Part shown: in pieces, positions 1-64,000 of the stretch
How the letters are laid out: each line of letters begins with the position of its first letter
How positions within the stretch are numbered: position 1 is the first letter of the stretch
Made by a program: the position numbers and the translations under genes
Notes under the pieces: generated by a model
Databases searched by the model: none
Seen by the model: the letters and a program-made list of their open reading frames with translations, nothing else
What the model was told of the DNA's origin: nothing
Origin: an uncultured virus (IMG/VR IMGVR_UViG_3300030060_002428)
Lineage: Duplodnaviria > Heunggongvirae > Uroviricota > Caudoviricetes > Crassvirales
Virus record (IMG/VR): IMGVR_UViG_3300030060_002428
Direction: 5' to 3' (one strand)
Length of the DNA stretch: 64,000 nt

Positions 1-170
1 TCTAGGTGTCGAGTTATCATACCATTACGAGTAAAGTCCCTACGGATTAGCATTGCTCGATAGTATTTAATATTAAACTTAATCTGCGAGATAGATATAT
101 GGTCATTGTTATTTGACCTACCACCTCGAACTAAGTTTAAGATATTGTATGCTATTTCATTCAGTGTCAT
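1..170 (-). CDS. crAss-type virion structural (ring/tail) protein, 5' part only; runs off the left edge
   Basis: My translation from ATG at 170: MTLNEIAYNILNLVRGGRSNNNDHISISQIKFNIKYYRAMLIRRDF..., open to the edge. It starts 3 nt after the previous stop and resembles crAss ring-protein N-termini. Not in the ORF track. Confidence 0.6.
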   Translation of the reverse strand, partial: MTLNEIAYNILNLVRGGRSNNNDHISISQIKFNIKYYRAMLIRRDFTRNGMITRHL

Positions 171-173
171 TTC

Positions 174-1304
174 TTATACGTTAGTTTGTAAATATCCTTC
201 ATAGCCACGTGCTTTACTCCATATATGTGCCTGTCCGGTTCTTTTAGCTTCATAACCCATCATCTTGTGCCAAGCGTCATTAGCACAGATAGATGGCAAA
301 AATCTTACTTTAACGCCTCTATATTCGTTTACCATTTCTTTATGTAAATGCCCACAGTGTACCTCTCTAAACTTTGCATTAGCAAATAGCATAGGTCTTT
401 CTGTAGCCATTATCAATGGCATTTCTGCTGGTTTTTCTTTGTCTCCGTGTGTATACATAATCATATTGACACCGTAGGTGTAATACTTTCTTGCATCAAC
501 ATTGTTATCTACATTCACGGTTTCGTCGTTTTTAAAGAATGCTCGCAAGTATTCCCCTGCATAAAACATTCTTTCGTAGTCATGGTTGCCTTGGACAACT
601 ACAACATCTACTGGAGCAGCCTCGCTCAGAAACTTAATTGCACGTACCATAAGATTACAGTAACCTACAAATGTTTCCTGCCAGTCTGCAGAATCCTGCT
701 GAGGTGTACCTTTCGTGGTAGCACGGGAATAACCCTCAGAGTTCATACCGTCATTACCTACCGGTAACACTATCCTCTCTATATTAAGGCCGTCTGCCTT
801 GGCTAAGAGATCTTTTACGGTATTCATATACTCCTCCTCAGCTTCGTCAAGAGTTTGTCCAGTATACTTACCATAGTGAATGTCGGGTAATGACACCTCG
901 TAAGCAACTGGGTCTTGAACTGTGTCGTAGCTTTTTTCAACCTTTGGGCTGTAAGACTCTAACAAAGAGATTAGCTCTTCTTTAGCTTTCTTCATTAAGT
1001 CGTCTTCTGTTTTTACTACGACAGAAAATCTATGTTCTCCATGCATATTCTGCCAAAACTTAACTGATGCTACATCTTCTTCATCAATCTCGTTTTCTTT
1101 TAAGAACTTTTTGAACTCACTTATCTCAGACTGGTTTACATTGTCTAAGTCAAAGTCAGCTCCTTTAGCTTCAATTCTTGCCTCCTTCAACGCATGTCGA
1201 CAAGTCTCTACACTACAATTTAGCCTTTCAGACAAGCGCTCAGCTCCCTCTTTCAGGTAACCTGGCCTATCTTTTAGAAATGCTTTTATTTCGTCTTTAG
1301 TCAT
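174..1304 (-). CDS. Calcineurin-like metallophosphoesterase with N-terminal HTH-like region
   Basis: Motifs PDIHYG, GNDGMN, GNHD, THGD, CGHLH. Confidence 0.85.
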   Translation of the reverse strand: MTKDEIKAFLKDRPGYLKEGAERLSERLNCSVETCRHALKEARIEAKGADFDLDNVNQSEISEFKKFLKENEIDEEDVASVKFWQNMHGEHRFSVVVKTEDDLMKKAKEELISLLESYSPKVEKSYDTVQDPVAYEVSLPDIHYGKYTGQTLDEAEEEYMNTVKDLLAKADGLNIERIVLPVGNDGMNSEGYSRATTKGTPQQDSADWQETFVGYCNLMVRAIKFLSEAAPVDVVVVQGNHDYERMFYAGEYLRAFFKNDETVNVDNNVDARKYYTYGVNMIMYTHGDKEKPAEMPLIMATERPMLFANAKFREVHCGHLHKEMVNEYRGVKVRFLPSICANDAWHKMMGYEAKRTGQAHIWSKARGYEGYLQTNV

Positions 1305-1322
1305 AATATATTGGTTTATAAA

Positions 1323-1724
1323 TTACTTTTTTAAATTTCTTCCTTTTTCAAATGATCTGCCTCCAAAGTATGCTCCAATTACAGTAATTAAAGTAAGCTG
1401 TAGAAGATCTGTCCACTTCTCTTCTACTTGGAAATTAACTGCTCCAGCGTCTATAAAAATCAAGAGCATTGTACATACTATTAAGAATACAAGAACCATA
1501 GGTCTTACATTCTTTGACAGCCAAGAGTCAGACTTAAGGTCTGCTTCCCATCGAGAGGTAATGTTCTTTTCCATCTCAATTTCGTAGTTAGCTATCAATT
1601 CTTTTATTTTTCTCTTAGCTTCAAGCTTTTCTTCCTTAGATGTGGTTAATCCATCTAAAGCGTTACCAACCCCTTCTACAAGGTCAGCTGCTCCTCCGCT
1701 AAATATTTTTCCTAATATACTCAT
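1323..1724 (-). CDS. Holin (3TM/GTA-holin-like)
   Basis: Family-typical RW.AD.KSDSWLSKNVRP followed by two hydrophobic helices and YFGGRSFEK; near the endolysin. Confidence 0.75.
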   Translation of the reverse strand: MSILGKIFSGGAADLVEGVGNALDGLTTSKEEKLEAKRKIKELIANYEIEMEKNITSRWEADLKSDSWLSKNVRPMVLVFLIVCTMLLIFIDAGAVNFQVEEKWTDLLQLTLITVIGAYFGGRSFEKGRNLKK

Positions 1725-1725
1725 A

Positions 1726-2187
1726 TTAATATTGTCTTTCTGTTGGCGGTGAGGCTGCAGAGGATTGTCTACCTCCTGCCTCTAAATACGCTGTGTTATA
1801 GTTTTTATCAATGTTATACGCTACAGCTACGTCTGCTGTTTCCGAGCTATTAGCAAGTTTAATTTTTAAAGTAGACTTGCGCTCATAGACACACGGGGAG
1901 CCGTCAAATATATCAATAGCAGCACCCGCAGGAATAACTAAACTTTTAATAAAGTAAAAAGTAAAAAATTCTTCAAACAACGGATCTCCTGTTAAATCAT
2001 ATTCTGCAGTAGTCGTATTTTTTCTTTCAAGATACACATCTACAGTAATATCTGAAGAGTGAGTATTTGCTATTCTAGCCTTACTAAGTGTAACTAAATC
2101 TAAGTATCTAGAATCAGTAGGATCTGGAACTCCACGTACTAGTGCTACCTCCCTTACACCGGTTATATTTCTGTAAGAATACTTCAT
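1726..2187 (-). CDS. Hypothetical virion/tail-associated protein
   Basis: Tightly packed in the late operon; beta-rich (IANTHSSDITVDVY, KSLVIPAG). Confidence 0.5.
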   Translation of the reverse strand: MKYSYRNITGVREVALVRGVPDPTDSRYLDLVTLSKARIANTHSSDITVDVYLERKNTTTAEYDLTGDPLFEEFFTFYFIKSLVIPAGAAIDIFDGSPCVYERKSTLKIKLANSSETADVAVAYNIDKNYNTAYLEAGGRQSSAASPPTERQY

Positions 2188-2486
2188 TACGTTAGTGTTA
2201 GTGTTGTTGATTTGCTTACTCCACCGTTTGTTACAGTCATCACTATACTGTATGATGCTGGTGTTTTTCCTTTAGCTGGAACTGTTATCATATCACCAAA
2301 AGCTATTGTTGTACTACTGCCTACGGTTATAGCTGCATCAATAGAATTTATTTTAGCGATCATAACGTCCACCTTATCATGCATAGCATTAATAAGCGTG
2401 TGCTCTGGTCCTCTATACTTTGACGGTGGTATAGCGTCGTCTTTTTTGTTGCTGCTTTTAGCAGAATCCATTGTTGATATAGCCAT
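2187..2486 (-). CDS. Hypothetical virion protein
   Basis: TAATG coupling to the next gene; late-operon context. Confidence 0.5.
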   Translation of the reverse strand: MAISTMDSAKSSNKKDDAIPPSKYRGPEHTLINAMHDKVDVMIAKINSIDAAITVGSSTTIAFGDMITVPAKGKTPASYSIVMTVTNGGVSKSTTLTLT

Positions 2487-2488
2487 AG

Positions 2489-3241
2489 TTATCCGATTGT
2501 TCCTGTTACGTGTAGATTAAAATACCCTGTCTGATTGTGGTTGTTGGTTTGTTTTTGAAGAAAAAACCAAATCCTGTCACGTGCGCTAAAATCTCCTCCG
2601 CTACTAATAGTAAAAAAAGCATTAAAAGTTTTGTCAGTATTAGTTGTTATAGTAGGTGTTGTAATCATATGTGTTAAGGTAACAGTGCTGGCGTTAGCGC
2701 TGGCTCCAGCTTTGTAAAACCTTAGTTGATATGTATCATTAGCATTAGTTTCCCCTTGTATATCAACTCTTGTTATAGCTCCATCTGCTGGTGCTATCCA
2801 AAAACAACCGTTTGCATTAGCTGCGTCTAGTGACGTTGGGTCTGTAGTAGACCTACTTAAAGCAGAGCCAGTACTACCTCTGTACTTGTACTCTGTATTA
2901 CTGTTGCTTATACTACCGTATGATGCGTTATGATTCCAAGTGTAGTGAGAACCAACATACTCCTTAATAGCGCCAGAAGACATAACGTGATCATCTTCAT
3001 CTTCAAATTCAGAACCTATATCTATATCAGCAACAGAGTGACCACCAATAGTTAAGCTACCAGCTGAACTACCACCTATATCGCTCAGCACTTCAGCGCC
3101 AGTTCTATAGCCAACCTTATCATTAGCGTCTACCACCAAAAACTTATCTGTATCAGCACCAGGATCGGCAAGATCTTCCAGGTAAACGTCATCACGAAAC
3201 CTAGAAATAAAACTCCATATATGTTGCCCAATCCACTTCAA
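2489..3241 (-). CDS. Putative tail fibre/spike-associated protein
   Basis: Ser/Thr/Gly-rich; DTDKFLVVD and RTGAEVLSDIG segments typical of phage fibre proteins; beta-sandwich-like C-terminus. Confidence 0.5.
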   Translation of the reverse strand: MKWIGQHIWSFISRFRDDVYLEDLADPGADTDKFLVVDANDKVGYRTGAEVLSDIGGSSAGSLTIGGHSVADIDIGSEFEDEDDHVMSSGAIKEYVGSHYTWNHNASYGSISNSNTEYKYRGSTGSALSRSTTDPTSLDAANANGCFWIAPADGAITRVDIQGETNANDTYQLRFYKAGASANASTVTLTHMITTPTITTNTDKTFNAFFTISSGGDFSARDRIWFFLQKQTNNHNQTGYFNLHVTGTIG

Positions 3242-3242
3242 A

Positions 3243-3698
3243 TTAGATCACTTTGTATTTAGTTCTACCTTTATCCTTGTACGCTAGCAAGCATCTGTTT
3301 CTGTTTTCTTCCTCAGATACATAGCTTATATGTACCCATGCAGGATTACTATCGTCCCCAAATTCCCATATAATCTGATCAAAGTCTAGATTCTCTTTTA
3401 TGTAGTTATACATCTCTGCATTTGTCTTATGCCCAAACGTATCATCTAAATCTACAGCTTGTCCTTTACAATGCTGTGACCTAGAACTACCGCCAATAGC
3501 CTTATTTAATTCTACTGACCTAAAGAAACTATTAATCTTGATAGGACCCCCTACCCAAGATCTCAGAGGCTCAAATACCTTTTCAGCTAATACTTTCATA
3601 TTAGCCAATTGCTCATCGTTAGGTATATTATCTATACCTCGACGTATTGCAGTATTACTATGCCTGCCTTCTTTATCGCTTATATGCTTACTTATCAT
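3243..3698 (-). CDS. Endolysin, peptidase M15A (Zn D-Ala-D-Ala carboxypeptidase-like)
   Basis: INSFFRS..LNKAIGGS..SQHCKGQAVD and WVHISY zinc-ligand motifs. Confidence 0.9.
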   Translation of the reverse strand: MISKHISDKEGRHSNTAIRRGIDNIPNDEQLANMKVLAEKVFEPLRSWVGGPIKINSFFRSVELNKAIGGSSRSQHCKGQAVDLDDTFGHKTNAEMYNYIKENLDFDQIIWEFGDDSNPAWVHISYVSEEENRNRCLLAYKDKGRTKYKVI

Positions 3699-3705
3699 AA
3701 GTTAA

Positions 3706-4095
3706 TTACCCTTTAGTAAAGTACGCGTATTCTGCTACAATAGTGCTTGCAGAAGCCTGTAACTGCACTCCTAAAGAGTGCCCACCAACTGGAAGAAAAC
3801 AAAACTCTCCAGCTGCTAGTTTACCAAATACCACATCACCTGTAAGCTCTACATTTAAAGTTGAAGTTACTGCAGCCCCGCTTGCATCAACTCCTGTATG
3901 CTTTACATAAACATAATATGTTTGGCCATCAGTAGCAGGCTGTATAATATTATTTGCACCAGTAGTAGAAACAGAAGTACGAGCTACTGGAATAGTAGGA
4001 TTTGTCGTTGTTAACACGTCAGATACACTAAGGTTTAAAGCATCGCTTGTAGCATTAGAACTAGACAATGTTAGTTTTGCTGTTAATGTTGCCAT
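3706..4095 (-). CDS. Hypothetical beta-rich virion protein
   Basis: MATLTAKLTLSS start, YVYVKHT and KLAAGEFCFLPV; late operon. Confidence 0.55.
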   Translation of the reverse strand: MATLTAKLTLSSSNATSDALNLSVSDVLTTTNPTIPVARTSVSTTGANNIIQPATDGQTYYVYVKHTGVDASGAAVTSTLNVELTGDVVFGKLAAGEFCFLPVGGHSLGVQLQASASTIVAEYAYFTKG

Positions 4096-4106
4096 TTTAT
4101 TTATTT

Positions 4107-6329
4107 TTAATTTTTAACAATCTTGTGATTTATTATAAAGTCATTGTATGAAACCCTCACATAATAGATTCCATTTGAATACTTGCTAAGATCTAACATA
4201 TTTACATTAGTTACATCTAAGACTTTTTTACCTGAGCTGTTATAAACTACAGCATCTACAGTAGAGTTTGCAGCAATATTAACTATGTCAGATGTAGGAT
4301 TAGGATAAAAACTTATCTTACCCTCCCTTAAATCGTCTACTGTCAATGGTCCGTCCCAACCGTCCTCACAGTAGTCATAAAGCGTTGAACACGTAGAGTC
4401 CCAAGAGTTGTCACAACAATAAGGATCTACAGATATAACCCACTCAAAGCACCCATTAGGCAAATAGTATATATCACCTACTGCACATCCTGCAGAGTAA
4501 TAACAAGACTCTATAGCTGTATTAGCTAGTGGATCATAGTTTACTGCCTGCGCGTCCGTGCAACCCTCCACAATTTCAATGCACGAATCATTGTCAGTGT
4601 TAGCATCAGAGTCATAATTAAAGGCATTAGGATCAGTGCACCCATATATATAAGGTATGCAACTGCCATTTTCTGTATTCGCTGTCGAGTCATAGTTAAA
4701 CTGTGTTGGGTCTGTGCAGCCAAAGATTATTGGAATACACTCTCCCGCATCTGTAGCTGCAGCGTTATAATTAAATGCTGTTGGGTCTTGACATCCTACT
4801 ACTTCTAACTCGTCACACACACTATCTCCGTCATAGTCATTGACACAGCTATTATTACAATCATAGTACTGCACAGGGTAGTTGCACTCTGAGTTAGTGT
4901 TAGCGTCTGCGTTGTAGTTACACGCTGTTTCATCTGTACATCCATATACATAAGGTATACAGCTATCGCCGCAATAAGGTGTAAAATGGTATACTTTCCA
5001 CTCTGGCGCACTAAACGGCTGTAAGGCTCCTTGGCCATTGTTTAGAAAAGGATTGCTACCCTCAGATAGTAAAGTGTCTCCAGCTTGGTTAATAGCATAT
5101 ACAGAGTTGTGTAATGTCTGGAATGCAAGTTCTTGCGCAGATGACTGCTGACCTCCGTCTTGGAAATAGTATATATCAACCTCTTCGTCTGAGTCAAGCA
5201 TTATGTCCCACGATTCTGAAAATATACCAGGACCTATAGTAAATAACCACTGCTGATCTCCTTGCTTCATACCAATACCAGACATACCCCATCCATCACC
5301 CGCATCATCTTCTAAAACAATTTGTATACTGCAAGGGCTAGTGTTATCTGATATAGTAGCTAAACTATCATAGTTCATAGCTTCAGGGTTTGTACATCCC
5401 CAAGTATGTAGAGTCATACACGTATCCTGTACTGTAGCGTCTGGGTTGTAATCTACATAGTCATCATCCATACACCCAATTACATCAGGTGCTGGTGGAC
5501 AAGGCTCAGTAAATATAGGTCCAGAGTATTCTGTAGTACCACCAAACTCTGTAAATGCTAAATCTTCTAGTTCCCATATAACGCTATCACAAGCAGTAAT
5601 AATACAACCGCCGTCTTGACCTCCGGATGCAGATCCGTTAAGCCCGTCGCCAAACTGATCTATTAATACTAGTTCAAAACCTAACGCTACGCAAAAGTCA
5701 TACGTGTAAGTTACTAGCTGGTCACCAAAGTCAAACTCACCAGGTATAACCTGTTCATATAACTGACCATTAGATAAGTTAACTATATTAAAACCTGTTT
5801 CGCCAGGCCATGTGTCAAGAGTTAACTGCATAGACACTTGCGTCTCAAGAGAATCACATTCTATAATTTCGCAACTACCATCATCTTGGTTAGCCCACGG
5901 ATTATAGTTATCTGCTGCCTCATTCATGCAGCCAGGTAGTACAGGTAGACAGGGCTCTAGCACAAACGGTATTGTATCTATAGCTTCAGCAAACTCGTAG
6001 TTAAACTCTTCAAGTCCACACGTGTTTGTTATCCCAAAGAAACCTTGTCCAAATGAACAGCATATGCCATCACCAAATGAATCGTACATAATAAACGCGT
6101 ACTCGCCCGCAGGTAAAAAGACCATTATGTTAGTTAGCGTGTTGTTTGCAAGTGGTGGACTTACTGCTACTGTATTGCTATCAGAATTAATTATTTCCCA
6201 TGATGATTCACCACCATAGTTATCTGTCTGCACGGTAACATTTAACCAACTAGCGTCATCAGGCTGCGCAACTGCACAACTAGCTACTAGCCAAAATATT
6301 ACTACAAGTATGTATCCTAACTTTTTCAT
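4107..6329 (-). CDS. Secreted Cys-rich repeat protein with C-terminal T9SS type-A sorting domain
   Basis: Signal peptide MKKLGYILVVIFWLVASCAVA-Q; 8 GC[TMQ][DN]xxxxNY repeats; C-terminus ISFYPNPTSDIVNI...LDLSKYSNGIYYVRV...HKIVKN matches the Por/T9SS type-A CTD. Confidence 0.85.
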   Translation of the reverse strand: MKKLGYILVVIFWLVASCAVAQPDDASWLNVTVQTDNYGGESSWEIINSDSNTVAVSPPLANNTLTNIMVFLPAGEYAFIMYDSFGDGICCSFGQGFFGITNTCGLEEFNYEFAEAIDTIPFVLEPCLPVLPGCMNEAADNYNPWANQDDGSCEIIECDSLETQVSMQLTLDTWPGETGFNIVNLSNGQLYEQVIPGEFDFGDQLVTYTYDFCVALGFELVLIDQFGDGLNGSASGGQDGGCIITACDSVIWELEDLAFTEFGGTTEYSGPIFTEPCPPAPDVIGCMDDDYVDYNPDATVQDTCMTLHTWGCTNPEAMNYDSLATISDNTSPCSIQIVLEDDAGDGWGMSGIGMKQGDQQWLFTIGPGIFSESWDIMLDSDEEVDIYYFQDGGQQSSAQELAFQTLHNSVYAINQAGDTLLSEGSNPFLNNGQGALQPFSAPEWKVYHFTPYCGDSCIPYVYGCTDETACNYNADANTNSECNYPVQYYDCNNSCVNDYDGDSVCDELEVVGCQDPTAFNYNAAATDAGECIPIIFGCTDPTQFNYDSTANTENGSCIPYIYGCTDPNAFNYDSDANTDNDSCIEIVEGCTDAQAVNYDPLANTAIESCYYSAGCAVGDIYYLPNGCFEWVISVDPYCCDNSWDSTCSTLYDYCEDGWDGPLTVDDLREGKISFYPNPTSDIVNIAANSTVDAVVYNSSGKKVLDVTNVNMLDLSKYSNGIYYVRVSYNDFIINHKIVKN

Positions 6330-6698
6330 TTAAAAATCGCTATAAATTATCTCATCAATTACTCCTTGCACATCTTTACGTGTAGCTTCCATCTGCATCA
6401 TTATGTTAGCTTGAAATCTTTCAACTTCTTTGCCATTAAATACTACAATAGTAGGTACTACTACAATATTGTAATCTGCTTGATAGGTGCCTTCGTCAAT
6501 GCTGACACTCATAACCTCACAGTCTGTAAGCTTACCTAAGTAATCCACACTGTTGGTTTCGTTCCAACTAGCATTGAACTGTACTACACATATGTCGCTG
6601 CCGCAAAGATTTTGACCTATAGCTGTTCCGCTTATAAACATAAATAGCATAACCAGCAAATATGTTAGCACTGTTCCAAAGTTCATTGAGTCTTCCAT
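6330..6698 (-). CDS. Exported thioredoxin-fold protein lacking CxxC
   Basis: Likely start ATG at 6698 (MEDSMNF). Signal peptide ends AIG-Q; VVQFNASWN replaces FxAxWCxxC; cis-Pro motif VVVPTIVVFNGKEVERF. Confidence 0.7.
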   Translation of the reverse strand: MEDSMNFGTVLTYLLVMLFMFISGTAIGQNLCGSDICVVQFNASWNETNSVDYLGKLTDCEVMSVSIDEGTYQADYNIVVVPTIVVFNGKEVERFQANIMMQMEATRKDVQGVIDEIIYSDF

Positions 6699-6699
6699 T

Positions 6700-6918
6700 T
6701 TACTTTTTATTAGCAAACTTCTCTACACCGCTAATTCCAAACGACCCCAAAACTACCCACACAAAAGAGTTGTATACAAATTCGTTAATTACTAAATCAT
6801 TACCTACGGCTCCAGATACAGTATCCACAAGCATCACTGCCACCATTATGGCAAATGCTACAAAGCCAACTATTGCTTTTTCGTTCCATTCGTTATTGTC
6901 TTTAAATATTTCAAACAT
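6700..6918 (-). CDS. Small two-TM membrane protein (holin-like)
   Basis: Two hydrophobic helices and a GSFGISGVEKF C-terminus. Confidence 0.6.
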   Translation of the reverse strand: MFEIFKDNNEWNEKAIVGFVAFAIMVAVMLVDTVSGAVGNDLVINEFVYNSFVWVVLGSFGISGVEKFANKK

Positions 6919-6922
6919 GTTA

Positions 6923-7204
6923 TTACAGATTATCTATTTTTTCTTCGATACGTTTCATATCGTCCTTAATTTCAGTTACATCTTCCTGAGTAGTCATAAT
7001 AGTTTGACGGATCAATTGATCTTTCATATCAAACTCCATACGAGTGACTTCTGAAGGTAGTGGTTCGGGCAGCTCTTTAGCTAAAGCTATGTCAGCTTGC
7101 AATGCAAACCACATGCCTATAAGAGCTGCTAGCCCTGCTACACCCATACCTATTGTCTTAAGGTCTAATGTTACTTTAGTATCTTCGCCTAGTTGCTTTG
7201 CCAT
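6923..7204 (-). CDS. Single-TM membrane protein with C-terminal coiled coil
   Basis: TM segment IGMGVAGLAALIGMWFAL; heptad-like EDVTEIKDDMKRIEEKIDNL. Confidence 0.6.
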   Translation of the reverse strand: MAKQLGEDTKVTLDLKTIGMGVAGLAALIGMWFALQADIALAKELPEPLPSEVTRMEFDMKDQLIRQTIMTTQEDVTEIKDDMKRIEEKIDNL

Positions 7205-7377
7205 TATACTTCAAATCCAAAGTTTAGTATCATAAACCTAAAACGTTTATTCTCACATCCTTTATCGCAAAGGAGGCACGCTTTCATTTCAAGTACAGTA
7301 ATCTTACCTAACCTAAAAGAAAAGTGGTACTTCTCTTTTTTATTGCCGGCACTCCAGCTGTTAATCCAATTTATCAT
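7204..7377 (-). CDS. Small hypothetical protein (57 aa, CxxCxxxC)
   Basis: My translation: MINWINSWSAGNKKEKYHFSFRLGKITVLEMKACLLCDKGCENKRFRFMILNFGFEV. It fills the gap exactly with overlapping start/stop at both ends. Confidence 0.6.
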   Translation of the reverse strand: MINWINSWSAGNKKEKYHFSFRLGKITVLEMKACLLCDKGCENKRFRFMILNFGFEV

Positions 7378-7751
7378 GATTTTTTTCTTTTGCCGCCATG
7401 GTATTCAACCGCATGGCCTTCTGTTATTAAAAGTTTATTAAGTGATACCATAGTAAAACTATCAGATTTATCTATCGTATCTACATAGATTTCACCTAGA
7501 ACCCTGCCGTATTTTCCAACTTCTTTTGATTCTAAAGTAAAAGTATCGTTCTCGTCAAGTATAGATTGTACCCTAGCCTTTGCAGCTAAGCCTCTCTCTT
7601 TCTCTTCAAGATCCCTAGTTCTAGATTCAGGAGTGTTTATTCCTGCAAACCTAACTCGTTTGTTAACACTTATGTCAAACCCAAGGTCTATGTGGACATC
7701 AATTGTGTCACCATCTATTACTCGATCTAATGTTGCTTTATAAGTATACAT
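7374..7751 (-). CDS. Thermonuclease (SNase-like) family nuclease
   Basis: RVIDGDTIDV, RVRFAGINTPESR, GKYGRVLG, NKLLITEGHA. Confidence 0.9.
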   Translation of the reverse strand: MYTYKATLDRVIDGDTIDVHIDLGFDISVNKRVRFAGINTPESRTRDLEEKERGLAAKARVQSILDENDTFTLESKEVGKYGRVLGEIYVDTIDKSDSFTMVSLNKLLITEGHAVEYHGGKRKKS

Positions 7752-7752
7752 G

Positions 7753-8796
7753 TTAAAATATTACGTAGTTAGCTCCAACAGTAAAGTCATGCCACTCTCT
7801 GTTCCAGTATTTGTTGTATTTCCCCTCTAAAAATACACCTAAATTTTTATTAAGCCTCCATCCAAAGATAAGGCCTGCACTATAATCAAGCCACTGCTGC
7901 CCATTTGTAGTCTCAAAGTATGAGTACTCGCCACCTGTATTTAGGTGGTATGGAATTACACTTACCCAATTGTGCAGCCAAAAGTCATCTGTAAAATGGT
8001 AGTAATCATACCCTACAACTGCAGAGTAGTTCCATTGATCTGGTAGCTCGCTTCTTTTCCTTGCTACGTAATCATCTATAACTTCTGGTATTACTACCTC
8101 TGTCCAAACATCTGAACTTTGTGCACACAACTCACCGTTTGGGTCATAATACTCACTAGCCTGAACATCTACAGTGTAACCTTCTTGTATTGCTAGCTGT
8201 GTGTAGTGTATATTATTATTATCTAGTAGCCATTCTGCTAACGCATCATACCCATAAGGTTCTGATATACGCTGTACTAAACCAATGTTAAAACTAAACT
8301 TATCGTTTACATTCAATCTAAATCTTTCAGATCCCTCAAAGTATCTAACATCTGCAAAGCCATCTTGTAAGTACTCAGCTTTAGCAATCCAGTTTTTTGC
8401 TACATAACGCAAGAAATAGTCTTGGTCCAAAAAGTTTCTACCCTGCTGTCTACGCCAATCAGCCTCAAATAAGAACTCAAACCCTTTTACCTTACCTATG
8501 TTAGCCGCGTCGCTATAAGATCGCTCTGTGCCGTTGTAAAACGTGTTAGCGCGGTTCTCATACCCAAACCTTGCAATCTTACGTACTCCTACAGTAAAAG
8601 AGTAATCAAACGGAGTTTCTACAATATCTGTTTGCAGTCCGTTTGTTACAGAGTAAAGATTGTCGTCAGCTATAGAATTACCACCGCTAAAAGCTGCATA
8701 AAAAGTAGAAAACTTAAATGCCTTTTTCAGCGTTTGCGCTTCTACTGTAAACACACAGCAAAAAATACTTAGTATTATTAAAATTATTTTTCTCAT
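7753..8796 (-). CDS. Putative outer-membrane beta-barrel protein
   Basis: Signal peptide ending VEA-Q; many amphipathic aromatic-rich strands; C-terminal BAM-like signal ...FTVGANYVIF. Confidence 0.7.
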   Translation of the reverse strand: MRKIILIILSIFCCVFTVEAQTLKKAFKFSTFYAAFSGGNSIADDNLYSVTNGLQTDIVETPFDYSFTVGVRKIARFGYENRANTFYNGTERSYSDAANIGKVKGFEFLFEADWRRQQGRNFLDQDYFLRYVAKNWIAKAEYLQDGFADVRYFEGSERFRLNVNDKFSFNIGLVQRISEPYGYDALAEWLLDNNNIHYTQLAIQEGYTVDVQASEYYDPNGELCAQSSDVWTEVVIPEVIDDYVARKRSELPDQWNYSAVVGYDYYHFTDDFWLHNWVSVIPYHLNTGGEYSYFETTNGQQWLDYSAGLIFGWRLNKNLGVFLEGKYNKYWNREWHDFTVGANYVIF

Positions 8797-9536
8797 TAAT
8801 CTTTGTATTGTTTATATCTATTTCCTATAGCTTGTAGAGAAGCTGTTGTTGCAGGAGGTACATCAGATCCAGTGTAAATTCTAACATCAAGTAGTTCAGC
8901 GTTTAGAGGCTCTGTTTCTCCACTGTGAGAACCTATTTCTGAAAGATCACAAAACTGAGAAAACCCTCCATCTACAGCAGTTTGACCTATTAAATCTCCA
9001 TCTATGTTATAATAATAATGGGCATTAGAAACACCTGATCCAGGCATATAAAGTATTAAAACTTCTACATCACTTCCAAAAGTATAGTTTGTACTAGAGT
9101 TAGCAGTACTATTAATAGCTGTTGCTACCTCTGCTCTTTTAGCTGTAGCAGGTTTCCATTTTACACTAGTGCCTCCAGATCCTATTTGTAAGTATCCGTC
9201 AGGATTTCCGCTCGTTCCTGCAAATCCTAATAAAGTGTTATCTGATGAAGTATCAAGATCTACAAATGCAATAACAAACATCCAAGCATCTGTAGTAACT
9301 AAAGAGTGAGCAGTGCTTAAATCTAAGTGGTCATTAGTGCCATCAAAGTTTAAAGATGTTGCAAAACCGGCAAGCTTAGCATTATTTCCTAGTCCTTTAT
9401 GTTGAGGCTGAAAATTACTATTAGATTGATCCCATGTTCTACTACCTACACTACCTTTAGAAGAGATACCTGTTCTTTTAGTATCCGTGCTGATAGTCGG
9501 ATCAAATGCTGATAATCTTACTTTTGCTTTTCCCAT
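8796..9536 (-). CDS. LamG/ConA-like domain fibre protein
   Basis: SLNFDGTNDHL and LNAELLDVRIY are LamG-like hallmarks. Confidence 0.6.
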   Translation of the reverse strand: MGKAKVRLSAFDPTISTDTKRTGISSKGSVGSRTWDQSNSNFQPQHKGLGNNAKLAGFATSLNFDGTNDHLDLSTAHSLVTTDAWMFVIAFVDLDTSSDNTLLGFAGTSGNPDGYLQIGSGGTSVKWKPATAKRAEVATAINSTANSSTNYTFGSDVEVLILYMPGSGVSNAHYYYNIDGDLIGQTAVDGGFSQFCDLSEIGSHSGETEPLNAELLDVRIYTGSDVPPATTASLQAIGNRYKQYKD

Positions 9537-10063
9537 TATGCTGCGTCTATTGATACGTTATCTATAACTACTACATTCGAGTCTTCAAAGCCAGGAATAC
9601 TTATAAATACATCAAAGTCATATATTTCTCCTGACCCTGCAGCATCTAAGTTTGCATCAGATCCTCCTGAGTCCAAGAATGTGGCTACTGTAAGATCGAC
9701 TGCTTCATAATCATCTGCACTGCTAATCGTTATATTACTAGTTGCTGTAGAAAGAAAATAAAAGACTTGACCGCTACCAGTATACTGAAAAATATTAAAG
9801 GTTTTAGTTCCAATTCTGTGACTATCACTTCCAAGAGTATCATGGTTCTCAACTGTTAAAGTTGCAGTGCCATTTACTTTAGCTCCAGTAGATTGTGTAA
9901 TTCCATTTAGTAATGCAGTTTTAGTATCAATGTTAGTAACTTTAATAACTACAGCAACATTTTCATCATCAGTATCTACTATAGAAATTTCTGCTAGAGA
10001 TAATTTTACCAGCTGTTGCACTGTTTGACCTATTACGCATGTATTTATTCCTAGCTCTAACAT
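9536..10063 (-). CDS. Putative fibre/virion protein (MLELG N-terminus)
   Basis: TAATG-coupled; shares MLELG start with 10302..11084. Confidence 0.5.
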   Translation of the reverse strand: MLELGINTCVIGQTVQQLVKLSLAEISIVDTDDENVAVVIKVTNIDTKTALLNGITQSTGAKVNGTATLTVENHDTLGSDSHRIGTKTFNIFQYTGSGQVFYFLSTATSNITISSADDYEAVDLTVATFLDSGGSDANLDAAGSGEIYDFDVFISIPGFEDSNVVVIDNVSIDAA

Positions 10064-10302
10064 TATGCACTTGTATCTAATTCTTTATACCACTCTCCAC
10101 TTTCGTCTTTTAGTATAGCTTTAATTTCTGACTCAGTGTATGTTGTCTTGCCGTTAAGAAACGATGGTTGATCTCCTTTGTATTTTACAAAAGTTTTTGT
10201 GCCATCATTATTATACCGTAACGTATTAGCGCTTGTTTCGAGAACTTCGCTAAAGTTTACTGAGCTAACTTCATTAGCATTTATGATTACATATGTTTTC
10301 AT
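10063..10302 (-). CDS. Small protein next to the LamG fibre gene (possible fibre chaperone)
   Basis: TAATG-coupled on both sides; LETSANTLRYNNDGTKTFVKY. Confidence 0.5.
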   Translation of the reverse strand: MKTYVIINANEVSSVNFSEVLETSANTLRYNNDGTKTFVKYKGDQPSFLNGKTTYTESEIKAILKDESGEWYKELDTSA

Positions 10303-11084
10303 TAGCTTGGTACTTCAGTGTCAAATGATGCATCATTCCCTAGACTGCCATTACTAGTTCCAGCAGCATCATCCGTATTATTATCAAATTTATAGTAAAC
10401 ATCTAGTTTACCAGCACTTTGGTAGTTGCCTGAGTTTGCAGTGTAATCATGGGGCGGCTTTTCGGCTAACGCCAATAGTTGCGCTGCTGATAAATCCTCC
10501 TGCCAAAATGCCCACTGATCCATGTGCCCATCTAAATCGTAATCTAAACCATTCCAATTACCAATGTGTAAATTAACATCAAGTTCAATATTTGACAAGG
10601 CTTGCGCTGTAAAAGTATTTGAAAGAACTACTAATGATTGAGCTACTCCATTTTTGTATATAACAAAAGTACCTGAACTTGTGTCAGATCCTCCTGGAGT
10701 CCAAGTTACGCTCCACATGTTCCATTCGTCAGAGGCTCCCGCACTAAAAACTCCCACAAGCGCGAATTTAGCAGTAGTGTCATCATTTCTACCCCTTATA
10801 ACAAAATAAAGAGCTGTACCTTGAAAATAAAGACCTATTAATCCGTTTGCTACACCACCTGTATTCTGGGTACCAAACAAAGTTTGAGGTCCTGAAACAT
10901 TATCTATGTTGACCCAGGCGCTAAACGTAAAGCCAGTAGTCTCACAGTTACGTAGTAGGGCTTGGAAATTGTTATTCGTGTCAAAGAAATCATCAGTACC
11001 GTCAAGTAGCAATGAATGCGTATTTACATACCCTTGTTCACTAGGCTGAACAGCCACAGATATTCCAAACCCTAACTCAAGCAT
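10302..11084 (-). CDS. LamG/ConA-like lectin domain protein (receptor-binding candidate)
   Basis: SLLLDGTDDF, FTFSAWVN, WNMWSVTW, IYKNGV, LHIG, LDGHMDQWAFW, YYKFDNN. Confidence 0.8.
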   Translation of the reverse strand: MLELGFGISVAVQPSEQGYVNTHSLLLDGTDDFFDTNNNFQALLRNCETTGFTFSAWVNIDNVSGPQTLFGTQNTGGVANGLIGLYFQGTALYFVIRGRNDDTTAKFALVGVFSAGASDEWNMWSVTWTPGGSDTSSGTFVIYKNGVAQSLVVLSNTFTAQALSNIELDVNLHIGNWNGLDYDLDGHMDQWAFWQEDLSAAQLLALAEKPPHDYTANSGNYQSAGKLDVYYKFDNNTDDAAGTSNGSLGNDASFDTEVPS

Positions 11085-11602
11085 TATGCTGGATTACCTT
11101 TGTATAATACGTAAAGTGCACTACTGTCTCCAGTAATTGCTGTTACATCTCCGTAGAGTATAGTACCTGCAGGTATTTCTTGACCTGTAACAGTTGTACT
11201 ACTACTTATAGTAAGAGTAGTAGGAGTACACGCTTTTAAAAACTGAACTGCAAAGTATGTTCCAGAACTTTCACTCTGAGCTGCATTACCGTTAATCATT
11301 ACACATCCGTTGTTACCAAATTTAAGTAAATCATTTGCACCAGCTGATACAACGTCTACTTGCATTTCAGTGCCGCTAATAGCATTATCTAAAATTTCTA
11401 CTGCAGTTTTAATATTTGTAAGTAGCACTTCCATTGCAGCTAAATCTACATTTCCTGCTGTTACAAGTGTTTCTAAAGCCTCTAAGTTTACATCAACGTC
11501 ACCTAAGTTAACCTCTAAATCATCTGTATTTTTTACAATCTCATTTAGCAGAATCTCGGTGTCAGTTCTGTAAGTTTTTGATTTATCATAATTTGTTGCC
11601 AT
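11084..11602 (-). CDS. Putative virion fibre protein with coiled-coil N-half
   Basis: Heptad LEALETLV..LAAMEVLLTNIK; C-terminal IPAGTILYGDVTAI. Confidence 0.5.
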   Translation of the reverse strand: MATNYDKSKTYRTDTEILLNEIVKNTDDLEVNLGDVDVNLEALETLVTAGNVDLAAMEVLLTNIKTAVEILDNAISGTEMQVDVVSAGANDLLKFGNNGCVMINGNAAQSESSGTYFAVQFLKACTPTTLTISSSTTVTGQEIPAGTILYGDVTAITGDSSALYVLYKGNPA

Positions 11603-12006
11603 TATGCTATAATTTTATCAATATTAATAATTTGCTCACCTGAAATATTTTCTGGTAAACAGTCTTCTGGAATCTCTAAAAGTTCTAGTTCAACTTCTTC
11701 TTCCATTAATTTCTCTAGCTCTGCTAACTGATCTTTACGATCTTGAATTAGCTTAGCATTCTTTTTTTCTAATGCCTTTACTTCTTTCTCGTTTTTGTCG
11801 TTCATCAGCTGATTCATCTGAACAGAAAGAGCTACAAACTCGTCAGATGGTTTACTAGCATTTTCAAGGTAGTCTAGTTCTTTCTGTATTGTTCTAACAT
11901 TCTTAGAAACTAACAATCCAAACTTAACTCCTTTAAGTTGTTGCACCGCAGCAAGCCCGTTGAATAACTCAACAAACTCGCTATTTTTCATTTTCATTTT
12001 AGTCAT
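11602..12006 (-). CDS. Helical hypothetical protein (possible fibre assembly chaperone)
   Basis: Charged, helical; directly downstream of the fibre gene. Confidence 0.45.
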   Translation of the reverse strand: MTKMKMKNSEFVELFNGLAAVQQLKGVKFGLLVSKNVRTIQKELDYLENASKPSDEFVALSVQMNQLMNDKNEKEVKALEKKNAKLIQDRKDQLAELEKLMEEEVELELLEIPEDCLPENISGEQIINIDKIIA

Positions 12007-12026
12007 ATCTATATAATTGATTAATA

Positions 12027-13550
12027 TTATCCTATTCTGTACATGGTTACTGCAGTAGCTCCAGTTCGTCTAATTCTGAATCTTCCTACACCGACAGATA
12101 CTGCGTTGGCTACATCGTCTTGAGCAAATACTTTCATCATTCCAACAAGTGTTACTCCTGTTCCTCCTGTTATTGTTACATCAACACCTGATGAAGATGT
12201 TAAATTTATTATACTAAAGTCAAATGAGTCTCCATCTGCTGTTAGTGATAAGCCTGAAACTAAATTAGATGCAGTATCTGTAGCCTTACTTCTGCCTGAA
12301 GTTGGTGTACACTGTACAATACCTGTTAAAATATTTGCTGCAGATATTGCAGTAGTCCCGTCATCTGTAGTAGCCGGAGCACCTTGGTAAGTAATAATAC
12401 TTGGTGTAGCTGTAGCTCTAGCATAAATTGGCTTTGCAGATACAAACAAATTACCTAATACAACTGACACATCCTGCGAGCTATCTATTGTCACTGCGTT
12501 TTTCGTAGATCCTCCTGCGTCATATGTATGGAAGTTGATGCTACCTGGAGTTCCTGACGCCGCGTCTCCTGCGCTAAGCTTTAGTGATCCTCCCGCGCCT
12601 GAGCCTGTACCTGCACCTGCAAATAATTCCAAATCACCTCCAGTCATATTGCCTCCACCTGCTGTTGCTGCGTAGATTCTTAGATCTGCTCCGTTAGTTC
12701 CAGATGCTGAGTTAGTACCTACAATGTCGTAGTTAGATTGATATGCAGCAGTGTTACCTATTGTAATTGCTGTACTAGTTGAGCCTTGTACATTTAACTG
12801 ACCTGTTGCCTCTCCAGTTGTAAGAGTCGATCCTGAGTCATTTAGAATTACTTTACCATTAGTGTGTACATACAGACCTCTGTCAGATCCATCGTCACTA
12901 ATGTAGTTAGTATTAAGATCAATATTATAGCTACCTGTATCTAGATTAGCTGCTAAGCTTGACAGGGTAGCATTAAGAGTTAGCACTCCTGCTACAGTAG
13001 CGTCAAGTGCAAGATTAGTTCCAGCATCAATAGATGCCCATGCGGGTATGCCTGTAGTAGAGTTGTGTACAAGTATTTGAGCGTTAGCTGATGGAGTTGC
13101 TGATGCAATTACATTGTCTGCACTAGCGTAAAGAACTGATCCTTTTGTTATTGTAGATAGCCCTGTACCGCCATTAGCAACTGCACATTCTCCTGTAACA
13201 CTGCCTGTAAAATCTACTCCTGTCACAAAACCAGATGTAGCGTTGTTACACAGACTAAGGTCAATACCTGCTTCTAGCACCGTCAATACTAAGTTACTAG
13301 TATCCGTAGCTACAGTTAAAAGCCCAGTGTCTCCAGACTTAATGCCTTTAAAGACAATTTGATTTTTATTTGTTAAAGTTGCGCTATTGTATAAAGTTTC
13401 AGAGCTAGTTCCTGCTGTAGATACAGCTGGAAATAATGACTGAAGTTGAAACTTTTTAGCGGCTTTAGTACTAGAGTTAGCTACAAGTAAGTAATCTGTA
13501 GTTGCTACACTCGCTTTAGCTAACGTTGATAATGTTGTTATTTCTGCCAT
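12027..13550 (-). CDS. Tail/head fibre protein
   Basis: Gly/Ala/Thr-rich; VANGGTG motif, LAANLDTGSYNI, GGDLELFAGAGTGSGAGGSLKLSAG triple-beta-like repeats. Confidence 0.7.
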   Translation of the reverse strand: MAEITTLSTLAKASVATTDYLLVANSSTKAAKKFQLQSLFPAVSTAGTSSETLYNSATLTNKNQIVFKGIKSGDTGLLTVATDTSNLVLTVLEAGIDLSLCNNATSGFVTGVDFTGSVTGECAVANGGTGLSTITKGSVLYASADNVIASATPSANAQILVHNSTTGIPAWASIDAGTNLALDATVAGVLTLNATLSSLAANLDTGSYNIDLNTNYISDDGSDRGLYVHTNGKVILNDSGSTLTTGEATGQLNVQGSTSTAITIGNTAAYQSNYDIVGTNSASGTNGADLRIYAATAGGGNMTGGDLELFAGAGTGSGAGGSLKLSAGDAASGTPGSINFHTYDAGGSTKNAVTIDSSQDVSVVLGNLFVSAKPIYARATATPSIITYQGAPATTDDGTTAISAANILTGIVQCTPTSGRSKATDTASNLVSGLSLTADGDSFDFSIINLTSSSGVDVTITGGTGVTLVGMMKVFAQDDVANAVSVGVGRFRIRRTGATAVTMYRIG

Positions 13551-13561
13551 TTTTTTATTTA

Positions 13562-16500
13562 TTAAGTATCATCGCTAGTAAAAGATGATCCATCATTCTC
13601 TATAGGAGCGCCTCCTATTGTTAAAGGGTTATTTGTCTGAATACTTTCCATTGCTTCAGTTACATACGGAGGAATACCGCATTCTCTACAATACTTCTGT
13701 GCAAAGCTAGTAAATTTCTGTAAATAGTTTGTATTATCAGAGTAAGTTACTGCATCCACACACTTTTGCCATCCTGAAATAGGGTTATCTGGAAAAGATA
13801 CAGTAGTGCTAGGATCTAAATTTAATCCTATTGTAGTGACAGCTTGGTAGATAATATCGTGATGTTTTACAACAGTACCTACAGTATACACAGCTGTGTC
13901 ACTTGGGTTCCAGTATAGGCTGCCACTGCCTTCCCATTTTTCCTCACACCTCGATCCTGGGCTATCTGGAGTCTCTGAGTCTGCACAGTTGTATATGCAT
14001 GGCAAGCCTTTCTTGCTTAATAGTTCAGAGATAATTATAATCTTCCAAGCCTCCATCGTACTGCAATCGTCCGATAAGCCTGAAATTAGTTTTGTGTAGA
14101 ACCTGTTACCTACATTAGCTAAACATCTTTCTACGTCTCCTATTACAGAATTTATCCTGTTAGGAATACATACTGCAGATACAAAGTCTACACAGTTAAT
14201 AGGGCATGGAGGATAGTTACAACTACCATCTTCCATATTTGCACTAGCGTTAAAGTTAAGTGCATTTGGATCTGTACAACCAGATACAGGATCTGGTACA
14301 CAGCAATCTACTGAGTAAGATCCGTCAGGGCATAGACATTCTCCTTCACAAGGATTACATGGGTACGTACATGTACCATCATCAACAGTTGCTAAGCTAT
14401 TATAGTTGTCAGCATCTGGGTCCGTACATCCATATACCTGCGGCTCTGGAAGACCCTCACAAACGTCCATACCTATTGTTACGGGCGCCTGTATTACTCC
14501 TGGACAAAATGCAGCTAATATACCGCCGCCTTGCTGGCCTACTGACCACCCAGGAGCAGCCACCATTACAGCTCCTTGATCTGCAAGAGCAGCTGCAGTA
14601 TATATCACCTGTACAACGTATGCCCCATTAGGCAAATCACTAAAGGTAAATGAAGTTGTAGTGTCAGGATCTATAAGAAGATTTGCATCTATAAGATTAG
14701 TATCTTGGTTCCATGTTGTAACAAAATCTACAGCACTTACAAACCCTGGAGCAAAGTTTGCCTGCATTTGGGTTTGACCAAAATACGGAAATGTAGGAGG
14801 AGGGCTTAGCCAAGTAAGTATTACTGCTGCATATAAACCGTTTGGATTTTGAATTGTCAAACCAGAAACACTAGGTAAGTTAACTACTACAGAGCCTGTA
14901 TTATCTGGCTCACATAAACCAGTTGTTTCATTATATGTAGATGCTGTATTAGTAATAACTTGATTGTTCATTATGTAATGAACATTACTATTTGCAAAAT
15001 CATGAATAGTTGAACAATCATCTAAAGTTCCACTGCCGTCGTATATACAACTTCCGTCTTCAATAGTTGCTGCAGGATTAAAGTTAGCAGCCTGCATGTC
15101 TGTACATCCTAGAATATCTAAATTAATGTATTCACATGTACCATCATCTAGGGTAGCATTTACATCATAGTTTGTAGCAGCCGGATCTGTACAACCAGGT
15201 ACTTCTGGAGGTGGCGGATATTGACATGATCCGTCATCAGTGTTTGCATCTGGGTTATAATTAGAAGCCTCTGGGTCAGTACAACCTGTAATTATTGTAT
15301 TTACATCTCCACTACAATCTACATTTTGACAGTGCTCTACAGTGTTAAAATAGCCGTCTCCTGAGTTTGACCAAACTGATTGATAAACAGATCCCCATAC
15401 TCCAGGCTCACCATATGCAATAACTGTCTCAACTTCAGTAATATCTCCATGCTCAAGTATGTATCCACATGGAACTGACATAAGAGGTGTTCTATCACCT
15501 GTCTGTAATACTCCATTTTCATCTACAGTAACTTCGCCATCTGAAAATAACAAGTTTCTTAAACCAAAAGTGTAAGGACCTCCAATAAATCCTTCAGCAG
15601 TCTGAGTTATTATAAACTGCTCACCGTCTGCAAACTTAATTCTAAAAAATGGGCAAATAAGGTTTAGACCGGTAATAATATTGTTTAACTCCGATCCCGC
15701 ATATGTTCCAAAGTCCTCATAGTTATATGTACCTTCTTCAAAATTAACCCATATTGGAAGAGTTACGCCGTTACTAGCTGTAGGAGTGTACTCTAGATTT
15801 TGAGAAGTTGACCATCCACTATAAATGCTTTCTTCTCCTCCTCCTAGAGCAGCAGCAGCTACGGCAGGATAAAAAATAGGACTTAAGCCACAGAATATAT
15901 TCTCAAAAACATATGCAGTTGCTGCAACAGTACCGGGCCCTAAAGGTCCTGAAGGTAATCCTGATGTGCCAATAACTTCATATCCGTTATTAAAAACTGC
16001 AAATATTTCTGGATTGTTTCCTAACCAATCATCCTCAAGAACTGTAACACCGCAAAGTGTAGGCTCTATAGAAAATGGCGTGTTAAACGCAGATGGATTA
16101 CACTCAGGAGTTATACAATCGTCAGCTGGTACAGTGACATCTGCATTATAGTTTACAGCGCCTGGCTGATCACAACCTTTTAATCCAATCTTAAATTCTT
16201 TAACTGCATAGCACTCTTCATACTCCTTAACAGCACTTCCATGAGTATATGACAATATAATTGCATATCTGCCGTGCGCAAGTCCTGTTAGTGATAAAAA
16301 TCCTCCTGAAGCGTTTGTGCTAGTAGATATTAATGAAACACCTGAAGCGCCAGTAATGTTTGTTTTAACGTTGTCGCCATCTCCTTGGCTTCCAATCTCT
16401 AAAGTAAGAGGTATTTTGTATAATTTATATTCATACGGATTAGCATCTGCAGATCCTGAGAACCATTGTCCTGCACTAAACTCATTCCAAGTTGCTTGGT

Positions 16501-18007
16501 TTGGACCAATTAGCTGGTATGTAGGAAATTCTAATTGTGCAACATTTGCAAAACCGTTAGATAGAGCTGCTCCTGATGTAGGATTTACTGATGCAGGAGA
16601 AGTATCTACTTCCATTTCTGCCCAAGCTCCTAATGCTGTAGATAGTATAGGAGTAGTAGCTGCAGACTCTGTACCAGTTTCTAGTAGTCCTGATGTAGCA
16701 TTACAATATACACAAAGAGCATCTGTCTCGTACGCAGCTGCAATACCTGATTCATAGTTAATAGCTGCAGAACTTCCGCTAGGTCCACATCCCCATCCCT
16801 CATCTTGACCTTCTGCTACAAACCCTAGTAGAATTTGCTTTGTTAAATTACACCCCGCATCATCTGTAACTGTAAGCTCGTACAAACCTGCTGGCATAGA
16901 AGATATAGTAACAGATGTAATTCCGTCACCAATTGTTGCGGTATGAGTACCATCAGTAGAGTATCCTGTAATAGGACCTACTTCTAGCTGTATAGCAGTA
17001 AGAACATACGCTGCTGATCCTCCAGCAAATGTACCTCCAGTTAAATTTACAGTTATTGCCCCGTTTGCTGATGAACTAGTAGTTGCTTCGGTGTGCACTA
17101 CATCAATTAAATACCCGTCACAAGTTAAACAACACCCTCCATCAACAACAATAAAACTATTAATTGCTTCTAGCGTTAATGCATCTCCATTACAATCATT
17201 TGCTAACCCACTTAAATCCTGATTTACAGGAACACAAGGCCAAGTCTCTCCTTCACATCCTGTTAGGTAATAATTGCTAGAAGCTGGGTTAGTACATACA
17301 GTAACTTGACTAGCACTTTTTAATACGTTAGATTCAACTATTTTAACAACACCACAAACTTTAGGTCCTCTTCGTTCCTTATCTGAATAGCAAGAATAAC
17401 GTATTTCAGCATTATTATCTCCTCCTCTAAACTTACCAAGTTGTAATGGGTTATACCCTCCTTGTTTGTGGCCTAACTCATTTAGAAAAGAGTTTTGCAA
17501 CTCGTTAGATCCAAGATATGCGGCTGCACCATCTGATACGTAGTAGTAATCTTGCTTACTGCTTGTATCTAAATATCTAGAAGAAGACTCTGGGAATATA
17601 TAGAGCTGCTTGTATTTAGACTTAGAGTAGTACACAGCATCTACAACAGAGTGTGTATTGTTAGTGCCGTCAGATGTTACTACTAAACTCTGAGAAAGTA
17701 AATCATAAGATTCTGGTAACTTTTGATCTGCAGTAGGAATAGTCAGTTTTACAGAAACACTTGACCTGTCTTCTAACTCAATGTTAAAAGTTAAAGATGT
17801 AATACTATTTGGTACTTTGCTGTAAGCATTAAAAACTCTTTGATCGCCCGATGGCGTAGTTTTAGTTTCTATTCTTGACGCAACAAAAGATCTAGTTGAC
17901 TCTTCTATAGAAACAACTTTATTTTGTAAAGACCCCTGAAAGATTACATACAGCTTGCCACTGCTATCTCTTAAAGCTTTACCTGATACAAATGTGAATT
18001 TTGCCAT
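13562..18007 (-). CDS. Large multidomain virion-associated protein with GCTDP Cys repeats, SprB-like repeats and a CBM5/12-like module
   Basis: Six GC[TD]xxxAxN[YF] repeats; NGAITVNLTGGT...MPAGLYELTVTDDAGC; YWNPSDTAVYTVGTVVKHHDIIYQAV; no signal peptide; structural operon. Confidence 0.65.
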   Translation of the reverse strand: MAKFTFVSGKALRDSSGKLYVIFQGSLQNKVVSIEESTRSFVASRIETKTTPSGDQRVFNAYSKVPNSITSLTFNIELEDRSSVSVKLTIPTADQKLPESYDLLSQSLVVTSDGTNNTHSVVDAVYYSKSKYKQLYIFPESSSRYLDTSSKQDYYYVSDGAAAYLGSNELQNSFLNELGHKQGGYNPLQLGKFRGGDNNAEIRYSCYSDKERRGPKVCGVVKIVESNVLKSASQVTVCTNPASSNYYLTGCEGETWPCVPVNQDLSGLANDCNGDALTLEAINSFIVVDGGCCLTCDGYLIDVVHTEATTSSSANGAITVNLTGGTFAGGSAAYVLTAIQLEVGPITGYSTDGTHTATIGDGITSVTISSMPAGLYELTVTDDAGCNLTKQILLGFVAEGQDEGWGCGPSGSSAAINYESGIAAAYETDALCVYCNATSGLLETGTESAATTPILSTALGAWAEMEVDTSPASVNPTSGAALSNGFANVAQLEFPTYQLIGPNQATWNEFSAGQWFSGSADANPYEYKLYKIPLTLEIGSQGDGDNVKTNITGASGVSLISTSTNASGGFLSLTGLAHGRYAIILSYTHGSAVKEYEECYAVKEFKIGLKGCDQPGAVNYNADVTVPADDCITPECNPSAFNTPFSIEPTLCGVTVLEDDWLGNNPEIFAVFNNGYEVIGTSGLPSGPLGPGTVAATAYVFENIFCGLSPIFYPAVAAAALGGGEESIYSGWSTSQNLEYTPTASNGVTLPIWVNFEEGTYNYEDFGTYAGSELNNIITGLNLICPFFRIKFADGEQFIITQTAEGFIGGPYTFGLRNLLFSDGEVTVDENGVLQTGDRTPLMSVPCGYILEHGDITEVETVIAYGEPGVWGSVYQSVWSNSGDGYFNTVEHCQNVDCSGDVNTIITGCTDPEASNYNPDANTDDGSCQYPPPPEVPGCTDPAATNYDVNATLDDGTCEYINLDILGCTDMQAANFNPAATIEDGSCIYDGSGTLDDCSTIHDFANSNVHYIMNNQVITNTASTYNETTGLCEPDNTGSVVVNLPSVSGLTIQNPNGLYAAVILTWLSPPPTFPYFGQTQMQANFAPGFVSAVDFVTTWNQDTNLIDANLLIDPDTTTSFTFSDLPNGAYVVQVIYTAAALADQGAVMVAAPGWSVGQQGGGILAAFCPGVIQAPVTIGMDVCEGLPEPQVYGCTDPDADNYNSLATVDDGTCTYPCNPCEGECLCPDGSYSVDCCVPDPVSGCTDPNALNFNASANMEDGSCNYPPCPINCVDFVSAVCIPNRINSVIGDVERCLANVGNRFYTKLISGLSDDCSTMEAWKIIIISELLSKKGLPCIYNCADSETPDSPGSRCEEKWEGSGSLYWNPSDTAVYTVGTVVKHHDIIYQAVTTIGLNLDPSTTVSFPDNPISGWQKCVDAVTYSDNTNYLQKFTSFAQKYCRECGIPPYVTEAMESIQTNNPLTIGGAPIENDGSSFTSDDT

Positions 18008-18018
18008 AGTCTAGCCTA

Positions 18019-18531
18019 TTAACAATTACATCCACAATGTCCTCCACACATTTCAACAGCTTTGTTGTACTTCGCTTGTGCATTCGCTATTACAGCTTCT
18101 GCGTTTAGTAGTACATCTCCTGTTGCATATGCGGCTAATTCTGATTCTGCTGCTTTTACCAGCAAAAATATTTTTTGTGCTTCTGCAAGTTGCGAAGCGC
18201 ATTTTGTACAGTCACAAGCACAATCTAGTAGCTCGTTTACTTTCTTTGCTAAACAACAAAGAACTTCACAAGTTCCTATAACTACAGTCTGATTCATAAC
18301 TCTCTCATCATATAGATGCTGGACATGGAATATTCCTTTATCCGTTCCTAAAACAGAAGTTTCTATTACCGTGCTAAAAACTGCTTGTCCCCCAGGAAAG
18401 GCTTGGACGTATTCATTACCGTCACTAGAAATTATTATTGAGTTAGCAGGACCTGCGTCAGGATTAGTAACTCTTATAATTATCCTTTTACAGTCGTTAG
18501 TTAGAGATGCTCTAAGTGTAGTTTGTGCCAT
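18019..18531 (-). CDS. Cys-rich structural protein
   Basis: CEVLCC, CACDCTKC and terminal CGGHCGCNC. Confidence 0.55.
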   Translation of the reverse strand: MAQTTLRASLTNDCKRIIIRVTNPDAGPANSIIISSDGNEYVQAFPGGQAVFSTVIETSVLGTDKGIFHVQHLYDERVMNQTVVIGTCEVLCCLAKKVNELLDCACDCTKCASQLAEAQKIFLLVKAAESELAAYATGDVLLNAEAVIANAQAKYNKAVEMCGGHCGCNC

Positions 18532-18542
18532 GATTAATATTT

Positions 18543-18584
18543 AAAAAAAGACCGGTAGGGGGCCAATTCCCCCTACTAGTCTTT
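18543..18584 (-). terminator. Rho-independent terminator after the capsid-accessory genes
   Basis: Minus strand GAAAGACTAGTAGGGGG-AATTGG-CCCCCTACCGGTCTTTTTTT. Confidence 0.8.
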
Positions 18585-18597
18585 CTACGTTATTATA

Positions 18598-18981
18598 TTA
18601 TCCTATTAGAACGTATTCTACGATAATATCTAGATCTGCTGTACCGCCAGTTAAAGTGTCAGTACCTACTGCAACCTTAATTGCTGTACCATCAGAAACT
18701 GCTGCTGCGTCTTCTACAACATCTTCTCTAACTACATAACCTGCAGTGTCCAGTTTTGCTTTCGCAATTGCAGAAGTAGTAGTAACACCACCTGCAATAA
18801 TTGAAACTGTTGCACTTCCACCTGAAGCTACTGCTCCACGAGCAATCACTGTAGTAGATGTAATAACTGCACCGTTAGGAACATTACTAGTAGTTGCTAA
18901 TGTTTGTGTTGCCACTGTAACACCATCACTTGCTAGGTACCTTGCTGATACGTATCCGTACCTTGGATTTGAATTTGCCAT
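18598..18981 (-). CDS. Putative capsid decoration/auxiliary protein
   Basis: Small and Ala/Thr/Val-rich; VPNGAVIT and LDIIVEY; last gene before a terminator in the capsid cluster. Confidence 0.55.
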   Translation of the reverse strand: MANSNPRYGYVSARYLASDGVTVATQTLATTSNVPNGAVITSTTVIARGAVASGGSATVSIIAGGVTTTSAIAKAKLDTAGYVVREDVVEDAAAVSDGTAIKVAVGTDTLTGGTADLDIIVEYVLIG

Positions 18982-19008
18982 TTTTCTAAAATTTTAAAAA
19001 GTTAATAA

Positions 19009-19941
19009 TTATAAGATTACGCTAGGAAATTCTCCTGTAAAGTACCCGTTCAGTGTATTCTCAAGTAGTATACGATCTGCATCAGACCCTTCTGGCATTG
19101 CAATGTTGATTTCAATTAAGTTATCTACCCCATTAATTTGCGAGTTAGATGATCCATCTTTAGTCGCAGCAATGTGATACATATCGTAGGTTGACCCAAC
19201 TACCGCAGTGTTTGCTGGAGCAATAGGAAGCTCTACACGGTTGTAGTAACCGTACTGAACACCCATAAGTGCATCCTCAAATGCTTTAACAGCATAGCCA
19301 CCACCTACACCAGGACTTGCATTTGCAGAAGTCGAAGCTGTGTGAGTCTGCCCTGTGCCGTCATAGCTTTCTACAATTAGCTTAAGCTGTACTGGAGCAT
19401 AGTCCCAAGAGTTACCACTGTAAGCAGTGTCTCCTCGCTTAGCGCCAGAGAATACAACTGTTGAACCAGCTGTAGCATCACAAACTGGGTTTAGCCAATC
19501 TGGCTTTACTAAGCTAGCATCTTCAAAAGCTGTTTTAATTACAGCATCTGCAGCTGTATGTGCTACACTATCAGCAATTTCTGTAGCAAAGCTGAAAAAC
19601 TCTGGTCTTGGACCATCAAGTCTTACAAACTTTAAAACTAACGTTCCTGCTGATGTAGTTGCTGATGCAATAGTATCAGTAACTGTACATGCTGTAGGTG
19701 CTACATAAGACTTACCGCTAAAATCAATTACGTCACGTCCATAGAACCAAGGAGAAACGATATTGTTACCGCTTGTACCTTGAATAACTCTAATCTGTGG
19801 AGCGTCTGCAATAGAATCACCTAGCTCTAAAGCTGCGGGTCCTGACTCTGTCATTTTTTGGAAAGAAACTGCACCATCGACTTCAACGCCTGAAGAAACG
19901 TTAGATGTTGCTCCTGTTCCGATTAATAAATGTCTTGACAT
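19009..19941 (-). CDS. crAss-type auxiliary capsid/structural protein
   Basis: PGVGGGYAVKAFEDALMGVQYGYYNR segment; position downstream of the major capsid gene. Confidence 0.55.
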   Translation of the reverse strand: MSRHLLIGTGATSNVSSGVEVDGAVSFQKMTESGPAALELGDSIADAPQIRVIQGTSGNNIVSPWFYGRDVIDFSGKSYVAPTACTVTDTIASATTSAGTLVLKFVRLDGPRPEFFSFATEIADSVAHTAADAVIKTAFEDASLVKPDWLNPVCDATAGSTVVFSGAKRGDTAYSGNSWDYAPVQLKLIVESYDGTGQTHTASTSANASPGVGGGYAVKAFEDALMGVQYGYYNRVELPIAPANTAVVGSTYDMYHIAATKDGSSNSQINGVDNLIEINIAMPEGSDADRILLENTLNGYFTGEFPSVIL

Positions 19942-19970
19942 TTTTTCTATTATTTATAGATTAATAAATA

Positions 19971-21137
19971 TTACTCATTCTTTGTAACCTCCATGGCCGC
20001 AGATTGGTATCTAGGGTCACTTATGGCTTCTAATATACTGCTCACTGTCATTGCAACAATCTCTTGATGAGTGTGCTCTGGCAGCTCACAGTCAACCCCC
20101 AAAGGTAGGGAAATTTCTTGTGGCTCTCGAATGTACGTTATTTTTACGGTATCTATTATAAATATATCACTCGTATATATGTCTAATGACCTACCTCTCA
20201 TTGTTGTCAATGGCGAAGTATGTTTCGTAGTATTAAACGGATCATTCAAAAGTGTAAATATGTCGTCTTGTTGTGAAAATCTGTTACCCTCAGTAATACG
20301 AGCAGAGTACACTTCTGGTACGCGCTTATCACTAAAAGTTGTAGAAGTAAATTGTGCATCTTCAAATATTGATGCTACTGTATGCCCAGTCATTCCGACA
20401 GCCTGAGTCATAGCTCCTAAAGATAAGTCCCAGTTAAACCATGGGTATAACTCGTAGTCTACTACAACTACAAACGAGCCAGGAGCATTTATAGTTTCAA
20501 ACTCTTCCCAGTATATGTCAAATCCTGCACCAGAATTAGCTAATATATCCTGCTTAACATTTTCTGTAAATGCTGGATAAGAAGTAGCAGAATTATATCC
20601 TGAAGATGTTAACGCTGGAGAAGGTTCCCATATAACAGCCGATGCAGTTGAAGCTGCATTAGCCTGGTCCTCATACATTATTATACTATCTACAAATACA
20701 GACACTCCGTTATCATTAGGCTGTATAACAAAATTGTTAAAGTCTAATGTAAAATAGTAGATTCCTCCTTCTGATTCAAAAGTTGGTTCTATGGGCTGAC
20801 AGTTGTTAATCCACAACCTAGACACTTGATTTACCAAATACATATAATCATTTGGAAGCCTAAAGGTGTCTACAAAAATATTTTCCTTTAGCTGTTCTTT
20901 AAAAGTTACAGAAGCTTCATACTCTCTAACTAGAGTACGTAAATCATCAATTCGTTTTTGAGATTCCTCGAATCCCTTTCTGTATATGTTATTTCTACCG
21001 TACTTGGTATTAATAAACCTATACATGTTTTTGTTAAGTTCAATATCTATCTCTTCAGATAAAAGACTGTCAGCTTGGAGTGAATGTATTTTATCCACTC
21101 CTTGCTGAACAGCTATATGCATCTCAGTTACGTTCAT
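19971..21137 (-). CDS. crAss-type ring/head-tail connector protein
   Basis: MNVTEMHIAV..., GFEESQKRIDDLRTLV, YIREP...CELPEHTHQEIV. Confidence 0.7.
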   Translation of the reverse strand: MNVTEMHIAVQQGVDKIHSLQADSLLSEEIDIELNKNMYRFINTKYGRNNIYRKGFEESQKRIDDLRTLVREYEASVTFKEQLKENIFVDTFRLPNDYMYLVNQVSRLWINNCQPIEPTFESEGGIYYFTLDFNNFVIQPNDNGVSVFVDSIIMYEDQANAASTASAVIWEPSPALTSSGYNSATSYPAFTENVKQDILANSGAGFDIYWEEFETINAPGSFVVVVDYELYPWFNWDLSLGAMTQAVGMTGHTVASIFEDAQFTSTTFSDKRVPEVYSARITEGNRFSQQDDIFTLLNDPFNTTKHTSPLTTMRGRSLDIYTSDIFIIDTVKITYIREPQEISLPLGVDCELPEHTHQEIVAMTVSSILEAISDPRYQSAAMEVTKNE

Positions 21138-21138
21138 G

Positions 21139-21951
21139 TTATACTAATGACAATTCTTTTAGTTTTGCCCTTAGAATAGTTAACTTACCTGAGTTCTTCT
21201 TGTCCTTCAGGTGTATAACTGCATCATCCATTGTATCGCCAAGAACCTCGTCGATAAAGATAACCTGATTACCAATCTTTCTTAGAACTCCTGCAGAAAT
21301 CATTTCGTCAATCTCTGCTTTTAGCTCTAAATGCTTATCTGTTGCAACTCTAACAAATTTCTTAGGGTTGCTATTCTTAATCTCATAAAGTGAGTTCTCA
21401 ATCTGCTCTTCAGTCATCCTATCAGGATTCGTGTTAGAAAGTAGACGTAGTACACGCTTCATGTTCTTTGCATTAGAAGATAGTTTAATAAACTCCTTAT
21501 CTGCATCTTTCTTAAGTTGGATTTCGTTGTTTTTAACCTTATCCTCTCTAGATAGATCCTGTATAAAGAATCTCTTATTAAAATCAGACTCCATTTCTTC
21601 CTTAGTTAAGGCTACGTGTGGATGTCTAAGTGCAAAATTATATTTAATATAATCCATTACATTTAAAGGTGATCCATCGTCATCTAGGCCAATCTCAAAT
21701 TCAACACCTGTAAATCCTACAGGAATTGTCATATCTGCCCAAAAACGCTTAGAGTGTTTAGGCCAGTCAACGTGATCTGGTGTAACATCTAAAATTCCAT
21801 TTAGATGCTTCTTCTCATCAGCCGGGTCAAACCCCTTTAAAGGTTGTCTATTTACATAGACACTACTGAGCTTCATTGTAGCTTCAGCTCGTACTGCTTT
21901 AGGTAAGTGACCATCTAGGTCCTTTCTCCTAAGGTAGATTTTTTTACTCAT
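21139..21951 (-). CDS. Conserved crAss-like capsid-module protein
   Basis: Directly downstream of the major capsid gene; PLNVMDYIKYNFALRHPHVA motif. Confidence 0.6.
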   Translation of the reverse strand: MSKKIYLRRKDLDGHLPKAVRAEATMKLSSVYVNRQPLKGFDPADEKKHLNGILDVTPDHVDWPKHSKRFWADMTIPVGFTGVEFEIGLDDDGSPLNVMDYIKYNFALRHPHVALTKEEMESDFNKRFFIQDLSREDKVKNNEIQLKKDADKEFIKLSSNAKNMKRVLRLLSNTNPDRMTEEQIENSLYEIKNSNPKKFVRVATDKHLELKAEIDEMISAGVLRKIGNQVIFIDEVLGDTMDDAVIHLKDKKNSGKLTILRAKLKELSLV

Positions 21952-22100
21952 TTTTCAGTTCTTTTAAAATTTTATTAAATTGTTTAATAGGGTGGAAAGA
22001 ATAACTCTCCTATATCTAAAATCGAAGGAAGTAAGGGACAGAAGCCCCTTACAACCCCGATTAAAAACCAATTATATATAGACTGCGTTGCACGCCGTGT

Positions 22101-23555
22101 TTAAGAAGCGACACAAGTTATATCAAGCGAAGTATCAAAACGCTTAAGCGCAATACCTGCTGTCTTCAACATGTGAACACTTGCCCCGTCTACATCAGAT
22201 GCCCTTGCGTCAGATCCAGAGAATCCACGTGGTACAACTGAACCAGCAACACACCATCTCATCATCTCACGACCTTTCTTAGCGATCATTTGTAGGTTAT
22301 TCTGACCGTCGTAGTTTGACTGGTCAACGAATACCATACGGTAAGACTCAAGAGAGTATCCTGTAACAGGGTGTTTCGCGCGAGCTTGAGCTACTGCACC
22401 ATGGTCAAATAATGGTAGTTTTACCACATTTACCACATGGCCGTCCACGTGCTCGTACGAAGTAAAGTAACCAGTTAGTCCAAGTGATCTACCAGAACCT
22501 GTAATGAAACGATTCTCTCCACCAACTTTCCAAGAATTACTCGAGCTTGAGAAGTGATTTTTAAGAGCCTCATCAAATTCACGAGCTCCGCCAGTACCTG
22601 TATAAAGAGTTACTTGCTTTTTAGAAGCATCAGTCATTCCGTAGAATAGGTCACCGATGATGTTCTTCAATTTTGTTTCTGTCATTGTAGAATAAGTATC
22701 TGTTTCAACAATTTGCTGAAGTAGACCTGGTCCTACAACTACAGGTTGACCATTTTCGTCCTTCATGTACGTATGACCGTTTGCGTCATATGTCTTCTGG
22801 CCGTACCAGTAGTACATTTCACACTCTTCTTTAAAGTCAAGCATGTGTAAGTACTCCTCGTAATCCATCCAAAGCTTCGTAGTAGATCCACCTTTAGTTG
22901 GTAGAGCAAACTCTGCTACGTAATCTTTAGCGTTTCCAGACATGTGGTAAGACTTACGAACTGTAGTTAGTTTGTTTCTTACTTTACCTGGAGTCTCCCA
23001 GTTAGAAGCGTTTCCACGAGAGAAATCAACTCCTACAGGAGCGTACATCTGTGCCCATAGAGCACCTTGTGTAACGTCCGCCGCAGCTACTGTAGCTGAA
23101 GTTGAAGGATTTACTAGTTGAAGCGTGTATTTCCATGCAGTACCTCCAGCTACTTGCTCAGGTTCTTTCATGATACGCGCTTGTGAACCCGACTGAGAAA
23201 CAAGTACGTATGGGAATACGAAGTGCTTGTCAGGGAATTCTAATTCAAAAGATGCTCCACCTAATCCAACATTTGATGTTGAAGTCATTGTCCTTGCTAC
23301 TGGTCTCGTTCTCAAACGATGTGTTGCCACACGATATTCATACTCTAGACGATCAATTGACTTCACGTTACCAACACCTTCTGTCATAAAAGAAAGTGGG
23401 AAACGCTTATCATCTTTACCCGCTAGGTGTGTAATGATAGGAGATAATTCAGTAGGCTTAGACAATAGAGCATTTGCCAGACTATTCATGTCTGTCATCT
23501 GTGTGTCGTTGTAAAACGTCTTTTGCACAGATATGTTTGTTCCATTAACTGCCAT
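22101..23555 (-). CDS. Major capsid protein (crAss-type, HK97 fold)
   Basis: 484 aa; RNKLTTVRKSY, GPGLLQQI, LYTGTGGAREFD, HPVTGYSLESYRMVFVD; portal-scaffold-MCP order. Confidence 0.9.
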   Translation of the reverse strand: MAVNGTNISVQKTFYNDTQMTDMNSLANALLSKPTELSPIITHLAGKDDKRFPLSFMTEGVGNVKSIDRLEYEYRVATHRLRTRPVARTMTSTSNVGLGGASFELEFPDKHFVFPYVLVSQSGSQARIMKEPEQVAGGTAWKYTLQLVNPSTSATVAAADVTQGALWAQMYAPVGVDFSRGNASNWETPGKVRNKLTTVRKSYHMSGNAKDYVAEFALPTKGGSTTKLWMDYEEYLHMLDFKEECEMYYWYGQKTYDANGHTYMKDENGQPVVVGPGLLQQIVETDTYSTMTETKLKNIIGDLFYGMTDASKKQVTLYTGTGGAREFDEALKNHFSSSSNSWKVGGENRFITGSGRSLGLTGYFTSYEHVDGHVVNVVKLPLFDHGAVAQARAKHPVTGYSLESYRMVFVDQSNYDGQNNLQMIAKKGREMMRWCVAGSVVPRGFSGSDARASDVDGASVHMLKTAGIALKRFDTSLDITCVAS

Positions 23556-23602
23556 TTTTATCTAATTTTATAAAGTTAGTTGCATTTTAAAATTGCCATT
23601 TA

Positions 23603-24709
23603 TTAAAAGTTAAGATCAAGATTATCTAAATCAACCGACTTTGACTTACGTCTAGAAGCTTTACGAGCACTCTTTACAGACTCCTCATTTTTAGCTATTC
23701 TTTCTCTTAGTGATTTCGTAGCCGTAGTCTTAGCTTTCTTGTCAATCAAGTTACCTAAATCAAATCCCTTATACATAAGGTAGTCGATTGCTAACTTAAC
23801 ATCCATGTCTGCATTGCCATGGTCTAGATCTCGTTGTGTCATACCATTTTGATTAACAGGCTTAGAGACATAGTCAAAAAATTTAGCTTTGTCTCTTTTT
23901 GGAACAGCTATTCCTGCAAATTCTGTTGAATTCTCAATGGTATCGTACACACCGTTCCAAAACTGTATTTGTTCTTCTTGAGCTTTCGCTTGTTGCTCTT
24001 TTTGTTGAGTGAGTAACTGTTGTCTCTGATGACCTTGCGATTGAGCTAATGAAGATTTTGCAGCTTGTGACTTCTGGAATAATTTACCAGTATCTTCATA
24101 ATCATCAATAAGCTCTTTAATAAAGTTTTGATCATGACCTTTGCTAACAAAGTAATCTGACAAAATAGCTTTTTGACTTCTCACGTCATCTTCTGCAATA
24201 TCTATCTTATTATAATCCAGCTGTGGATCATAAGCTTGCATAAACTCTTGCGACTCTCCGCCGTTAAGAACGTACTCAAGATGGTTTTTTACAAGTGGAA
24301 ACTTTTCAAACAACTGATCAAGCTGATCTTCTGCCATCTTAGTACCAACATCTTGAGTTAATTTAAGTAGACCTTCAGTGGTGTCATCATACTCTTCCTC
24401 AACTTCGTAGCCAAGTGAAGAAATAATTTGTCCAACAACACTATCATCGTCTGTATCTTCTGCAACGTCTTCATCCTCGTCCTCATCCTCCTCAAGGACC
24501 TTCATAACTTCTTCTTCTTCTACCTCTTCTTCTTCTTCTACTTTATCAGCAGCATCGTTATCAAGTTCGTTATCTGCAGGTTCTTCCTGCTCTGGTTTTT
24601 CTTCGACCTCAGGCACCTCCGTCGGGGCCTCTGTCGTAAGACCGTCACCTAGCATATCATCAAACGATATGTCATCTAGTACGATCTTTTCTTCTTCTGG
24701 TTTGTCCAT
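23603..24709 (-). CDS. Capsid scaffolding-like protein (highly acidic N-terminus)
   Basis: Long Glu/Asp tracts followed by a helical region; directly upstream of the major capsid gene. Confidence 0.7.
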   Translation of the reverse strand: MDKPEEEKIVLDDISFDDMLGDGLTTEAPTEVPEVEEKPEQEEPADNELDNDAADKVEEEEEVEEEEVMKVLEEDEDEDEDVAEDTDDDSVVGQIISSLGYEVEEEYDDTTEGLLKLTQDVGTKMAEDQLDQLFEKFPLVKNHLEYVLNGGESQEFMQAYDPQLDYNKIDIAEDDVRSQKAILSDYFVSKGHDQNFIKELIDDYEDTGKLFQKSQAAKSSLAQSQGHQRQQLLTQQKEQQAKAQEEQIQFWNGVYDTIENSTEFAGIAVPKRDKAKFFDYVSKPVNQNGMTQRDLDHGNADMDVKLAIDYLMYKGFDLGNLIDKKAKTTATKSLRERIAKNEESVKSARKASRRKSKSVDLDNLDLNF

Positions 24710-24730
24710 AGTCTATAAAATTAATTTTTA

Positions 24731-24738
24731 CAAAAATA
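24731..24738 (-). promoter_or_regulatory. Bacteroidota sigma-A -7 element upstream of scaffold/MCP
   Basis: Minus strand TATTTTTG matches TAnnTTTG, 22 nt before the ATG. Confidence 0.55.
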
Positions 24739-24803
24739 GTTTATATTGAATTGATTTAAATATATGTTTAGTTTTTTACTGTCTCTTTTATTATATATCA
24801 CTC

Positions 24804-27191
24804 CTAAGACTTATTAAAGTTTAATTCAGGATATAAATCAGGTCTAGTTTTAGTCTGTTCTAGGTATCTAGCGTCTTGTATCGCGCGCCTGCGTAACTCT
24901 TGTTTTTGATTATCTAGTAGTTTATCATAATCAATATTAAACTTATCGTTAAGATACCTTCTTACGTAATCTTCTACTGGGTCAACATCAGCTGGTCCAC
25001 CATTCTGATACATACGAGGTCCTCCCATTCTTTGGTCGCTTGGATTTACACGTTCAGTTTCTTGACCTGTAAGAAAGTCTTGGTAACCTTGGTCCCCGGT
25101 ACCAAAATTTTGATAGGTATCAAAAAGATTTGCTACATAATCTCTAGCACCTTCGTACCCAGTACTTGCAAGATCTCCAGCAATCTCAACTGGTTTATCA
25201 AACAGGCCATATTTTCTACCTGTAGATATTAATGTAGACGCAAAATCGCTTCCTTGATCGACAGTTTTTGATTGATCTCCTTTTAATCCAAGAGCAAGAG
25301 TTCGTGCGCCTACTTCTGTCCAATCGCCCCTAGAGAATGCGTCTCCAAACTTAGTAAATTCTAAAGGAGTTGCCCTTCCAAGAATTTCATTACGTAAAAA
25401 GCCCGCTCCTTTTGAGTAAGGCAACACATCTGCAAATCCTTCAACAAAACGGCTTCTAGTGCCCAAATCGCCTTTTCCAGTAAACTCAGCACCTGCTCCT
25501 TCGTACATTTTATTAAACGCCCCTGGTAAACCTGCCAAAGTTTTTCCGTAGTATGTAGACATTAATCCAGACTTTGCTCTTTGAAGGTTTGAAAGCTGAG
25601 TTAGTCCCTGTGTAGTCATTTGCCCAGATCTCAATCCTCCTAAAACTGATCCAAACCCTCCTTCTACACCTGTAATCGCTTGCCCAGCATGAGTTAGAAA
25701 CTTGTTACCAAAATACCTAGGTCCTGAACTTAAAACTTGACCTGTTCTAGTAAGTAGTGGCGCTACTCGTGGTGTAATAGTAGCTACTCCTGTTGATCCA
25801 CCATATGCAGGTATACTAGCTCCTAAACCTATCGTACTAAGAATTGCACTGCCCCAAGCCCCAACTGGCTCGGTTGCTGCATGTTGTTCTGCTCTTTGTT
25901 GTCTATACCTTAGAACACCATCCATACCAAGGTTATCAAAAATCTTTTGCTCCATAGAATTGTTTGCATAAGGATCATATCCTTTAGGAATATCTTGCGG
26001 CTCAAAATCAGCACCAATTTCTACTTCTGGTAAAGGATACGCTCCTTGAGCATCTTGAATCATTTCAAACTCTTCTGGACTTACATTAGAAGATAAAGAT
26101 TGAATGTTATCAGGATTTATATAAGTAACATCTAACCCCTCTGTGCCAAGTCCTGCTTTATTGCTTTCTAAAATAGCTTGGTTTTTAGTAGGCTCATGAT
26201 ATGTAAACTTATTAGTATTCTTATCTAAGTCAAGTATATCTACCTCTGCGTCGGGTCCCCCACCTTGGTATTTCTTTAACCCTCCCTGCCTATAGCTTAA
26301 ACCCATTAATGGCACTCTAGCCATAGTATAATATTTATCTGCCTCTGAACTAATCAATTCAGGATCTATGTGTGCATTTTTAGGATGGTCTTGCGCATAG
26401 TTTACAATAGAGTCTTTTATTGCTGTTGTAAATTCTCTTCTACTCATACCTAATGCTTCCCTCAAAGGCTTTAAATGCGATACCTTTGTTTTCCTAGCAA
26501 GATTAACAGCGTCAAAAAATCCAAAATCTGTGCCCTCTTCCTGATTTTCTTTTACTATCTGATTTACATTATATTCTGTACGGTTTATGGTATTTAATAA
26601 ATTATTTCTGTCCTCTAAAGACATGGTCATCCAAGCATCCTTAACTCCTGGAATACCTGTTGCTATATCTTCAATATGTTGATTTCTTATTTGATGATAG
26701 TTACCTATGTTATATTCTCTATCCTTAAAGCCTGCATTTTGATATTTCTGCTTATATCCACCGTACTTGTATGCAGGTGTTTCTATAACCGTACCTCGCC
26801 CAGGTCCTGTAGGTAAGTTCTGTACACCAGGTGGAACATCCTTAAATGATTGTACTAAGTGCCCTTGCTGATCAAACTTACTAATATTAATAGGAACTTT
26901 CATTCCTTCAGTATTAAACGATGCATTAGGTGCTACATCTGGAAATGCCATAGACGCACCTGTGTTACCCCTAGCATGCTCTTCTCGTAAACCTACCTGC
27001 TGCTCTTGCTGTGTCTTAGCAACCTGCATCTGCTGAGCTTCCATTTGCCTTTTAGCATCCTGCTCTGCATATAACAATGTAGGTACATCTACACCAGCTT
27101 CTGCTTGTGCAAACAGATCTAAGACACTACCTTGGTGCCCAGTTGCTTTAGCGGCATTTAATATTTCCCTACGCTGTTGGTTATTCAGCAT
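24804..27191 (-). CDS. Putative internal (cargo) virion protein with repeated YQxGG motifs
   Basis: Lies between portal and scaffold; repeats KYGGYKQKYQNAG, RQGGLKKYQGGG, RMGGPRMYQNGG; Gly-rich amphipathic central region. Confidence 0.55.
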   Translation of the reverse strand: MLNNQQRREILNAAKATGHQGSVLDLFAQAEAGVDVPTLLYAEQDAKRQMEAQQMQVAKTQQEQQVGLREEHARGNTGASMAFPDVAPNASFNTEGMKVPINISKFDQQGHLVQSFKDVPPGVQNLPTGPGRGTVIETPAYKYGGYKQKYQNAGFKDREYNIGNYHQIRNQHIEDIATGIPGVKDAWMTMSLEDRNNLLNTINRTEYNVNQIVKENQEEGTDFGFFDAVNLARKTKVSHLKPLREALGMSRREFTTAIKDSIVNYAQDHPKNAHIDPELISSEADKYYTMARVPLMGLSYRQGGLKKYQGGGPDAEVDILDLDKNTNKFTYHEPTKNQAILESNKAGLGTEGLDVTYINPDNIQSLSSNVSPEEFEMIQDAQGAYPLPEVEIGADFEPQDIPKGYDPYANNSMEQKIFDNLGMDGVLRYRQQRAEQHAATEPVGAWGSAILSTIGLGASIPAYGGSTGVATITPRVAPLLTRTGQVLSSGPRYFGNKFLTHAGQAITGVEGGFGSVLGGLRSGQMTTQGLTQLSNLQRAKSGLMSTYYGKTLAGLPGAFNKMYEGAGAEFTGKGDLGTRSRFVEGFADVLPYSKGAGFLRNEILGRATPLEFTKFGDAFSRGDWTEVGARTLALGLKGDQSKTVDQGSDFASTLISTGRKYGLFDKPVEIAGDLASTGYEGARDYVANLFDTYQNFGTGDQGYQDFLTGQETERVNPSDQRMGGPRMYQNGGPADVDPVEDYVRRYLNDKFNIDYDKLLDNQKQELRRRAIQDARYLEQTKTRPDLYPELNFNKS

Positions 27192-29466
27192 TTCTTTGCT
27201 CGTTTGCTTCTCTTGCTATAATATTCTTATCTCGCTCAATATCATTCTTAGTAGCATCAGCTTGTATCTTACCTTGTAATTCTTGCTCTCTAATATCTAG
27301 CTCTTTTTGCTTTACCTCAAAGTCACGTAGCATCTTCTGCATATTAAAGCTGTCACCTTCAGGATTCTTCTTAGCTTCTGCGTTAATAAGTGCGATTTCA
27401 ATATCTGTCTGTCTATCTTTCTCTTTCTCCATCGCTTCCTGCTGCATCTTCATTTGCTCCATCTGCATAGCTTGTTGCTGTGCTTGCTGTTGTGCTTGTT
27501 GCTGTGCAGCCTCTAATTCTTCAGCCGCTTTTTCTGCAGCCTTAAGTTTAGACTTAATCTGCGGGAAGCTTTCTGCGTCTAACATATCGACTACAGTAGA
27601 TGGCTTAGCACCATTCTGTATCATAGCCTGTGTAAATCCTTTGATTTGGTCTAGCTTCATCTGATCCTTACCAGCATCTGACAAGAATATACCGTAGTTA
27701 GACTCCATGTGGTCAAAAGAATCCAAGTCTAAAAAGTCTACTGTTCCGTCAGGCATAACATACTGGCCTTTCTTACCAGATAGCCAAGCCTCCTTTGAAT
27801 AGTCTAGTAGAGCTTGCATATCTCTTTGCTCTAGTCTAGAAAACTTACGGAATAGATCTTCTGTAATATGTGATGACTGTAGAATAGCTTGTTGTGAAGA
27901 TGCCTTGCCTTCATACGCACCAATCTCACCTTGTCTCTGGCGACTTACACCAGATAGCTTTTCCCACTCTCCTAGAATAGACTCAAGCAATACAATGTAC
28001 TGTTGTATAGTCTTAATAGACATATCTAACACTGACTGGTGTTGTGGTGATAGCTGTATGCCTTCTTTGTTGTAATCAACCCATGCAATACCTGTACCTT
28101 CTACATAGTACATGAATTTGTCCATGTCCCACTTCTTAGGAATCATGTTAATGTCAAACTGGGCAATAATATCTTTACTTCTAGCAATCGCTAGCTCTAA
28201 ACGGTACTTATAAATATTGTAGTTCAACTGGTATGCAATACCCATTGATACTAGAGATATATTCTTAGAGTTTATATCTGAATACTTACGTCCGTTAATT
28301 GGTAGCTTACACTTAGACGGGTTGTCTAAAGAAATCCTCTGGTTAGCTAGTGGATTTATGTTAATGTAAAATCTACCATCAATACGTGTTCCTTCCCACA
28401 CCTCGTTAGTCCATACCCATTTTAGTGTAGCACCCGCTTCTTTCATTTCAGCAGGCATTCTAAATCCATCATCTACCTCCATCTCTTCCATCATGCCTGT
28501 CTCAGGGTCTACGTAGTTCAAAAAGCCAATACGCTTTCTAGACTTCCAATACACATTAGCTACTTCTACAAGTCTATTTCTGTGTACGTTTGGATCAGAG
28601 GTTGATGTTGCCCTAAATAATAAATAAGACTCTACGTCTTGTTGTCTAGGCTCTTCTAGTTCTAGTACTTGCTCGTCTGACAAAAACTCATGGTAGTGGT
28701 CAACAACTGTAGACGCGTGCACGTACTTACGTACAATTGCCCAATCGCCATCTTCTACAAACTCAAGATCTGGATCTTTATCGTAATCTACGTCAATAGG
28801 ATTTAGTATATCGTAGAACGGCTCTTTGTTGCGTACACCTCTGTGTGTGTATACTTCTCCTGCTACTAGAAAATGAAACCACGCCTTTTGTATTTTATCA
28901 TACACTTCTTGCTCTTGCATAATGTATGACATAGCATGTTGCCCTTTGATAGCTCTGTTATCTACATAAGTGTTATCAAACTGCTGTGCAATATGCTCAG
29001 GCAAAGGAACCTCTTCAGGTATTTGCCCAGGTTGTATCATTTCTGGGTTCTGCTCAGCTAATACTTTTAGAAACTGCATCTGCAAACTCTGATATATAGC
29101 TTGCTGCTTTGCATTTTCTTTTTCTGAGATAGCATCCCCATTTTGTACGGTAACAGTATAATTGAGAGGTCGTTTTGACTTTTCGCCTAGTAGAAGATCC
29201 ACAATAGGTTTAATAATAGGATAGTTACGCATTTTAGAGGGGAAATTCTTACGGGCTTTTCCATAAGGTTTTAAAACGTAACGATAGTCGGCCTCATCAA
29301 TTATACCGTTATAATAATCATATAAAATCTTTAGATCATCTTTGTGATCGTCTATGCCATTGTGAGATAAGTTAATAAAAGCTTCAACGCACTGCTCGCG
29401 CCACTTTTTCGTTTTCTTAGACATAGGCAGCCTTTGCTGCGGTATTTTTTCTCCCCCTAAATACAT
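27181..29466 (-). CDS. Portal protein (crAss-type)
   Basis: IPQQRLPMSKKTKKW, NYPIIKPIVDLLLGE, EVWEGTRI, GVSRQRQG; follows TerL. Confidence 0.9.
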   Translation of the reverse strand: MYLGGEKIPQQRLPMSKKTKKWREQCVEAFINLSHNGIDDHKDDLKILYDYYNGIIDEADYRYVLKPYGKARKNFPSKMRNYPIIKPIVDLLLGEKSKRPLNYTVTVQNGDAISEKENAKQQAIYQSLQMQFLKVLAEQNPEMIQPGQIPEEVPLPEHIAQQFDNTYVDNRAIKGQHAMSYIMQEQEVYDKIQKAWFHFLVAGEVYTHRGVRNKEPFYDILNPIDVDYDKDPDLEFVEDGDWAIVRKYVHASTVVDHYHEFLSDEQVLELEEPRQQDVESYLLFRATSTSDPNVHRNRLVEVANVYWKSRKRIGFLNYVDPETGMMEEMEVDDGFRMPAEMKEAGATLKWVWTNEVWEGTRIDGRFYININPLANQRISLDNPSKCKLPINGRKYSDINSKNISLVSMGIAYQLNYNIYKYRLELAIARSKDIIAQFDINMIPKKWDMDKFMYYVEGTGIAWVDYNKEGIQLSPQHQSVLDMSIKTIQQYIVLLESILGEWEKLSGVSRQRQGEIGAYEGKASSQQAILQSSHITEDLFRKFSRLEQRDMQALLDYSKEAWLSGKKGQYVMPDGTVDFLDLDSFDHMESNYGIFLSDAGKDQMKLDQIKGFTQAMIQNGAKPSTVVDMLDAESFPQIKSKLKAAEKAAEELEAAQQQAQQQAQQQAMQMEQMKMQQEAMEKEKDRQTDIEIALINAEAKKNPEGDSFNMQKMLRDFEVKQKELDIREQELQGKIQADATKNDIERDKNIIAREANEQRNAE

Positions 29467-29472
29467 GAATTA

Positions 29473-29501
29473 CAAAATTACTAAATTTTTATACAAGTCA
29501 A
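29473..29501 (-). promoter_or_regulatory. Bacteroidota-type promoter upstream of portal
   Basis: Minus strand TTG-N18-TAATTTTG, 7 nt upstream of the portal ATG. Confidence 0.5.
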
Positions 29502-29543
29502 TACACCCTACAATTTTTAAGATTATCATTATAGATATAACAC

Positions 29544-31523
29544 TTAATTGTAGTTATTGTCAAACCAGCTGTCAACAGATCTGTCTTCTAGCACCTCTTT
29601 GACTTCTGCATTGTACAACTCTCTAGTGTGGTACATGCCTATCATTAACGCCATTACACGGTCAAAGTTGCCTTTGTGGTTAAACTTTATAAGCTCTTGC
29701 AGTAACGCCAGGTCATAGATTTTATGCATGTTTAGAACAGTAGTCCCATCTTCATTTACAGACCTAGTAGTATTTAACCAGTCCCTAATATACAACTCGC
29801 CTTGCCTTTTCCTAGCCTCAGTTGTATGCATACCATACTGACGCTTTACATTCTTAGATCTTAAATCTTTCTTGTCTAGCATCTCAAATTCTACCTGCAG
29901 CTTATGCAGTTTCCTGTGCTGTTTAGCATACTGTATTACAGCTCCGCGATCATTCTCAAAACCAATTTTAGCATTGTAATAATCAGCAAGCATAAACAAA
30001 TTCCTATTATACTCGTCTTGCGTGTGTGGTCGTCCAACATAACTAGCTACTATTAAATCATCAGGTTGACTGATATTGTTTACTCTTTTTATAACATATG
30101 CAGCTCCTAGCGATGTAGAGTCTGCAGATTGATTTTGTCCGTAAGGGTCATGGCATACTAGGTATAAGTTATGCGGTGTTTGACCAGATGCATTTTTATA
30201 CGGCCCCTCGTAGATAGTTATAGCTCCGTGTAGGTTATCTTCTTTTCTATGAGGAAATCGTAGTATTGGCTTAGCATCTCCATCCATTGCAAACTCTATC
30301 TTATTGCCCTTACCGTAATACAACTTGCCTGCAGTTCCTATAGAATGCAGATTATTGACTTTTACTTTGTTGTACTGTTCTTGTAACGATGCTATATCAA
30401 ACAGATTAGATGATACTTGTAAAGTAGCTTCCCTAGGATTTTCAGGATGCTCTGCTATGTACTGGTCATATGCCTTAGGATCGTTAGTTCCTTTTTTCTT
30501 AGTTCTATTCTTTAGCTCAAAAGCTTTGGCAGGTTCTACTAGAGAATTACCATCGTCATCTATAAATCCTTCTAGGTTTTCGTAGATAGGTACAAAGTGT
30601 CCGCATACAGTACCCATTGCACCGTCGTCCCATTCGTTTTCAAAAGCTAAACAGTCGTATGAGTCAGGGTTATAGAACAGTTCTTCCATACCCTCAAAGT
30701 CTGCACCCTCTGTACCACCCGTACCAAAAGCAACCATAGTACCTAACGTCTTAGATCCCTGTCGCATAGTAGGCATAGCTACCTCCCACGCTTTTAGTAG
30801 TCCTGGAAACGCACCGGCCTCCTCAAAAAAGATAAGCTCGCCCGCTTTACCACGCACTTTGTCTGGCGCATCTTTTAATGACACGCCCATAATCTGTGAT
30901 TTCATGCCTAGCTCTACGTCAGCTCCGTTTACATTCTTTTTGTACCCAGACATCTTGTTCATTTCTCTGTCTCGCAGTCTAGGCTGTGTCCATGCTGTAT
31001 TATCGTCTACAAATGACAGAATCTCCCAAGCCTTTGACAACAATCCGTCACCAATCAAGTATTCTTTCTGCCCTGCAAACACGTAGTTCTTACTATTGCG
31101 GATATGAAAGTAGTTCCTAGCTAGCATTGCAGCTGCTTTATAAGAATATCCTTTACGACGCGCTTTTAACACCGTCATATGCTTGTTTTGCCTCCTGCAT
31201 GTATCTATTGCAGTAAAGTATTTCCAATCTCCATCGTAAAATGCAGGGAATGTACGCTCTCTTCGCGCAATAATAGTTCCGTCTGGTAACTCTTCGTCTA
31301 CAGATCTGTCAATAGGGCAATAGTTAAGATAGAAGTAGTGATTACCAGTAATAACAATCTCATCATCCTGGCCCTCACCTACAGTATAGCCGTATACGCA
31401 ACGATGCCTTTCCCTATCCCAGTAGTCATAGTATTCCTTAGTGTTAGGAAGAGCATTTGTGTAGTAGCCATGCTCCATATACTGTAAAGCAGCTGGTCTT
31501 AGCCTATCAGTTTTTGTAAACAT
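29544..31523 (-). CDS. terL: Terminase large subunit
   Basis: ITGNHYFYLN, Walker A KARRKGYSY, Walker B FEEAG, FGTGG coupling motif, nuclease CHDPY...FENDRG...NFDRVMA. Confidence 0.95.
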   Translation of the reverse strand: MFTKTDRLRPAALQYMEHGYYTNALPNTKEYYDYWDRERHRCVYGYTVGEGQDDEIVITGNHYFYLNYCPIDRSVDEELPDGTIIARRERTFPAFYDGDWKYFTAIDTCRRQNKHMTVLKARRKGYSYKAAAMLARNYFHIRNSKNYVFAGQKEYLIGDGLLSKAWEILSFVDDNTAWTQPRLRDREMNKMSGYKKNVNGADVELGMKSQIMGVSLKDAPDKVRGKAGELIFFEEAGAFPGLLKAWEVAMPTMRQGSKTLGTMVAFGTGGTEGADFEGMEELFYNPDSYDCLAFENEWDDGAMGTVCGHFVPIYENLEGFIDDDGNSLVEPAKAFELKNRTKKKGTNDPKAYDQYIAEHPENPREATLQVSSNLFDIASLQEQYNKVKVNNLHSIGTAGKLYYGKGNKIEFAMDGDAKPILRFPHRKEDNLHGAITIYEGPYKNASGQTPHNLYLVCHDPYGQNQSADSTSLGAAYVIKRVNNISQPDDLIVASYVGRPHTQDEYNRNLFMLADYYNAKIGFENDRGAVIQYAKQHRKLHKLQVEFEMLDKKDLRSKNVKRQYGMHTTEARKRQGELYIRDWLNTTRSVNEDGTTVLNMHKIYDLALLQELIKFNHKGNFDRVMALMIGMYHTRELYNAEVKEVLEDRSVDSWFDNNYN

Positions 31524-31777
31524 CTATTTTTAATCTTTAGCAACTTTGCACACTTCTCGTATTCTTCGTTAGACTCCATGTATTCTATTACTAAGTCTAT
31601 CGTTGCAGCATCTCTGCCGTCACTTTCTAGTGGATCAAAGGGTAAGTAGAATTCTTCAATCTCTCCATTCTGTTCATAGTCGTAGAAGACATCATCTAAA
31701 GTTATTTCTTTAGTGATAAGCCCATATGCATTCTGCATTGATCTTTCGTATCGTTCTATGTCTTCTAAAAAGTCCAC
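31499..31777 (-). CDS. Small protein with UVR-like C-terminal hairpin
   Basis: GTG start; ESNEEYEKCAKLLKIK motif. Confidence 0.55.
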   Translation of the reverse strand: MDFLEDIERYERSMQNAYGLITKEITLDDVFYDYEQNGEIEEFYLPFDPLESDGRDAATIDLVIEYMESNEEYEKCAKLLKIKNRCLQKLIG

Positions 31778-32316
31778 TATTGACTGTACTTGTTTACCTC
31801 AACACCACCACGGTTGCTAGATTGGACTTGCTCCTCCTTCTTAACTAGGTCTTCTAGTTTACTTATTCCGTTAACTACGTCACCCATCTTAGATAGATTT
31901 GCAACAAGGTCCTTAGCAGCAAATATAGGCTTTCCGTTATCATCTGTCAAGGTCAGATCTACATCTTTAAAATATTTCTCTAGCTTAACGACAGATTCCC
32001 TAGCAGCTTTTAGTAATCTAACTGCAGATGTTTCTTTTAGCTTTCTATACTTTAGGCATGCAGCTTTCACTACCTCGTCAGGCGCCCACTTACTTTCTCC
32101 AAACACGCTAAGCTTTACTTCTGACGGTCTCCTGTCCTCGTCGTAAACTGCAAACGGAGAGTTATGGTCACATACAAAATATATATATGCAAGTTCTTTT
32201 GTTGACTTGTCCTTACCCTTGCTTTTGTCCCTACTAACTAGTTTAGAAAATTCGTCTATCTTCAAAACATACGGAGACGGTATTGCTACGTTATCACTTA
32301 TTGTTAGTAAGTCCAT
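31777..32316 (-). CDS. Putative terminase small subunit (crAss-type)
   Basis: Upstream of TerL; RDKSKGK..KELAYIYF.CD..SPF, C-terminal NRGG. Confidence 0.55.
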   Translation of the reverse strand: MDLLTISDNVAIPSPYVLKIDEFSKLVSRDKSKGKDKSTKELAYIYFVCDHNSPFAVYDEDRRPSEVKLSVFGESKWAPDEVVKAACLKYRKLKETSAVRLLKAARESVVKLEKYFKDVDLTLTDDNGKPIFAAKDLVANLSKMGDVVNGISKLEDLVKKEEQVQSSNRGGVEVNKYSQ

Positions 32317-32530
32317 CTTTCTGCTTTTTTGTGTTATCTAAATGTTTTACCCTGTTACCCTTAACAGAAAACTTACCAAAGTACGGTAATCTTACAGCTT
32401 CAAACTTACCTTCCTCCATAACCTTGCCTACATACTTAAACTGCGACTCTATAATGTCAGTCACAGTCTTTAGTGGCAAGTTATACTTACTCGCTAAGTT
32501 CTGAATCAGGGCTTTCTTCGATTTTGCCAT
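32294..32530 (-). CDS. HU/IHF-like DNA-binding protein (short)
   Basis: KKALIQNLA, VRLPYFGKFSVK. Confidence 0.75.
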   Translation of the reverse strand: MAKSKKALIQNLASKYNLPLKTVTDIIESQFKYVGKVMEEGKFEAVRLPYFGKFSVKGNRVKHLDNTKKQKDGLTNNK

Positions 32531-32792
32531 ATGACATTATTTGAGGTGCCCACTTTTTCTTTGGACACGTCGTTGTTTTCCATTTTGCTTTATGCTCTAC
32601 TAAGCATCCACACGCACCGCACCTAGATTTCTCTTCTACAAAATGCTCACAGCCTTCGCAAATACCAAGTCGTCTAGAGTATTCGTCTGGTGTAACATTT
32701 GGTGCGCCTTCCTTAATATACTTAGCCAGATCCTTAGTAAAATTTTTAGTCATCTGCCAAACGCTAGGAAATTTATGTTTCTTATCACTCAT
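32487..32792 (-). CDS. Cys-rich zinc-ribbon protein (DUF6171-like)
   Basis: RLGICEGCEHF...RCGACGC...CPKKKW. Confidence 0.6.
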   Translation of the reverse strand: MSDKKHKFPSVWQMTKNFTKDLAKYIKEGAPNVTPDEYSRRLGICEGCEHFVEEKSRCGACGCLVEHKAKWKTTTCPKKKWAPQIMSYGKIEESPDSELSE

Positions 32793-32908
32793 TATCTAAA
32801 TAGTTCATGGGATTCTACTTCCTCAGTTAATATGCTTAACAGTTTACCATTTGCATCCTGGCATATAGCAATATACCAAGGTTCAAAATAGTACTGCGTC
32901 ATAACCAT
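32792..32908 (-). CDS. Small hypothetical protein (38 aa)
   Basis: My translation: MVMTQYYFEPWYIAICQDANGKLLSILTEEVESHELFR; TAATG-coupled to the next gene. Confidence 0.4.
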   Translation of the reverse strand: MVMTQYYFEPWYIAICQDANGKLLSILTEEVESHELFR

Positions 32909-32924
32909 TCCTTTTGGGACACGA

Positions 32925-33254
32925 TCAATTCCACTTGACATTAACTTGGACACTCTCTGTATTAGTATTTAGCAATTGATTCAAAACATAGTTCTTACCA
33001 TCTTTACGTATAGCGCCCTTATCCTTAAACTTCTTTACATAGTTGTTCAAAGTGTTAAAGTCTTTAATACCTAACGATCTTGCTGCAGCCTTCTTGTTCT
33101 TAGACGTACAAAGATTTTTTTCCTCTGTTATCTGGTTACAATCAACAAGTGCAGCTAGAACTCTTAATTCCATATCTGTTAAGTTAAAGACTCCATTCCA
33201 TAACTGCAAATACTTAAATGTAGAATTTACTCTAATCGTTATCTTCTGGTTCAT
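32925..33254 (-). CDS. Winged-helix DNA-binding protein
   Basis: NLTDMELRVL...AARSLGIKDFNTLNNYVKKFKDKGAIRKDGKNYVLN. Confidence 0.6.
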   Translation of the reverse strand: MNQKITIRVNSTFKYLQLWNGVFNLTDMELRVLAALVDCNQITEEKNLCTSKNKKAAARSLGIKDFNTLNNYVKKFKDKGAIRKDGKNYVLNQLLNTNTESVQVNVKWN

Positions 33255-33510
33255 CTTCTTTAGCTTTTTTAACTTCTTCCTCTACTAGCTCTGCATGCGG
33301 TAATTGCATAGCATACTTGTAAAGAATAGTCTCCATTTCTGTAGGATTCTCTCTGAAGTTATATATTTCTATATAGTTATATAGCGCAAGAGTATGATGA
33401 CTTAACTGCTGTTCTAGTGTATCAATTATCTTGTACACCTTGTAGTCCACCTTATACTTAAGGCCTTCAATCGTTATCTTCCGCTTTGTTTTCTTTTTTG
33501 TCTGTATCAT
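33232..33510 (-). CDS. Hypothetical protein
   Basis: Part of an overlapping gene chain. Confidence 0.5.
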   Translation of the reverse strand: MIQTKKKTKRKITIEGLKYKVDYKVYKIIDTLEQQLSHHTLALYNYIEIYNFRENPTEMETILYKYAMQLPHAELVEEEVKKAKEDEPEDND

Positions 33511-33703
33511 CTTCTACTAAAACTTCTATTATGTATTCGTGATCCCCTATGAAAACTTTGACATCCCATGTCGCTGTTATATTTTTCTCTGACCATATCA
33601 TTAGCTTCTTTTTAAAATCTGTTGTTAACTCAAACAATTCGTCTAGATCATATGTCACAAACCTAGTCTTGATCATCTGTGAATTGTATTCTTGCTCGTC
33701 CAT
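33467..33703 (-). CDS. Hypothetical protein
   Basis: Part of an overlapping gene chain; true start uncertain. Confidence 0.45.
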   Translation of the reverse strand: MDEQEYNSQMIKTRFVTYDLDELFELTTDFKKKLMIWSEKNITATWDVKVFIGDHEYIIEVLVEDDTDKKENKAEDND

Positions 33704-33914
33704 CTTCTAGTATAATCTTAGCAGATTTAGACTGCTTATTAAACTCAGATACATGTGGCTCTATATCAGCACGAGTAGACAGGAAGCTTAAGAACACAGC
33801 CATCTCTTTGCCAGCACGCTTTGTACTAGCACTCAGAGATTCTGTTTTTTCTTGAGCATCTAGAAGATCATGATAATCATCTAGCGATATAGTCACTGTG
33901 CCTGCAGGTCTCAC
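33663..33914 (-). CDS. Hypothetical protein
   Basis: GTGA overlap with groES; GTVTISLDDY motif. Confidence 0.55.
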   Translation of the reverse strand: MRPAGTVTISLDDYHDLLDAQEKTESLSASTKRAGKEMAVFLSFLSTRADIEPHVSEFNKQSKSAKIILEDGRARIQFTDDQD

Positions 33915-34195
33915 TTCTTAATCTTTCCGAGTATTTGAAACTCGTTTACAAACAAATGAGGAACCTCATCAATATGTATAAGCATAGCTTCAGAAGTAGG
34001 ATCAACCATAACGGTATCCCCTGTCTTTGTATGCCTACAGTCTGGACCTACGGCCAGAACCTCCAAGATATTAGTTTGTAATTGTTTTGCTGTCTCGTCA
34101 TCTAAGTAAATGCCAGACTTTGTCTTCTTTGTAGAAGGTTGAGGTAATACTACCCACCCTCCAAAGGGTGTAAAATTTAATTTGCTCTTAGCCAT
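33911..34195 (-). CDS. groES: Co-chaperonin GroES-like protein
   Basis: FTPFGGWVVL, KTKSGIYL mobile loop, EVLAVGP, GDTVMV, EFQILG. Confidence 0.85.
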   Translation of the reverse strand: MAKSKLNFTPFGGWVVLPQPSTKKTKSGIYLDDETAKQLQTNILEVLAVGPDCRHTKTGDTVMVDPTSEAMLIHIDEVPHLFVNEFQILGKIKK

Positions 34196-34264
34196 TATCT
34201 AAAAATTAGTTTTAGGCTAAGTTATAAATAAATTATTTACAGTTCCAAAAAAAATTTAAAATTT

Positions 34265-34538
34265 GTTCCCGATTGGACACAGTTACCCCCTTGGGGTTTC
34301 CTATTTCGATTGGAACTTTACTGTCAGCAGTGCTTCTCTATTAAGAGACCAAGGGACACTAAAACTAGTGTTAATTCACCGCACCTACCTGTGTGCAATG
34401 TGTCCCAACTGACGGCTATATCCGCTCTTTCTGAGGCTATCGGAGAAAACTCTAGGTTCTATTTGAACCCTACAATCCAACGTCTGACCCTATACTGCCC
34501 GTTTGGTCCTCTAGGGTGATACACTTTCGTGTGCCTCG
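34265..34538 (-). ncRNA. Putative highly structured ~270-nt non-coding RNA (or structured leader)
   Basis: GC-richer non-coding island with at least 8 nested stems, including ACAC-GAAA-GTGT and a long-range TTGGGACACA/TGTGTCCAA pairing; begins just after a consensus promoter. Confidence 0.55.
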
Positions 34539-34541
34539 ATG

Positions 34542-34573
34542 CAAAGATAGAAAAAAATCTTTAACTACCGCAA
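34542..34573 (-). promoter_or_regulatory. Bacteroidota sigma-A promoter driving the structured RNA/late operon
   Basis: Minus strand TTG-N21-TATCTTTG. Confidence 0.7.
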
Positions 34574-34746
34574 TTCAAACATTCTTCTGGGTTATCAGTG
34601 TTGCAAGAGATCTCACCAGACTCAATCTTGGCTTCTTGTTCTTGCAATCTTGTCTGATCTAGAAAGTTTACATTTGTGAATTCTTGGTCCCCTGCACTCT
34701 CAGTGTTTTGGTACCTTTCTTTGTAGTAATTTTTTGGCTGCGACAT
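34561..34746 (-). CDS. 61-aa peptide ending in an RNR-alpha-like redox tail
   Basis: Ends ...GEISCNTDNPEECLNCGS*. Confidence 0.6.
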   Translation of the reverse strand: MSQPKNYYKERYQNTESAGDQEFTNVNFLDQTRLQEQEAKIESGEISCNTDNPEECLNCGS

Positions 34747-34891
34747 GAGCCTGTAAATGTATTAAAAAATTTCTGGGGAAAAAATTTTTTGTGTGGAGTT
34801 TTTTTGAGCGCGTAGACCAACACAAACACAGACCCCCACTACTTCTCGAGCTTGGGAGTACCCCGAGCCATAATCTATAAATCATTCACAG

Positions 34892-35095
34892 ATGTACAAA
34901 GTACAGCAAAATGCGGAGGGCAAGCTTCGCTTAGTAGAAGAAGATGGTGCAACGACGCCATTACTTGCAACGTTAGACCAGCTACAGTCAGACACAGAGT
35001 GGCGTAGTCGTATAGAGTTTAGACCTTCTGAGTTTAAGGAAGGTGCACAATATGCGATACTAATGCCTTCTGCATATGTAGACATAGAGGTCTAA
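34892..35095 (+). CDS. First early hypothetical protein
   Basis: ATG after an A-rich leader; first plus-strand ORF of the early block. Confidence 0.55.
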   Translation: MYKVQQNAEGKLRLVEEDGATTPLLATLDQLQSDTEWRSRIEFRPSEFKEGAQYAILMPSAYVDIEV

Positions 35096-35200
35096 CAACC
35101 TATTATCTGGTAGCTAATGCCTATTCCAGACTTTGTGATTAAAGCAAAGAGGCATAGTACATAGGGACGCGAACATTAATCCTGACGGGATAGTTCCTAT

Positions 35201-35383
35201 GTGCTATTATTTTTTATGCACAAACAAAGACACTACGTTATGTTTAAAGCACTAACAAAGAAACTTAAAGCACGAACAAAGAACCTCACTAAACGTCAGC
35301 GTCAGTTCTTTACTTTGTGGGACTTACTACTATTGGTAAGCTTGTTCTTAATACTTGTTGCAGTTATTGAAGCAGCTAAGTAA
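35201..35383 (+). CDS. Small basic membrane protein
   Basis: Lys/Arg-rich N-terminus and C-terminal TM helix; true start may be ATG at 35216 or 35240. Confidence 0.45.
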   Translation: MLLFFMHKQRHYVMFKALTKKLKARTKNLTKRQRQFFTLWDLLLLVSLFLILVAVIEAAK

Positions 35384-35536
35384 GTGAGTGTGGCAACTAA
35401 GTCACATTCACCCAATTTCTACCTCTTTTTACATTTGTATTTTTCTAATTAATTATATTATATATCACAATGGACGATTATTCAACTAATCTATACTATG
35501 AGTTAATCATTTCAAACATTCAAAACATTTATCAAG

Positions 35537-35749
35537 ATGAGTATTCTTAAATCTAAACCATCTAACAGAACTAAAACTCCAATTGACCACGATATGGAGG
35601 ACATTCAAAGACGAACTGATAAAGCTATGGAAAGCATATCTAATCGTCTGACTGAAATCAAAAAGTCTTTAATCAGTTTATCTAATGAGCAAGATAGACT
35701 TGAGAATTATTTAGAAAAGCTCAGAGAATCTAAAACTTCTATCAAATGA
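35537..35749 (+). CDS. Small coiled-coil protein
   Basis: Heptad pattern; ATGA overlap with the next gene. Confidence 0.55.
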   Translation: MSILKSKPSNRTKTPIDHDMEDIQRRTDKAMESISNRLTEIKKSLISLSNEQDRLENYLEKLRESKTSIK

Positions 35750-35958
35750 AAAAGTTTAATTTAGTAGCAATCTGCGGCATTGCTATGATGCTAATGGCAT
35801 CTTGTTCTACATCTCGTGCAACTTATGGTAATCAATACCAAGACCACGGTTGGGGAACTAAGAGCAAATGTGGCAAGAAAAAGCCAGGCAAATGGCAAAG
35901 AACATCAAGCAACAATACTAATCGTGATGGCAGTACAAACTGCTCAGCTTGGTGGTAA
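35746..35958 (+). CDS. Small lipoprotein
   Basis: MKKFNLVAICGIAMMLMAS-C lipobox. Confidence 0.65.
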   Translation: MKKFNLVAICGIAMMLMASCSTSRATYGNQYQDHGWGTKSKCGKKKPGKWQRTSSNNTNRDGSTNCSAWW

Positions 35959-36234
35959 ATCGTATTTAATGGCAATAAAGCCTTTAATCAGCAAGTGCAA
36001 AACTGAAAGCTAGTAGTCTATGACCGGCATCAGACGAAGACCCAAGGAGACACCTCTGCTGTAATCATTGAGTAATGTGTTAGAAATATTCTTATTTACA
36101 TCTAAACAGGTAACTAGAGAAATACTCTAGCTAACACATTACTCTTCATTTTAACAAGACAAGCACACAGACAATTTAGTCATTATTATTAACCTTTTCG
36201 TTTTACAACGTGTGCTTGTCTTTAACTATTTTAT

Positions 36235-36390
36235 ATGATGAAGTTATATGAACTCAATACTAAACTGCTTAAATCTCAACAAAAACGGATAGACCAACTT
36301 GAGAGAGATAACGCATTTTGGCGTGACTTATGTAAAAAACTATCACTACCTATAAAACCTAAGAAAGCAAAGAGCAAAGAGCCTAAGTAA
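36235..36390 (+). CDS. Small hypothetical protein (51 aa)
   Basis: My translation: MMKLYELNTKLLKSQQKRIDQLERDNAFWRDLCKKLSLPIKPKKAKSKEPK. Confidence 0.45.
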   Translation: MMKLYELNTKLLKSQQKRIDQLERDNAFWRDLCKKLSLPIKPKKAKSKEPK

Positions 36391-36441
36391 AGGACTTGCT
36401 GTTTGTTTTTGCATTTATTTATTATTTAATTTTTATTTATT

Positions 36442-37041
36442 ATGGATAACATCCTAAACAGTGGCGACCTTAAGTCGCTAAAGCTTGGTCAAACTCTATT
36501 GACTAGATTTCGTAAAGTAGCTAACGGATTTATTTCTGCAGAACTAGCAGAGGTAAAAGAAGGCAGTAGCGGCGTTTCAGCTGCATATGTATTCAACAAA
36601 TCTAATAGCAAGTTTACTAGAAACAGCGCTCGTCGTGCTTGGCAGAATGGTTCTGCAGAAGATTTAGAATCAGCACTTGGTGTGTCTCTTGGAGATGACG
36701 CAGGTTGGATTCTAGACGAGAACGGAAATGAGATATTGACAGTTAATATTCTTAATCCTGTAGCATCATTTGAGGGACAAGAGTTCCCACTACGTGTTCA
36801 AATTGTAGAAAGCGTAGAAGCTGATGATTACAGAGCATCAAGAGTAGAAACTACTGCAAAGCGTAAAGGCAGAGATGGAGACTTCATTCTACACAATGGA
36901 GATTACATTTTTACTTACTCTAGCATAGTATTTACTGAGCCAAGTGACGTGTTCTTAAAAGCTGATGCACCAGTTCAGGTTGCACAGACTGAGAAGACTG
37001 AAGCTATGGTTGACACAGTAACAGGCGAGATATTCTCGTAA
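36442..37041 (+). CDS. Early protein, possible ssDNA-binding protein
   Basis: Beta-rich; C-terminal VDTVTGEIFS tail resembles phage SSB/recombination tails; strong AT-rich leader. Confidence 0.45.
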   Translation: MDNILNSGDLKSLKLGQTLLTRFRKVANGFISAELAEVKEGSSGVSAAYVFNKSNSKFTRNSARRAWQNGSAEDLESALGVSLGDDAGWILDENGNEILTVNILNPVASFEGQEFPLRVQIVESVEADDYRASRVETTAKRKGRDGDFILHNGDYIFTYSSIVFTEPSDVFLKADAPVQVAQTEKTEAMVDTVTGEIFS

Positions 37042-37052
37042 TAGCTATAAAT

Positions 37053-37090
37053 AAAATGGGTACATCATTTGGTTGGTGTACTCATTTTTA
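37053..37090 (+). terminator. Hairpin/terminator after 36442..37041
   Basis: AAAATGGGTACATC...GGTGTACTCATTTTT. Confidence 0.55.
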
Positions 37091-37147
37091 TTATATTTAC
37101 ACAAAAGTGTAAAGTATTTTTTAACATTTTTATCTAATTAACTGATT

Positions 37148-37357
37148 ATGAAGAACATAATTATCAATAACGGAAAGACTACAGTTACCATTACTGCAGG
37201 TCATAACGTTACCGTTTCAGAGAAGTCAATTACTATTGACCTACTTACAACCTCTAAGAAAACCTATGTACCTAAGGGTACGAAGACTGCGACTACAAAA
37301 CGTAGAGGTCGTCCAGCAGGGTCTAAGAACAAAAAGACTTCGATGAAGACTAAGTAA
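37148..37357 (+). CDS. Small basic AT-hook DNA-binding protein
   Basis: KRRGRPAGSKNKK AT-hook motif. Confidence 0.65.
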   Translation: MKNIIINNGKTTVTITAGHNVTVSEKSITIDLLTTSKKTYVPKGTKTATTKRRGRPAGSKNKKTSMKTK

Positions 37358-37389
37358 CCATAGTGAATGATGGTTAGATTAGTGGCATT

Positions 37390-37410
37390 AGGGGACTTCG
37401 GTCCCCTTTT
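37390..37410 (+). terminator. Rho-independent terminator
   Basis: AGGGGAC-TTCG-GTCCCCT-TTT (UUCG tetraloop). Confidence 0.85.
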
Positions 37411-37430
37411 GCTTCCTTAATACAATTAGA

Positions 37431-37679
37431 ATGGGCAAGATTAAAGATTTATATCATATGCTACAAACTGGAGAGTATTATGACTACAAAGAGGCGTATG
37501 AATTTGCAGAGGCTGAAGGAGTTAAACAATATATGTACAATGGTACTATATTAATTACAGAAAAAGTTAAACATAAAATTAACTTTGTAGAAATGTACTT
37601 AAAAGGTTTGAGAGATGATAACATTCGTAACAACAACAGCATCGACAAGTACCTCATTCAAGGAGGGAACAATAGATGA
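37431..37679 (+). CDS. Hypothetical protein
   Basis: Starts after the terminator; overlaps the polA start. Confidence 0.5.
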   Translation: MGKIKDLYHMLQTGEYYDYKEAYEFAEAEGVKQYMYNGTILITEKVKHKINFVEMYLKGLRDDNIRNNNSIDKYLIQGGNNR

Positions 37680-39504
37680 TGTGGTAGAATACTGCAGTAA
37701 AGCAGAAGTTCTTGGTGTCGACACAGAGACTGAGGGTTTTGACTTTACGTGCAAGAAAATGATTATGTTCCAGATTGGTGATGAACATCAGCAGTTTGTA
37801 ATAGATACTAGGTTTGTAAGCATTGAACCTTTGAGAGATATACTTGAGAGTGAAGACATTATCAAGATATTTCACAATGCTAAGTTTGACTACAAGTTTA
37901 TTAAACGTTGGGCTGACATAGAGTGTGCAAACATTTACGACACATTCTTAGTTGAGCGCGTGATTAATTGTGGTAAAGATTTACGTTACGGACTAGCTCA
38001 CCTATGTGATAGGTATTTAGGAGTAGAATTAAACAAAGAAGTTCGTAACCAATTTATAGGCTTGACAGGTCAACCATTTAGAGATGACCAGATAGTCTAC
38101 GGTGCAAAGGATGTTGAATATCTTTTGCAAATCAGACAAAAGCAACTGCCTAACATTGCCAAGTATAAACTTGAGAATGTTGTAGACCTTGAAAACAAGG
38201 CAGTGCTAGCTTTTTCTGATATAGAGTACAACGGACTAGATATAGACAAGGACAAGTGGGAAGTCATTGCCAAGCAAAGCGAGGCAGAAGCTATCGCTAT
38301 GCGTGCTGAACTAGACGACATGCTAGTTTCAGATCCCAGGTTGTCTGAGTTTATATCTACCGTTGTACAAACTGATTTATTTACTGACTTTGATGACATT
38401 AGAAAAGTAAATGTTAAGTGGACGTCACCAACACAAGTGCTAGCTGTATTTCAAAAGCTTGTGCCAGACTTGGAGAACGTTAACGGCAAGCAGATGTACA
38501 AGTACAGACGCAAGTATCCACTAATAGATAAGTATGTAAAATATAAAGAGAAGATGAAACTAGCTACTAGCTATGGCAAAGACTTCTTCAAGTTTGTATC
38601 AGGCGATGGCAAGATACATACTAGTTTTAATCAGATATTAGACACAGGACGTGTTGCTAGTCGTAAGCCTAACATGCAACAGATTCCTGCAAATAATAGT
38701 TTTAGAAACTGTTTTATTGCCCCTGAAGGGTGGTGCTTTGTTTCATCAGATTATAGTTCTCAAGAGTTGAACGTTATAGCTTTTGGTAGTAAAGATCCTG
38801 TATGGACTGACGCGCTTCAGAAAGGTCAAGACTTGCACAGTGTATGTGCTGACTTGGTCTACGGTGATGAATGGTTAGCTGGTGCTGAAGATGGTTGTAA
38901 CTACCTACTAGCTAAAGGTAAGTGCAATTGTCCTCAGCATAAGAAATTACGCACAAACGTCAAGACAATTAACTTTGGACTAGCCTATGGCATGGGTCCA
39001 CATAAGTTAGCTGACACTCTTGACATTGGCGTGAAAGATGCAGAAGCTTTGATTGATAAATATTTCAATGCTTTCCCTGCTATTGGTGGGTTCTTAGACA
39101 AGCTTGGTAGCTTTGGCAAAAAGTTTGGATACATTAAGACCTTTCCTCCATATAATAGACGTAGATGGTTCCCAAACTGGTACCCTAAAATATGGAACAG
39201 TGTGTCCGACAAGATGGAGCTAGGCTCTATCGAGCGTGCATCTAAGAATACACCAATTCAGGGCGCTTCTGCTGATATGACTAAGCTAGCTCTCACTTAT
39301 ATGCGAGACTATATTAGAGCAAACAATGCTCCTGTTAAATTAGTAATGACAGTGCACGACCAGATTGACACAATATGCAAAATAGAATATGCAGACATCT
39401 GGGTTGAGGCAATGACAGGCTACATGGAGCATGCTGCACAAAAAGTTGTAACAAATGGTTTGCTTAAGGCAGACACAAATATTTCAAAATCATGGGAAAA
39501 ATAG
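37615..39504 (+). CDS. polA: Family A DNA polymerase with 3'-5' exonuclease (no 5'-3' exonuclease domain)
   Basis: Exo DTETEG, HNAKFD, YGAKDV; TGRVAS.KPNMQQIP; motif A DYSSQEL; motif B RTNVKTINFGLAYG; NTPIQG; motif C VHDQI. Confidence 0.95.
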   Translation: MITFVTTTASTSTSFKEGTIDDVVEYCSKAEVLGVDTETEGFDFTCKKMIMFQIGDEHQQFVIDTRFVSIEPLRDILESEDIIKIFHNAKFDYKFIKRWADIECANIYDTFLVERVINCGKDLRYGLAHLCDRYLGVELNKEVRNQFIGLTGQPFRDDQIVYGAKDVEYLLQIRQKQLPNIAKYKLENVVDLENKAVLAFSDIEYNGLDIDKDKWEVIAKQSEAEAIAMRAELDDMLVSDPRLSEFISTVVQTDLFTDFDDIRKVNVKWTSPTQVLAVFQKLVPDLENVNGKQMYKYRRKYPLIDKYVKYKEKMKLATSYGKDFFKFVSGDGKIHTSFNQILDTGRVASRKPNMQQIPANNSFRNCFIAPEGWCFVSSDYSSQELNVIAFGSKDPVWTDALQKGQDLHSVCADLVYGDEWLAGAEDGCNYLLAKGKCNCPQHKKLRTNVKTINFGLAYGMGPHKLADTLDIGVKDAEALIDKYFNAFPAIGGFLDKLGSFGKKFGYIKTFPPYNRRRWFPNWYPKIWNSVSDKMELGSIERASKNTPIQGASADMTKLALTYMRDYIRANNAPVKLVMTVHDQIDTICKIEYADIWVEAMTGYMEHAAQKVVTNGLLKADTNISKSWEK

Positions 39505-39824
39505 ATTTAATAACATTGCCGCAAGAAGAAATAGATGACATTGTAGGCAGAGTGCAATTAGCAAAAGAGGTATCACACGTTGGAATATCGTTTGATGCTG
39601 ATGATGTTATTGACTGGTCGACAAAATACTTGTCTGGTATTACTGTAGACGAAATAGCCAAAGAGTATAATGTATCTGGCTCTAGAATTTATAATGGCAA
39701 AAAGCATTGTATTATGGCACGTTTTGGTTCAAAACTTCACAAAATGAATAGACAGCAAAGACTATGCAAAAAGCCATTATATCAATATGACGAGATGCTT
39801 GAAATTGATTGGAGAGGTAGGTAA
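39492..39824 (+). CDS. HTH-like hypothetical protein
   Basis: GITVDEIAKEYNVSGSRIY. Confidence 0.5.
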   Translation: MGKIDLITLPQEEIDDIVGRVQLAKEVSHVGISFDADDVIDWSTKYLSGITVDEIAKEYNVSGSRIYNGKKHCIMARFGSKLHKMNRQQRLCKKPLYQYDEMLEIDWRGR

Positions 39825-40291
39825 TGATGAAAAAGAAACAAAACTTACTTCCGCTTCAAGAAAAACAAGTAGACTTACTATTTGAGATAGTAGAAAGAGT
39901 GACTGGTGTAGGTAGAAAGCTTGCAATATCTAAAGATAGGAGAAGATTTATTGTAGACGCCAGAAAGATGATGATTGGGTTGTTACGTAAAGAAATAAAC
40001 TTAACCTGTTACCAGGTTGGGCAGGTTCTTAACATGGATCACTCTACTGTGCTGTACAATGAGAGAATGCATAATGTACATATGATGGAAAAAGAATTCC
40101 GTCGTGTGTACTCTTGCATTTTAGGTACATTCTTGATTGATGCTGCCGTACAAGCAGAGAAAGATTTACAAGATAAGTTTGCTGAGTTGGAGCTACGCAC
40201 TTCGTTATTGCTAGACTCTATTGCAAACCAACGTGAATTGATACACTCATCTTTTGATGATTATAACGAAAAATATTTAACTAAACTATAG
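39824..40291 (+). CDS. DnaA C-terminal (domain IV)-like HTH protein
   Basis: SKDRRRFIVDARKMM...LTCYQVGQVLNMDHSTVLY matches the DnaA signature. Confidence 0.7.
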   Translation: MMKKKQNLLPLQEKQVDLLFEIVERVTGVGRKLAISKDRRRFIVDARKMMIGLLRKEINLTCYQVGQVLNMDHSTVLYNERMHNVHMMEKEFRRVYSCILGTFLIDAAVQAEKDLQDKFAELELRTSLLLDSIANQRELIHSSFDDYNEKYLTKL

Positions 40292-40295
40292 TATT

Positions 40296-40577
40296 ATGGC
40301 AAAAACAGAATTAGAATTATTAGAAGGCTGGGACTTTGTTGTAGAGTACGACTTTGATCCTGGCGAACCTGAAGTGCTGTACTACCCTGATGGCAGTGGA
40401 CACCCTGGTAGTCCGCCTGAAGTTAGTGTGCATTCAATTTGGCTGCAACTACCAAACAAGGAAGGTGCAGAGGTAGAAGTCGAAATGACAGAGTTCTTAG
40501 TAAGTGCTGTCGGCCTTGATGTAGAGGGACTAGAAAGTTTAATCTTAGAAGAAGAAAAAGAAGGATATGAAGACTAA
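40296..40577 (+). CDS. Hypothetical acidic protein
   Basis: VEYDFDPGEP..YYPDGSGHPGSPPEV. Confidence 0.55.
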   Translation: MAKTELELLEGWDFVVEYDFDPGEPEVLYYPDGSGHPGSPPEVSVHSIWLQLPNKEGAEVEVEMTEFLVSAVGLDVEGLESLILEEEKEGYED

Positions 40578-40839
40578 CATGAACACTAAATCGCTAGAGT
40601 CATACGACCAGCTAAAAGAAGGCACTACGCTTACGAAGAGACAACTACAAGTGCTTGTGTGTCTTAGGAATGAGCTAGGGCAAGCTACTAATCGTATGAT
40701 TGCTAAGAGTCTAGGCTGGGACATTAACAGAGTTACAGGCCGTGTTACAGAACTTAGAGACAAAGGACTTGTTATACATGCAGGAGATTACTATGATCAG
40801 GAAACTGAAAGAACAGTAAATCTATGGAAATGCAGTTAA
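40567..40839 (+). CDS. Winged-helix protein
   Basis: LTKRQLQVL...TNRMIAKSLGWDINRVTGRVTELRDKGLV. Confidence 0.7.
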   Translation: MKTNMNTKSLESYDQLKEGTTLTKRQLQVLVCLRNELGQATNRMIAKSLGWDINRVTGRVTELRDKGLVIHAGDYYDQETERTVNLWKCS

Positions 40840-42008
40840 CTATGTCGGAGGTAAACAAGATCAAGGATACAGAACAGCGCAAGGCACTAAATGCGTGGGC
40901 TAAAGAAGGCTTTGTAGGCAGCATTATTGCAGGCACAGGCTTCGGTAAGTCTAGGTGTGGTGTTATTGCTATTGGTAAAGTACTTGATAATGTACCTACA
41001 GGTCGTGGCCTTGTGCTTGTGCCTACTGTCCAACTACAAGAGCAATTCAAGGAAGAATTCTCTAAGTGGGACTATGACCACATCGTAGATAGAGTTGACA
41101 TTGTGTGCTATCAGACAGCATACAAGTATGTTGGCGAACACTACGACGTTGTTGTGTGCGACGAGGTACACCTTGGCTTGTCGCCAGAGTACCGCAAGTT
41201 CTTTGAGAACAATACATACGACAGGTTGCTATGCATGACAGCTACGCTGCCTGAGGAGAATGAGTATAAACTACACTTGTTTAAGCTTGCTCCTACAGCC
41301 TACAAGATTACGCTTGACCAGTGTGTTAAGCTTGGGCTTGTGGCTCCGTATGATATTGTGTGTGTGCCTATCGAGCTAACAGCTGATGAGAAGGCAGATT
41401 ACAAAAGTGTGCAGAACAAGTTTGTGTATTGGAAATACAAGCTTGGTCAGTATGACGCTTTTGACAATGCAAAGCAGATTATGGCTAACAAGAATGCTAC
41501 TCCACAGGATAAGCAGGCAGCAGCCAGATTCTATGCATGCATAAGAGATCGTAAAAAGATTGTTGACTTTGCATCTAATAAAGTACAAGAGCTACAGAAG
41601 CTTGTGTTAAAAAACTTAGATAGCAAAATGCTAGTGTTCGGTGGTGCTAATGCATTTACTGATACACTATCAGAGTCTATCCAACCTTTTGCACTTGCTT
41701 ACCACAGCGGTAAGACTAAGAAGCAAAGGAAGGAAGCACTTGACAAGTTCAAGGACGGATCTATACGAGCTCTGTGTTCTACAAAGGCCCTTAATCAGGG
41801 TCTAGATGTGCCTGATGCCAGTATTGGTATTGTGTGCGGTCTAACTAGTAAAGCGTTGCCAATGATACAGCGCATAGGTAGACTTATACGATTCCAAGAG
41901 GACAAGAAGGGTAAGATATACATATTATATGTAGCAGGTAGCCAGGAAGAAAAATGGCTAAGAAAGAGTGTTAAGGGACTGAAGAATATTACTTGGTTAC
42001 AGAGCTAA
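40824..42008 (+). CDS. Superfamily II DExH helicase
   Basis: AGTGFGKS, DEVH, MTAT, LNQGLDVP, QRIGRLIR. Confidence 0.9.
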   Translation: MEMQLTMSEVNKIKDTEQRKALNAWAKEGFVGSIIAGTGFGKSRCGVIAIGKVLDNVPTGRGLVLVPTVQLQEQFKEEFSKWDYDHIVDRVDIVCYQTAYKYVGEHYDVVVCDEVHLGLSPEYRKFFENNTYDRLLCMTATLPEENEYKLHLFKLAPTAYKITLDQCVKLGLVAPYDIVCVPIELTADEKADYKSVQNKFVYWKYKLGQYDAFDNAKQIMANKNATPQDKQAAARFYACIRDRKKIVDFASNKVQELQKLVLKNLDSKMLVFGGANAFTDTLSESIQPFALAYHSGKTKKQRKEALDKFKDGSIRALCSTKALNQGLDVPDASIGIVCGLTSKALPMIQRIGRLIRFQEDKKGKIYILYVAGSQEEKWLRKSVKGLKNITWLQS

Positions 42009-42012
42009 ATGC

Positions 42013-42043
42013 TTTGTAATCAGGTAGTTTTTTCGTAAATTTG
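42013..42043 (+). promoter_or_regulatory. Consensus Bacteroidota sigma-A promoter
   Basis: TTTG-N19-TAAATTTG, 8 nt before ATG 42051. Confidence 0.75.
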
Positions 42044-42050
42044 TAAGCTT

Positions 42051-42599
42051 ATGCAGGTAGAAATTGATATAAATTTATTGATAGATAATGGTATAAGTGC
42101 TGATGATTATTTGGCATTATACGCTTTGTATAGGAAAGGGTTTAAAATCTTAGGCAGATTAAAACTTAATCCTAATTGGGAAGAGTTACAGAAGAAAGGA
42201 TTTGTTAAACTAGGAGACGAGATAGAAGAGCATATTGTTAGACAAGAATTTATAGATTTATTTGCAAGTGATTTTGATCAGATGTTTGCAGAGCTACTTG
42301 TAGCTTACCCTATGAAGGTGCAAACTAAGCAAGGCATGCGCATACTGCATGCTAGCGATCCTAGCGCAAAAGCAAACAAGAAAGCAAAAGATAGATACAG
42401 ACGAGTAGTAGGAAATAAAAGATTTATACACGATAAGATTCTGAAATTACTAGATAAACAGTTGAAGATAGAAAGAGGCAGGTTAGAATATCTGCAAAAC
42501 TTAGAAGTTTGGATTAATAATCATACTTGGGAAAAGTATAGTAATATAGAAAGCAATGGCGGAAGCTCAGAAGAAAACAGAATCACAAGAAGACTATGA
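42051..42599 (+). CDS. Putative replication initiator/helicase-loader protein
   Basis: Directly upstream of and overlapping DnaB; FAELLVAYP and YLQNLEVWINNHTWE resemble phage replisome-organiser C-termini. Confidence 0.5.
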   Translation: MQVEIDINLLIDNGISADDYLALYALYRKGFKILGRLKLNPNWEELQKKGFVKLGDEIEEHIVRQEFIDLFASDFDQMFAELLVAYPMKVQTKQGMRILHASDPSAKANKKAKDRYRRVVGNKRFIHDKILKLLDKQLKIERGRLEYLQNLEVWINNHTWEKYSNIESNGGSSEENRITRRL

Positions 42600-43506
42600 T
42601 GTATTTAAGACCAGGGGATTTCAAAAAATAGATAAGGCAGTTAACCAGTCAATTGCAATTGTTAAGCAAGCAAAGCTTGGACAGCGTGACGTGTTACCTA
42701 CATCTTGGAAAAGGTTAAATAGAAATTTACTTGGCGGTTTACAAAAAGGTAAGCTTTATGTGATTGCAGGACGTCCAGGTGTGGGCAAGTCTGCATTTAG
42801 TAACCAGCTAGTATTTGACGTGCTAGATACAAACAAGGATAAAAAGATTAGAGTTCTTTACTGGACATTCGAGATGCCAGGCTACCAGCAGGTTATGCGT
42901 AGCGCATCAAAAGACGTAAAGAAACAAATGGGTGACCTACTATCTGTAGACTCACCATTGTCTGATGTAGATTTTAGAAACTACGCAGGCAAAGTGCAGA
43001 AGTATGGTAAGTATCCTATTTACTTTAACAACATACCTAGGAGTATGGAGTTTATTATGAATACTAATGAAGAAGTATTTAATAAGCATCCTGAAGACAC
43101 AGTTATAAACTTGTTTGACCACTCTAGACTTGTTAGAGGTACTGAGGATACAGAACTAAAGCGCTTAAACACTATATCAAAAGGTTGCATGTGGATGCAG
43201 TCAAAGCTTGGTGTAGTCAACATACTATTGTCGCAGCTTAACAGAAACATAGAGCAAGAGCACAGGGCTAAGAACCAGTACCAGCCGATGCTTACAGATT
43301 TGTTTGGTGGTGACAGTATAGGTCAAGATGCCCATGTAGTTATGATCCTGAACAGACCGTTTGATTTGTACAACATTGTAGATACATACTGCGGTGAGAA
43401 CCCTAGAGGTTTGCTTGCATGTCACATGGAGAAGAACCGTGACGGTTTACTAGGCATGATAGGCTACGAAGCAGACATGAGCACATTTACAATTAGAGAA
43501 CGGTAA
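42556..43506 (+). CDS. dnaB: DnaB-like replicative helicase (ATPase domain only)
   Basis: LNRNLLGGLQKGKLYVIAGRPGVGKS, FEM, LSQLNR, DSIGQDAHVV, EKNRDG. Confidence 0.9.
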   Translation: MAEAQKKTESQEDYDVFKTRGFQKIDKAVNQSIAIVKQAKLGQRDVLPTSWKRLNRNLLGGLQKGKLYVIAGRPGVGKSAFSNQLVFDVLDTNKDKKIRVLYWTFEMPGYQQVMRSASKDVKKQMGDLLSVDSPLSDVDFRNYAGKVQKYGKYPIYFNNIPRSMEFIMNTNEEVFNKHPEDTVINLFDHSRLVRGTEDTELKRLNTISKGCMWMQSKLGVVNILLSQLNRNIEQEHRAKNQYQPMLTDLFGGDSIGQDAHVVMILNRPFDLYNIVDTYCGENPRGLLACHMEKNRDGLLGMIGYEADMSTFTIRER

Positions 43507-44360
43507 TGGTTAATAAGGTTACGAGAAAGACATTTACTATACGAGAGTCTGGTAGGTCTACAGATTTTATTAGTCCTAGTTTTGGCCATGGTTGTTTGTA
43601 CAACTGCAGCTATTGCTACATGAAGCGCCACAAGCCTGATGGGTTGTCTGTTGCTGTAAATCCGCATGACATACTAACACATGTTAATAACCATGCATAC
43701 TTTACACCTGTAGACAAGCCTAATCAGACACATGCTAAGTATACTACGTATGACATTAGTTGCAACGAAGACTTTGCGCTACATGCTAAGTACCATGCCT
43801 GGGAAAAGATCTTTGAGTTTTTCAGAGACCATCCTATTGCTATGGGCAGTTTTGCAACTAAGTATGTCAACGAGAAACTGCTAGAGTTTAACCCTAAAGG
43901 TAAGATTCGTATTAGGTTTAGTTTACTACCACAGAAGATGGCTGATGTGCACGAGAAGAACACGTCTAAGATTATAGATAGGATAAAAGCTATCAATAAG
44001 TTTATAGATGCGGGCTATGATGTGCACATAAACTATAGTCCTGTAATTGTATACGACGGCTGGTTGGAAGATTATGCTGAACTATTTGATTTAGTAGACG
44101 AACACGTAAACTGGAAAGAGCAGGTGCTTGCAGAAGTTATATTTCTTACGCATAATTTTAAGAAGCACACTGTGAATTTACAGAACCACCCCCAAACTGA
44201 GGTAACACTATGGTCACCTGATATACAGGAGGCTAAAATATCTCAGTACGGGGGTGAGAATATTAGGTATAAATTTGAGAAGAAGCGAGAGTTTATACAA
44301 GAGTTTAAGGACTTGCATAGTAGCAAGATACCTTGGAATAAGATTAGGTATATCTTCTAG
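43506..44360 (+). CDS. splB: Spore photoproduct lyase family radical SAM enzyme
   Basis: GCLYNCSYCY (CxxxCxxC), YDISCNED (aligns with Bacillus FEASCTSD, Cys141), FATK, RIRFSL, QYGGENIRY, IRYIF. Confidence 0.85.
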   Translation: MVNKVTRKTFTIRESGRSTDFISPSFGHGCLYNCSYCYMKRHKPDGLSVAVNPHDILTHVNNHAYFTPVDKPNQTHAKYTTYDISCNEDFALHAKYHAWEKIFEFFRDHPIAMGSFATKYVNEKLLEFNPKGKIRIRFSLLPQKMADVHEKNTSKIIDRIKAINKFIDAGYDVHINYSPVIVYDGWLEDYAELFDLVDEHVNWKEQVLAEVIFLTHNFKKHTVNLQNHPQTEVTLWSPDIQEAKISQYGGENIRYKFEKKREFIQEFKDLHSSKIPWNKIRYIF

Positions 44361-44362
44361 CT

Positions 44363-44497
44363 ATGTCAAAGCAGAAGGATAAAACTATAGCTAATCAAGC
44401 TAAGTTAATTAAAGAGTTATGGAGCAAGTACCACAGTGTGCGTAAGAAGCTTGCTACTGACTACCCAGATATTTACAATAAAATAATTAAAGACTAA
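44363..44497 (+). CDS. Small hypothetical protein (44 aa)
   Basis: My translation: MSKQKDKTIANQAKLIKELWSKYHSVRKKLATDYPDIYNKIIKD; TAATG-coupled to the next gene. Confidence 0.5.
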   Translation: MSKQKDKTIANQAKLIKELWSKYHSVRKKLATDYPDIYNKIIKD

Positions 44498-45204
44498 TGG
44501 ATGTAATGGAATTACCAAAGAAAAAGGTAAAGGCTAGCCGTAAATCGCCTAAGAATATGATAATCTATGGTCCGCCAAAGATCGGCAAGACTACAGTGTT
44601 ATCACAGCTAGATGACTGTTTGATTATTGACTTGGAGGAGGGCTCTGACATGGTCGATGCACTCAAGGTTAAAGTTACTAGTCTAAAAGAACTTGCTGAA
44701 GTTGGCAAAGCTATTGTCAAAGAAGGCAAGCCGTACAAGTATGTGGCTATCGACACTATCTCTAAACTAGAAGAGTGGTGTGAGGAAGACGCAAAGAAGT
44801 TGTACATGACTACGCCTATGGGTAAAAACTTTGAGACAAAGAATCCAGGCATGTCAATACTATCGTTACCTAACGGTGGCGGTTACTTGTACTTGCGTAT
44901 GGCATACAAGAAGTGGATTGACAGGTTGAACAAGCTTGCGGATCACGTTATACTTGTAGGTCACCTGAAAGACAAGATGCTTGAGAAGAAGGGCAAAGAG
45001 GTTGCTGTTAAGGACCTAGATTTGACCGGTAAGATCAAGCAGATTACATGTGCAAATGCTGACGCTGTTGGCTACATATACAGAGAGGATGAACAGACTA
45101 TGATTTCGTTTAACTCTCTAGAAGATGTAACTGCAGGTAGCAGATGCGATCACCTTAAAGGCCAGACCATGCCTCTAGAATGGTCAAAGATATTTATAGA
45201 TTAA
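44497..45204 (+). CDS. AAA_24/Sak4-like ATPase (recombination/annealing)
   Basis: IYGPPKIGKT, IIDLEEG, AIDTIS, ILVGH, ADAVGY. Confidence 0.8.
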   Translation: MDVMELPKKKVKASRKSPKNMIIYGPPKIGKTTVLSQLDDCLIIDLEEGSDMVDALKVKVTSLKELAEVGKAIVKEGKPYKYVAIDTISKLEEWCEEDAKKLYMTTPMGKNFETKNPGMSILSLPNGGGYLYLRMAYKKWIDRLNKLADHVILVGHLKDKMLEKKGKEVAVKDLDLTGKIKQITCANADAVGYIYREDEQTMISFNSLEDVTAGSRCDHLKGQTMPLEWSKIFID

Positions 45205-45227
45205 TTAACCGCTTTAAAAACTAAACA

Positions 45228-45593
45228 ATGATTGAAGCAAGACCAACAGGTGCAGACACAGCACCTAAGGCAGACACGCCTGAAACAATTACTGTGTCAA
45301 TGATTATAGAAGATTTGGAAAGTGGCACTGACCGTGCAGGTATCCAGACAAAGTATGGCTTGAAGACCTGGGAGGTTACAGAGATGTTTAAGCATCCTAA
45401 ACTCAAGGGCCGTAAAGCTAAGAAGGTAAGGAAACTTTCTTTTAATTTTGTGGACGATACTGACACTGTAGATCCTAACCAGACTAGTATTCCTGTAGAA
45501 GATACAGTTGAAGACGCATCTAGAATGTTATACGGAGTAGACAATACCAATGTAGAAGCTACAGATGTATACAGTCAAGAAGAAGAATTTTAA
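45228..45593 (+). CDS. Hypothetical protein with acidic tail
   Basis: Between the Sak4-like and SSB-like genes; MFKHPKLKGRK. Confidence 0.55.
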   Translation: MIEARPTGADTAPKADTPETITVSMIIEDLESGTDRAGIQTKYGLKTWEVTEMFKHPKLKGRKAKKVRKLSFNFVDDTDTVDPNQTSIPVEDTVEDASRMLYGVDNTNVEATDVYSQEEEF

Positions 45594-45612
45594 TTTTAAA
45601 ATATAGACAGAT

Positions 45613-46365
45613 ATGGCTATTAAAAGCAATGAATCAACCCAAGAGGTTGTAGGTGGGGGTATCAAATTATACTCAGGCCTTAGTAATTTTAATGTGATTG
45701 CAGTAAATCCTACAATGGATGAGCTGCACAAGCTAGGCATCATGGTAAAGAGTGAGCCTAACTACTATGTAGAATTTAGCGGAGAAGAGTACTTCAAGCT
45801 AACGTTCTGGGTAAAGAACGATGACTTGACTACTCGTCTAGAAGTTCTACTTAACTCTAAGGAGCGTGTATCACAGAGTGGAAAGAACCAGTGGATTAAC
45901 AACATTGGTCAATCTACATGGTCTGAAGGTGCACCTACGTACGAGTGGTGGAAGCCAGAAGGACAGCGTCATGCGCTAACAGGCGAAGAGACATTGATTA
46001 ACTTTGTAAAAGCGTGGGCTAACGTAGCTCAAGGCGACGAGGTATACTTTGACTCTATTGGCAAGATTGCTAAAGGTGATGTAGCAGAGGTAAAAGCTCT
46101 AGTTGGATTACTTGCTAGCAACCAGGTTAGACTACTAATTGGTGTTAAGGACGGTAAGTACCAGTCTGTATACACTAAAGTGTTTGGTCGTATTAAGCCA
46201 CAGAGAGATGACTTGTTTATCAAGAATCTTAATGATGACTACGGTGCGTTCAACGCTGAGTTTAATGCAGACTTGTCGTGGGGTACATTTGTGCCACAGC
46301 TAGCAGTTGTGACTCCCGATGATGACTCTACAGAAACAGTTTCTGAGACAGACGACTGGGTCTAA
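45613..46365 (+). CDS. Putative ssDNA-binding protein (crAss-type)
   Basis: KLYSGL..FNVIAVNPT..EL; acidic aromatic-ended tail ETDDWV; near the Sak4-like gene. Confidence 0.55.
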   Translation: MAIKSNESTQEVVGGGIKLYSGLSNFNVIAVNPTMDELHKLGIMVKSEPNYYVEFSGEEYFKLTFWVKNDDLTTRLEVLLNSKERVSQSGKNQWINNIGQSTWSEGAPTYEWWKPEGQRHALTGEETLINFVKAWANVAQGDEVYFDSIGKIAKGDVAEVKALVGLLASNQVRLLIGVKDGKYQSVYTKVFGRIKPQRDDLFIKNLNDDYGAFNAEFNADLSWGTFVPQLAVVTPDDDSTETVSETDDWV

Positions 46366-46382
46366 ATAGTTGACAAATAATT

Positions 46383-46417
46383 AAATGGGGGTCGCGCTTT
46401 GTGGCTCCCATTTTTTT
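46383..46417 (+). terminator. Rho-independent terminator
   Basis: AAATGGGGGTCGC-GCTTT-GTGGCTCCCATTTTTTT. Confidence 0.75.
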
Positions 46418-46435
46418 ATTTAAATTCACAGCCCC

Positions 46436-47491
46436 ATGATTAAAAATAGAGATAGTGAAGCGCATTTGTCTAAGGAAGTTATCCTGGATAAGATACGTGA
46501 CATTGATATTTTTAGTTACTATTGTCCGAAGTTTAAAAAGCTAGGTGTAAAGTTTTGTAGTGATCTTAGAGAAGACAATACTCCATCTGTTTCTATCGTC
46601 AATTGGCAGGGTAAACTTTTGTACAAAGACTTTGGTCATCCAGAGCACACGTTTGATTGCTTCTCATATGTAATGCACAAGTTTAGTTGTAGTTTTTATG
46701 ATGCACTTAGGCTCATTGATTACGACTTTAATCTTAACCTATCCTCTTACAAGGATACTATTGGTTTTAGCATGGGCCGTATGGCTAGCAGAACTAGTAT
46801 GAAACAAGAATCTAAGAAGCTTGTCATCATCAAGAAGAAGTCGCGTGAATGGATGAAAAAAGATGCAGAGTTTTGGTCTCAGTATTTGATCAGTAAAAAG
46901 ACTTTGACTATCTTTGACGTTTCCCCTATATCTTACTATTGGATTAACGCTAACAGGTTTAGTTGTGATCTTAGTTATGCATATAGGATTGGGAATAAAT
47001 ACAAAATTTACTCACCCTATGAAGATATTAAGTGGATTAGCAACACTACTAAAAAGCATATACAAGGCTACAGTCAGCTCCCTGAAAAGGGACCGCTCTG
47101 TGTCATCACCTCAAGCCTCAAGGACGTCATGTGTTTGTACGAAATTGGAATCTCAGCAATTGCGCTCCAGTCGGAGATGCAAATGCCAGAAGAAAGCCTT
47201 ATTCAAGAACTCCAAGACAGATTTGACGAGGTAGTTGTTTTTTACGATAATGACTTTGCTAACCCTAATAATCCTGGGCAAGCTATGGCTAACAAAATCA
47301 TTGAGAAATATTTTCCTATGAGCAACATTGTTATCCCTAGTAAATTTGGAACTAAAGATTTATCTGACTACATAGCAAAATATAAATCTCTAGAGCTAGC
47401 GAGGAAACTTATAGAACATCAAACACTATGGCAAAAAGAAAAGACGGACAACTTAAGTACGACATTGATAAGGGAGTTAGACAAAAAATAG
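46436..47491 (+). CDS. dnaG: DNA primase (degenerate Zn-binding domain plus TOPRIM)
   Basis: FCSDLREDNTPS, YKDFG, ITSSLKDVMCL, FYDND, KDLSDY. Confidence 0.8.
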   Translation: MIKNRDSEAHLSKEVILDKIRDIDIFSYYCPKFKKLGVKFCSDLREDNTPSVSIVNWQGKLLYKDFGHPEHTFDCFSYVMHKFSCSFYDALRLIDYDFNLNLSSYKDTIGFSMGRMASRTSMKQESKKLVIIKKKSREWMKKDAEFWSQYLISKKTLTIFDVSPISYYWINANRFSCDLSYAYRIGNKYKIYSPYEDIKWISNTTKKHIQGYSQLPEKGPLCVITSSLKDVMCLYEIGISAIALQSEMQMPEESLIQELQDRFDEVVVFYDNDFANPNNPGQAMANKIIEKYFPMSNIVIPSKFGTKDLSDYIAKYKSLELARKLIEHQTLWQKEKTDNLSTTLIRELDKK

Positions 47492-47697
47492 ATGACATAC
47501 TGCGACAGTGTGCCAGTATTTTTGCTAACTTAGGCATGAAGAATAAATACGATCTTGGAACGCGTGAAGCTGCGAGGGCAGAAGAACGCAGGTTAATAGA
47601 CAAAATAAAAGACATTGACGAAGATTTTTACCACGATTGCTTATATATCCCGCGCAGTGAAGAGAAGAACGAGAAAACCACAGAACAAGAAAGTTAG
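47428..47697 (+). CDS. Hypothetical protein
   Basis: Overlapping chain between primase and nuclease. Confidence 0.5.
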   Translation: MAKRKDGQLKYDIDKGVRQKIDDILRQCASIFANLGMKNKYDLGTREAARAEERRLIDKIKDIDEDFYHDCLYIPRSEEKNEKTTEQES

Positions 47698-48100
47698 AAA
47701 CGCAACTGCCAAAGTTTATAAAGGCATAAAGTTTCGCTCTAAGCTTGAGCTGTTTACATACAGAAAACTAGAAGATGCAGGCATAGATGCTTTGTATGAA
47801 AAGAAGAAGTATGTATTGCAGGAAGGCTTTCGTTACTCTGCTACTGTGTATGAGCCCCACAAAACCAAGGGCTACATACCTACTACTACCAAGATAAGAG
47901 ATATAACATACACTCCTGATTTTGTAGATCCTCATGGAAGATGGATCATTGAAGTCAAAGGGTTCGCTAATGATGTGTTCCCTGTAAAGTGGAAAATGTT
48001 TAAGAATTATCTTATGCAACAGGACGACCCTCCTGTACTGTTTCTACCCAGAAACCAAAAACAAGTTCTAGAAACTATAGAGCTTATCAAAGAGTTATAA
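47615..48100 (+). CDS. PD-(D/E)XK endonuclease (T7 endonuclease I/DUF1064-like resolvase)
   Basis: GIKFRSKLE, ITYTPDFV, IIEVKG; true start uncertain. Confidence 0.8.
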   Translation: MTKIFTTIAYISRAVKRRTRKPQNKKVRNATAKVYKGIKFRSKLELFTYRKLEDAGIDALYEKKKYVLQEGFRYSATVYEPHKTKGYIPTTTKIRDITYTPDFVDPHGRWIIEVKGFANDVFPVKWKMFKNYLMQQDDPPVLFLPRNQKQVLETIELIKEL

Positions 48101-48118
48101 CACTTTAATTAAAATTTT

Positions 48119-48469
48119 ATGAATTATTCAGATGATCTCGTCCAACAACTGGACGGGCTTGGGATTGATATGTCTATTGGTCCCGACAACACGCGTCAGC
48201 AAATTGAAGATTACTATGATTACACAAAAGACAATGTCTTTGGGTACATAGAAAATCTTACAGAGTTTAACAAAGTATTTGAGCCAGTGTACGGCGTGGA
48301 GTATTTTATACTAGTGAAGGAGGTTTACAGCAGGTTTATGGAAGAGTATAATAGATATTTAGATCGTGAACAATTAAAAACCGCTTTAAATGAAATCAGA
48401 CAAAATAGAAAAATGGCAAGAGAATCTCAAGCCAGGGACACCTATACGAGTCCTATATCAAAATGTTGA
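48119..48469 (+). CDS. Hypothetical protein
   Basis: ATG after an AT-rich leader. Confidence 0.5.
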   Translation: MNYSDDLVQQLDGLGIDMSIGPDNTRQQIEDYYDYTKDNVFGYIENLTEFNKVFEPVYGVEYFILVKEVYSRFMEEYNRYLDREQLKTALNEIRQNRKMARESQARDTYTSPISKC

Positions 48470-48722
48470 GGCCTATGGTGTATTTGTATCCTGGAAAGAT
48501 TACGGCTATGGAAAAGGATGCTTGTACATGAGTATTCCTATATGGGCAGACGACAAGGGTAAACTTGCCTGGCTAGAAAGGAGATCGTGGTCACATTTAG
48601 ACAGAGTTCAGACTAATGCTGAAGACCGTGTTAAGCCTGTTGATATTCAATGGCTTAGCGAGGTAGATAAAACATGTTTAGAAACATTAAAAAATCAAAT
48701 TTATGAGTATAAAAACAATTGA
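48390..48722 (+). CDS. Hypothetical protein (SH3-like N-terminus)
   Basis: LKPGTPIRVLY...YGVFVSW. Confidence 0.5.
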   Translation: MKSDKIEKWQENLKPGTPIRVLYQNVEAYGVFVSWKDYGYGKGCLYMSIPIWADDKGKLAWLERRSWSHLDRVQTNAEDRVKPVDIQWLSEVDKTCLETLKNQIYEYKNN

Positions 48723-51426
48723 CAAGCAGATCAAAGGATCTGAAGGCGTTGCTAAAAAGATTAACAAAGGCGCCGAAAAAATGGTTTTTGATATTTTGCA
48801 GTCTACGCAATATTCTACTCCTATATCATCTACAGTGCGTGAGCTTGCAACAAATGGTTGTGACGCACAGCGTGAGAAAGAGATAGCGATAGAGATATTG
48901 ACCGGCGAAGCAAAAGAAGAAGACTACTATATTAAGCGTGATGGCGCTCAATATGCAGACAGTAATTTTGACATAGGATACTATGACATTAACCACCTGG
49001 ATGCAATAAACAACGATGTAACTGTTACATACAAAGAGAACGAAGGAACGGGTTTTTGTGACACAGTTACTATTCAGGACTACGGCGTAGGCATAGGTCA
49101 ACGTAGATTGGAGGGTGTACTAGAGCTAGGTTATTCTACTAAGCGTAATACATCAGAGAACTTCGGCGCGTTTGGCTTGGGTGCTAAAGCTGCATTGTCT
49201 ACTGGTGTAGATTTCTATACTATAGAGACTGTACACAACGGTAAAAAGTTTAAGTGTAATTGCTACAACTACAAGACTGACTTTATTGTACCGTCGTTTA
49301 CACCAAATGGTCCTAACCCACACATCTTACTAAGTGACGGCACAAAAGTGCACTACGAAGAGACAGATGAGCTTAACGGCACTAAAGTTTCTTTTCAAGT
49401 AAAGCGTCACAACAGACATGAGTATCGTGATGCGGTAGAAGAGCAGCTTATGTATCTTACAAATGTTAGATTTATTAGAATTGCAGAAGATGGGTATGAA
49501 AGAGAAGAAAAGATTCAGCCTAATATTCTGTACAACTCTGATAATCTAATTATTTCTGATACGTATGTGTTTAGCAAACCTCACATAGTATTGACTAAAG
49601 GTGACGGCGCTGCCACAGGTGTTAACTACGGCTTTGTAGATTTTAGAGAGCTGGAGATGCAACAAATGTGGGGTCCTATTGCTTTTAAGTGTCCTGCTAG
49701 ACAGGTTATACATGACCCTGACAACGGCAGTGAGATAGTATTGCAAGAGGGTGTAGATGTTACGCCATCCCGCGAGAAGGTGATCTGGAATGAGAACACT
49801 AAGAAGTACATTTTATCTGTAATAGAGAAGGCAGCACTAGAGGCTACAGATCTAGTACAGAAAGAGCTTGAGCAAGAAGACTTTATTTCTTGGCTGCTAG
49901 CTTGTAAAGATGTTCTTAGTAATGCTGACAGCGGTAGTGTAATAGGTAGAATAGCTAACATTATAGACAAAGAGTCTATTAAGCCTAAGTTTAAGCCTGA
50001 TCCTAGGATTAAGAACGAGTCTGTAAAAAAACTTTTTGCAGGTTTTAAAGCTGAGCTTATTTCTGTTACTCGTAATCACCGAGAAGGTAAAGATGAGATA
50101 AGCAGAGACAAGCTAGAAAATTACAGTGCTCTTAGAGAGAATAACATATTTATTATGGGAGAAGAATCTCACAGTAAATACAAAGATTTGTATCTACAGA
50201 GTACATGTGATGGTCCTATTATTTGTCTTAAGTCTATAGATGTAACTCCGGAGCTTAATACTCCAGAAGCTGTTAAGCTAGCGCATAAAACTGCAGCTAA
50301 GCGTGACAGAGTTCTTGAGCTTCTTACTGAGTCTTCTCATGTTCGTAATTACGATGACATAGAGATTGACGAAGAGTGGCTAGAAGAGTACAAAGATGAA
50401 GCGGCGGCTGCAGAAGAGGTAGCTAAGTTTGAAAACATTAGTCCTAGTGAGCGTCGTAAGTTAGAATCACGTATGGTAGCATACAGTTTTCGTTTTAACC
50501 ATAATCATTGGCGTGGTGATGATCGTAAGAGATACATTCTTGATAAGGTTGAGCCTAAGATTAAGGACTTAATGAAGACTCAGCGTATTACCTACTATGG
50601 TACTAAGGAGGACGAAGATAAGCTTATGGCTGCATGTGGTATTTTACATTCTTATGCTCCTAAGTTTGATCAGGTTTATACTAATTTTCCGCGACCTTAT
50701 GACGAGGAAGGCAAACATCCTGTATTTTTCTTTGATACTCCACCTGTTCGTAACAGAAAAGGTTGGGGCAACGAGAAAGGTCAATGGGAAGCGTGGTCAG
50801 AGCCTGGAGCTGACAGCATAAATCTTGACTGGACTACGCCACAGATTATTAGGGTTGCGCAGAATAATATTAGACATATTTCTATGAGCCCTAATGTCAA
50901 GCATATTGACGATTTCTTTTTACAATTAACACCTAATGGAGGATATACAATGGATGAGCATTTAATTAAATGGTACACTGCAGATAAAATGAAGGATATG
51001 AAAAACAAGACATATTTATATTGTCTAAAAGACATTAATCCTGACCTTTATGAAAAGTATAAAGATGTTTATACCGCAGTAGATCGTAATTTACAGCAAA
51101 GTGCCTGGGTAAAAGATACCGATGTATTTCCTGCTATAGAGAAGCTTGTAACATTCCATAAGTTTTGTAATGAAACTGACGATGCTGAAGCTATTAAGCA
51201 AAAGAGTCGTGAGTTATTTGTACTAGATATACCAGAAGCAGTTGGTCAAGACCAAGAGATGATGGACAAGTACAATGAACTTACAGAATGGACAGAAAAT
51301 GTACATGTATTACTTAATGCAATTGATGAGATTAAGTTTGAGCCTGCAGATGAACGGGACTTAGACGACGACCTTATCAAGGAGATTAAGACATATCTAG
51401 ACGCAAAGGGCAGACTAGATTGGTGA
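48703..51426 (+). CDS. rIIA: rIIA-like protein (GHKL ATPase N-terminus)
   Basis: VRELATNGCDA, IQDYGVGI, YSTKRNT..FGAFGLGAK, NGTKV, VTPSRE; followed by an rIIB-like gene. Confidence 0.8.
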   Translation: MSIKTIDKQIKGSEGVAKKINKGAEKMVFDILQSTQYSTPISSTVRELATNGCDAQREKEIAIEILTGEAKEEDYYIKRDGAQYADSNFDIGYYDINHLDAINNDVTVTYKENEGTGFCDTVTIQDYGVGIGQRRLEGVLELGYSTKRNTSENFGAFGLGAKAALSTGVDFYTIETVHNGKKFKCNCYNYKTDFIVPSFTPNGPNPHILLSDGTKVHYEETDELNGTKVSFQVKRHNRHEYRDAVEEQLMYLTNVRFIRIAEDGYEREEKIQPNILYNSDNLIISDTYVFSKPHIVLTKGDGAATGVNYGFVDFRELEMQQMWGPIAFKCPARQVIHDPDNGSEIVLQEGVDVTPSREKVIWNENTKKYILSVIEKAALEATDLVQKELEQEDFISWLLACKDVLSNADSGSVIGRIANIIDKESIKPKFKPDPRIKNESVKKLFAGFKAELISVTRNHREGKDEISRDKLENYSALRENNIFIMGEESHSKYKDLYLQSTCDGPIICLKSIDVTPELNTPEAVKLAHKTAAKRDRVLELLTESSHVRNYDDIEIDEEWLEEYKDEAAAAEEVAKFENISPSERRKLESRMVAYSFRFNHNHWRGDDRKRYILDKVEPKIKDLMKTQRITYYGTKEDEDKLMAACGILHSYAPKFDQVYTNFPRPYDEEGKHPVFFFDTPPVRNRKGWGNEKGQWEAWSEPGADSINLDWTTPQIIRVAQNNIRHISMSPNVKHIDDFFLQLTPNGGYTMDEHLIKWYTADKMKDMKNKTYLYCLKDINPDLYEKYKDVYTAVDRNLQQSAWVKDTDVFPAIEKLVTFHKFCNETDDAEAIKQKSRELFVLDIPEAVGQDQEMMDKYNELTEWTENVHVLLNAIDEIKFEPADERDLDDDLIKEIKTYLDAKGRLDW

Positions 51427-51520
51427 CGTATTGCAAACGGCCTGGGGATAACTTCCCTGGGCATTGTTTGCCTATAAAAAGTTTTTTTATTATCTTTAAC
51501 TTATTAATTATTAAACAGTT

Positions 51521-52693
51521 ATGATTACAATTAATGTAATAGAGGGCCGCATATCAGGCTCTTACGGGGACACGCCGTTCAGTGTCAACTACTCTCAAGA
51601 TACCTACGACAAGATGGTGCGTCTGCAAACAGAAGCAGATGAGGTAACAACTATGGACGAGTACAATGCACTCATGGAAGAGTTTGCTAAGCTTACCGTT
51701 CAAGATTACAAAACTACTATCGAGACAGATTGTCCGTGGATTCATGTTAACGAAGCTACAGGTCAATTCTTTTTGACTCATAATGGTGTAGTTTCTAGTA
51801 TCCCGATGCCTCAAGCATTAGTAGATCGTATTCTAGCATCTATGGACAAGGAAGCAGAGTATTTACCACTTGTAAAAATGTGGATTAGATTCTTGCGTAA
51901 TCCTATTCTTAGAAAAAAGATGGATAACGGCAACGGTGAAAACTTTGCAGACAGATTCTTTAACTTTGTTAACCTAGAGTATGTGCACCCTAAGCTTAAG
52001 AAGGAGCTTATGGAGGACCACGGCCTTAGTGAAGAAGTTGCTGAGCGTAGAGCTACTATGTATCAGATGAAGATTACCAAGGAGGGTCTGCTTAACGGTT
52101 ACAAAGTATCAGAAGAAGTTCTTACTAAGTATGACACTGAAACTGGTGAAGAGGTAGATCGTTACAAGCGTATGTTTGATCCTGACACAGGTGAAATTTC
52201 TGGCGACGGACTTCCTGAGCATGTAGAGGACAGGTTATTTAAGCCTGCTATTATGGGAAATAGCGGTGATGCATTTTACTGCGAAGGTCCTAATGGCTAC
52301 GCTAAGCCAGGTCACTTTATTAAGGTTGGCTGTACGCACAGACTACCAGATTGGTCGTATGTAAATACTAACGATAATCAGTCTTGTGTTAAGGGCTTGC
52401 ACTTTGGTGGTCTTAAGTACATAGCATGTTATCGCGGAGAAATACACAATATTTTTGTGGACCCAATGCATGTTGGCGCTGTGCCTGATGATCATGACGG
52501 CGCTGTTCGCTGTCTACAGTATTTTGTACACTCTAGTCTTGCAGGTGTGAACGGTAGTATTTACCACAGTTCTACTTACGCTGCTAAGACAGATGAAGAG
52601 TGGGAAGAAATGCGAAAGGAAGCAGTACAAACGTATGCTGAGTCAAAAGTAGACGCAGATAAAAGCATTGCAGAGATAAATGCTTTAGGCTAA
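51521..52693 (+). CDS. rIIB: rIIB-like protein
   Basis: FLRNP, ITKEGLLNGYK, SCVKGLHFG, VDPMHVGAVPDD...VRCLQYFV. Confidence 0.8.
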   Translation: MITINVIEGRISGSYGDTPFSVNYSQDTYDKMVRLQTEADEVTTMDEYNALMEEFAKLTVQDYKTTIETDCPWIHVNEATGQFFLTHNGVVSSIPMPQALVDRILASMDKEAEYLPLVKMWIRFLRNPILRKKMDNGNGENFADRFFNFVNLEYVHPKLKKELMEDHGLSEEVAERRATMYQMKITKEGLLNGYKVSEEVLTKYDTETGEEVDRYKRMFDPDTGEISGDGLPEHVEDRLFKPAIMGNSGDAFYCEGPNGYAKPGHFIKVGCTHRLPDWSYVNTNDNQSCVKGLHFGGLKYIACYRGEIHNIFVDPMHVGAVPDDHDGAVRCLQYFVHSSLAGVNGSIYHSSTYAAKTDEEWEEMRKEAVQTYAESKVDADKSIAEINALG

Positions 52694-52699
52694 TGTAAT

Positions 52700-52726
52700 G
52701 GGGGAGGCAACTCCCCCTTTATTTTT
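52700..52726 (+). terminator. Rho-independent terminator after rIIB
   Basis: GGGGGAG-GCAA-CTCCCCC-TTTATTTTT (GNRA loop). Confidence 0.8.
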
Positions 52727-52745
52727 AATTTTTAAATATAGAAGA

Positions 52746-53507
52746 ATGAGTAAAATTGCACTAATAGATGCCGATAGTCTTATGTACTATGAGATGGGCG
52801 CAGCAACTTTAGAAGAGGCGATAGCTGGAATAGATTTAAGAATAAATACTATACTTAGCGAGACAGGAGCAGATGAGTATATGGGATTCCTTACCCTTGG
52901 TAGGTGTTTTAGATACAAAGTAGCAAAGACTAAAGGTTACAAATACAATAGGTCTGGAGCTATGAAGCCTCCTATCTTTTATGCACTGCGTGCGTACTTG
53001 CAACAAGATCCGTATAACTTCATCTCTATAGATGGACTAGAAGCAGATGACTGTGTTTCTGTTTATGCTTTGCAAATAGCAAAGACAGACGGAGATTCTT
53101 ATGTTATATGTAGTCCTGATAAAGATGTACTCAAGCAGGTGCCTGGCTCTCACTACAACTATCAAAAGATGGAGTGGGTGCATACATCTGATGAGGATGC
53201 AGAAGCATTTTTGTGGAAACAAACGCTGATGGGGGATTCGACTGATGGTATACCTGGTATACCTGGTCTAGGTCCTAAGACTGCTGATAAATTGATTGAT
53301 GAGATGCCTGATGTGCACACGTATGCAGGCATTGTCATTGAGAAATATATAGAAAAATTTGGAAATAGAGAAGGAATTTGTAAATTTACAGAGACGTTCA
53401 ACCTTGTATATATGTTGCAAACTCCTGATGAGGTGTTGCAATGTACAGGATCTTCGCTGCCGCCTTTAAAAACAAATAATGTGGTAGAACATGCGAGTGA
53501 AATCTAA
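52746..53507 (+). CDS. 5'-3' exonuclease/RNase H (FEN-like, T7 gp6 type)
   Basis: True start MSKIALIDADS at 52746; YKYNR, LEADD, SPDKD, GDSTDGIPGIPGLGPKTA. Confidence 0.9.
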   Translation: MSKIALIDADSLMYYEMGAATLEEAIAGIDLRINTILSETGADEYMGFLTLGRCFRYKVAKTKGYKYNRSGAMKPPIFYALRAYLQQDPYNFISIDGLEADDCVSVYALQIAKTDGDSYVICSPDKDVLKQVPGSHYNYQKMEWVHTSDEDAEAFLWKQTLMGDSTDGIPGIPGLGPKTADKLIDEMPDVHTYAGIVIEKYIEKFGNREGICKFTETFNLVYMLQTPDEVLQCTGSSLPPLKTNNVVEHASEI

Positions 53508-54231
53508 AGAGGTAATACTAGTTCCTAAAAATGCTAGAACTTTTACACTAATGCCTGGTGACAGGGGCGCTGTTGCAACGGAAGTTGGAGACAGAATCAT
53601 AGCTCTTGACACTGGGCAATATACTATATGTAAAGGTGATATTATTAACGTTAAGAAAAAGCCTTATAAAGTTAATACTATTACTAAAGATATTGTTGGT
53701 AAAAAACTAGTATATAATTTAAGTACTTCAACATTAACAAAGTCTTCAATGTTCGTTATGCCTATGCTAGGCGCCGAACGCAGACTCTTCATGTTTGATA
53801 GTTTATTTGTTAATTGTTTTATCAATACAAAAGAACACAAGAATAAGATAGCATTGCTGTATAGATTTTCTGGTGACAAGCTTTTTCTAAAGTTTGAACA
53901 GGCTTTACAGCAGTTTAGAGGGTTTGTAGATTACTACGATCCGTCGCCGCATTTTGTTTTATTTGTTTTTAATGTACCTGATCAACACAAAGAAAACTAT
54001 GTACACTTTCTGAATGGCAGATACTCACAGTTTAGTCCAGACTACAAGGACAAGATTCTAGATTTTCATGGGTTTGACATAGATGGCGCACTAGGCCAGA
54101 TATTGTTTAAGTCTACTAGACGCCGTATGAGGCTAGAAGCTGAGCTAGGAGTAGAGCTAGACAATAATGCAGAGGTGTACAGTATCATGAATGAAGAAGA
54201 GGAGACTTTTAATCCTAAGATTTATATATGA
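53491..54231 (+). CDS. Conserved hypothetical protein
   Basis: TKSSMFVMPML, FLNGRYSQFS; in the replication block. Confidence 0.55.
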   Translation: MRVKSKEVILVPKNARTFTLMPGDRGAVATEVGDRIIALDTGQYTICKGDIINVKKKPYKVNTITKDIVGKKLVYNLSTSTLTKSSMFVMPMLGAERRLFMFDSLFVNCFINTKEHKNKIALLYRFSGDKLFLKFEQALQQFRGFVDYYDPSPHFVLFVFNVPDQHKENYVHFLNGRYSQFSPDYKDKILDFHGFDIDGALGQILFKSTRRRMRLEAELGVELDNNAEVYSIMNEEEETFNPKIYI

Positions 54232-54950
54232 AAACGTTAGAAACGCAAGTGGGGGATTGGTATCCTCTGCTTAAACCTTTGTTAGATACAGAGGATTTTA
54301 AAAAGATAAGACAGACAATTGTACAGTGCAGGTCGCACGGTTTTAAGGTGCTGCCAGACACTAGTAAAACGTTTAGAGCGTTTAACATGTGTCAGTATAA
54401 GGACGTAAAAGTCGTTATACTAGGCCAGGACCCATACCATGACGGCAGTGCTACTGGACTTGCGTTTGCAAATGATCCGGACAGTTACAACTCTACTAGT
54501 CCTAGTCTACGTAATATTATTACAGCAGTAGAAAAGGACTTTGGTACGCTTAGCATGGACTTTGACATTAGTTTAGAAGGTTGGGCAGAGCAAGGTGTTC
54601 TATTACTTAACACAGCGCTTACAGTGCTGAAGGGTAGCGCGGGATCTCACACAGGTGTGTGGCGTCCGTTTACCCAACAGTTCCTAGAAGCATTGTCAAG
54701 TTCTAAAGAGAATCTTATATTTGTATTGTGGGGTAAAAAAGCACAAGATTATGAGAAATTTATTACGGGAGACCATACTGTTCTTAAAGCAGCACATCCT
54801 GCTGCCGAGTCTTATAGTGGTGGGCGTGCTGGGTTTTTTGATTGCGGCCATTTTAGTAAAATTAATAGCCTTCTCAGTACTCCTATTCGCTGGTGCCCTT
54901 CTTGCGATACATTACATCCTGCAAAAACTTTAGAAGAGGCGCCATTTTAA
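54228..54950 (+). CDS. ung: Uracil-DNA glycosylase family 1
   Basis: VVILGQDPYH, GLAF, SPSLRNI, QGVLLLN, LWG, AHP. Confidence 0.95.
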   Translation: MKTLETQVGDWYPLLKPLLDTEDFKKIRQTIVQCRSHGFKVLPDTSKTFRAFNMCQYKDVKVVILGQDPYHDGSATGLAFANDPDSYNSTSPSLRNIITAVEKDFGTLSMDFDISLEGWAEQGVLLLNTALTVLKGSAGSHTGVWRPFTQQFLEALSSSKENLIFVLWGKKAQDYEKFITGDHTVLKAAHPAAESYSGGRAGFFDCGHFSKINSLLSTPIRWCPSCDTLHPAKTLEEAPF

Positions 54951-55132
54951 TGAAACAAGTTAAGGTGGTAACTCACAAAGGCGTTCGCTTTCTTTTACAG
55001 AAAAGCAGAACAACAGGTAGATTTTGTTTTAGAGAAGCACTACTGTCTGATCATGACTTAGTAAGTATGCCTGACAATAAAACTATAGAAATAGGTAAGA
55101 CAGGAATGCCTTATTTAAAACCTAAGAGATAA
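54950..55132 (+). CDS. Small hypothetical protein
   Basis: TAATG-coupled start MKQVKVVTH at 54950. Confidence 0.5.
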   Translation: MKQVKVVTHKGVRFLLQKSRTTGRFCFREALLSDHDLVSMPDNKTIEIGKTGMPYLKPKR

Positions 55133-55468
55133 ATGATTAATAGTGGAAAAGAATGGGATCATATGGATACTAAGAACATAAACAAAGAGGTAGATCTGCA
55201 CAAACAGTTTGCTGCAGACTTAGATATAGAGGTTACAAAGATTGCTGATTTGCTAAAGGCTAAGAACTTAGCTTATGGCAACAGCGCTTTGGAACCGCTA
55301 AACGTATTTAGTAAACTCGACGCAGTTGAGTCTTTACTTGTACGTATGGATGATAAAATTGCTAGGATAAGAAACCGTGGCATCTATGATGAAACAGAGG
55401 ACACGGTAGATGATTTAATTGGTTATTTATTTTTACTTAAACTAGCATTGTTAAAAAAGGGGGCATAG
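55133..55468 (+). CDS. Nucleotide modification associated domain 1 (DUF1599/Nmad1-like) protein
   Basis: LLKAKNLAYGNS, VRMDDKIARI, EDTVDDLIGY. Confidence 0.75.
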   Translation: MINSGKEWDHMDTKNINKEVDLHKQFAADLDIEVTKIADLLKAKNLAYGNSALEPLNVFSKLDAVESLLVRMDDKIARIRNRGIYDETEDTVDDLIGYLFLLKLALLKKGA

Positions 55469-55478
55469 CCCCCCTTTT
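55453..55478. terminator. Bidirectional terminator at the convergence of the early and late blocks
   Basis: AAAAAAGGGGGC-ATA-GCCCCCCTTTT. Confidence 0.8.
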
Positions 55479-55499
55479 ACTGTATTAGCTCTCTGCTAG

Positions 55500-58400
55500 T
55501 TATAGATTAAACCACTTAAATGCTTCTTCTGGAGTCTTAGACTTTTCAATACCTCTTACAATAGGCAGCAAGTCTTCTACTTGCTTTCTTATTTTTCTAT
55601 CTCCTTTTTCAAACCTGCCAGTTCTTCGTTGGTAGTGTATCTTTTTATCGTCTACAGGTATGCCGGCTATGTATGGTAGTTCGTAGAATACTATTTGTTG
55701 CAAAAGGTTTACACCATTTTCTAATGGGCGTATAGTTGCAGCTGGAGATGTAGCCATTCTTTTTATGTCTTTGATTCCAAACACTGGATTCCATTGCATC
55801 ATTTCTGTTTGATAACGTCTTGCTTGGTATAGCACAAAGTTGCTTACCCAGGTTTCTTCGTCGTCATCTAAGTTAGCAAGTGCTGCTACAATAGCTGCTG
55901 CGGCAACAATTGATGATAGTTCTACAGCAGTACGCTTTACATCTGCTTTTTCACTATCTGTCATAGTATCGTATATAGACAGCAAGTTAGGAGTTTTAGC
56001 ATCGTATGCTTCTAAGAACATATTAAAGAAAGTTCTGTACATTCCTTGAGTTACTGTTCCTAGCTCTTCATCTGCATGCAAAGGCTCGCCGTGCCCAAAA
56101 CGTCTTCTAATACCTGGATTTATGTAGCGTCTAAATAGCATAAAGAGCTTACCGTACCAACGTCTTTCTAGCATTCCTTTGTCAAAGCTTCCTTTGATCT
56201 GGTTTGTACGTCGAGCTACGCCTCGTATTAAATGTGTAATTTCATTCTTTGTGACATTAGCTACTCTAGGATCTATAGACATACGACCTTTTTCATCTAT
56301 GACTAGCATGTCGTACAAGCTTGCTTCTTTTCCGTTTTCGTTTAGAATTGCATTACCGTCTGCATCTTTTACTTTGGTATTATTTAGAATTGCTAGCATT
56401 CTTGTTCCTGACATCTCATGCTCAAATGCCGCCTGAACAAAAAGGAAGTTTCCAGAATCCATAAGCTTACGGGCTTTAGATCCTACTAGCCTTTGACCTT
56501 CTCGGTCTGTCATTTCTGTAAGCGCATCAAAAAATTCTATTGCTTTACCAAGCTTAGTAGTTGGCATAAACTTACCTACATCTTTTATTGCTGCTCCTTC
56601 TGACCAGTATTGTTTCTTTGCCCACGCTAAATCTGTTTTAGTAAAAAACTGACCTGCTACACCTTCTTGCAAGCTAGTCATGTTATCCAATATACCCTGG
56701 TTTACACCTTGCAAAAAGTTAAACGATAAATTGTTTATAGCTGTATAACTATTAATAGCATTAACTGTTTTAGATAGATCCCATTTACCTACTTTGGCTT
56801 GTATTTCTTTTTGGCCAAACATTGCCATGTCTAAGAACTCATCTAAATGCTGCATTCTCCACGACTCTCCATCTTTACGTTGTGGTAATTTCATACCAAG
56901 AGAATTGGCTATGCTGTTAAGCATTACTGTGCCAGAAGAATTAGTTGCTAGCACTCCACGGTTTTGCATTACCTCGCGTGCTGTCATTACTTGGCCTAGA
57001 ATTTCTGACTTTTCTGCAAAGTTGTGCGCCATATCTCTAAACTGGTACAGGCTAGTTGCAATATCTCTAGATATGTCTTTAGCAGGCACAACGTTTGTAT
57101 AGTATACAGGAACTTTTTTATCTAATTCTCCTGTAAGACTATTGTAATTACCAAACATGTCATCTGTCTCCATGGGAGTTGTTGCTTCTGCAAGTATATC
57201 TTTTGCAGTTTTAAATACTCCTTGTTCTTTTAGCCTGTCAATATCTTTCTTTCTAATAGTAGGCATTAAGTACGAGTGCGTATCCCATGAGTTTTTATCC
57301 ATTCTATTAGTGCCTATCAGATCATGGGCAACCTTAAATTCTTTTCTAACAAAGTCATAATACTTTTTGAGTCGTGGATCGTTTTGGATCTTTTTATACT
57401 TTTCGTTAGCATATATTGACTCTTTAGGCTGTGACCACTCTCCTCTAGGCTTACCCGTAGAGGTAAGATTGTTTCTTTTTATATTTTTTAGCTGCTGTAT
57501 TCTAGTTTCGATCATTATTACAGCATCCTCTTTACCTTTATCCTGCGCGTTCTTTTTGTATTTTTCTTGCTTAGCAATAGCTCTTTCAAGTTTAGCTAGT
57601 TCTGTTTTCCAGGTAGGGCTAGGCTCATGATTTTTTTCGTACCATGTATCTCGTTCTGCATTGTACCTAGTTACAGTGTTTCTATTGTTTAGCCATTTCT
57701 TAGCAGCTGTATCGTATTCGCCCTCTGTTTTAAAGTCTCTACGCAAAGGTTTGCCGTACTTCTGAGCAAGAGTAGTAAACATTTCTCTTTCTGCAGCTCT
57801 TGCTTTATTTAAATCTAAAGGCTGCACAAGGCTTAGTGCTTTTATTCTTTGGCGTTTACCGTCTTTCCAGCTATCTATTTCTACTTCTTCTAGCAGATCT
57901 TCGTTAAGTTTTTGTACATCTGCTTCATTTTGCCCTTTTGCAAATTCTGTATAGGCTTCATTAAGCTCAGGCTTAAAGTCTAAGTCTCTTTCGTTTTTTC
58001 TAATGTTTGCGCTGTCAATAAGCTTAGCTAGCATTTGTATAGACTGCTCGTTAGAGTACATGATAGGGTCAAAGTAAAAAGCAAATGCACTTTTATCTTC
58101 GTATGCAGACTCTAGTTCTCTGACTAAAGCACCTCTTCCAGGTATCATTTTTTCTTGTAGCTGCTGTACTGCTAAGTCTAGTCTAGCCTGTTCAAATTCT
58201 TCTTGACTTATCTGCTCACTATCTAGACGGTCTTGTAACTCAATATATCTTCTATCATTTTTCTTTAGATGATTTCTCCAACGGCCGTGCTCTTTAATAT
58301 TATCTATATGCTCTTGTATTTTAGCATCTATTTTTGTGTTATGGAATGGCTGTAACGCAGCTGCTACCATGGGTATAATATCTTTCTTGTAGTTATACTC

Positions 58401-59942
58401 CATGTCTTCAACCTCTTCGATAATGTCAAAGATCCTTTCTTCCATATTAGCCAAACGTTCTGTATCAAGACGCGGTCTTGCTTGACCAGTTTTTTTGATT
58501 TTTCTTTGTTTAGCTCTTACAATATTTTTAAGCTGCTTTATAGTATCCATTGCATCAATGGTCTTTTTCAGCTCATACATGCGAGCCATGTTGGCCGGCG
58601 ATGCTGCTTCTTCTGGACTTTGCTTAGATAGAGCCACTAGTCTATCGTACTCAGCACGTGCTTTTGATATAGTTTCTGCAGATGCTGCTACAAACTTGGA
58701 TAAGTCTTCTACTTTCTTTACGTTAGACAGTGTAACTTTTAGTACTTCTTGTCTATCTAACGCTTTTTCTTTTGCTTTTTGCTGCTCTTCAGTAGCCTCA
58801 GGTAAGTTTCTAATAGCTCTAAGCTCTGACTCTACTTGAATCTTTGCTTGGTTTACTAGGTCAGTTAAGTTTTGCTCGCCTCTACTTTGCTGCGCATAAG
58901 AGCTTAGGGGGTTGATCATTGCAGATGCCCTGAGCTCGTTAGCAAACATTTCCTGCGCTAAGGTAGCTGCTGTTGCAGGTGTAGATTTAATCCCTAGCTT
59001 GTTAAGCATGTTAGAGAAAGCTCTAAATATTTTGTTAAGCAGAACTTGTATAGGGTTAGGATTCTTTCTAGTAATCTTAGCTCCCTCTAAGCCTATTGCT
59101 GTAGCCAGTACCTCTTTGTCTAGCCTTTCGCCCTGTAGGTCTGGATACTTTTCTGCTACTTGTGTATACAGGTCAGTTCCCTTTAATTGTGCTATTGCGC
59201 TAGCGACTGCAGGGTTTCCAGTTCCTAGCAGATCAATGTACACGTGACCAAACTCGTGGTACACTGTGTCGTCTGCCATCATATCAGGATTAAACTTTAT
59301 AGTAACAGGCTCTCCTATCTCATGCGGTTGTACTTCTCCTAATACGTCTAGGCTTGGGTCCATTACAACATCTATCTCTACGCCTACCTTAGAGAATGCA
59401 TTCTTTAGGTGCGTAATCTTTTGCTGGTTTCGGATTTCTGTGTCTTTTTGTCCTTGAGATATTCTACTTTGGTCTGATGTATTTTCAGCTCTAGCCATCT
59501 CATCTAGCTGGTAGTCTTGTGCAAACGCACTAGTTTCCCTGCTACGCATGTACTCATCAATATCTCGACGTGTCTGGTATGTTGCATCAGCATTTGCTTC
59601 GCCGTCCTGTGGTATAGACTGCAGTACTGACTCGTTAATAGCTGCTCCAAACAGTCTATTTGTAGGAGAGTATTGTGTAGGCTCTGTCTTTTTAATAAAG
59701 TTATAGTCTACTAGGCCTGGATACTTACTGTTAATACGGTCAAGCTCTTTTAGCTGAGTATTAACACCTTTACCTTGCACGACATATAGGTTACCGTCGT
59801 TACGGCGTAGTATACTATTGTCACGTAGTATCTCATATACTCTTTCAGCACTCTTCTTTTCTGGAGCTGTATTATCAAAGTAGCCGTACAGTTCTGTGTA
59901 CAGTTTACTTTCTTTTCCGTCTACAAAATATTTACAAGGCAT
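55500..59942 (-). CDS. Giant virion cargo protein with zincin-like HExxH motif
   Basis: 1480 aa, helical; YHEFGHVY...KEVLA; TAATG-coupled downstream of the virion RNAP, as for crAss cargo genes. Confidence 0.65.
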   Translation of the reverse strand: MPCKYFVDGKESKLYTELYGYFDNTAPEKKSAERVYEILRDNSILRRNDGNLYVVQGKGVNTQLKELDRINSKYPGLVDYNFIKKTEPTQYSPTNRLFGAAINESVLQSIPQDGEANADATYQTRRDIDEYMRSRETSAFAQDYQLDEMARAENTSDQSRISQGQKDTEIRNQQKITHLKNAFSKVGVEIDVVMDPSLDVLGEVQPHEIGEPVTIKFNPDMMADDTVYHEFGHVYIDLLGTGNPAVASAIAQLKGTDLYTQVAEKYPDLQGERLDKEVLATAIGLEGAKITRKNPNPIQVLLNKIFRAFSNMLNKLGIKSTPATAATLAQEMFANELRASAMINPLSSYAQQSRGEQNLTDLVNQAKIQVESELRAIRNLPEATEEQQKAKEKALDRQEVLKVTLSNVKKVEDLSKFVAASAETISKARAEYDRLVALSKQSPEEAASPANMARMYELKKTIDAMDTIKQLKNIVRAKQRKIKKTGQARPRLDTERLANMEERIFDIIEEVEDMEYNYKKDIIPMVAAALQPFHNTKIDAKIQEHIDNIKEHGRWRNHLKKNDRRYIELQDRLDSEQISQEEFEQARLDLAVQQLQEKMIPGRGALVRELESAYEDKSAFAFYFDPIMYSNEQSIQMLAKLIDSANIRKNERDLDFKPELNEAYTEFAKGQNEADVQKLNEDLLEEVEIDSWKDGKRQRIKALSLVQPLDLNKARAAEREMFTTLAQKYGKPLRRDFKTEGEYDTAAKKWLNNRNTVTRYNAERDTWYEKNHEPSPTWKTELAKLERAIAKQEKYKKNAQDKGKEDAVIMIETRIQQLKNIKRNNLTSTGKPRGEWSQPKESIYANEKYKKIQNDPRLKKYYDFVRKEFKVAHDLIGTNRMDKNSWDTHSYLMPTIRKKDIDRLKEQGVFKTAKDILAEATTPMETDDMFGNYNSLTGELDKKVPVYYTNVVPAKDISRDIATSLYQFRDMAHNFAEKSEILGQVMTAREVMQNRGVLATNSSGTVMLNSIANSLGMKLPQRKDGESWRMQHLDEFLDMAMFGQKEIQAKVGKWDLSKTVNAINSYTAINNLSFNFLQGVNQGILDNMTSLQEGVAGQFFTKTDLAWAKKQYWSEGAAIKDVGKFMPTTKLGKAIEFFDALTEMTDREGQRLVGSKARKLMDSGNFLFVQAAFEHEMSGTRMLAILNNTKVKDADGNAILNENGKEASLYDMLVIDEKGRMSIDPRVANVTKNEITHLIRGVARRTNQIKGSFDKGMLERRWYGKLFMLFRRYINPGIRRRFGHGEPLHADEELGTVTQGMYRTFFNMFLEAYDAKTPNLLSIYDTMTDSEKADVKRTAVELSSIVAAAAIVAALANLDDDEETWVSNFVLYQARRYQTEMMQWNPVFGIKDIKRMATSPAATIRPLENGVNLLQQIVFYELPYIAGIPVDDKKIHYQRRTGRFEKGDRKIRKQVEDLLPIVRGIEKSKTPEEAFKWFNL

Positions 59943-62900
59943 TATGCTTTACAAAGTTTTAATGGTTGTTCTACACTCTCAGGCATTATTATGTCTTTAG
60001 CTGTTGGTTCAGATACATAGTTGGCTCCAGGCAGATCTGTTGTACCTTCGCTAGGTATAATGCTATCCATAGAATCTTTAGACGATAGTATTTCATGCAT
60101 TTTATTAGGAACACCTAGAGGCTGTAGCCTTTTGTAGTTGCCTACGAATGGATTAGCACTTTCTCTAACATACATAATAGGTCCTTCAGTAGGGTGGTAA
60201 GTTACGAAATATGCTGCAAATCCTTTATTTTTTGTGTGAACAGCTGTTTTCTTAGACATTGGTACACTGTTAGGTATGCCAGGAGTCTTAGTTCCAGGCA
60301 TTCCTTTGTACCTAACTACAGGTAGTATGTTTCTGCCTCCAGGCTTTGCAGTACCAAAGCTTCTTACGAACTCCTGCACAAAGTCTTGGAAGGTTTCGTT
60401 TAGCAAAGTTGTTTCTGCATTGTTTGCAAAGAACTCTACAGGTGTAAGCGCTATAGGACTATCACTTAGAATGTTTGTAGTAAACGCTTCTACAGGTATT
60501 AGATCAATATACGCACCAGGTCCTGGAGCAAATCCGTTTGTTAGTAGCTGGTTTGCTACTATCATTTTACCTAGCTGTTTAATTTCTGCAGCTTCTTGCG
60601 CATTGTCTCTATCATTTGCATAGTCTTCAGGCCTAGTCAACAAAAGAAGTAGATCGTTAGATAGCCTATTCTTATCATGCGCAGTTAAATCAGTAGAGTT
60701 ATCAAACTTTACTTTAAACACTTTTGCATTTAGATCATTGTTAGCTGGATCTTCTTGTAAAGATTCTACAAACGAGTTTCTTGATAGGCCAGGATACTTT
60801 TCTTTTAGAGTAGTTAATCTAGCTGCTATATTGTTTGGTCCTGTGTACATTGCACGTGCTGCTTGCTCTGACATTAGTGGAGCTAACGGGCTGTTACGGT
60901 CTGCCATCATTTTTAAGAACAAGGCTTTGTCTATAAACTTATGCTGAGCAGGAGTAAGCGTGTCAATGTTTAGATCCTGTTTTAGTATTTGCTTAAATGT
61001 AAAGAATGCGGGCCTATTGTTAATTAGCCCTGCAGTTTCCGCAGTGTTTAATGCTGTTTGAAGTATACCACGGTACGCAATAGATATGGGGTATACAGCT
61101 CTTATGCCTACAACATTTTCTAGCGCCGATGATACAAATTCAGTTCCTCCTTTAATAAGAGACGACTCTGGATCTCTAAAGAATGCATCTTCTCTTTCTA
61201 GGTGTGCAGCAATAGCTGACATCTCATTAACATTCTCTAGTGTGTCTGGAGTTATTAGCTGATTTAACGTTTGTAGTTGTCTACCTACTTCAAAGAATTG
61301 CTTAAAGTTGCCAAGGTATGCAAGTTGTTCTGCAGGAATATTATATTCTTCTACTGCCATTGCTGTCCCAACCGCCGACGCTTCTAACTTAGCACTGCTC
61401 ATAGGAGATATTAATTCAGGCACTACTCCTTTATATTTATTAGCTACAGTGTTTATTGCTTTAGACATTCTATTCAGTCCGTAGCCTTTAACCTTAGATT
61501 CTTCTATTACCTCCTGTATTATAGGCTGTGATAAGAAGTGTACTACATCTTGCACTGGCACACCTACGCTTAGCATAAATCCAGCTACAGGCACAGTGTA
61601 TAAGTTATCATTAATATCTACTTGTACAGGCTTTTTAGCTGCGTCTACTGCAGCAGATAGGTATAACGATATGTTTTGGTCTACGTATGTACCATCTACT
61701 GCCTGTATCATGCCTAGCATGTTTAGAGATTCTCCATTAAGATTAAGAGCAATTTTACTTTGCAGAGGATTGTTTGATAATACATTGTGCCCTGACAAGA
61801 AGTTAGCCCATAGACCAGTTAGTCTTTGTCCAGATTTATTTCTTTCCTCTTGTGTAAGCTCTACGAGTGGGTGGTTTCTATCTTCAATAGTGCCTACTCT
61901 GCGCAAGTTTGCTCCTAGTTCGTACAGTTTAGGGTCATCTAGAGGGTTAAGCACCTCTCGTAGGTGTGTAGGAGATGTAATTATACTGTCCATTAGACTA
62001 TATAATGCTGTATCCCTTTCTTGCCTGTTCATTTTAGACGGATTTTTTGCAAAGTCTACACCTATGCGCTGCATTTTACCATCTACTACTTCTGTCTCAG
62101 GCTGTATAATGTACATTTTATCAATATCAAAGTCAGATCCCATCTGCACTGTAACTCCTCCAGGCACCATAATAGCTTTCTCATGGCTTTCAGGTAGGAA
62201 GCCTACAACCTTTATTGGCAGTGACGAGTTCTTACCTTGGTTAGGTACACGGTACCCAATTACTTCTAGAACTTTCGGATCTACATCTGCAATGTTTGTT
62301 CCAGGAGGTAGCCCTAAGGTACTAGCTTTAATTCTAACCTCTGCTCTATTAGTCCCGTCGTACATTCTTAGCTCTCCGTCTACACCGTGCCCGCCTGCTT
62401 CTGCTATTTGCACTAGCTCTTTACCTTTAATCATTTGATTAAAAATATCTTGCTTTACAGTGCTTAGTAGTATCTGCTCAAACTTAGCTTGGTAGTTAGG
62501 GAAAGATAGAGGCACTCTAAATCTCCAGTCGTACCTACCGTTTGGTACAATGTCTAGACCTTTTAGGTAGTTGGCAGGCAGCTCTCTGTCTTTTACTTGT
62601 TGTGCAAGTCTGTCTCTTACCTTTTTTAAGTGGTCAAGTTTTGCATCAGCATACTCCTGTGTATCACGCTCAGCTTTTTGCAAACGCGTAATGCCCATAC
62701 TTTTATTAAAGTTGTTAGTATCTTCTAAAATATTTTCTGATACAATGTCTTGGAATCTTGCAAACACTTCTGCGCCTTTCATTGTCTGCCCATCTACATT
62801 ATAGTTAGCATCTGCAACAATGTTAGCAATAATGTTTTTTCTAATTTGCCTAGACATTAGAATTTTCTCTGCCTTTTTCTTTGTTATAATCTGAGGCAGG

Positions 62901-64000
62901 CGCAATCCTTTAGAGTTCATTATAGTAACGTTAGACGTATCTAGCTCTGCTTGATTTTGTAAATCCTGTACACCCTTTCTTGCTCCCTTAGTAGCACTTC
63001 GTGTATTAATAACATGCACTTTGCCGCCTTCCATTGCGTTGTGCATTTTTCGTAGCTCTGGAAACTCGTTTGCTATTTCGTTTGTAACAATTGTGTATGA
63101 ATTTTTATCCATAGACAATGTCATCGTACCATTTCTAAGTGTAAGCTCTTCGTGGTAAGGCTTAATAGGATAGATAGACACAGGGTTGCCATTATCATCT
63201 ACCCATCCCAGCCCAGCTTTATCATTTGCATAAGCTTGGTTGTCTCTTTCGCCCCATTGCCCCATTCCCTGCATTATACCACGGTACATTTCTGTGCTAA
63301 TAAAAGACTGCGCATCAGTTTTATTAACACTTCTATACTTATCAGCTATATCATTAGCTACTTCTACGCTGTTACCTGCTGCAATTAAATTGTCTTGAAT
63401 TCTATCAGCAACTTCAGCAGCTCTCGTTGGATCTACAAAGTCAAAGTCTGCTACTGTAACTGTGTTGTAATGAGACATCATACCATATGTAGGATCGCCT
63501 TTAGCTTCTCCTGCAATTAGTAATTTTTGCCCTGGCGTTGTAACTAGCGCCATACGTTTATAGAAGTCTGCAGTATTTTTTGTAAATCCAAACCCGCCTC
63601 TTAACAATTTAGCTGCTTCTATACGCCCAACAAAGTCATTAAAGACAAAGCTTTTTACAAAGTCTTTTCTAGTAGACATGTCAGTATGCACCTCTTCTTT
63701 TAATGTAATGTCAAACTTTTCTATCTGCGCAGTAACATCGTCTTCGTATTTGTTAAGTTTATCTTTAACTTGCTCTACAAGACTATTAAGCCTAGCTTCA
63801 AAATGTTGACCTTCAGGGCTGATTCTATATCTTTCATTGCCTGATACATAATTTTCTACTTGACTTGCAAGAGTTTTAAGACCTTCTATACTGGTAGGAC
63901 TTCCGGGCATATACTCTTCTTGCAAGTTTAAGCCTTCTATCTGAGCCATTGTAAAGGCTCCGCCGTCTCTTGCAGTAGGGTTAGATCCTTTTTTGTAATG
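59942..64000 (-). CDS. Virion RNA polymerase (crAss/phi14:2-type, two-barrel), C-terminal part; runs off the right edge
   Basis: Catalytic GYRVPNQG...QMGSDFDIDKMY; TDAQSF. The frame stays open from 63949 to 64000 (HYKKGSNPTARDGGAFT-M). Confidence 0.9.
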   Translation of the reverse strand, partial: HYKKGSNPTARDGGAFTMAQIEGLNLQEEYMPGSPTSIEGLKTLASQVENYVSGNERYRISPEGQHFEARLNSLVEQVKDKLNKYEDDVTAQIEKFDITLKEEVHTDMSTRKDFVKSFVFNDFVGRIEAAKLLRGGFGFTKNTADFYKRMALVTTPGQKLLIAGEAKGDPTYGMMSHYNTVTVADFDFVDPTRAAEVADRIQDNLIAAGNSVEVANDIADKYRSVNKTDAQSFISTEMYRGIMQGMGQWGERDNQAYANDKAGLGWVDDNGNPVSIYPIKPYHEELTLRNGTMTLSMDKNSYTIVTNEIANEFPELRKMHNAMEGGKVHVINTRSATKGARKGVQDLQNQAELDTSNVTIMNSKGLRLPQIITKKKAEKILMSRQIRKNIIANIVADANYNVDGQTMKGAEVFARFQDIVSENILEDTNNFNKSMGITRLQKAERDTQEYADAKLDHLKKVRDRLAQQVKDRELPANYLKGLDIVPNGRYDWRFRVPLSFPNYQAKFEQILLSTVKQDIFNQMIKGKELVQIAEAGGHGVDGELRMYDGTNRAEVRIKASTLGLPPGTNIADVDPKVLEVIGYRVPNQGKNSSLPIKVVGFLPESHEKAIMVPGGVTVQMGSDFDIDKMYIIQPETEVVDGKMQRIGVDFAKNPSKMNRQERDTALYSLMDSIITSPTHLREVLNPLDDPKLYELGANLRRVGTIEDRNHPLVELTQEERNKSGQRLTGLWANFLSGHNVLSNNPLQSKIALNLNGESLNMLGMIQAVDGTYVDQNISLYLSAAVDAAKKPVQVDINDNLYTVPVAGFMLSVGVPVQDVVHFLSQPIIQEVIEESKVKGYGLNRMSKAINTVANKYKGVVPELISPMSSAKLEASAVGTAMAVEEYNIPAEQLAYLGNFKQFFEVGRQLQTLNQLITPDTLENVNEMSAIAAHLEREDAFFRDPESSLIKGGTEFVSSALENVVGIRAVYPISIAYRGILQTALNTAETAGLINNRPAFFTFKQILKQDLNIDTLTPAQHKFIDKALFLKMMADRNSPLAPLMSEQAARAMYTGPNNIAARLTTLKEKYPGLSRNSFVESLQEDPANNDLNAKVFKVKFDNSTDLTAHDKNRLSNDLLLLLTRPEDYANDRDNAQEAAEIKQLGKMIVANQLLTNGFAPGPGAYIDLIPVEAFTTNILSDSPIALTPVEFFANNAETTLLNETFQDFVQEFVRSFGTAKPGGRNILPVVRYKGMPGTKTPGIPNSVPMSKKTAVHTKNKGFAAYFVTYHPTEGPIMYVRESANPFVGNYKRLQPLGVPNKMHEILSSKDSMDSIIPSEGTTDLPGANYVSEPTAKDIIMPESVEQPLKLCKA

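Follow-up and report, generated by a model that had tools for sequence, protein, structure and literature searches.

Phage-encoded candidates for secretion by the T9SS of Bacteroidota hosts have been described before, with type-A cargo reported in 'Cryophage' (Bellas et al. 2020, PMC7468147) and ORFs with T9SS sorting domains in crAss-like contigs (de Jonge et al. 2019, PMC6949934). In the descriptions from these two papers that were compared here, the proteins carry a Bacteroidota-phage type-A domain, differ from one related phage to another and have been suggested to rely on host secretion; they are enzymes (endoglucanase, GH39, PA14) or BACON-repeat proteins, and are encoded by isolated variable genes. 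The second group of described systems relevant to this study, the two-component spanins (lambda Rz/Rz1; PMC6139136), are presented as an inner-membrane protein with an N-terminal transmembrane (TM) segment and a helical periplasmic domain, encoded beside an outer-membrane partner. We analysed a 64-kb stretch of DNA (the window) whose source, to judge from its sequence, is a marine crAss-like phage. Here, unlike in the compared descriptions from PMC7468147 and PMC6949934, which included no such trio, the cargo, a Cys-rich repeat protein, is linked with lysis genes and with a conserved trio: an outer-membrane barrel (BARREL), a membrane-spanning protein (TM93) and a thioredoxin-like protein (TRX). 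The preliminary description of this DNA knew of no characterised phage system of the kind; as far as those two papers go, T9SS cargo in phages is already published, whereas the trio was not found in the literature searched.

The MCP, portal and TerL proteins matched the crAss-type families phrog_11589, phrog_6547 and phrog_6681 (2e-87 to 1e-131), the MCP had its best tblastn matches in crAss-like phages (30–32% identity), and a member of the Bacteroidota is almost certainly the host. Seven ORFs form one minus-strand run (4107–8796) with a spacing between neighbours of -17 to +4 nt, which fits translational coupling; their coordinates, strand and tight packing were confirmed on re-checking the sequence. 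Profile matches also upheld the flanks as first described, with fibre-like genes upstream (Laminin_G_3 at 10302–11084) and, downstream, a peptidase M15 endolysin (3243–3698, minus strand; PF08291 2e-14, phrog_894 1.2e-30); a holin with one strong TM window (1323–1724, minus strand; phrog_3427 1.7e-27) also lies downstream. From the module to the endolysin is 3.6 kb and to the holin 6 kb, with fibre-like genes between. A 129-aa protein without an export signal (p129; 3706–4095, minus strand) often occurs in relatives as one to four tandem copies downstream of TRX. Among the tail and fibre genes lies a 1481-aa protein (13562–18007, minus strand) that has no signal peptide, gave no match in family searches and has a GCTDP repeat in common with the cargo (BLASTP 46% identity over 91 aa, E 3e-16). 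Genes of the module run in the late/structural transcription direction.

For comparison, 168 related loci were fetched, falling into two groups, and those flanked by 3 kb or more on each side (51 in group 1, 57 in group 2) were treated as well-flanked. The run had first been described as a seven-gene cassette; its tight packing held, but across these loci it is not one conserved unit. Instead, there is a core of four genes (Cys-rich exported cargo, BARREL, TM93 and TRX), while the genes for SNase, TM72 and p57 come and go. The trio was present in 51/51 group-1 and 51/57 group-2 well-flanked loci, a co-conservation in relatives that had been set beforehand as a test, and a large, signal-peptide-bearing, Cys-rich protein lay next to the barrel in all 108 well-flanked loci. 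Tight coupling (a gene start within ±30 nt of the preceding stop) was seen from barrel to TM93 in 61 of 73 cases, from TM93 to TRX in 58/73 (group 1) and 55/65 (group 2), and from TRX to the M15 endolysin in 26/26. A lysis gene was located within 6 kb in 50/57 group-2 and 21/51 group-1 well-flanked loci, and none was seen within that distance in the other 30 of the 51; TRX directly abuts endolysin and holin in group 2, and the holin often directly precedes the cargo in group 1. Between the window and one relative, L074, identity was 71% for TerL, 75% for TM93, 60% for the barrel, 52% for TRX, 40% for the cargo and 37% for the holin; TM93 is as conserved as TerL. The trio was confined to viral-type contigs, and 185,579 species genomes yielded only 8 matches, all on MAG contigs with mutually inconsistent taxa.

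The three sporadic genes are small. The SNase-type nuclease (125 aa; 7374–7751, minus strand) was correctly named in the preliminary description (PF00565 1.4e-10, 42 bits against a cut-off of 21; phrog_452 2.3e-39) and occurs in 3/80 group-1 loci (tblastn) and 12/57 well-flanked group-2 loci; PADLOC matched this nuclease and nothing else. TM72 (72 aa; 6700–6918, minus strand), found in 2/80 group-1 loci (tblastn) and 33/57 well-flanked group-2 loci, has two hydrophobic segments, one clear and the other weaker, as well as a charged C-terminus, resembles holins in size only and had no match in family searches. The 57-aa p57 (7204–7377, minus strand) was found in 40/80 and 40/80 loci; it does contain Cys, as its earlier label of Cys peptide suggests, but within its family these residues are confined to a variable insert that some members lack. 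Neither SNase nor p57 showed a signal peptide or membrane segment by hydropathy, so their inclusion among the exported proteins was mistaken. Three or four of the proteins do carry Sec-type signal peptides, in keeping with predicted export, and Gln follows these peptides, as is typical of Bacteroidota (the Q-rule, as given in PMC10367356).

The cargo (740 aa, 38 Cys; 4107–6329, minus strand) begins with a signal-peptide h-region (KD 3.3) followed by A-Q, as read from hydropathy only, and a signal-peptide-like N-terminus was seen in 39 of 43 relatives. It contains three modules with a D-x-x-G-D-G motif, repeats of the form GCTDP...NY...DDGSC (about 28 aa each) and, at the extreme C-terminus (residues 675–740 of 740, about nt 4110–4307), a domain scoring above cut-off with both PF18962 (37.8 bits, cut-off 27) and TIGR04183 (39 bits, cut-off 23). 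The family profile matched solved T9SS CTDs (7pzj 1.8e-7, 8glk_D 1.6e-5, 8glj_D 1.4e-3), and PF18962 was present in 116 of the 120 homologues listed. By these profile matches the protein carries a bona fide type-A CTD, as was originally claimed. The cargo is also the fastest-evolving member of the module (30–99% identity, domains shuffled): group-2 loci have another family in its place, and in L074 it takes a third form, marked by a type-B CHU_C domain (3.8e-15). Searches for sorting domains detected no CTD in the group-2 cargo, indicating that T9SS use is not constant across the module.

BARREL (347 aa; 7753–8796, minus strand) belongs to a phage-only family and is a predicted BAM-type outer-membrane barrel, its 12-stranded fold coming from structure prediction (pLDDT 76). 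The strands have alternating hydrophobic and polar faces, conserved charged residues point into the lumen, all 130 barrel sequences have a signal-peptide-like N-terminus, and 157 of 160 relatives end in a hydrophobic residue (F or Y in 90), in agreement with the outer-membrane barrel proposed earlier. Tsx, KdgM/NanC, autotransporter translocators, LpxR and OMPLA are likewise small, monomeric, 12-stranded barrels, but BARREL has only 6–13% identity to them and no family membership, and unlike the Tsx/KdgM/LpxR/OMPLA type it has a long, strongly conserved periplasmic turn (residues 74–104) and an insert of ~75 residues (179–253). PorP/SprF are partner barrels of type-B T9SS cargo, and L074 also has a type-B CHU_C cargo nearby. 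The PorV shuttle (PDB 8GL6) and PorP-SprF systems resemble the module in having a CTD-bearing secreted protein beside a small outer-membrane barrel. However, the BARREL model has 12 strands, not 14, and BARREL is equally conserved where the cargo has no detectable CTD; nor did family searches match it to PorP_SprF (PF11751) or PorV.

TM93 (93 aa; 6923–7204, minus strand) is predicted from hydropathy and alignment to be a bitopic inner-membrane protein, with a short N-terminal tail, a single TM window (residues 17–42), a Pro-rich linker and a charged helical C-terminal domain, the predicted periplasmic part being ~55 aa. It has no Cys, is 75–98% identical within group 1 and falls among at least 8,000 database clusters, none with a name; contig depth over it is 10–20x that of neighbouring bins in 4/4 runs. 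TRX (128 aa; 6330–6716, minus strand; the likelier start is an ATG at 6698 or 6686) was described as an exported thioredoxin fold without CxxC, and this was borne out: its family profile matched thioredoxins in the PDB at 5.2e-6, all 60 chains listed were thioredoxins or Trx-derived, and distant relatives (P0398, P0400) carry a precomputed thioredoxin (PF00085) label. The fold assignment rests on this profile because the AF2 model was poor (pLDDT 51). Where thioredoxin has WCGPC, TRX reads F-N-x-x-N (F-N-A-S-W/F-N-x-x-N as aligned), with N42 and N45 invariant, so that N-x-x-N replaces CxxC; two conserved Cys lie outside the usual active-site position. In further contrast to thioredoxin, TRX is exported and encoded only in this phage module. 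A signal-peptide-like N-terminus was found in 112 of 114 relatives, and the alignments showed no consistent lipobox there.

From the signals, folds and co-conservation found in this analysis we infer, tentatively, that the trio may form an envelope-spanning complex for the outer-membrane step of lysis and have a variable secreted partner. Four envelope-directed proteins would be produced late in infection. The cargo would cross the inner membrane by Sec and then be taken, through its type-A CTD, by the host T9SS to a place on or outside the cell; BARREL would be inserted into the outer membrane by the host BAM machinery, and TM93 would sit in the inner membrane with its charged helical domain in the periplasm. 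Because it has lost CxxC, TRX would serve in the periplasm as an adaptor or chaperone, not in redox catalysis. BARREL, TM93 and TRX might bridge inner membrane, periplasm and outer membrane and, once holin and endolysin have acted, complete lysis by breaching the outer membrane. They would then do the work of a two-component spanin, a barrel taking the outer-membrane position that the lipoprotein Rz1 has in lambda. The Cys-rich cargo would be a fast-evolving surface partner, for which receptor masking, adhesion or aid to outer-membrane rupture are all possible.

Like spanins, the module would pair an inner-membrane protein of similar predicted layout with an outer-membrane partner, and it adjoins endolysin and holin in many relatives. 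The 64-kb window contained no canonical spanin (~13 kb of the phage's 76.9-kb contig lies beyond it), and its sole clear lipoprotein ORF (35746–35958) has no TM partner and no C-terminal TM segment. Kongari et al. (2018, PMC6139136) report that ~13% of phages of Gram-negative hosts, including Bacteroides and Croceibacter phages, have no recognisable spanins, and raise as an unexamined possibility that 'an OMP could act as an o-spanin'; a survey stating that Bacteroidetes phages use unimolecular spanins (PMC12596118) counts against the trio as a spanin. Spanin hallmarks are absent: the outer-membrane partner is not a small lipobox lipoprotein, TM93 lacks any Cys that could form intermolecular disulfides (two are conserved in TRX), and the predicted periplasmic part of TM93 amounts to only ~55 residues. 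The module also differs from spanins in having a third, periplasmic thioredoxin-like component and in showing no sequence relationship to them. Lysis proteins are usually fast-evolving, as is the holin here (37% identity); TM93 and the barrel show the conservation of core genes, much above what is usual for spanins. The lysis role also leaves the large, variable, always-present cargo without a reason, and in the window the module lies 3.6–6 kb from the lysis genes. Accessory envelope genes, lambda bor and lom among them, are likewise found close to lysis or tail genes, which makes synteny weak evidence by itself.

Close to the lysis role, and near the envelope or surface remodelling first proposed for this locus, is a dedicated surface-display system, which we regard as possible but doubtful and in which the module would exist to serve the variable Cys-rich cargo; the strong holin/endolysin link in relatives is at least as good a pointer to lysis as to remodelling. 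TRX would then be a periplasmic holdase for the cargo, like redox-inactive protein disulfide isomerase domains, BARREL an outer-membrane anchor or pore (like PorP/SprF or a PorV partner, an autotransporter or the FapF translocator) and TM93 an inner-membrane partner, with the displayed cargo masking receptors, blocking superinfection or altering adhesion. Superinfection or competition roles were indeed among those proposed for phage T9SS cargo by Bellas et al. (PMC7468147). Display would suit the constant position of a Cys-rich protein beside the barrel, the shuffling and replacement of that protein among groups and in L074, and the repeat it shares with the presumed tail protein of 1481 aa. 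The best fold matches of BARREL include autotransporter translocators and FapF, with PorV (8gl6) at Foldseek rank 34, but 0/33 members of the barrel alignment matched PorP_SprF or any outer-membrane-protein Pfam family, and the group-2 cargo has no detectable CTD. The late/structural direction, the adjoining lysis genes and the single PADLOC match also speak against display. So does the rarity, to our knowledge, of accessory exclusion genes that match TerL in universality and conservation.

It is improbable that BARREL serves as a Tsx- or KdgM-like pore importing nucleosides or other solutes during infection, perhaps with the SNase. Conserved charged residues do line the predicted lumen, a cyanophage outer-membrane-protein family (PF24653) is among the nearest named ESM clusters (0.93; a lead only), and in the window the SNase gene comes immediately after that of the barrel; yet fold likeness among small barrels, here at 8–12% identity, is generic, the SNase has no signal peptide and is missing from most relatives, and the obligatory TM93, TRX and cargo and the link to lysis genes would go unexplained. 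More improbable still is that the module has no such phage function, being virion parts misread as exported or a chimera of host DNA or assembly, although cargo repeats recur in the presumed tail protein and the module sits among fibre-like genes. Signal-peptide-like N-termini are kept in the barrel, TRX and cargo families, as against 0/87 and 0/15 in non-exported neighbour families, and the same genes recur in 168 loci but hardly at all in species genomes. A chimeric host insertion, named in the preliminary description as what would refute it, is further argued against by contigs from four runs of four studies, which cover the region in all or most bins and bridge most junctions; GC is even across the region (0.37–0.40). 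For the trio, which is very widespread in ocean phages and usually adjoins their lysis genes, the role that we tentatively prefer is that of an envelope-spanning complex for the outer-membrane stage of lysis.

All seven open reading frames of the proposed envelope cassette (4107-8796) were recovered with exactly the boundaries first assigned to them, every one on the minus strand with spacings of -17 to +4 nt. The finding was confirmed, and the module is both abundant and uncharacterised; the interpretation originally placed on it, that the phage hijacks host export machinery to remodel the infected-cell envelope, was partly supported. From the signals, folds and linkage observed, we infer every function considered below. 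The 740-aa cargo protein (4107-6329) does end, at its extreme C-terminus, in a type IX secretion system (T9SS) sorting domain of type A (TIGR04183, 39 bits with the cut-off at 23; PF18962, 37.8 with the cut-off at 27), and a profile of 15 relatives matched solved T9SS sorting domains (7pzj, 1.8e-7; 8glk_D, 1.6e-5; 8glj_D, 1.4e-3), with gingipain domains matched more weakly. Cargo residues 22-460 gave no score of 0.9 or above in the ESM Atlas. The identification of the 125-aa protein as an SNase was also correct (PF00565, 1.4e-10; phrog_452, 2.3e-39), and this nuclease gave the sole PADLOC match (6.5e-7). The label of host-exported proteins failed for the SNase and the 57-aa protein (p57), neither of which contains a hydrophobic segment; such segments are present in the 93-aa (TM93, 6923-7204) and 72-aa (TM72) membrane proteins.

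The 347-aa predicted outer-membrane protein (BARREL, 7753-8796) has a conserved turn at residues 74-104 that would face the periplasm, and predicted strands in which a hydrophobic face alternates with a polar one, with conserved charged residues on the polar, lumen side of the predicted structure, and the C-terminal residue is hydrophobic in 157 of 160 family members. An outward-facing Ser/His lipid hydrolase of the OMPLA or PagL type was considered and rejected, as the conserved S258, H275 and charged residues lie on polar, lumen-facing strand faces. SH3_5 was weakly matched by 7 of 33 BARREL members (best 5.7e-4, residues about 168-207, a segment modelled as an extracellular insert), which we treat as a lead only. 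The exported thioredoxin-like protein lacking CxxC (TRX, 6330-6716) was borne out by its 128-aa family profile, which matched thioredoxins at 5.2e-6, all 60 chains among the matches listed being thioredoxins or thioredoxin-derived; the active-site WCGPC aligns to F-N-x-x-N in this family. The AF2 model of TRX was too poor for a fold search (pLDDT 51), and the designation as a dead thioredoxin is therefore profile-based. An ordinary 85-aa thioredoxin with W-C-G-P-C intact, matching the TRX family HMM at 2e-4, is encoded on the same phage-like contig as a dead TRX in the relative L164 (12264-12521, plus strand). Searches of PHROGs at E ≤ 1 with TM72, TM93, p57, TRX, BARREL and the 129-aa protein p129 (3706-4095, minus strand) returned weak, unnamed matches only (best 0.0013). 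The p129 family has a conserved N-terminus (M-A-T-L-T...) and no export signal, and 1 to 4 tandem, divergent copies follow TRX in many loci.

Signal-peptide-like N-termini, scored by a simple and crude hydropathy rule, were found in 130/130 distinct BARREL, 112/114 TRX, 39/43 cargo and 67/67 group-2 cargo sequences, and by the same rule in 0/87 p129 and 0/15 SNase sequences from neighbouring non-exported families. A glutamine within 11 residues after the hydrophobic region occurred in 117/130 BARREL, 59/112 TRX, 39/39 cargo and 67/67 group-2 cargo sequences, which fits the 'Bacteroidetes Q-rule' described for signal peptidase I substrates (PMC10367356).

We assessed conservation in two sets of IMG/VR relatives. 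Group 1 comprised the best 80 (60%-98% identity) of 461 tblastn-confirmed BARREL relatives, and group 2, reached through a 33%-identical BARREL homologue, comprised 80 of 96 confirmed relatives; co-occurrence was counted with HMMs from the first set at loci where BARREL is flanked by 3 kb or more on either side. BARREL, TM93 and TRX (the trio) occurred together in 51/51 group-1 and 51/57 group-2 loci, accompanied by the T9SS cargo family in 51/51 of the former and, in 57/57 of the latter, by a different exported protein (cargo2) in place of the 740-aa family. The remaining genes were sporadic: SNase was found at 3/80 group-1 loci, TM72 at 2/80 group-1 loci (by tblastn) versus 33/57 well-flanked group-2 loci, p57 at 40/80 loci in each group, and the upstream fibre-like genes (8796-13550) at 0-5/80. 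Because the core is near-constant while these genes come and go, the unit is a four-gene core of a large exported Cys-rich protein, BARREL, TM93 and TRX, the other genes forming a recurring neighbourhood pool; the seven-gene cassette set out in the preliminary description was co-conserved for these four, but not for the SNase, 57-aa and 72-aa genes.

These genes are kept together despite rearrangement. Group-1 loci are usually arranged (holin)-cargo-(p57)-BARREL-TM93-TRX-(p129 copies) and group-2 loci BARREL-cargo2-(TM72)-TM93-TRX-(SNase, p57, p129)-endolysin-holin. A third order (BARREL-SNase-p57-TM93-TM72-TRX-cargo) is shared by the window with L001, a relative 98% identical to it, and L163 has a fourth. 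Tight coupling, defined as a gene start within 30 nt either side of the preceding stop, was seen for BARREL to TM93 in 61/73 cases, TM93 to TRX in 58/73 (group 1) and 55/65 (group 2), BARREL to cargo2 in 62/75, and TRX to the M15 endolysin in 26/26. A holin or endolysin-type gene lay within 6 kb in 50/57 group-2 and 21/51 group-1 loci. The L164 trio precedes a 293-aa gene, the product of which has an N-terminus resembling, by eye, a peptidoglycan-binding lysin domain. Within the window, neither promoter-like sites at 1-14000 (40 versus 45.2 expected, in a scan whose scope lies outside Bacteroidota promoters) nor terminator-like sites (7 versus 6.4 expected) exceeded chance.

Between the window and the group-1 locus L074, amino acid identity was 71% for TerL, 75% for TM93, 60% for BARREL, 52% for TRX, 40% for cargo and 37% for holin. 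The module equals the terminase in conservation and is named by no family library. TM93 matched at least 8,000 database clusters at E ≤ 1e-3, with no functional name or Pfam domain among those listed. TM93 has a conserved E-F-x-M-K-D motif; among its relatives, P0395, from a 104,790-bp contig, is a single 204-aa protein with two TM93-like units, and P0272 has its periplasmic E-F-D-M-K-D motif doubled within 144 aa. Fusions of TM93 to TRX (5 of 14 'longer' TM93 hits) were rejected as evidence of binding: these were single-contig clusters on short contigs that kept the internal signal peptide, and are probably read-through or gene-calling artefacts. Contigs matching the region were present in 4/4 marine runs examined (four studies), with 20 marine or metagenome runs from 12 studies listed. 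In each of these four runs (X1, X2, X4 and X13), summed contig depth over the TM93 bin (6939-7205) reached 10-20 times the value of neighbouring bins, as expected if many co-occurring phages share near-identical TM93 DNA. A search of 185,579 species genomes with a 10-sequence alignment yielded eight matching loci, all on MAG contigs, labelled Parvibaculum, Nitrosopelagicus, Rickettsiales, Flavobacteriales, Maricaulis and Woesearchaeota; because these labels are mutually inconsistent, the pattern is that expected of mis-binned phage contigs.

Besides its signal peptide, cargo2, which lies directly after BARREL, has a Cys-rich domain and acidic repeats of the D-T-I-V-E-T-E-Y type, and carries no sorting domain according to Pfam. 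A cryptic type-A domain at its C-terminus was rejected, as comparison with the cargo profile by hhalign aligned the signal peptide alone and Pfam found none. Its repeats resemble those of a 412-aa L074 protein ending in a type-B CHU_C T9SS domain (3.8e-15). This second exported protein beside the trio (L074 11704-12942, minus strand) has a signal peptide, D-T-x-repeats and the GCTDP repeat, and therefore some phages of the clade have both type-A and type-B cargo. In cargo2 itself (L081-L160; for example, L101 7056-7775), the Cys-rich part contains a weak motif like LDL-receptor A (best 4.2e-4, below the cut-off), the acidic, beta-strand-like repeats vary in number, and a conserved tail (...Y-N-L-x-G-Q-x-I...G-L-Y-I-E-N-G-K-I-K-Y) resembles the last strands of a sorting domain and matches no model. 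The GCTDP repeat (~28 residues, G-C-T-D-P-x-A-x-N-Y...D-D-G-S-C, two Cys per unit) is common to cargo and a 1481-aa presumed tail protein (13562-18007, minus strand; 46% identity over 91 aa, E 3e-16), and no family in the Pfam copy used matched it.

The 64-kb window belongs to a 76,882-bp contig, according to the cargo protein's record, and has two divergent gene blocks with a GC-skew flip near 35 kb. Its products include a crAss-type major capsid protein (phrog_11589, 2.2e-87), portal (phrog_6547, 1.4e-121), large terminase (phrog_6681, 1e-131), family-A DNA polymerase, helicases, primase and rIIA/rIIB-like proteins; the latter genes (907 aa, phrog_612, 4.2e-21; 390 aa, phrog_609, 9.8e-9) lie at 48703-52693 (plus strand) in this crAss-like genome. 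Among 50,697 deposited phage records, the closest capsid matches were crAss-like phages at 30%-32% identity (140 records, all below 60%), megablast of positions 1-20000 gave no match, and neither did tblastn of BARREL and cargo. Because capsid identity is only 30%-32% and megablast of the first 20 kb was empty, the window derives from a distant, uncultured crAss-like phage. Two giant ORFs at 55500-64000 (minus strand; 1480 aa and at least 1335 aa) have almost no family matches, one matching a virion structural protein (phrog_16227, 2.2e-6), and may be counterparts of the giant virion proteins of crAss-like phages.

What, then, might the trio do? We tentatively read it as an outer-membrane lysis device, with somewhat less than an even chance of being right. 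This is because each envelope layer would have its own component among BARREL, TM93 and TRX, TM93 is built broadly like an i-spanin, the genes lie directly beside endolysin and holin in one lineage and beside holin in another, and no canonical spanin was found in the 64-kb window; moreover, Kongari et al. (PMC6139136) recognised no spanin in some 13% of the phages that infect Gram-negative hosts, Bacteroides and Croceibacter phages included, and raise the possibility of an outer-membrane protein taking the o-spanin role. The sole clear lipoprotein ORF in the window (35746-35958; 70 aa) is without a transmembrane partner. It carries an L-M-A-S-C lipobox, its mature part is basic and contains Cys, and it sits in the region where the gene blocks diverge, overlapped by 4 nt by the gene of a 70-aa coiled-coil-like protein; the two (35537-35958, plus strand) are not a canonical spanin pair because the latter has no transmembrane segment. 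A similar small lipoprotein ORF occurs in L074 (5833-6027, minus strand). One survey describes Bacteroidetes phages as using only unimolecular spanins (PMC12596118), and no gene for one was seen in the window. Against lysis, two defining features of two-component spanins are missing, since the outer-membrane candidate is not a lipoprotein and TM93 has no cysteines; TM93 also has only a short periplasmic part; conservation of the trio far exceeds that of the holin; and other genes separate the module from endolysin and holin in the window.

Lysis also leaves the ever-present, fast-evolving cargo unexplained. Its presence and variability, and the repeat shared with the presumed tail protein, are accounted for by the main rival, a dedicated display system in which TRX would chaperone the Cys-rich cargo and BARREL would anchor or pass it; this leaves the core-like conservation and the lysis linkage unexplained, and we find it conceivable but rather doubtful. 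BARREL could instead be a channel given its fold match to Tsx, but matches to Tsx-type barrels are generic and we judge this quite improbable. That the genes are virion parts or a chimera is a minor alternative. On the latter, contig mapping spoke against a chimeric host insert: X1 and X2 each cover 30/30 bins, and most junctions are bridged, namely fibre gene/BARREL (X1 record 7, X2 record 22), SNase/BARREL (X2 record 20), cargo/TRX/TM72 (X4 record 28) and the stretch running from endolysin to cargo (X2 record 18 and X4 record 23; a variant p129 intervenes), the junction of the 57-aa gene with SNase having a bridge of only 24 nt in the pieces listed. Beyond the lysis reading, we would speculate that in marine Bacteroidota phages the trio and its obligatory exported Cys-rich partner form an envelope machine of three tiers that has so far gone unrecognised, neither spanin nor T9SS accessory: a phage-built inner-to-outer-membrane conduit or anchor by which the outer membrane would be opened or remodelled during release, drawing on the host's Sec and BAM and, for certain lineages, its T9SS.

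The earlier view that no characterised phage system resembles this one holds for the trio, which was found in no family library and nowhere in the full-text literature searched (coverage of which excludes subscription journals and recent preprints), but not for phage T9SS cargo: a type-A cargo has been reported for 'Cryophage' (Bellas et al. 2020, PMC7468147), and de Jonge et al. (2019, PMC6949934) noticed ORFs bearing T9SS sorting domains in crAss-like contigs. How Bacteroidota phages breach the outer membrane is poorly known, and some of these phages have no recognisable spanin. Marine Flavobacteriia are key degraders of algal carbon, and if the trio is their phages' lysis end-game, it would provide the first barrel-type o-spanin and a handle on the viral lysis of these bacteria. 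A display system, if true, would mean that lytic phages routinely redecorate the infected-cell surface through host secretion machinery. Should the three-tier machine exist, the abundance of TM93 clusters in ocean data would place it among the commonest uncharacterised phage-host interfaces at sea.

Follow-up and report, generated by a model that had tools for sequence, protein, structure and literature searches.

The minus strand of a 64,000-nt record from an uncultured crAss-like phage (IMG/VR IMGVR_UViG_3300030060_002428; the whole stretch is referred to here as the window) carries an apparently non-coding interval between a small cysteine-rich ORF and the gene of a GroES-like co-chaperonin, and the question it raises is what this interval encodes and what it might do for the phage. 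The first-pass annotation, made from the letters alone, described a promoter-driven, GC-richer island with no credible ORF and many stems, unlike tRNA or tmRNA, and proposed a new phage ncRNA, a ribozyme, a late-operon leader, or a replication or packaging element near the genome end; it named covariation in relatives, folding energy and an Rfam search as checks. Its description of composition and coding content was borne out. The GC content is 0.44-0.45 across 34300-34599 against 0.325-0.35 across 34100-34399, just mechanical ORFs of 31-69 aa overlap the island, and ARAGORN reported no tRNA or tmRNA gene in the 64-kb window.

Extent and distribution of the conserved RNA

A family profile and alignments of relatives delimited a conserved structured RNA of ~265 nt on the minus strand (34272..34542). 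The profile matched the window once, at 34539-34273, with an E value of 5e-78. The probable 5’ start lies near 34538, as placed by the promoter position, and the probable 3’ end lies near 34275, where conservation stops.

By nhmmer, all 16 of the loci with a full 8-kb upstream flank have the block upstream of TerL, with TerL identity as low as 73%. A fixed pattern of 19 bases from domain 2 of the fold recovered at least 120 IMG/VR loci, and the profile confirmed all 120 of the loci listed. The carriers, at least 120 IMG/VR contigs, belong to one clade of marine crAss-like phages (Crassvirales); the RNA was present in all the genomes of this clade that were examined, and each of five near-complete relatives has, like the window, a single copy. 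A loose gapped pattern applied to genome contigs also gave at least 120 loci, none of the 120 listed being confirmed by the profile, and these were rejected as chance matches.

A blastn search of 34200-34600 at a distant setting against 50,697 phage records produced no match; in the same collection the best TerL was at most 41% identical (159 records, all below 60%). A covariance model built from domain 2 found nothing in a sample of five Bacteroidota genomes, nothing at E up to 0.01 in 151 sampled genomes from one Flavobacteriaceae-centred family, and only poor alignments of 14-17 bits in five distant Crassvirales (FpV4, phi14:2, cr50_1, Kehishuvirus and Carjivirus communis).

We aligned 88 sequences less than 96% identical to one another and found 70 invariant columns. 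Amino-acid identity of the neighbouring GroES falls to 45% among relatives, and the sequence constraint on the single-copy RNA exceeds that on this protein. The core is fixed and the outer helices are variable: P2 is missing from 43 of the 88 sequences, and P4a and P11 carry extensions.

Covariation and the predicted fold

The model that emerged from the alignments has 16 helices, arranged as two multi-helix domains and a 3’ hairpin, with a possible 4-bp pseudoknot. Across 32 sequences the 68 modelled pairs were 93.7% paired, compared to 38-46% in slid controls and 83.3% after shuffling. Two-sided changes were seen in 33 of the 68 pairs, amounting to 245 cells against 77 +/- 9 in shuffled alignments, a level reached by none of 500 shuffles; because shuffling exaggerates significance when the sequences are related, sliding gives the fairer control. 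An independent ranking by mutual information placed nearly all top pairs inside the modelled helices, and the same scan revealed no additional tertiary pairs outside them.

Domain 1 (34433..34537, minus strand) is a predicted four-way junction, drawn from covariation in the 32 sequences. It is formed by P1 (34537-33/34437-33), P2 (34532-29/34524-21), P3 (34517-12/34492-87, with an inner P3a at 34507-05/34500-498) and P4 (34481-76/34444-39, with an inner P4a at 34470-65/34459-54). These four helices are paired at 97.9%, 92.0%, 99.5% and 100%, respectively, and two-sided changes occur in each of them. A subset of relatives without P2, which we call type B, retains P1 as GCAAC/GUUGC.

Domain 2 (34308..34427, minus strand), based on covariation in all 88 sequences, is closed by P5 (34427-21/34314-08) and contains P7 (34416-09/34327-20), P8 (34406-00/34359-53), P9 (34396-93/34384-81), P10 (34380-77/34370-67) and P11 (34350-44/34337-29). 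It is 91.0% paired, compared to 35-49% in slid controls, and has 376 two-sided change cells against 115 +/- 15 when shuffled; P8 is paired at 99.8% and P10 at 100%. An upstream hairpin of type B sequences (AGAGUU.../AACUCU) might have replaced P7 and was dropped because P7 itself covaries, from CUCUAG/CUAGAG to CUUUAG/CUAAAG.

The 3’ tail (34275..34307, minus strand) comprises the P12 hairpin (34296-94/34289-87), which is 90.6% paired with one-sided changes only, and the 3’ strand of P6. The latter (34281-78) could pair with UAUA at 34420-17 to form the 4-bp pseudoknot. Each position of P6 is paired in 83-88 of the 88 sequences, and because its changes are one-sided only (U-A to U-G), P6 is consistent with the alignment but unproven.

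Eleven pairings had been proposed in the first-pass annotation, and seven of them correspond to helices of the model. The hairpins at 34521-34532 (P2), 34455-34469 (P4a), 34381-34396 (P9) and 34335-34348 (distal P11) were kept by covariation, as was the pairing of 34487-34492 with 34512-34517 (P3); the hairpin at 34287-34296 is P12. The pairing of CTGA with TCAG corresponds to P7, an ordinary nested helix rather than the suggested pseudoknot. The other four (34411-34414/34481-34484, the long-range 34273-34281/34399-34408, and the hairpins 34356-34371 and 34320-34331) found no support: pooled over the 88 sequences they are 63.9% paired against 63.8% when shuffled, a value equalled or exceeded by 208 of 500 shuffles, and they conflict with P8, P10, P11 and P7. 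The folding energy by itself is only modestly unusual, with z scores of -2.05 (minus strand) and -2.51 (plus strand); the case for the fold rests on conservation and covariation.

Strand specificity bears on whether the block is better read as RNA or as DNA. The modelled pairs are canonical in 93.7% of cells on the minus strand and in 83.9% on the plus strand, and 240 of 2127 cells are G-U, which the opposite strand would read as A-C; the RNA was assigned to the minus strand because of these G-U pairs. That the block is instead a DNA-level element (an origin, a packaging site or a protein-binding array) or a small protein gene is extremely improbable in our estimation. The block does lie near the switch between two divergent gene blocks, where the cumulative GC skew turns (~36.2-36.4 kb), and plus-strand ORFs of 49 and 69 aa, mechanical calls, overlap it. 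The skew turn, however, is ~1.8 kb away, and the RNA of a relative that has direct terminal repeats sits ~15 kb from the end, which together with the G-U cells speaks against the earlier suggestion of a replication or packaging element near the genome end. As for a small gene, the two-sided changes maintain pairing rather than codons, and the RNA alignments contain 1- and 2-nt indels.

Searches against known RNA families

We searched the whole 64-kb window with the 4227 models of Rfam 15, which include RNase P, group I and group II introns, tmRNA, 6S, riboswitches, GOLLD, ROOL and ARRPOF, and obtained no match at the gathering score. At E values up to 10, the window gave two unrelated plus-strand matches beside the RNA, and the loci of 20 relatives gave four unrelated matches, none of which recurred; these low-score matches were to unrelated snoRNA, miRNA and sRNA models only. 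The Rfam check thus gave no known family to set against the proposal of a new phage ncRNA, and that proposal was sustained by the conserved sequence, the covarying helices and the strand-specific pairing. Taken together, the comparative data make it almost certain that a previously uncatalogued family of highly structured, ~265-nt non-coding RNA exists at this locus.

A member of a known family so divergent as to lie beyond the Rfam models (RNase P RNA, a group I remnant, a cobalamin-type riboswitch or tmRNA) appears very improbable. What suggests it are word resemblances seen by eye: we took GAUAUAG to resemble the group I ‘S’ element, GGUGAA..A and GCACUG to resemble the cobalamin core, and CAGGUA.GGUG to resemble RNase P. 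The RNase P, group I and cobalamin resemblances were not confirmed in the Rfam searches of the window and the 20 relatives, and the tmRNA reading meets the negative ARAGORN result. A group I intron was considered separately and rejected. The group I core has the order P3-[P4-P6]-P7-P3’-P8-P7’, whereas the covarying order here is P5-P6-[P7-P11]-P5’-P12-P6’, that is, A-B-[domain]-A’-hairpin-B’, and RF00028 gave no match. No split ORF or interrupted gene flanks the RNA, which lies between the stop codon of the small ORF, or a promoter, and separate downstream genes.

Promoter and RNA-seq coverage

The Bacteroidota sigma-A promoter consensus is TTG ... TAnnTTTG. Just 5’ of the RNA, on the minus strand, the sequence TATCTTTG (34542..34549) provides a -7 box of this type, and its position is conserved in relatives. 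Of 108 distinct contexts, 97 have an exact TAnnTTTG there, close to the RNA on its 5’ side, and 6 more have TAnnTTTA. The word is common, with 73 copies in the 64-kb window, so the weight lies on the conserved position rather than on the motif alone. A TTG 21 nt upstream of the box (34571..34573, minus strand) is a candidate -33 element, as proposed with the TTG-N21 promoter of the first-pass annotation; across the family, just 45 of 108 contexts have a TTG 17-23 nt ahead of the -7 box. The candidate -33 TTG overlaps the final codons of the small upstream ORF.

Contigs from the RNA-seq libraries of two studies span parts of the RNA. One study yielded a 366-nt contig at depth 17 that spans 34345-34608, and the other yielded two 151-nt records, at 34223-34373 and 34425-34575. 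Most RNA-labelled sequencing runs contained just ~0.05 of the words sampled and are uninformative here, as are the parts of 33600-35400 that no contig covers. These contigs run past both predicted boundaries of the RNA, to 34608 upstream and 34223 downstream, and could represent longer read-through transcripts or DNA carry-over, as RNA-seq libraries may contain DNA. No consistent intrinsic terminator was found after the RNA in the window and the relatives.

Gene neighbourhood and the late-leader alternative

The RNA always heads the virion-gene block of the minus strand, in constant orientation. The groES/Cpn10 co-chaperonin gene (33911..34195, minus strand; PHROG 3188, E 2.9e-11; Pfam Cpn10, E 2.5e-6) follows the RNA on its own strand in 54 of 62 contexts, with 45-91% amino-acid identity, and in about a dozen of the 54 other genes intervene. 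Between the RNA and groES the window carries a promoter-like site, TTG-N21-TAACTTAG (34217..34248, minus strand), which is one base off TAnnTTTG. The corresponding spacers of nearly all relatives contain TTG...TAnnTTTG, which is TAACTTTG in the close relative L006, so placed that this groES promoter follows the RNA by ~25-30 nt. Additional TAnnTTTG sites occur in intergenic gaps further downstream.

In some relatives a SET-domain gene begins 11 nt after the RNA (E 3e-10), and in some a DUF5522 gene begins 7 nt after it (E 1.6e-15). Such ORFs, starting 7-12 nt 3’ of the RNA, leave no room for a promoter, which shows that the RNA makes up the 5’ portion of an mRNA where they occur. A different arrangement was found in L296, where a convergent 154-aa gene ends ~10-17 nt from the RNA 3’ end and the RNA itself ends with a terminator-like hairpin and a U run; by the look of its spacer, L236 also has a convergent gene after the RNA. 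We considered a groES riboswitch or cis-regulatory leader and rejected it because groES has its own promoter and because promoterless or convergent genes intervene in relatives.

Upstream of the RNA, the small Cys-rich ORF of the window (61 aa; 34561..34746, minus strand), which ends in ...CNTDNPEECLNCGS, is a neighbour in part of the family. ORFs ending in ..C..C.. within 90 nt of the RNA were found in 20 of 78 contexts, every one of them type A. The small ORF had no match in PHROG, Pfam or PDB; its C-terminal Cys motif may resemble ribonucleotide-reductase tails. In five relatives a small ORF runs up to the RNA from upstream and leaves no promoter between them, placing the RNA inside an operon. 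A second conserved non-coding block, Element 2, followed by A6T6 (34775..34870, minus strand), lies upstream of the first promoter of the unit. Element 2 had 76 locus matches, always with the RNA downstream of it, and RNAalifold found no consensus fold for it on either strand. The flanking genes vary, and the RNA is the only constant element of the locus.

The main rival to a self-contained function is that the RNA is a cis-acting leader of the late (virion-gene) transcripts, acting on its own polymerase or transcript, either by processive antitermination of the put or EAR kind or by stabilising or processing the long mRNA. We consider this reading rather unlikely, with much of the locus in its favour: the constant position at the head of the block, the missing terminator, the promoterless SET and DUF5522 genes, the location inside an operon in five relatives and the single copy per genome would all suit a leader. 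A mechanism directed at the polymerase would tolerate variable downstream genes, and the block contains at least one strong intrinsic terminator (18576-18555, minus strand). A placement of the put or EAR type, within the unit and upstream of terminators, is seen in most contexts; it is absent from L296 and probably from L236. The groES promoter and the downstream TAnnTTTG sites indicate that the block does not depend on one promoter, and the RNA is retained before a convergent gene in L296, and apparently in L236; in L296 this gene and the terminator-like hairpin mean that the RNA cannot feed the groES block. Finally, put and EAR have sizes far below that of this RNA, whose 16 helices make it far larger and more intricate, and no Rfam family was matched.

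A proposed discrete functional RNA

The explanation that we prefer to a leader, and to which we give an even chance of being right on the comparative evidence, is that the folded RNA acts as a discrete functional molecule. Host RNA polymerase would initiate ~4-6 nt after the -7 box, and the folded RNA would work in its own right, for example as a protein-binding scaffold, a decoy or through some other self-contained activity, neither regulating the adjacent groES nor serving as a DNA site. Transcription would often continue into the downstream sequence, so longer transcripts may begin with the RNA, which may then be excised from them. An activity residing in the fold would fit the size of the RNA, its 70 invariant positions, which are mostly in junctions and loops, and its retention in every gene context. 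A search of the 64-kb window for sequences exactly complementary to the conserved loops gave no convincing antisense target.

A further rival reading is that of a ribozyme, which would, for example, excise itself from the primary transcript and so fix where the downstream mRNA begins, or have another catalytic activity. Complexity of this order is typical of ribozymes, and the large number of junction and loop nucleotides that are unpaired yet invariant, the multi-helix junctions with a possible pseudoknot, the variable peripheral helices around a fixed core, and the ORFs that start within 7-12 nt of the 3’ boundary in some relatives would all be compatible with one. On the other side, no ribozyme family of Rfam 15 was matched at E up to 10 in the window or the 20 relatives, and catalysis is inseparable from protein or ligand binding on the present sequence data; we regard a ribozyme as improbable.

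To our knowledge, few large and intricately folded RNA classes are known, and earlier ones led to new ribozymes, riboswitches or RNA-guided enzymes. We suggest, tentatively, that this RNA could be a new large functional class specific to marine crAss-like phages, acting as a ribozyme, as the core of a ribonucleoprotein or as a high-copy aptamer. Were it a ribonucleoprotein core, there would be a phage-host ribonucleoprotein built on this RNA; were it an aptamer, a host factor or signalling molecule would be captured in late infection. The crAss-like phages rank with the most abundant phages that infect Bacteroidota, and the control of their late gene expression is poorly understood. A single-copy RNA, constrained more than GroES and present in all the clade genomes examined, offers a concrete handle on what these phages do as virion production begins. 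With the alignment and covariance model from this work, the family can be catalogued and searched for; they also delimit constructs for probing, cleavage, pull-down and cryo-EM.

Comparison with known systems

A survey of IMG/VR lists 10,006 candidate structured RNAs (csRNAs), and for seven of them its supplement file 5 places a Cpn10/GroES gene no more than 25 bp downstream; in the parts of that source available to us, none of these seven is named or characterised (PMC10690425). Compared by their description only, they differ from the RNA of the window, after which groES starts 76 nt downstream. The novelty that we claim is at the level of the RNA family, and the RNA may already be among the unnamed candidates of that catalogue, as far as its accessible parts go. 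In the literature on crAss-like phages, we found no description of an ncRNA at this position.

The closest likeness in kind is to GOLLD and ROOL, large phage-associated structured RNAs of roughly 600-800 nt that are Rfam families. Like them, this RNA is a large, intricate and strongly conserved phage-encoded fold, found by comparative analysis and without a known protein partner or function. It differs in its length of ~265 nt, in having no Rfam match, in its occurrence in crAss-like phages that infect Bacteroidota, and in its fixed site upstream of groES rather than adjoining tRNA genes.

The phi29 pRNA, a packaging RNA of ~170 nt with a three-way junction, is also a structured RNA encoded by a phage beside packaging and head genes. 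The RNA described here differs in that no Rfam match was obtained and that its phages encode a standard large terminase and portal. The lambda late leader (‘6S’, from PR’) offers a parallel in that a few hundred promoter-driven, non-coding nucleotides directly precede the late genes. The lambda leader is not known to have a conserved multi-helix fold, unlike the RNA described here with its 16 helices and 70 invariant positions.

The HK022 put RNA and the Bacillus EAR element are cis-acting RNAs of processive antitermination, and they share with this RNA the arrangement of a structured RNA early in a long unit, after a promoter, with varied genes downstream. The RNA of the crAss-like phages is much larger and more complex than either and matches neither in sequence or structure. 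It differs from them further in being followed directly by a second promoter, that of groES, and in being kept where a convergent gene and a terminator-like hairpin come after it.

Genomic setting of the RNA

The window belongs to the genome of a crAss-like phage. Genes for the large terminase (PHROG 6681, E 1e-131), the portal and the major head protein run from 31.5 kb downwards on the minus strand, those for a family-A DNA polymerase and a helicase start from 37.6 kb on the plus strand, and ORFs of 1480 and 1335 aa occupy 55.5-63.9 kb. A tblastn search of 50,697 phage records with the terminase matched 159, all at less than 60% identity (best 41%), and these were Crassvirales of Bacteroides, Flavobacterium and Cellulophaga. 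The RNA (34272-34542, minus strand) lies within an ORF-poor gap, 34196-36441, that separates two divergent gene blocks. The promoter elements proposed for it in the first-pass annotation are present, with TATCTTTG at 34549-34542 (minus strand) and a TTG 21 nt upstream. The region is also GC-richer as described (0.44-0.45 at 34300-34599 versus 0.325-0.35 at 34100-34399), is overlapped by mechanical ORFs of 31-69 aa only, none of them credible, and contains neither a tRNA nor a tmRNA by ARAGORN.

The remainder of the gap between the divergent blocks (34900-36440) contains short ORFs only and is weakly conserved, being matched by two near-identical loci only; the turning point of the cumulative GC skew is at about 36.2-36.4 kb. 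Within the minus-strand block, a strong intrinsic-terminator-like hairpin (18555-18576, minus strand; 8 pairs, 6 of them G-C, then a T run) occupies the gap between two virion genes and has a counterpart on the plus strand.

Conservation and distribution

We gathered relatives through GroES (18 loci) and through the large terminase (the best 80 of 287 relatives). An nhmmer query with 34230-34600 (minus strand) found the block in 46 distinct sequences, including all 16 loci in which the 8 kb upstream of the terminase are complete, at terminase identities down to 73%. We then scanned IMG/VR with a fixed 19-base pattern taken from the most conserved part of the RNA, recovering at least 120 loci, and the profile confirmed 120 of 120 among the matches listed. 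A looser pattern gave chance matches only in bacterial and archaeal genomes (0 of 120 confirmed among the matches listed). The RNA occurs once in the window and once in each of five near-complete relatives (108-119 bits). Full-length copies numbered 161, of which 109 were distinct and 88 less than 96% identical to each other; the alignment of these 88 has 70 invariant columns, and over the same loci the amino-acid identity of the neighboring GroES drops as low as 45%. A covariance model of domain 2 (P5 and P7-P11) found no copy in a sample of 151 genomes from a Flavobacteriaceae-centred family and nothing convincing in five distant Crassvirales genomes, where the top match scored 17 bits with a poor alignment.

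The Rfam comparison proposed at first pass was carried out with Rfam 15 and gave no match at the gathering score anywhere in the window. Raising E to 10 yielded two unrelated plus-strand matches beside the region only, and 20 relatives' loci gave four unrelated matches, none recurring. Since every Rfam model fails, we assign the RNA to no known family; that it is a very divergent member of one is highly improbable.

Secondary structure and strand

An RNAalifold consensus of 39 sequences had 53 pairs, of which 21 change on both sides, and this model was refined manually and with covariation scans. With position 1 at window 34542, it comprises P1 (6-10/106-110), P2 (11-14/19-22), P3 (26-31/51-56), P3a (36-38/43-45), P4 (62-67/99-104), P4a (73-78/84-89), P5 (116-122/229-235), P7 (127-134/216-223), P8 (137-143/184-190), P9 (147-150/159-162), P10 (163-166/173-176), P11 (193-199/206-214), P12 (247-249/254-256) and a possible pseudoknot, P6 (123-126/262-265); the total is 16 helices, since P5, P7 and P11 each contain an interruption. 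Of the 66 nested model pairs, 65 are canonical in the window, at a model energy of -65.8 kcal/mol.

Covariation among the collected homologues supports the model. Over 32 sequences the 68 model pairs are 93.7% paired; sliding the 3' partners lowers this to 38-46%, and shuffles give 83.3%. Of the 68 pairs, 33 change on both sides, and 245 cells show such changes against 77 +/- 9 in shuffles (0 of 500 reach 245). Domain 2 over 88 sequences is 91.0% paired, versus 35-49% slid, with 376 both-side-changed cells against 115 +/- 15 in shuffles. Shuffling exaggerates significance when the sequences are related, so sliding is the fairer control, and it too clearly supports the model. A separate mutual-information ranking placed nearly all leading canonical pairs within the model helices, with no additional tertiary pair standing out. 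P6 is paired in 83-88 of the 88 sequences per position, changing from U-A to U-G only, which is consistent with a pseudoknot without proving one.

Seven of the eleven pairings drawn at first pass survive as P2, P3, P4a, P9, distal P11, P12 and P7. The last is the CTGA/TCAG pairing, which had been offered as a pseudoknot and is instead a nested helix. The other four clash with supported helices and are no better paired than shuffles (63.9% versus 63.8%). The minus strand folds better than most shuffles (-82.2 kcal/mol, z = -2.05; 4 of 200 fold equally well) and the plus strand has z = -2.51; folding energy by itself would be weak evidence for a structured RNA.

Two structural types were found: type A with P2 (45 of 88 sequences, the window included) and type B without it (43 of 88), in which P1, as GCAAC/GUUGC, begins a few bases past the -7 box. 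In certain lineages P4a carries about 80 extra nt or P11 is lengthened. The junctions and loops of the core (UAUCA, AGAC, UUUUCUCC, UAUA, AGCACUG and the loops of P9 and P10) are unchanged.

Model pairs are canonical in 93.7% of cases on the minus strand versus 83.9% on the plus strand, and 240 of 2127 pair cells are G-U; therefore, the folded molecule is a minus-strand RNA, neither DNA nor a plus-strand transcript. Insertions and deletions of 1 and 2 nt, together with pair-preserving substitutions, argue against coding. The suggestion of a structured replication or packaging element near the genome end is not supported, given this strand specificity and the position: in a relative that has direct terminal repeats, the RNA lies about 15 kb from the end. 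That the element is DNA or coding sequence is barely conceivable, and the proposal of a new phage non-coding RNA holds: it is a conserved, strand-specific, multi-domain fold at a fixed genomic position, without a match in Rfam 15.

Transcription unit and neighboring genes

P1 is immediately preceded by an exact TAnnTTTG in 97 of 108 distinct contexts and by TAnnTTTA in six more; the box is absent in five, where a small ORF ends with its stop codon adjoining the RNA. The -33 TTG was found in 45 of 108 only. We take TTG/TAnnTTTG to be the Bacteroidota (sigma-A) consensus. RNA-seq-library contigs from two studies overlap parts of the RNA: a 366-nt contig of depth 17 spans 34345-34608, and two 151-nt records cover 34223-34373 and 34425-34575. 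They extend past both predicted ends and such libraries can contain DNA, making them a weak hint of expression.

A small Cys-rich ORF (34561-34746, minus strand; in a relative's locus, for example, L296:3188-3367, minus strand) immediately precedes the RNA in 20 of 78 distinct contexts, each of them type A. It has the C-terminus ...QPxAC.I.NP.CENCGS and no match in PHROG, Pfam or PDB; in five relatives its stop codon adjoins the RNA with no intervening promoter box. A second conserved non-coding block, Element 2 (34775-34870, minus strand; core TAGTGGGGGTC...GGTC.AC.CGCTCA, then A6T6), lies upstream of the unit's first promoter in 76 of 76 locus matches, usually 0-480 nt from the RNA (outliers 830 and 1935 nt). 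RNAalifold gave it no consensus fold on either strand, and it may be a DNA site for protein binding or insulation.

In 54 of 62 contexts groES lies downstream in the same orientation, and nearly all 54 have a second TTG...TAnnTTTG promoter in the spacer. In the window this promoter-like site (34217-34248, minus strand) reads TTG-N21-TAACTTAG, one base off TAnnTTTG, where the relative L006 has TAACTTTG; the site may be a weakened groES promoter or a mere variant. In about a dozen of the 54 contexts, the RNA and the groES promoter are separated by genes. Among relatives, the distance from the RNA to the start of the next gene is 11 nt for a SET-domain gene (Pfam E 3e-10) and 7 nt for a DUF5522 gene (E 1.6e-15); as arranged, both must be co-transcribed with it. 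Extra genes in this interval lie at L007:2605-2958, L266:3127-3270 and L296:2430-2894 (all plus strand). Inserts among relatives include the SET-domain and DUF5522 proteins and small Cys-containing ORFs; L296, and probably L236, instead has a membrane-protein gene in convergent orientation. The interval appears to be a gene-insertion hot spot.

Possible function

The main rival explanation is a cis-acting leader of the late transcript, for example one of the put/EAR type; put and EAR are processive antitermination RNAs. We found no consistent intrinsic terminator 3' of the RNA across relatives' contexts, and this, with the promoterless genes downstream, favors such a leader. However, the groES promoter after the RNA speaks against it, as does the L296 context, in which a convergent 154-aa gene terminates about 10-17 nt from the RNA 3' end and the RNA tail folds into a terminator-like hairpin that has a U run (L236 has a similar-looking spacer). 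We regard a leader as possible but doubtful. The RNA is preceded by its own promoter or an ORF and followed by a promoter, promoterless genes or a convergent gene; the only constants are the RNA and its position heading the virion-gene block. Because it is kept in all these contexts, including one unable to feed groES, we favor a function intrinsic to the fold, giving it an even chance: the folded molecule would act as a protein-binding scaffold, a decoy or through another self-contained activity. Host sigma-A polymerase presumably makes the RNA as late transcription begins. A ribozyme, as once suggested for this fold, would process itself and is unlikely.

We consider this a real, large structured RNA, uncatalogued as far as could be tested, and our literature searches turned up no account of an RNA of this kind from crAss-like phages. 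It may be among the 10,006 unnamed IMG/VR candidates of PMC10690425, at least seven of which are listed with Cpn10 within 25 bp downstream. Among known systems, GOLLD and ROOL, large orphan RNAs of phages, are nearest to it in kind, and late-operon leaders are nearest in position.
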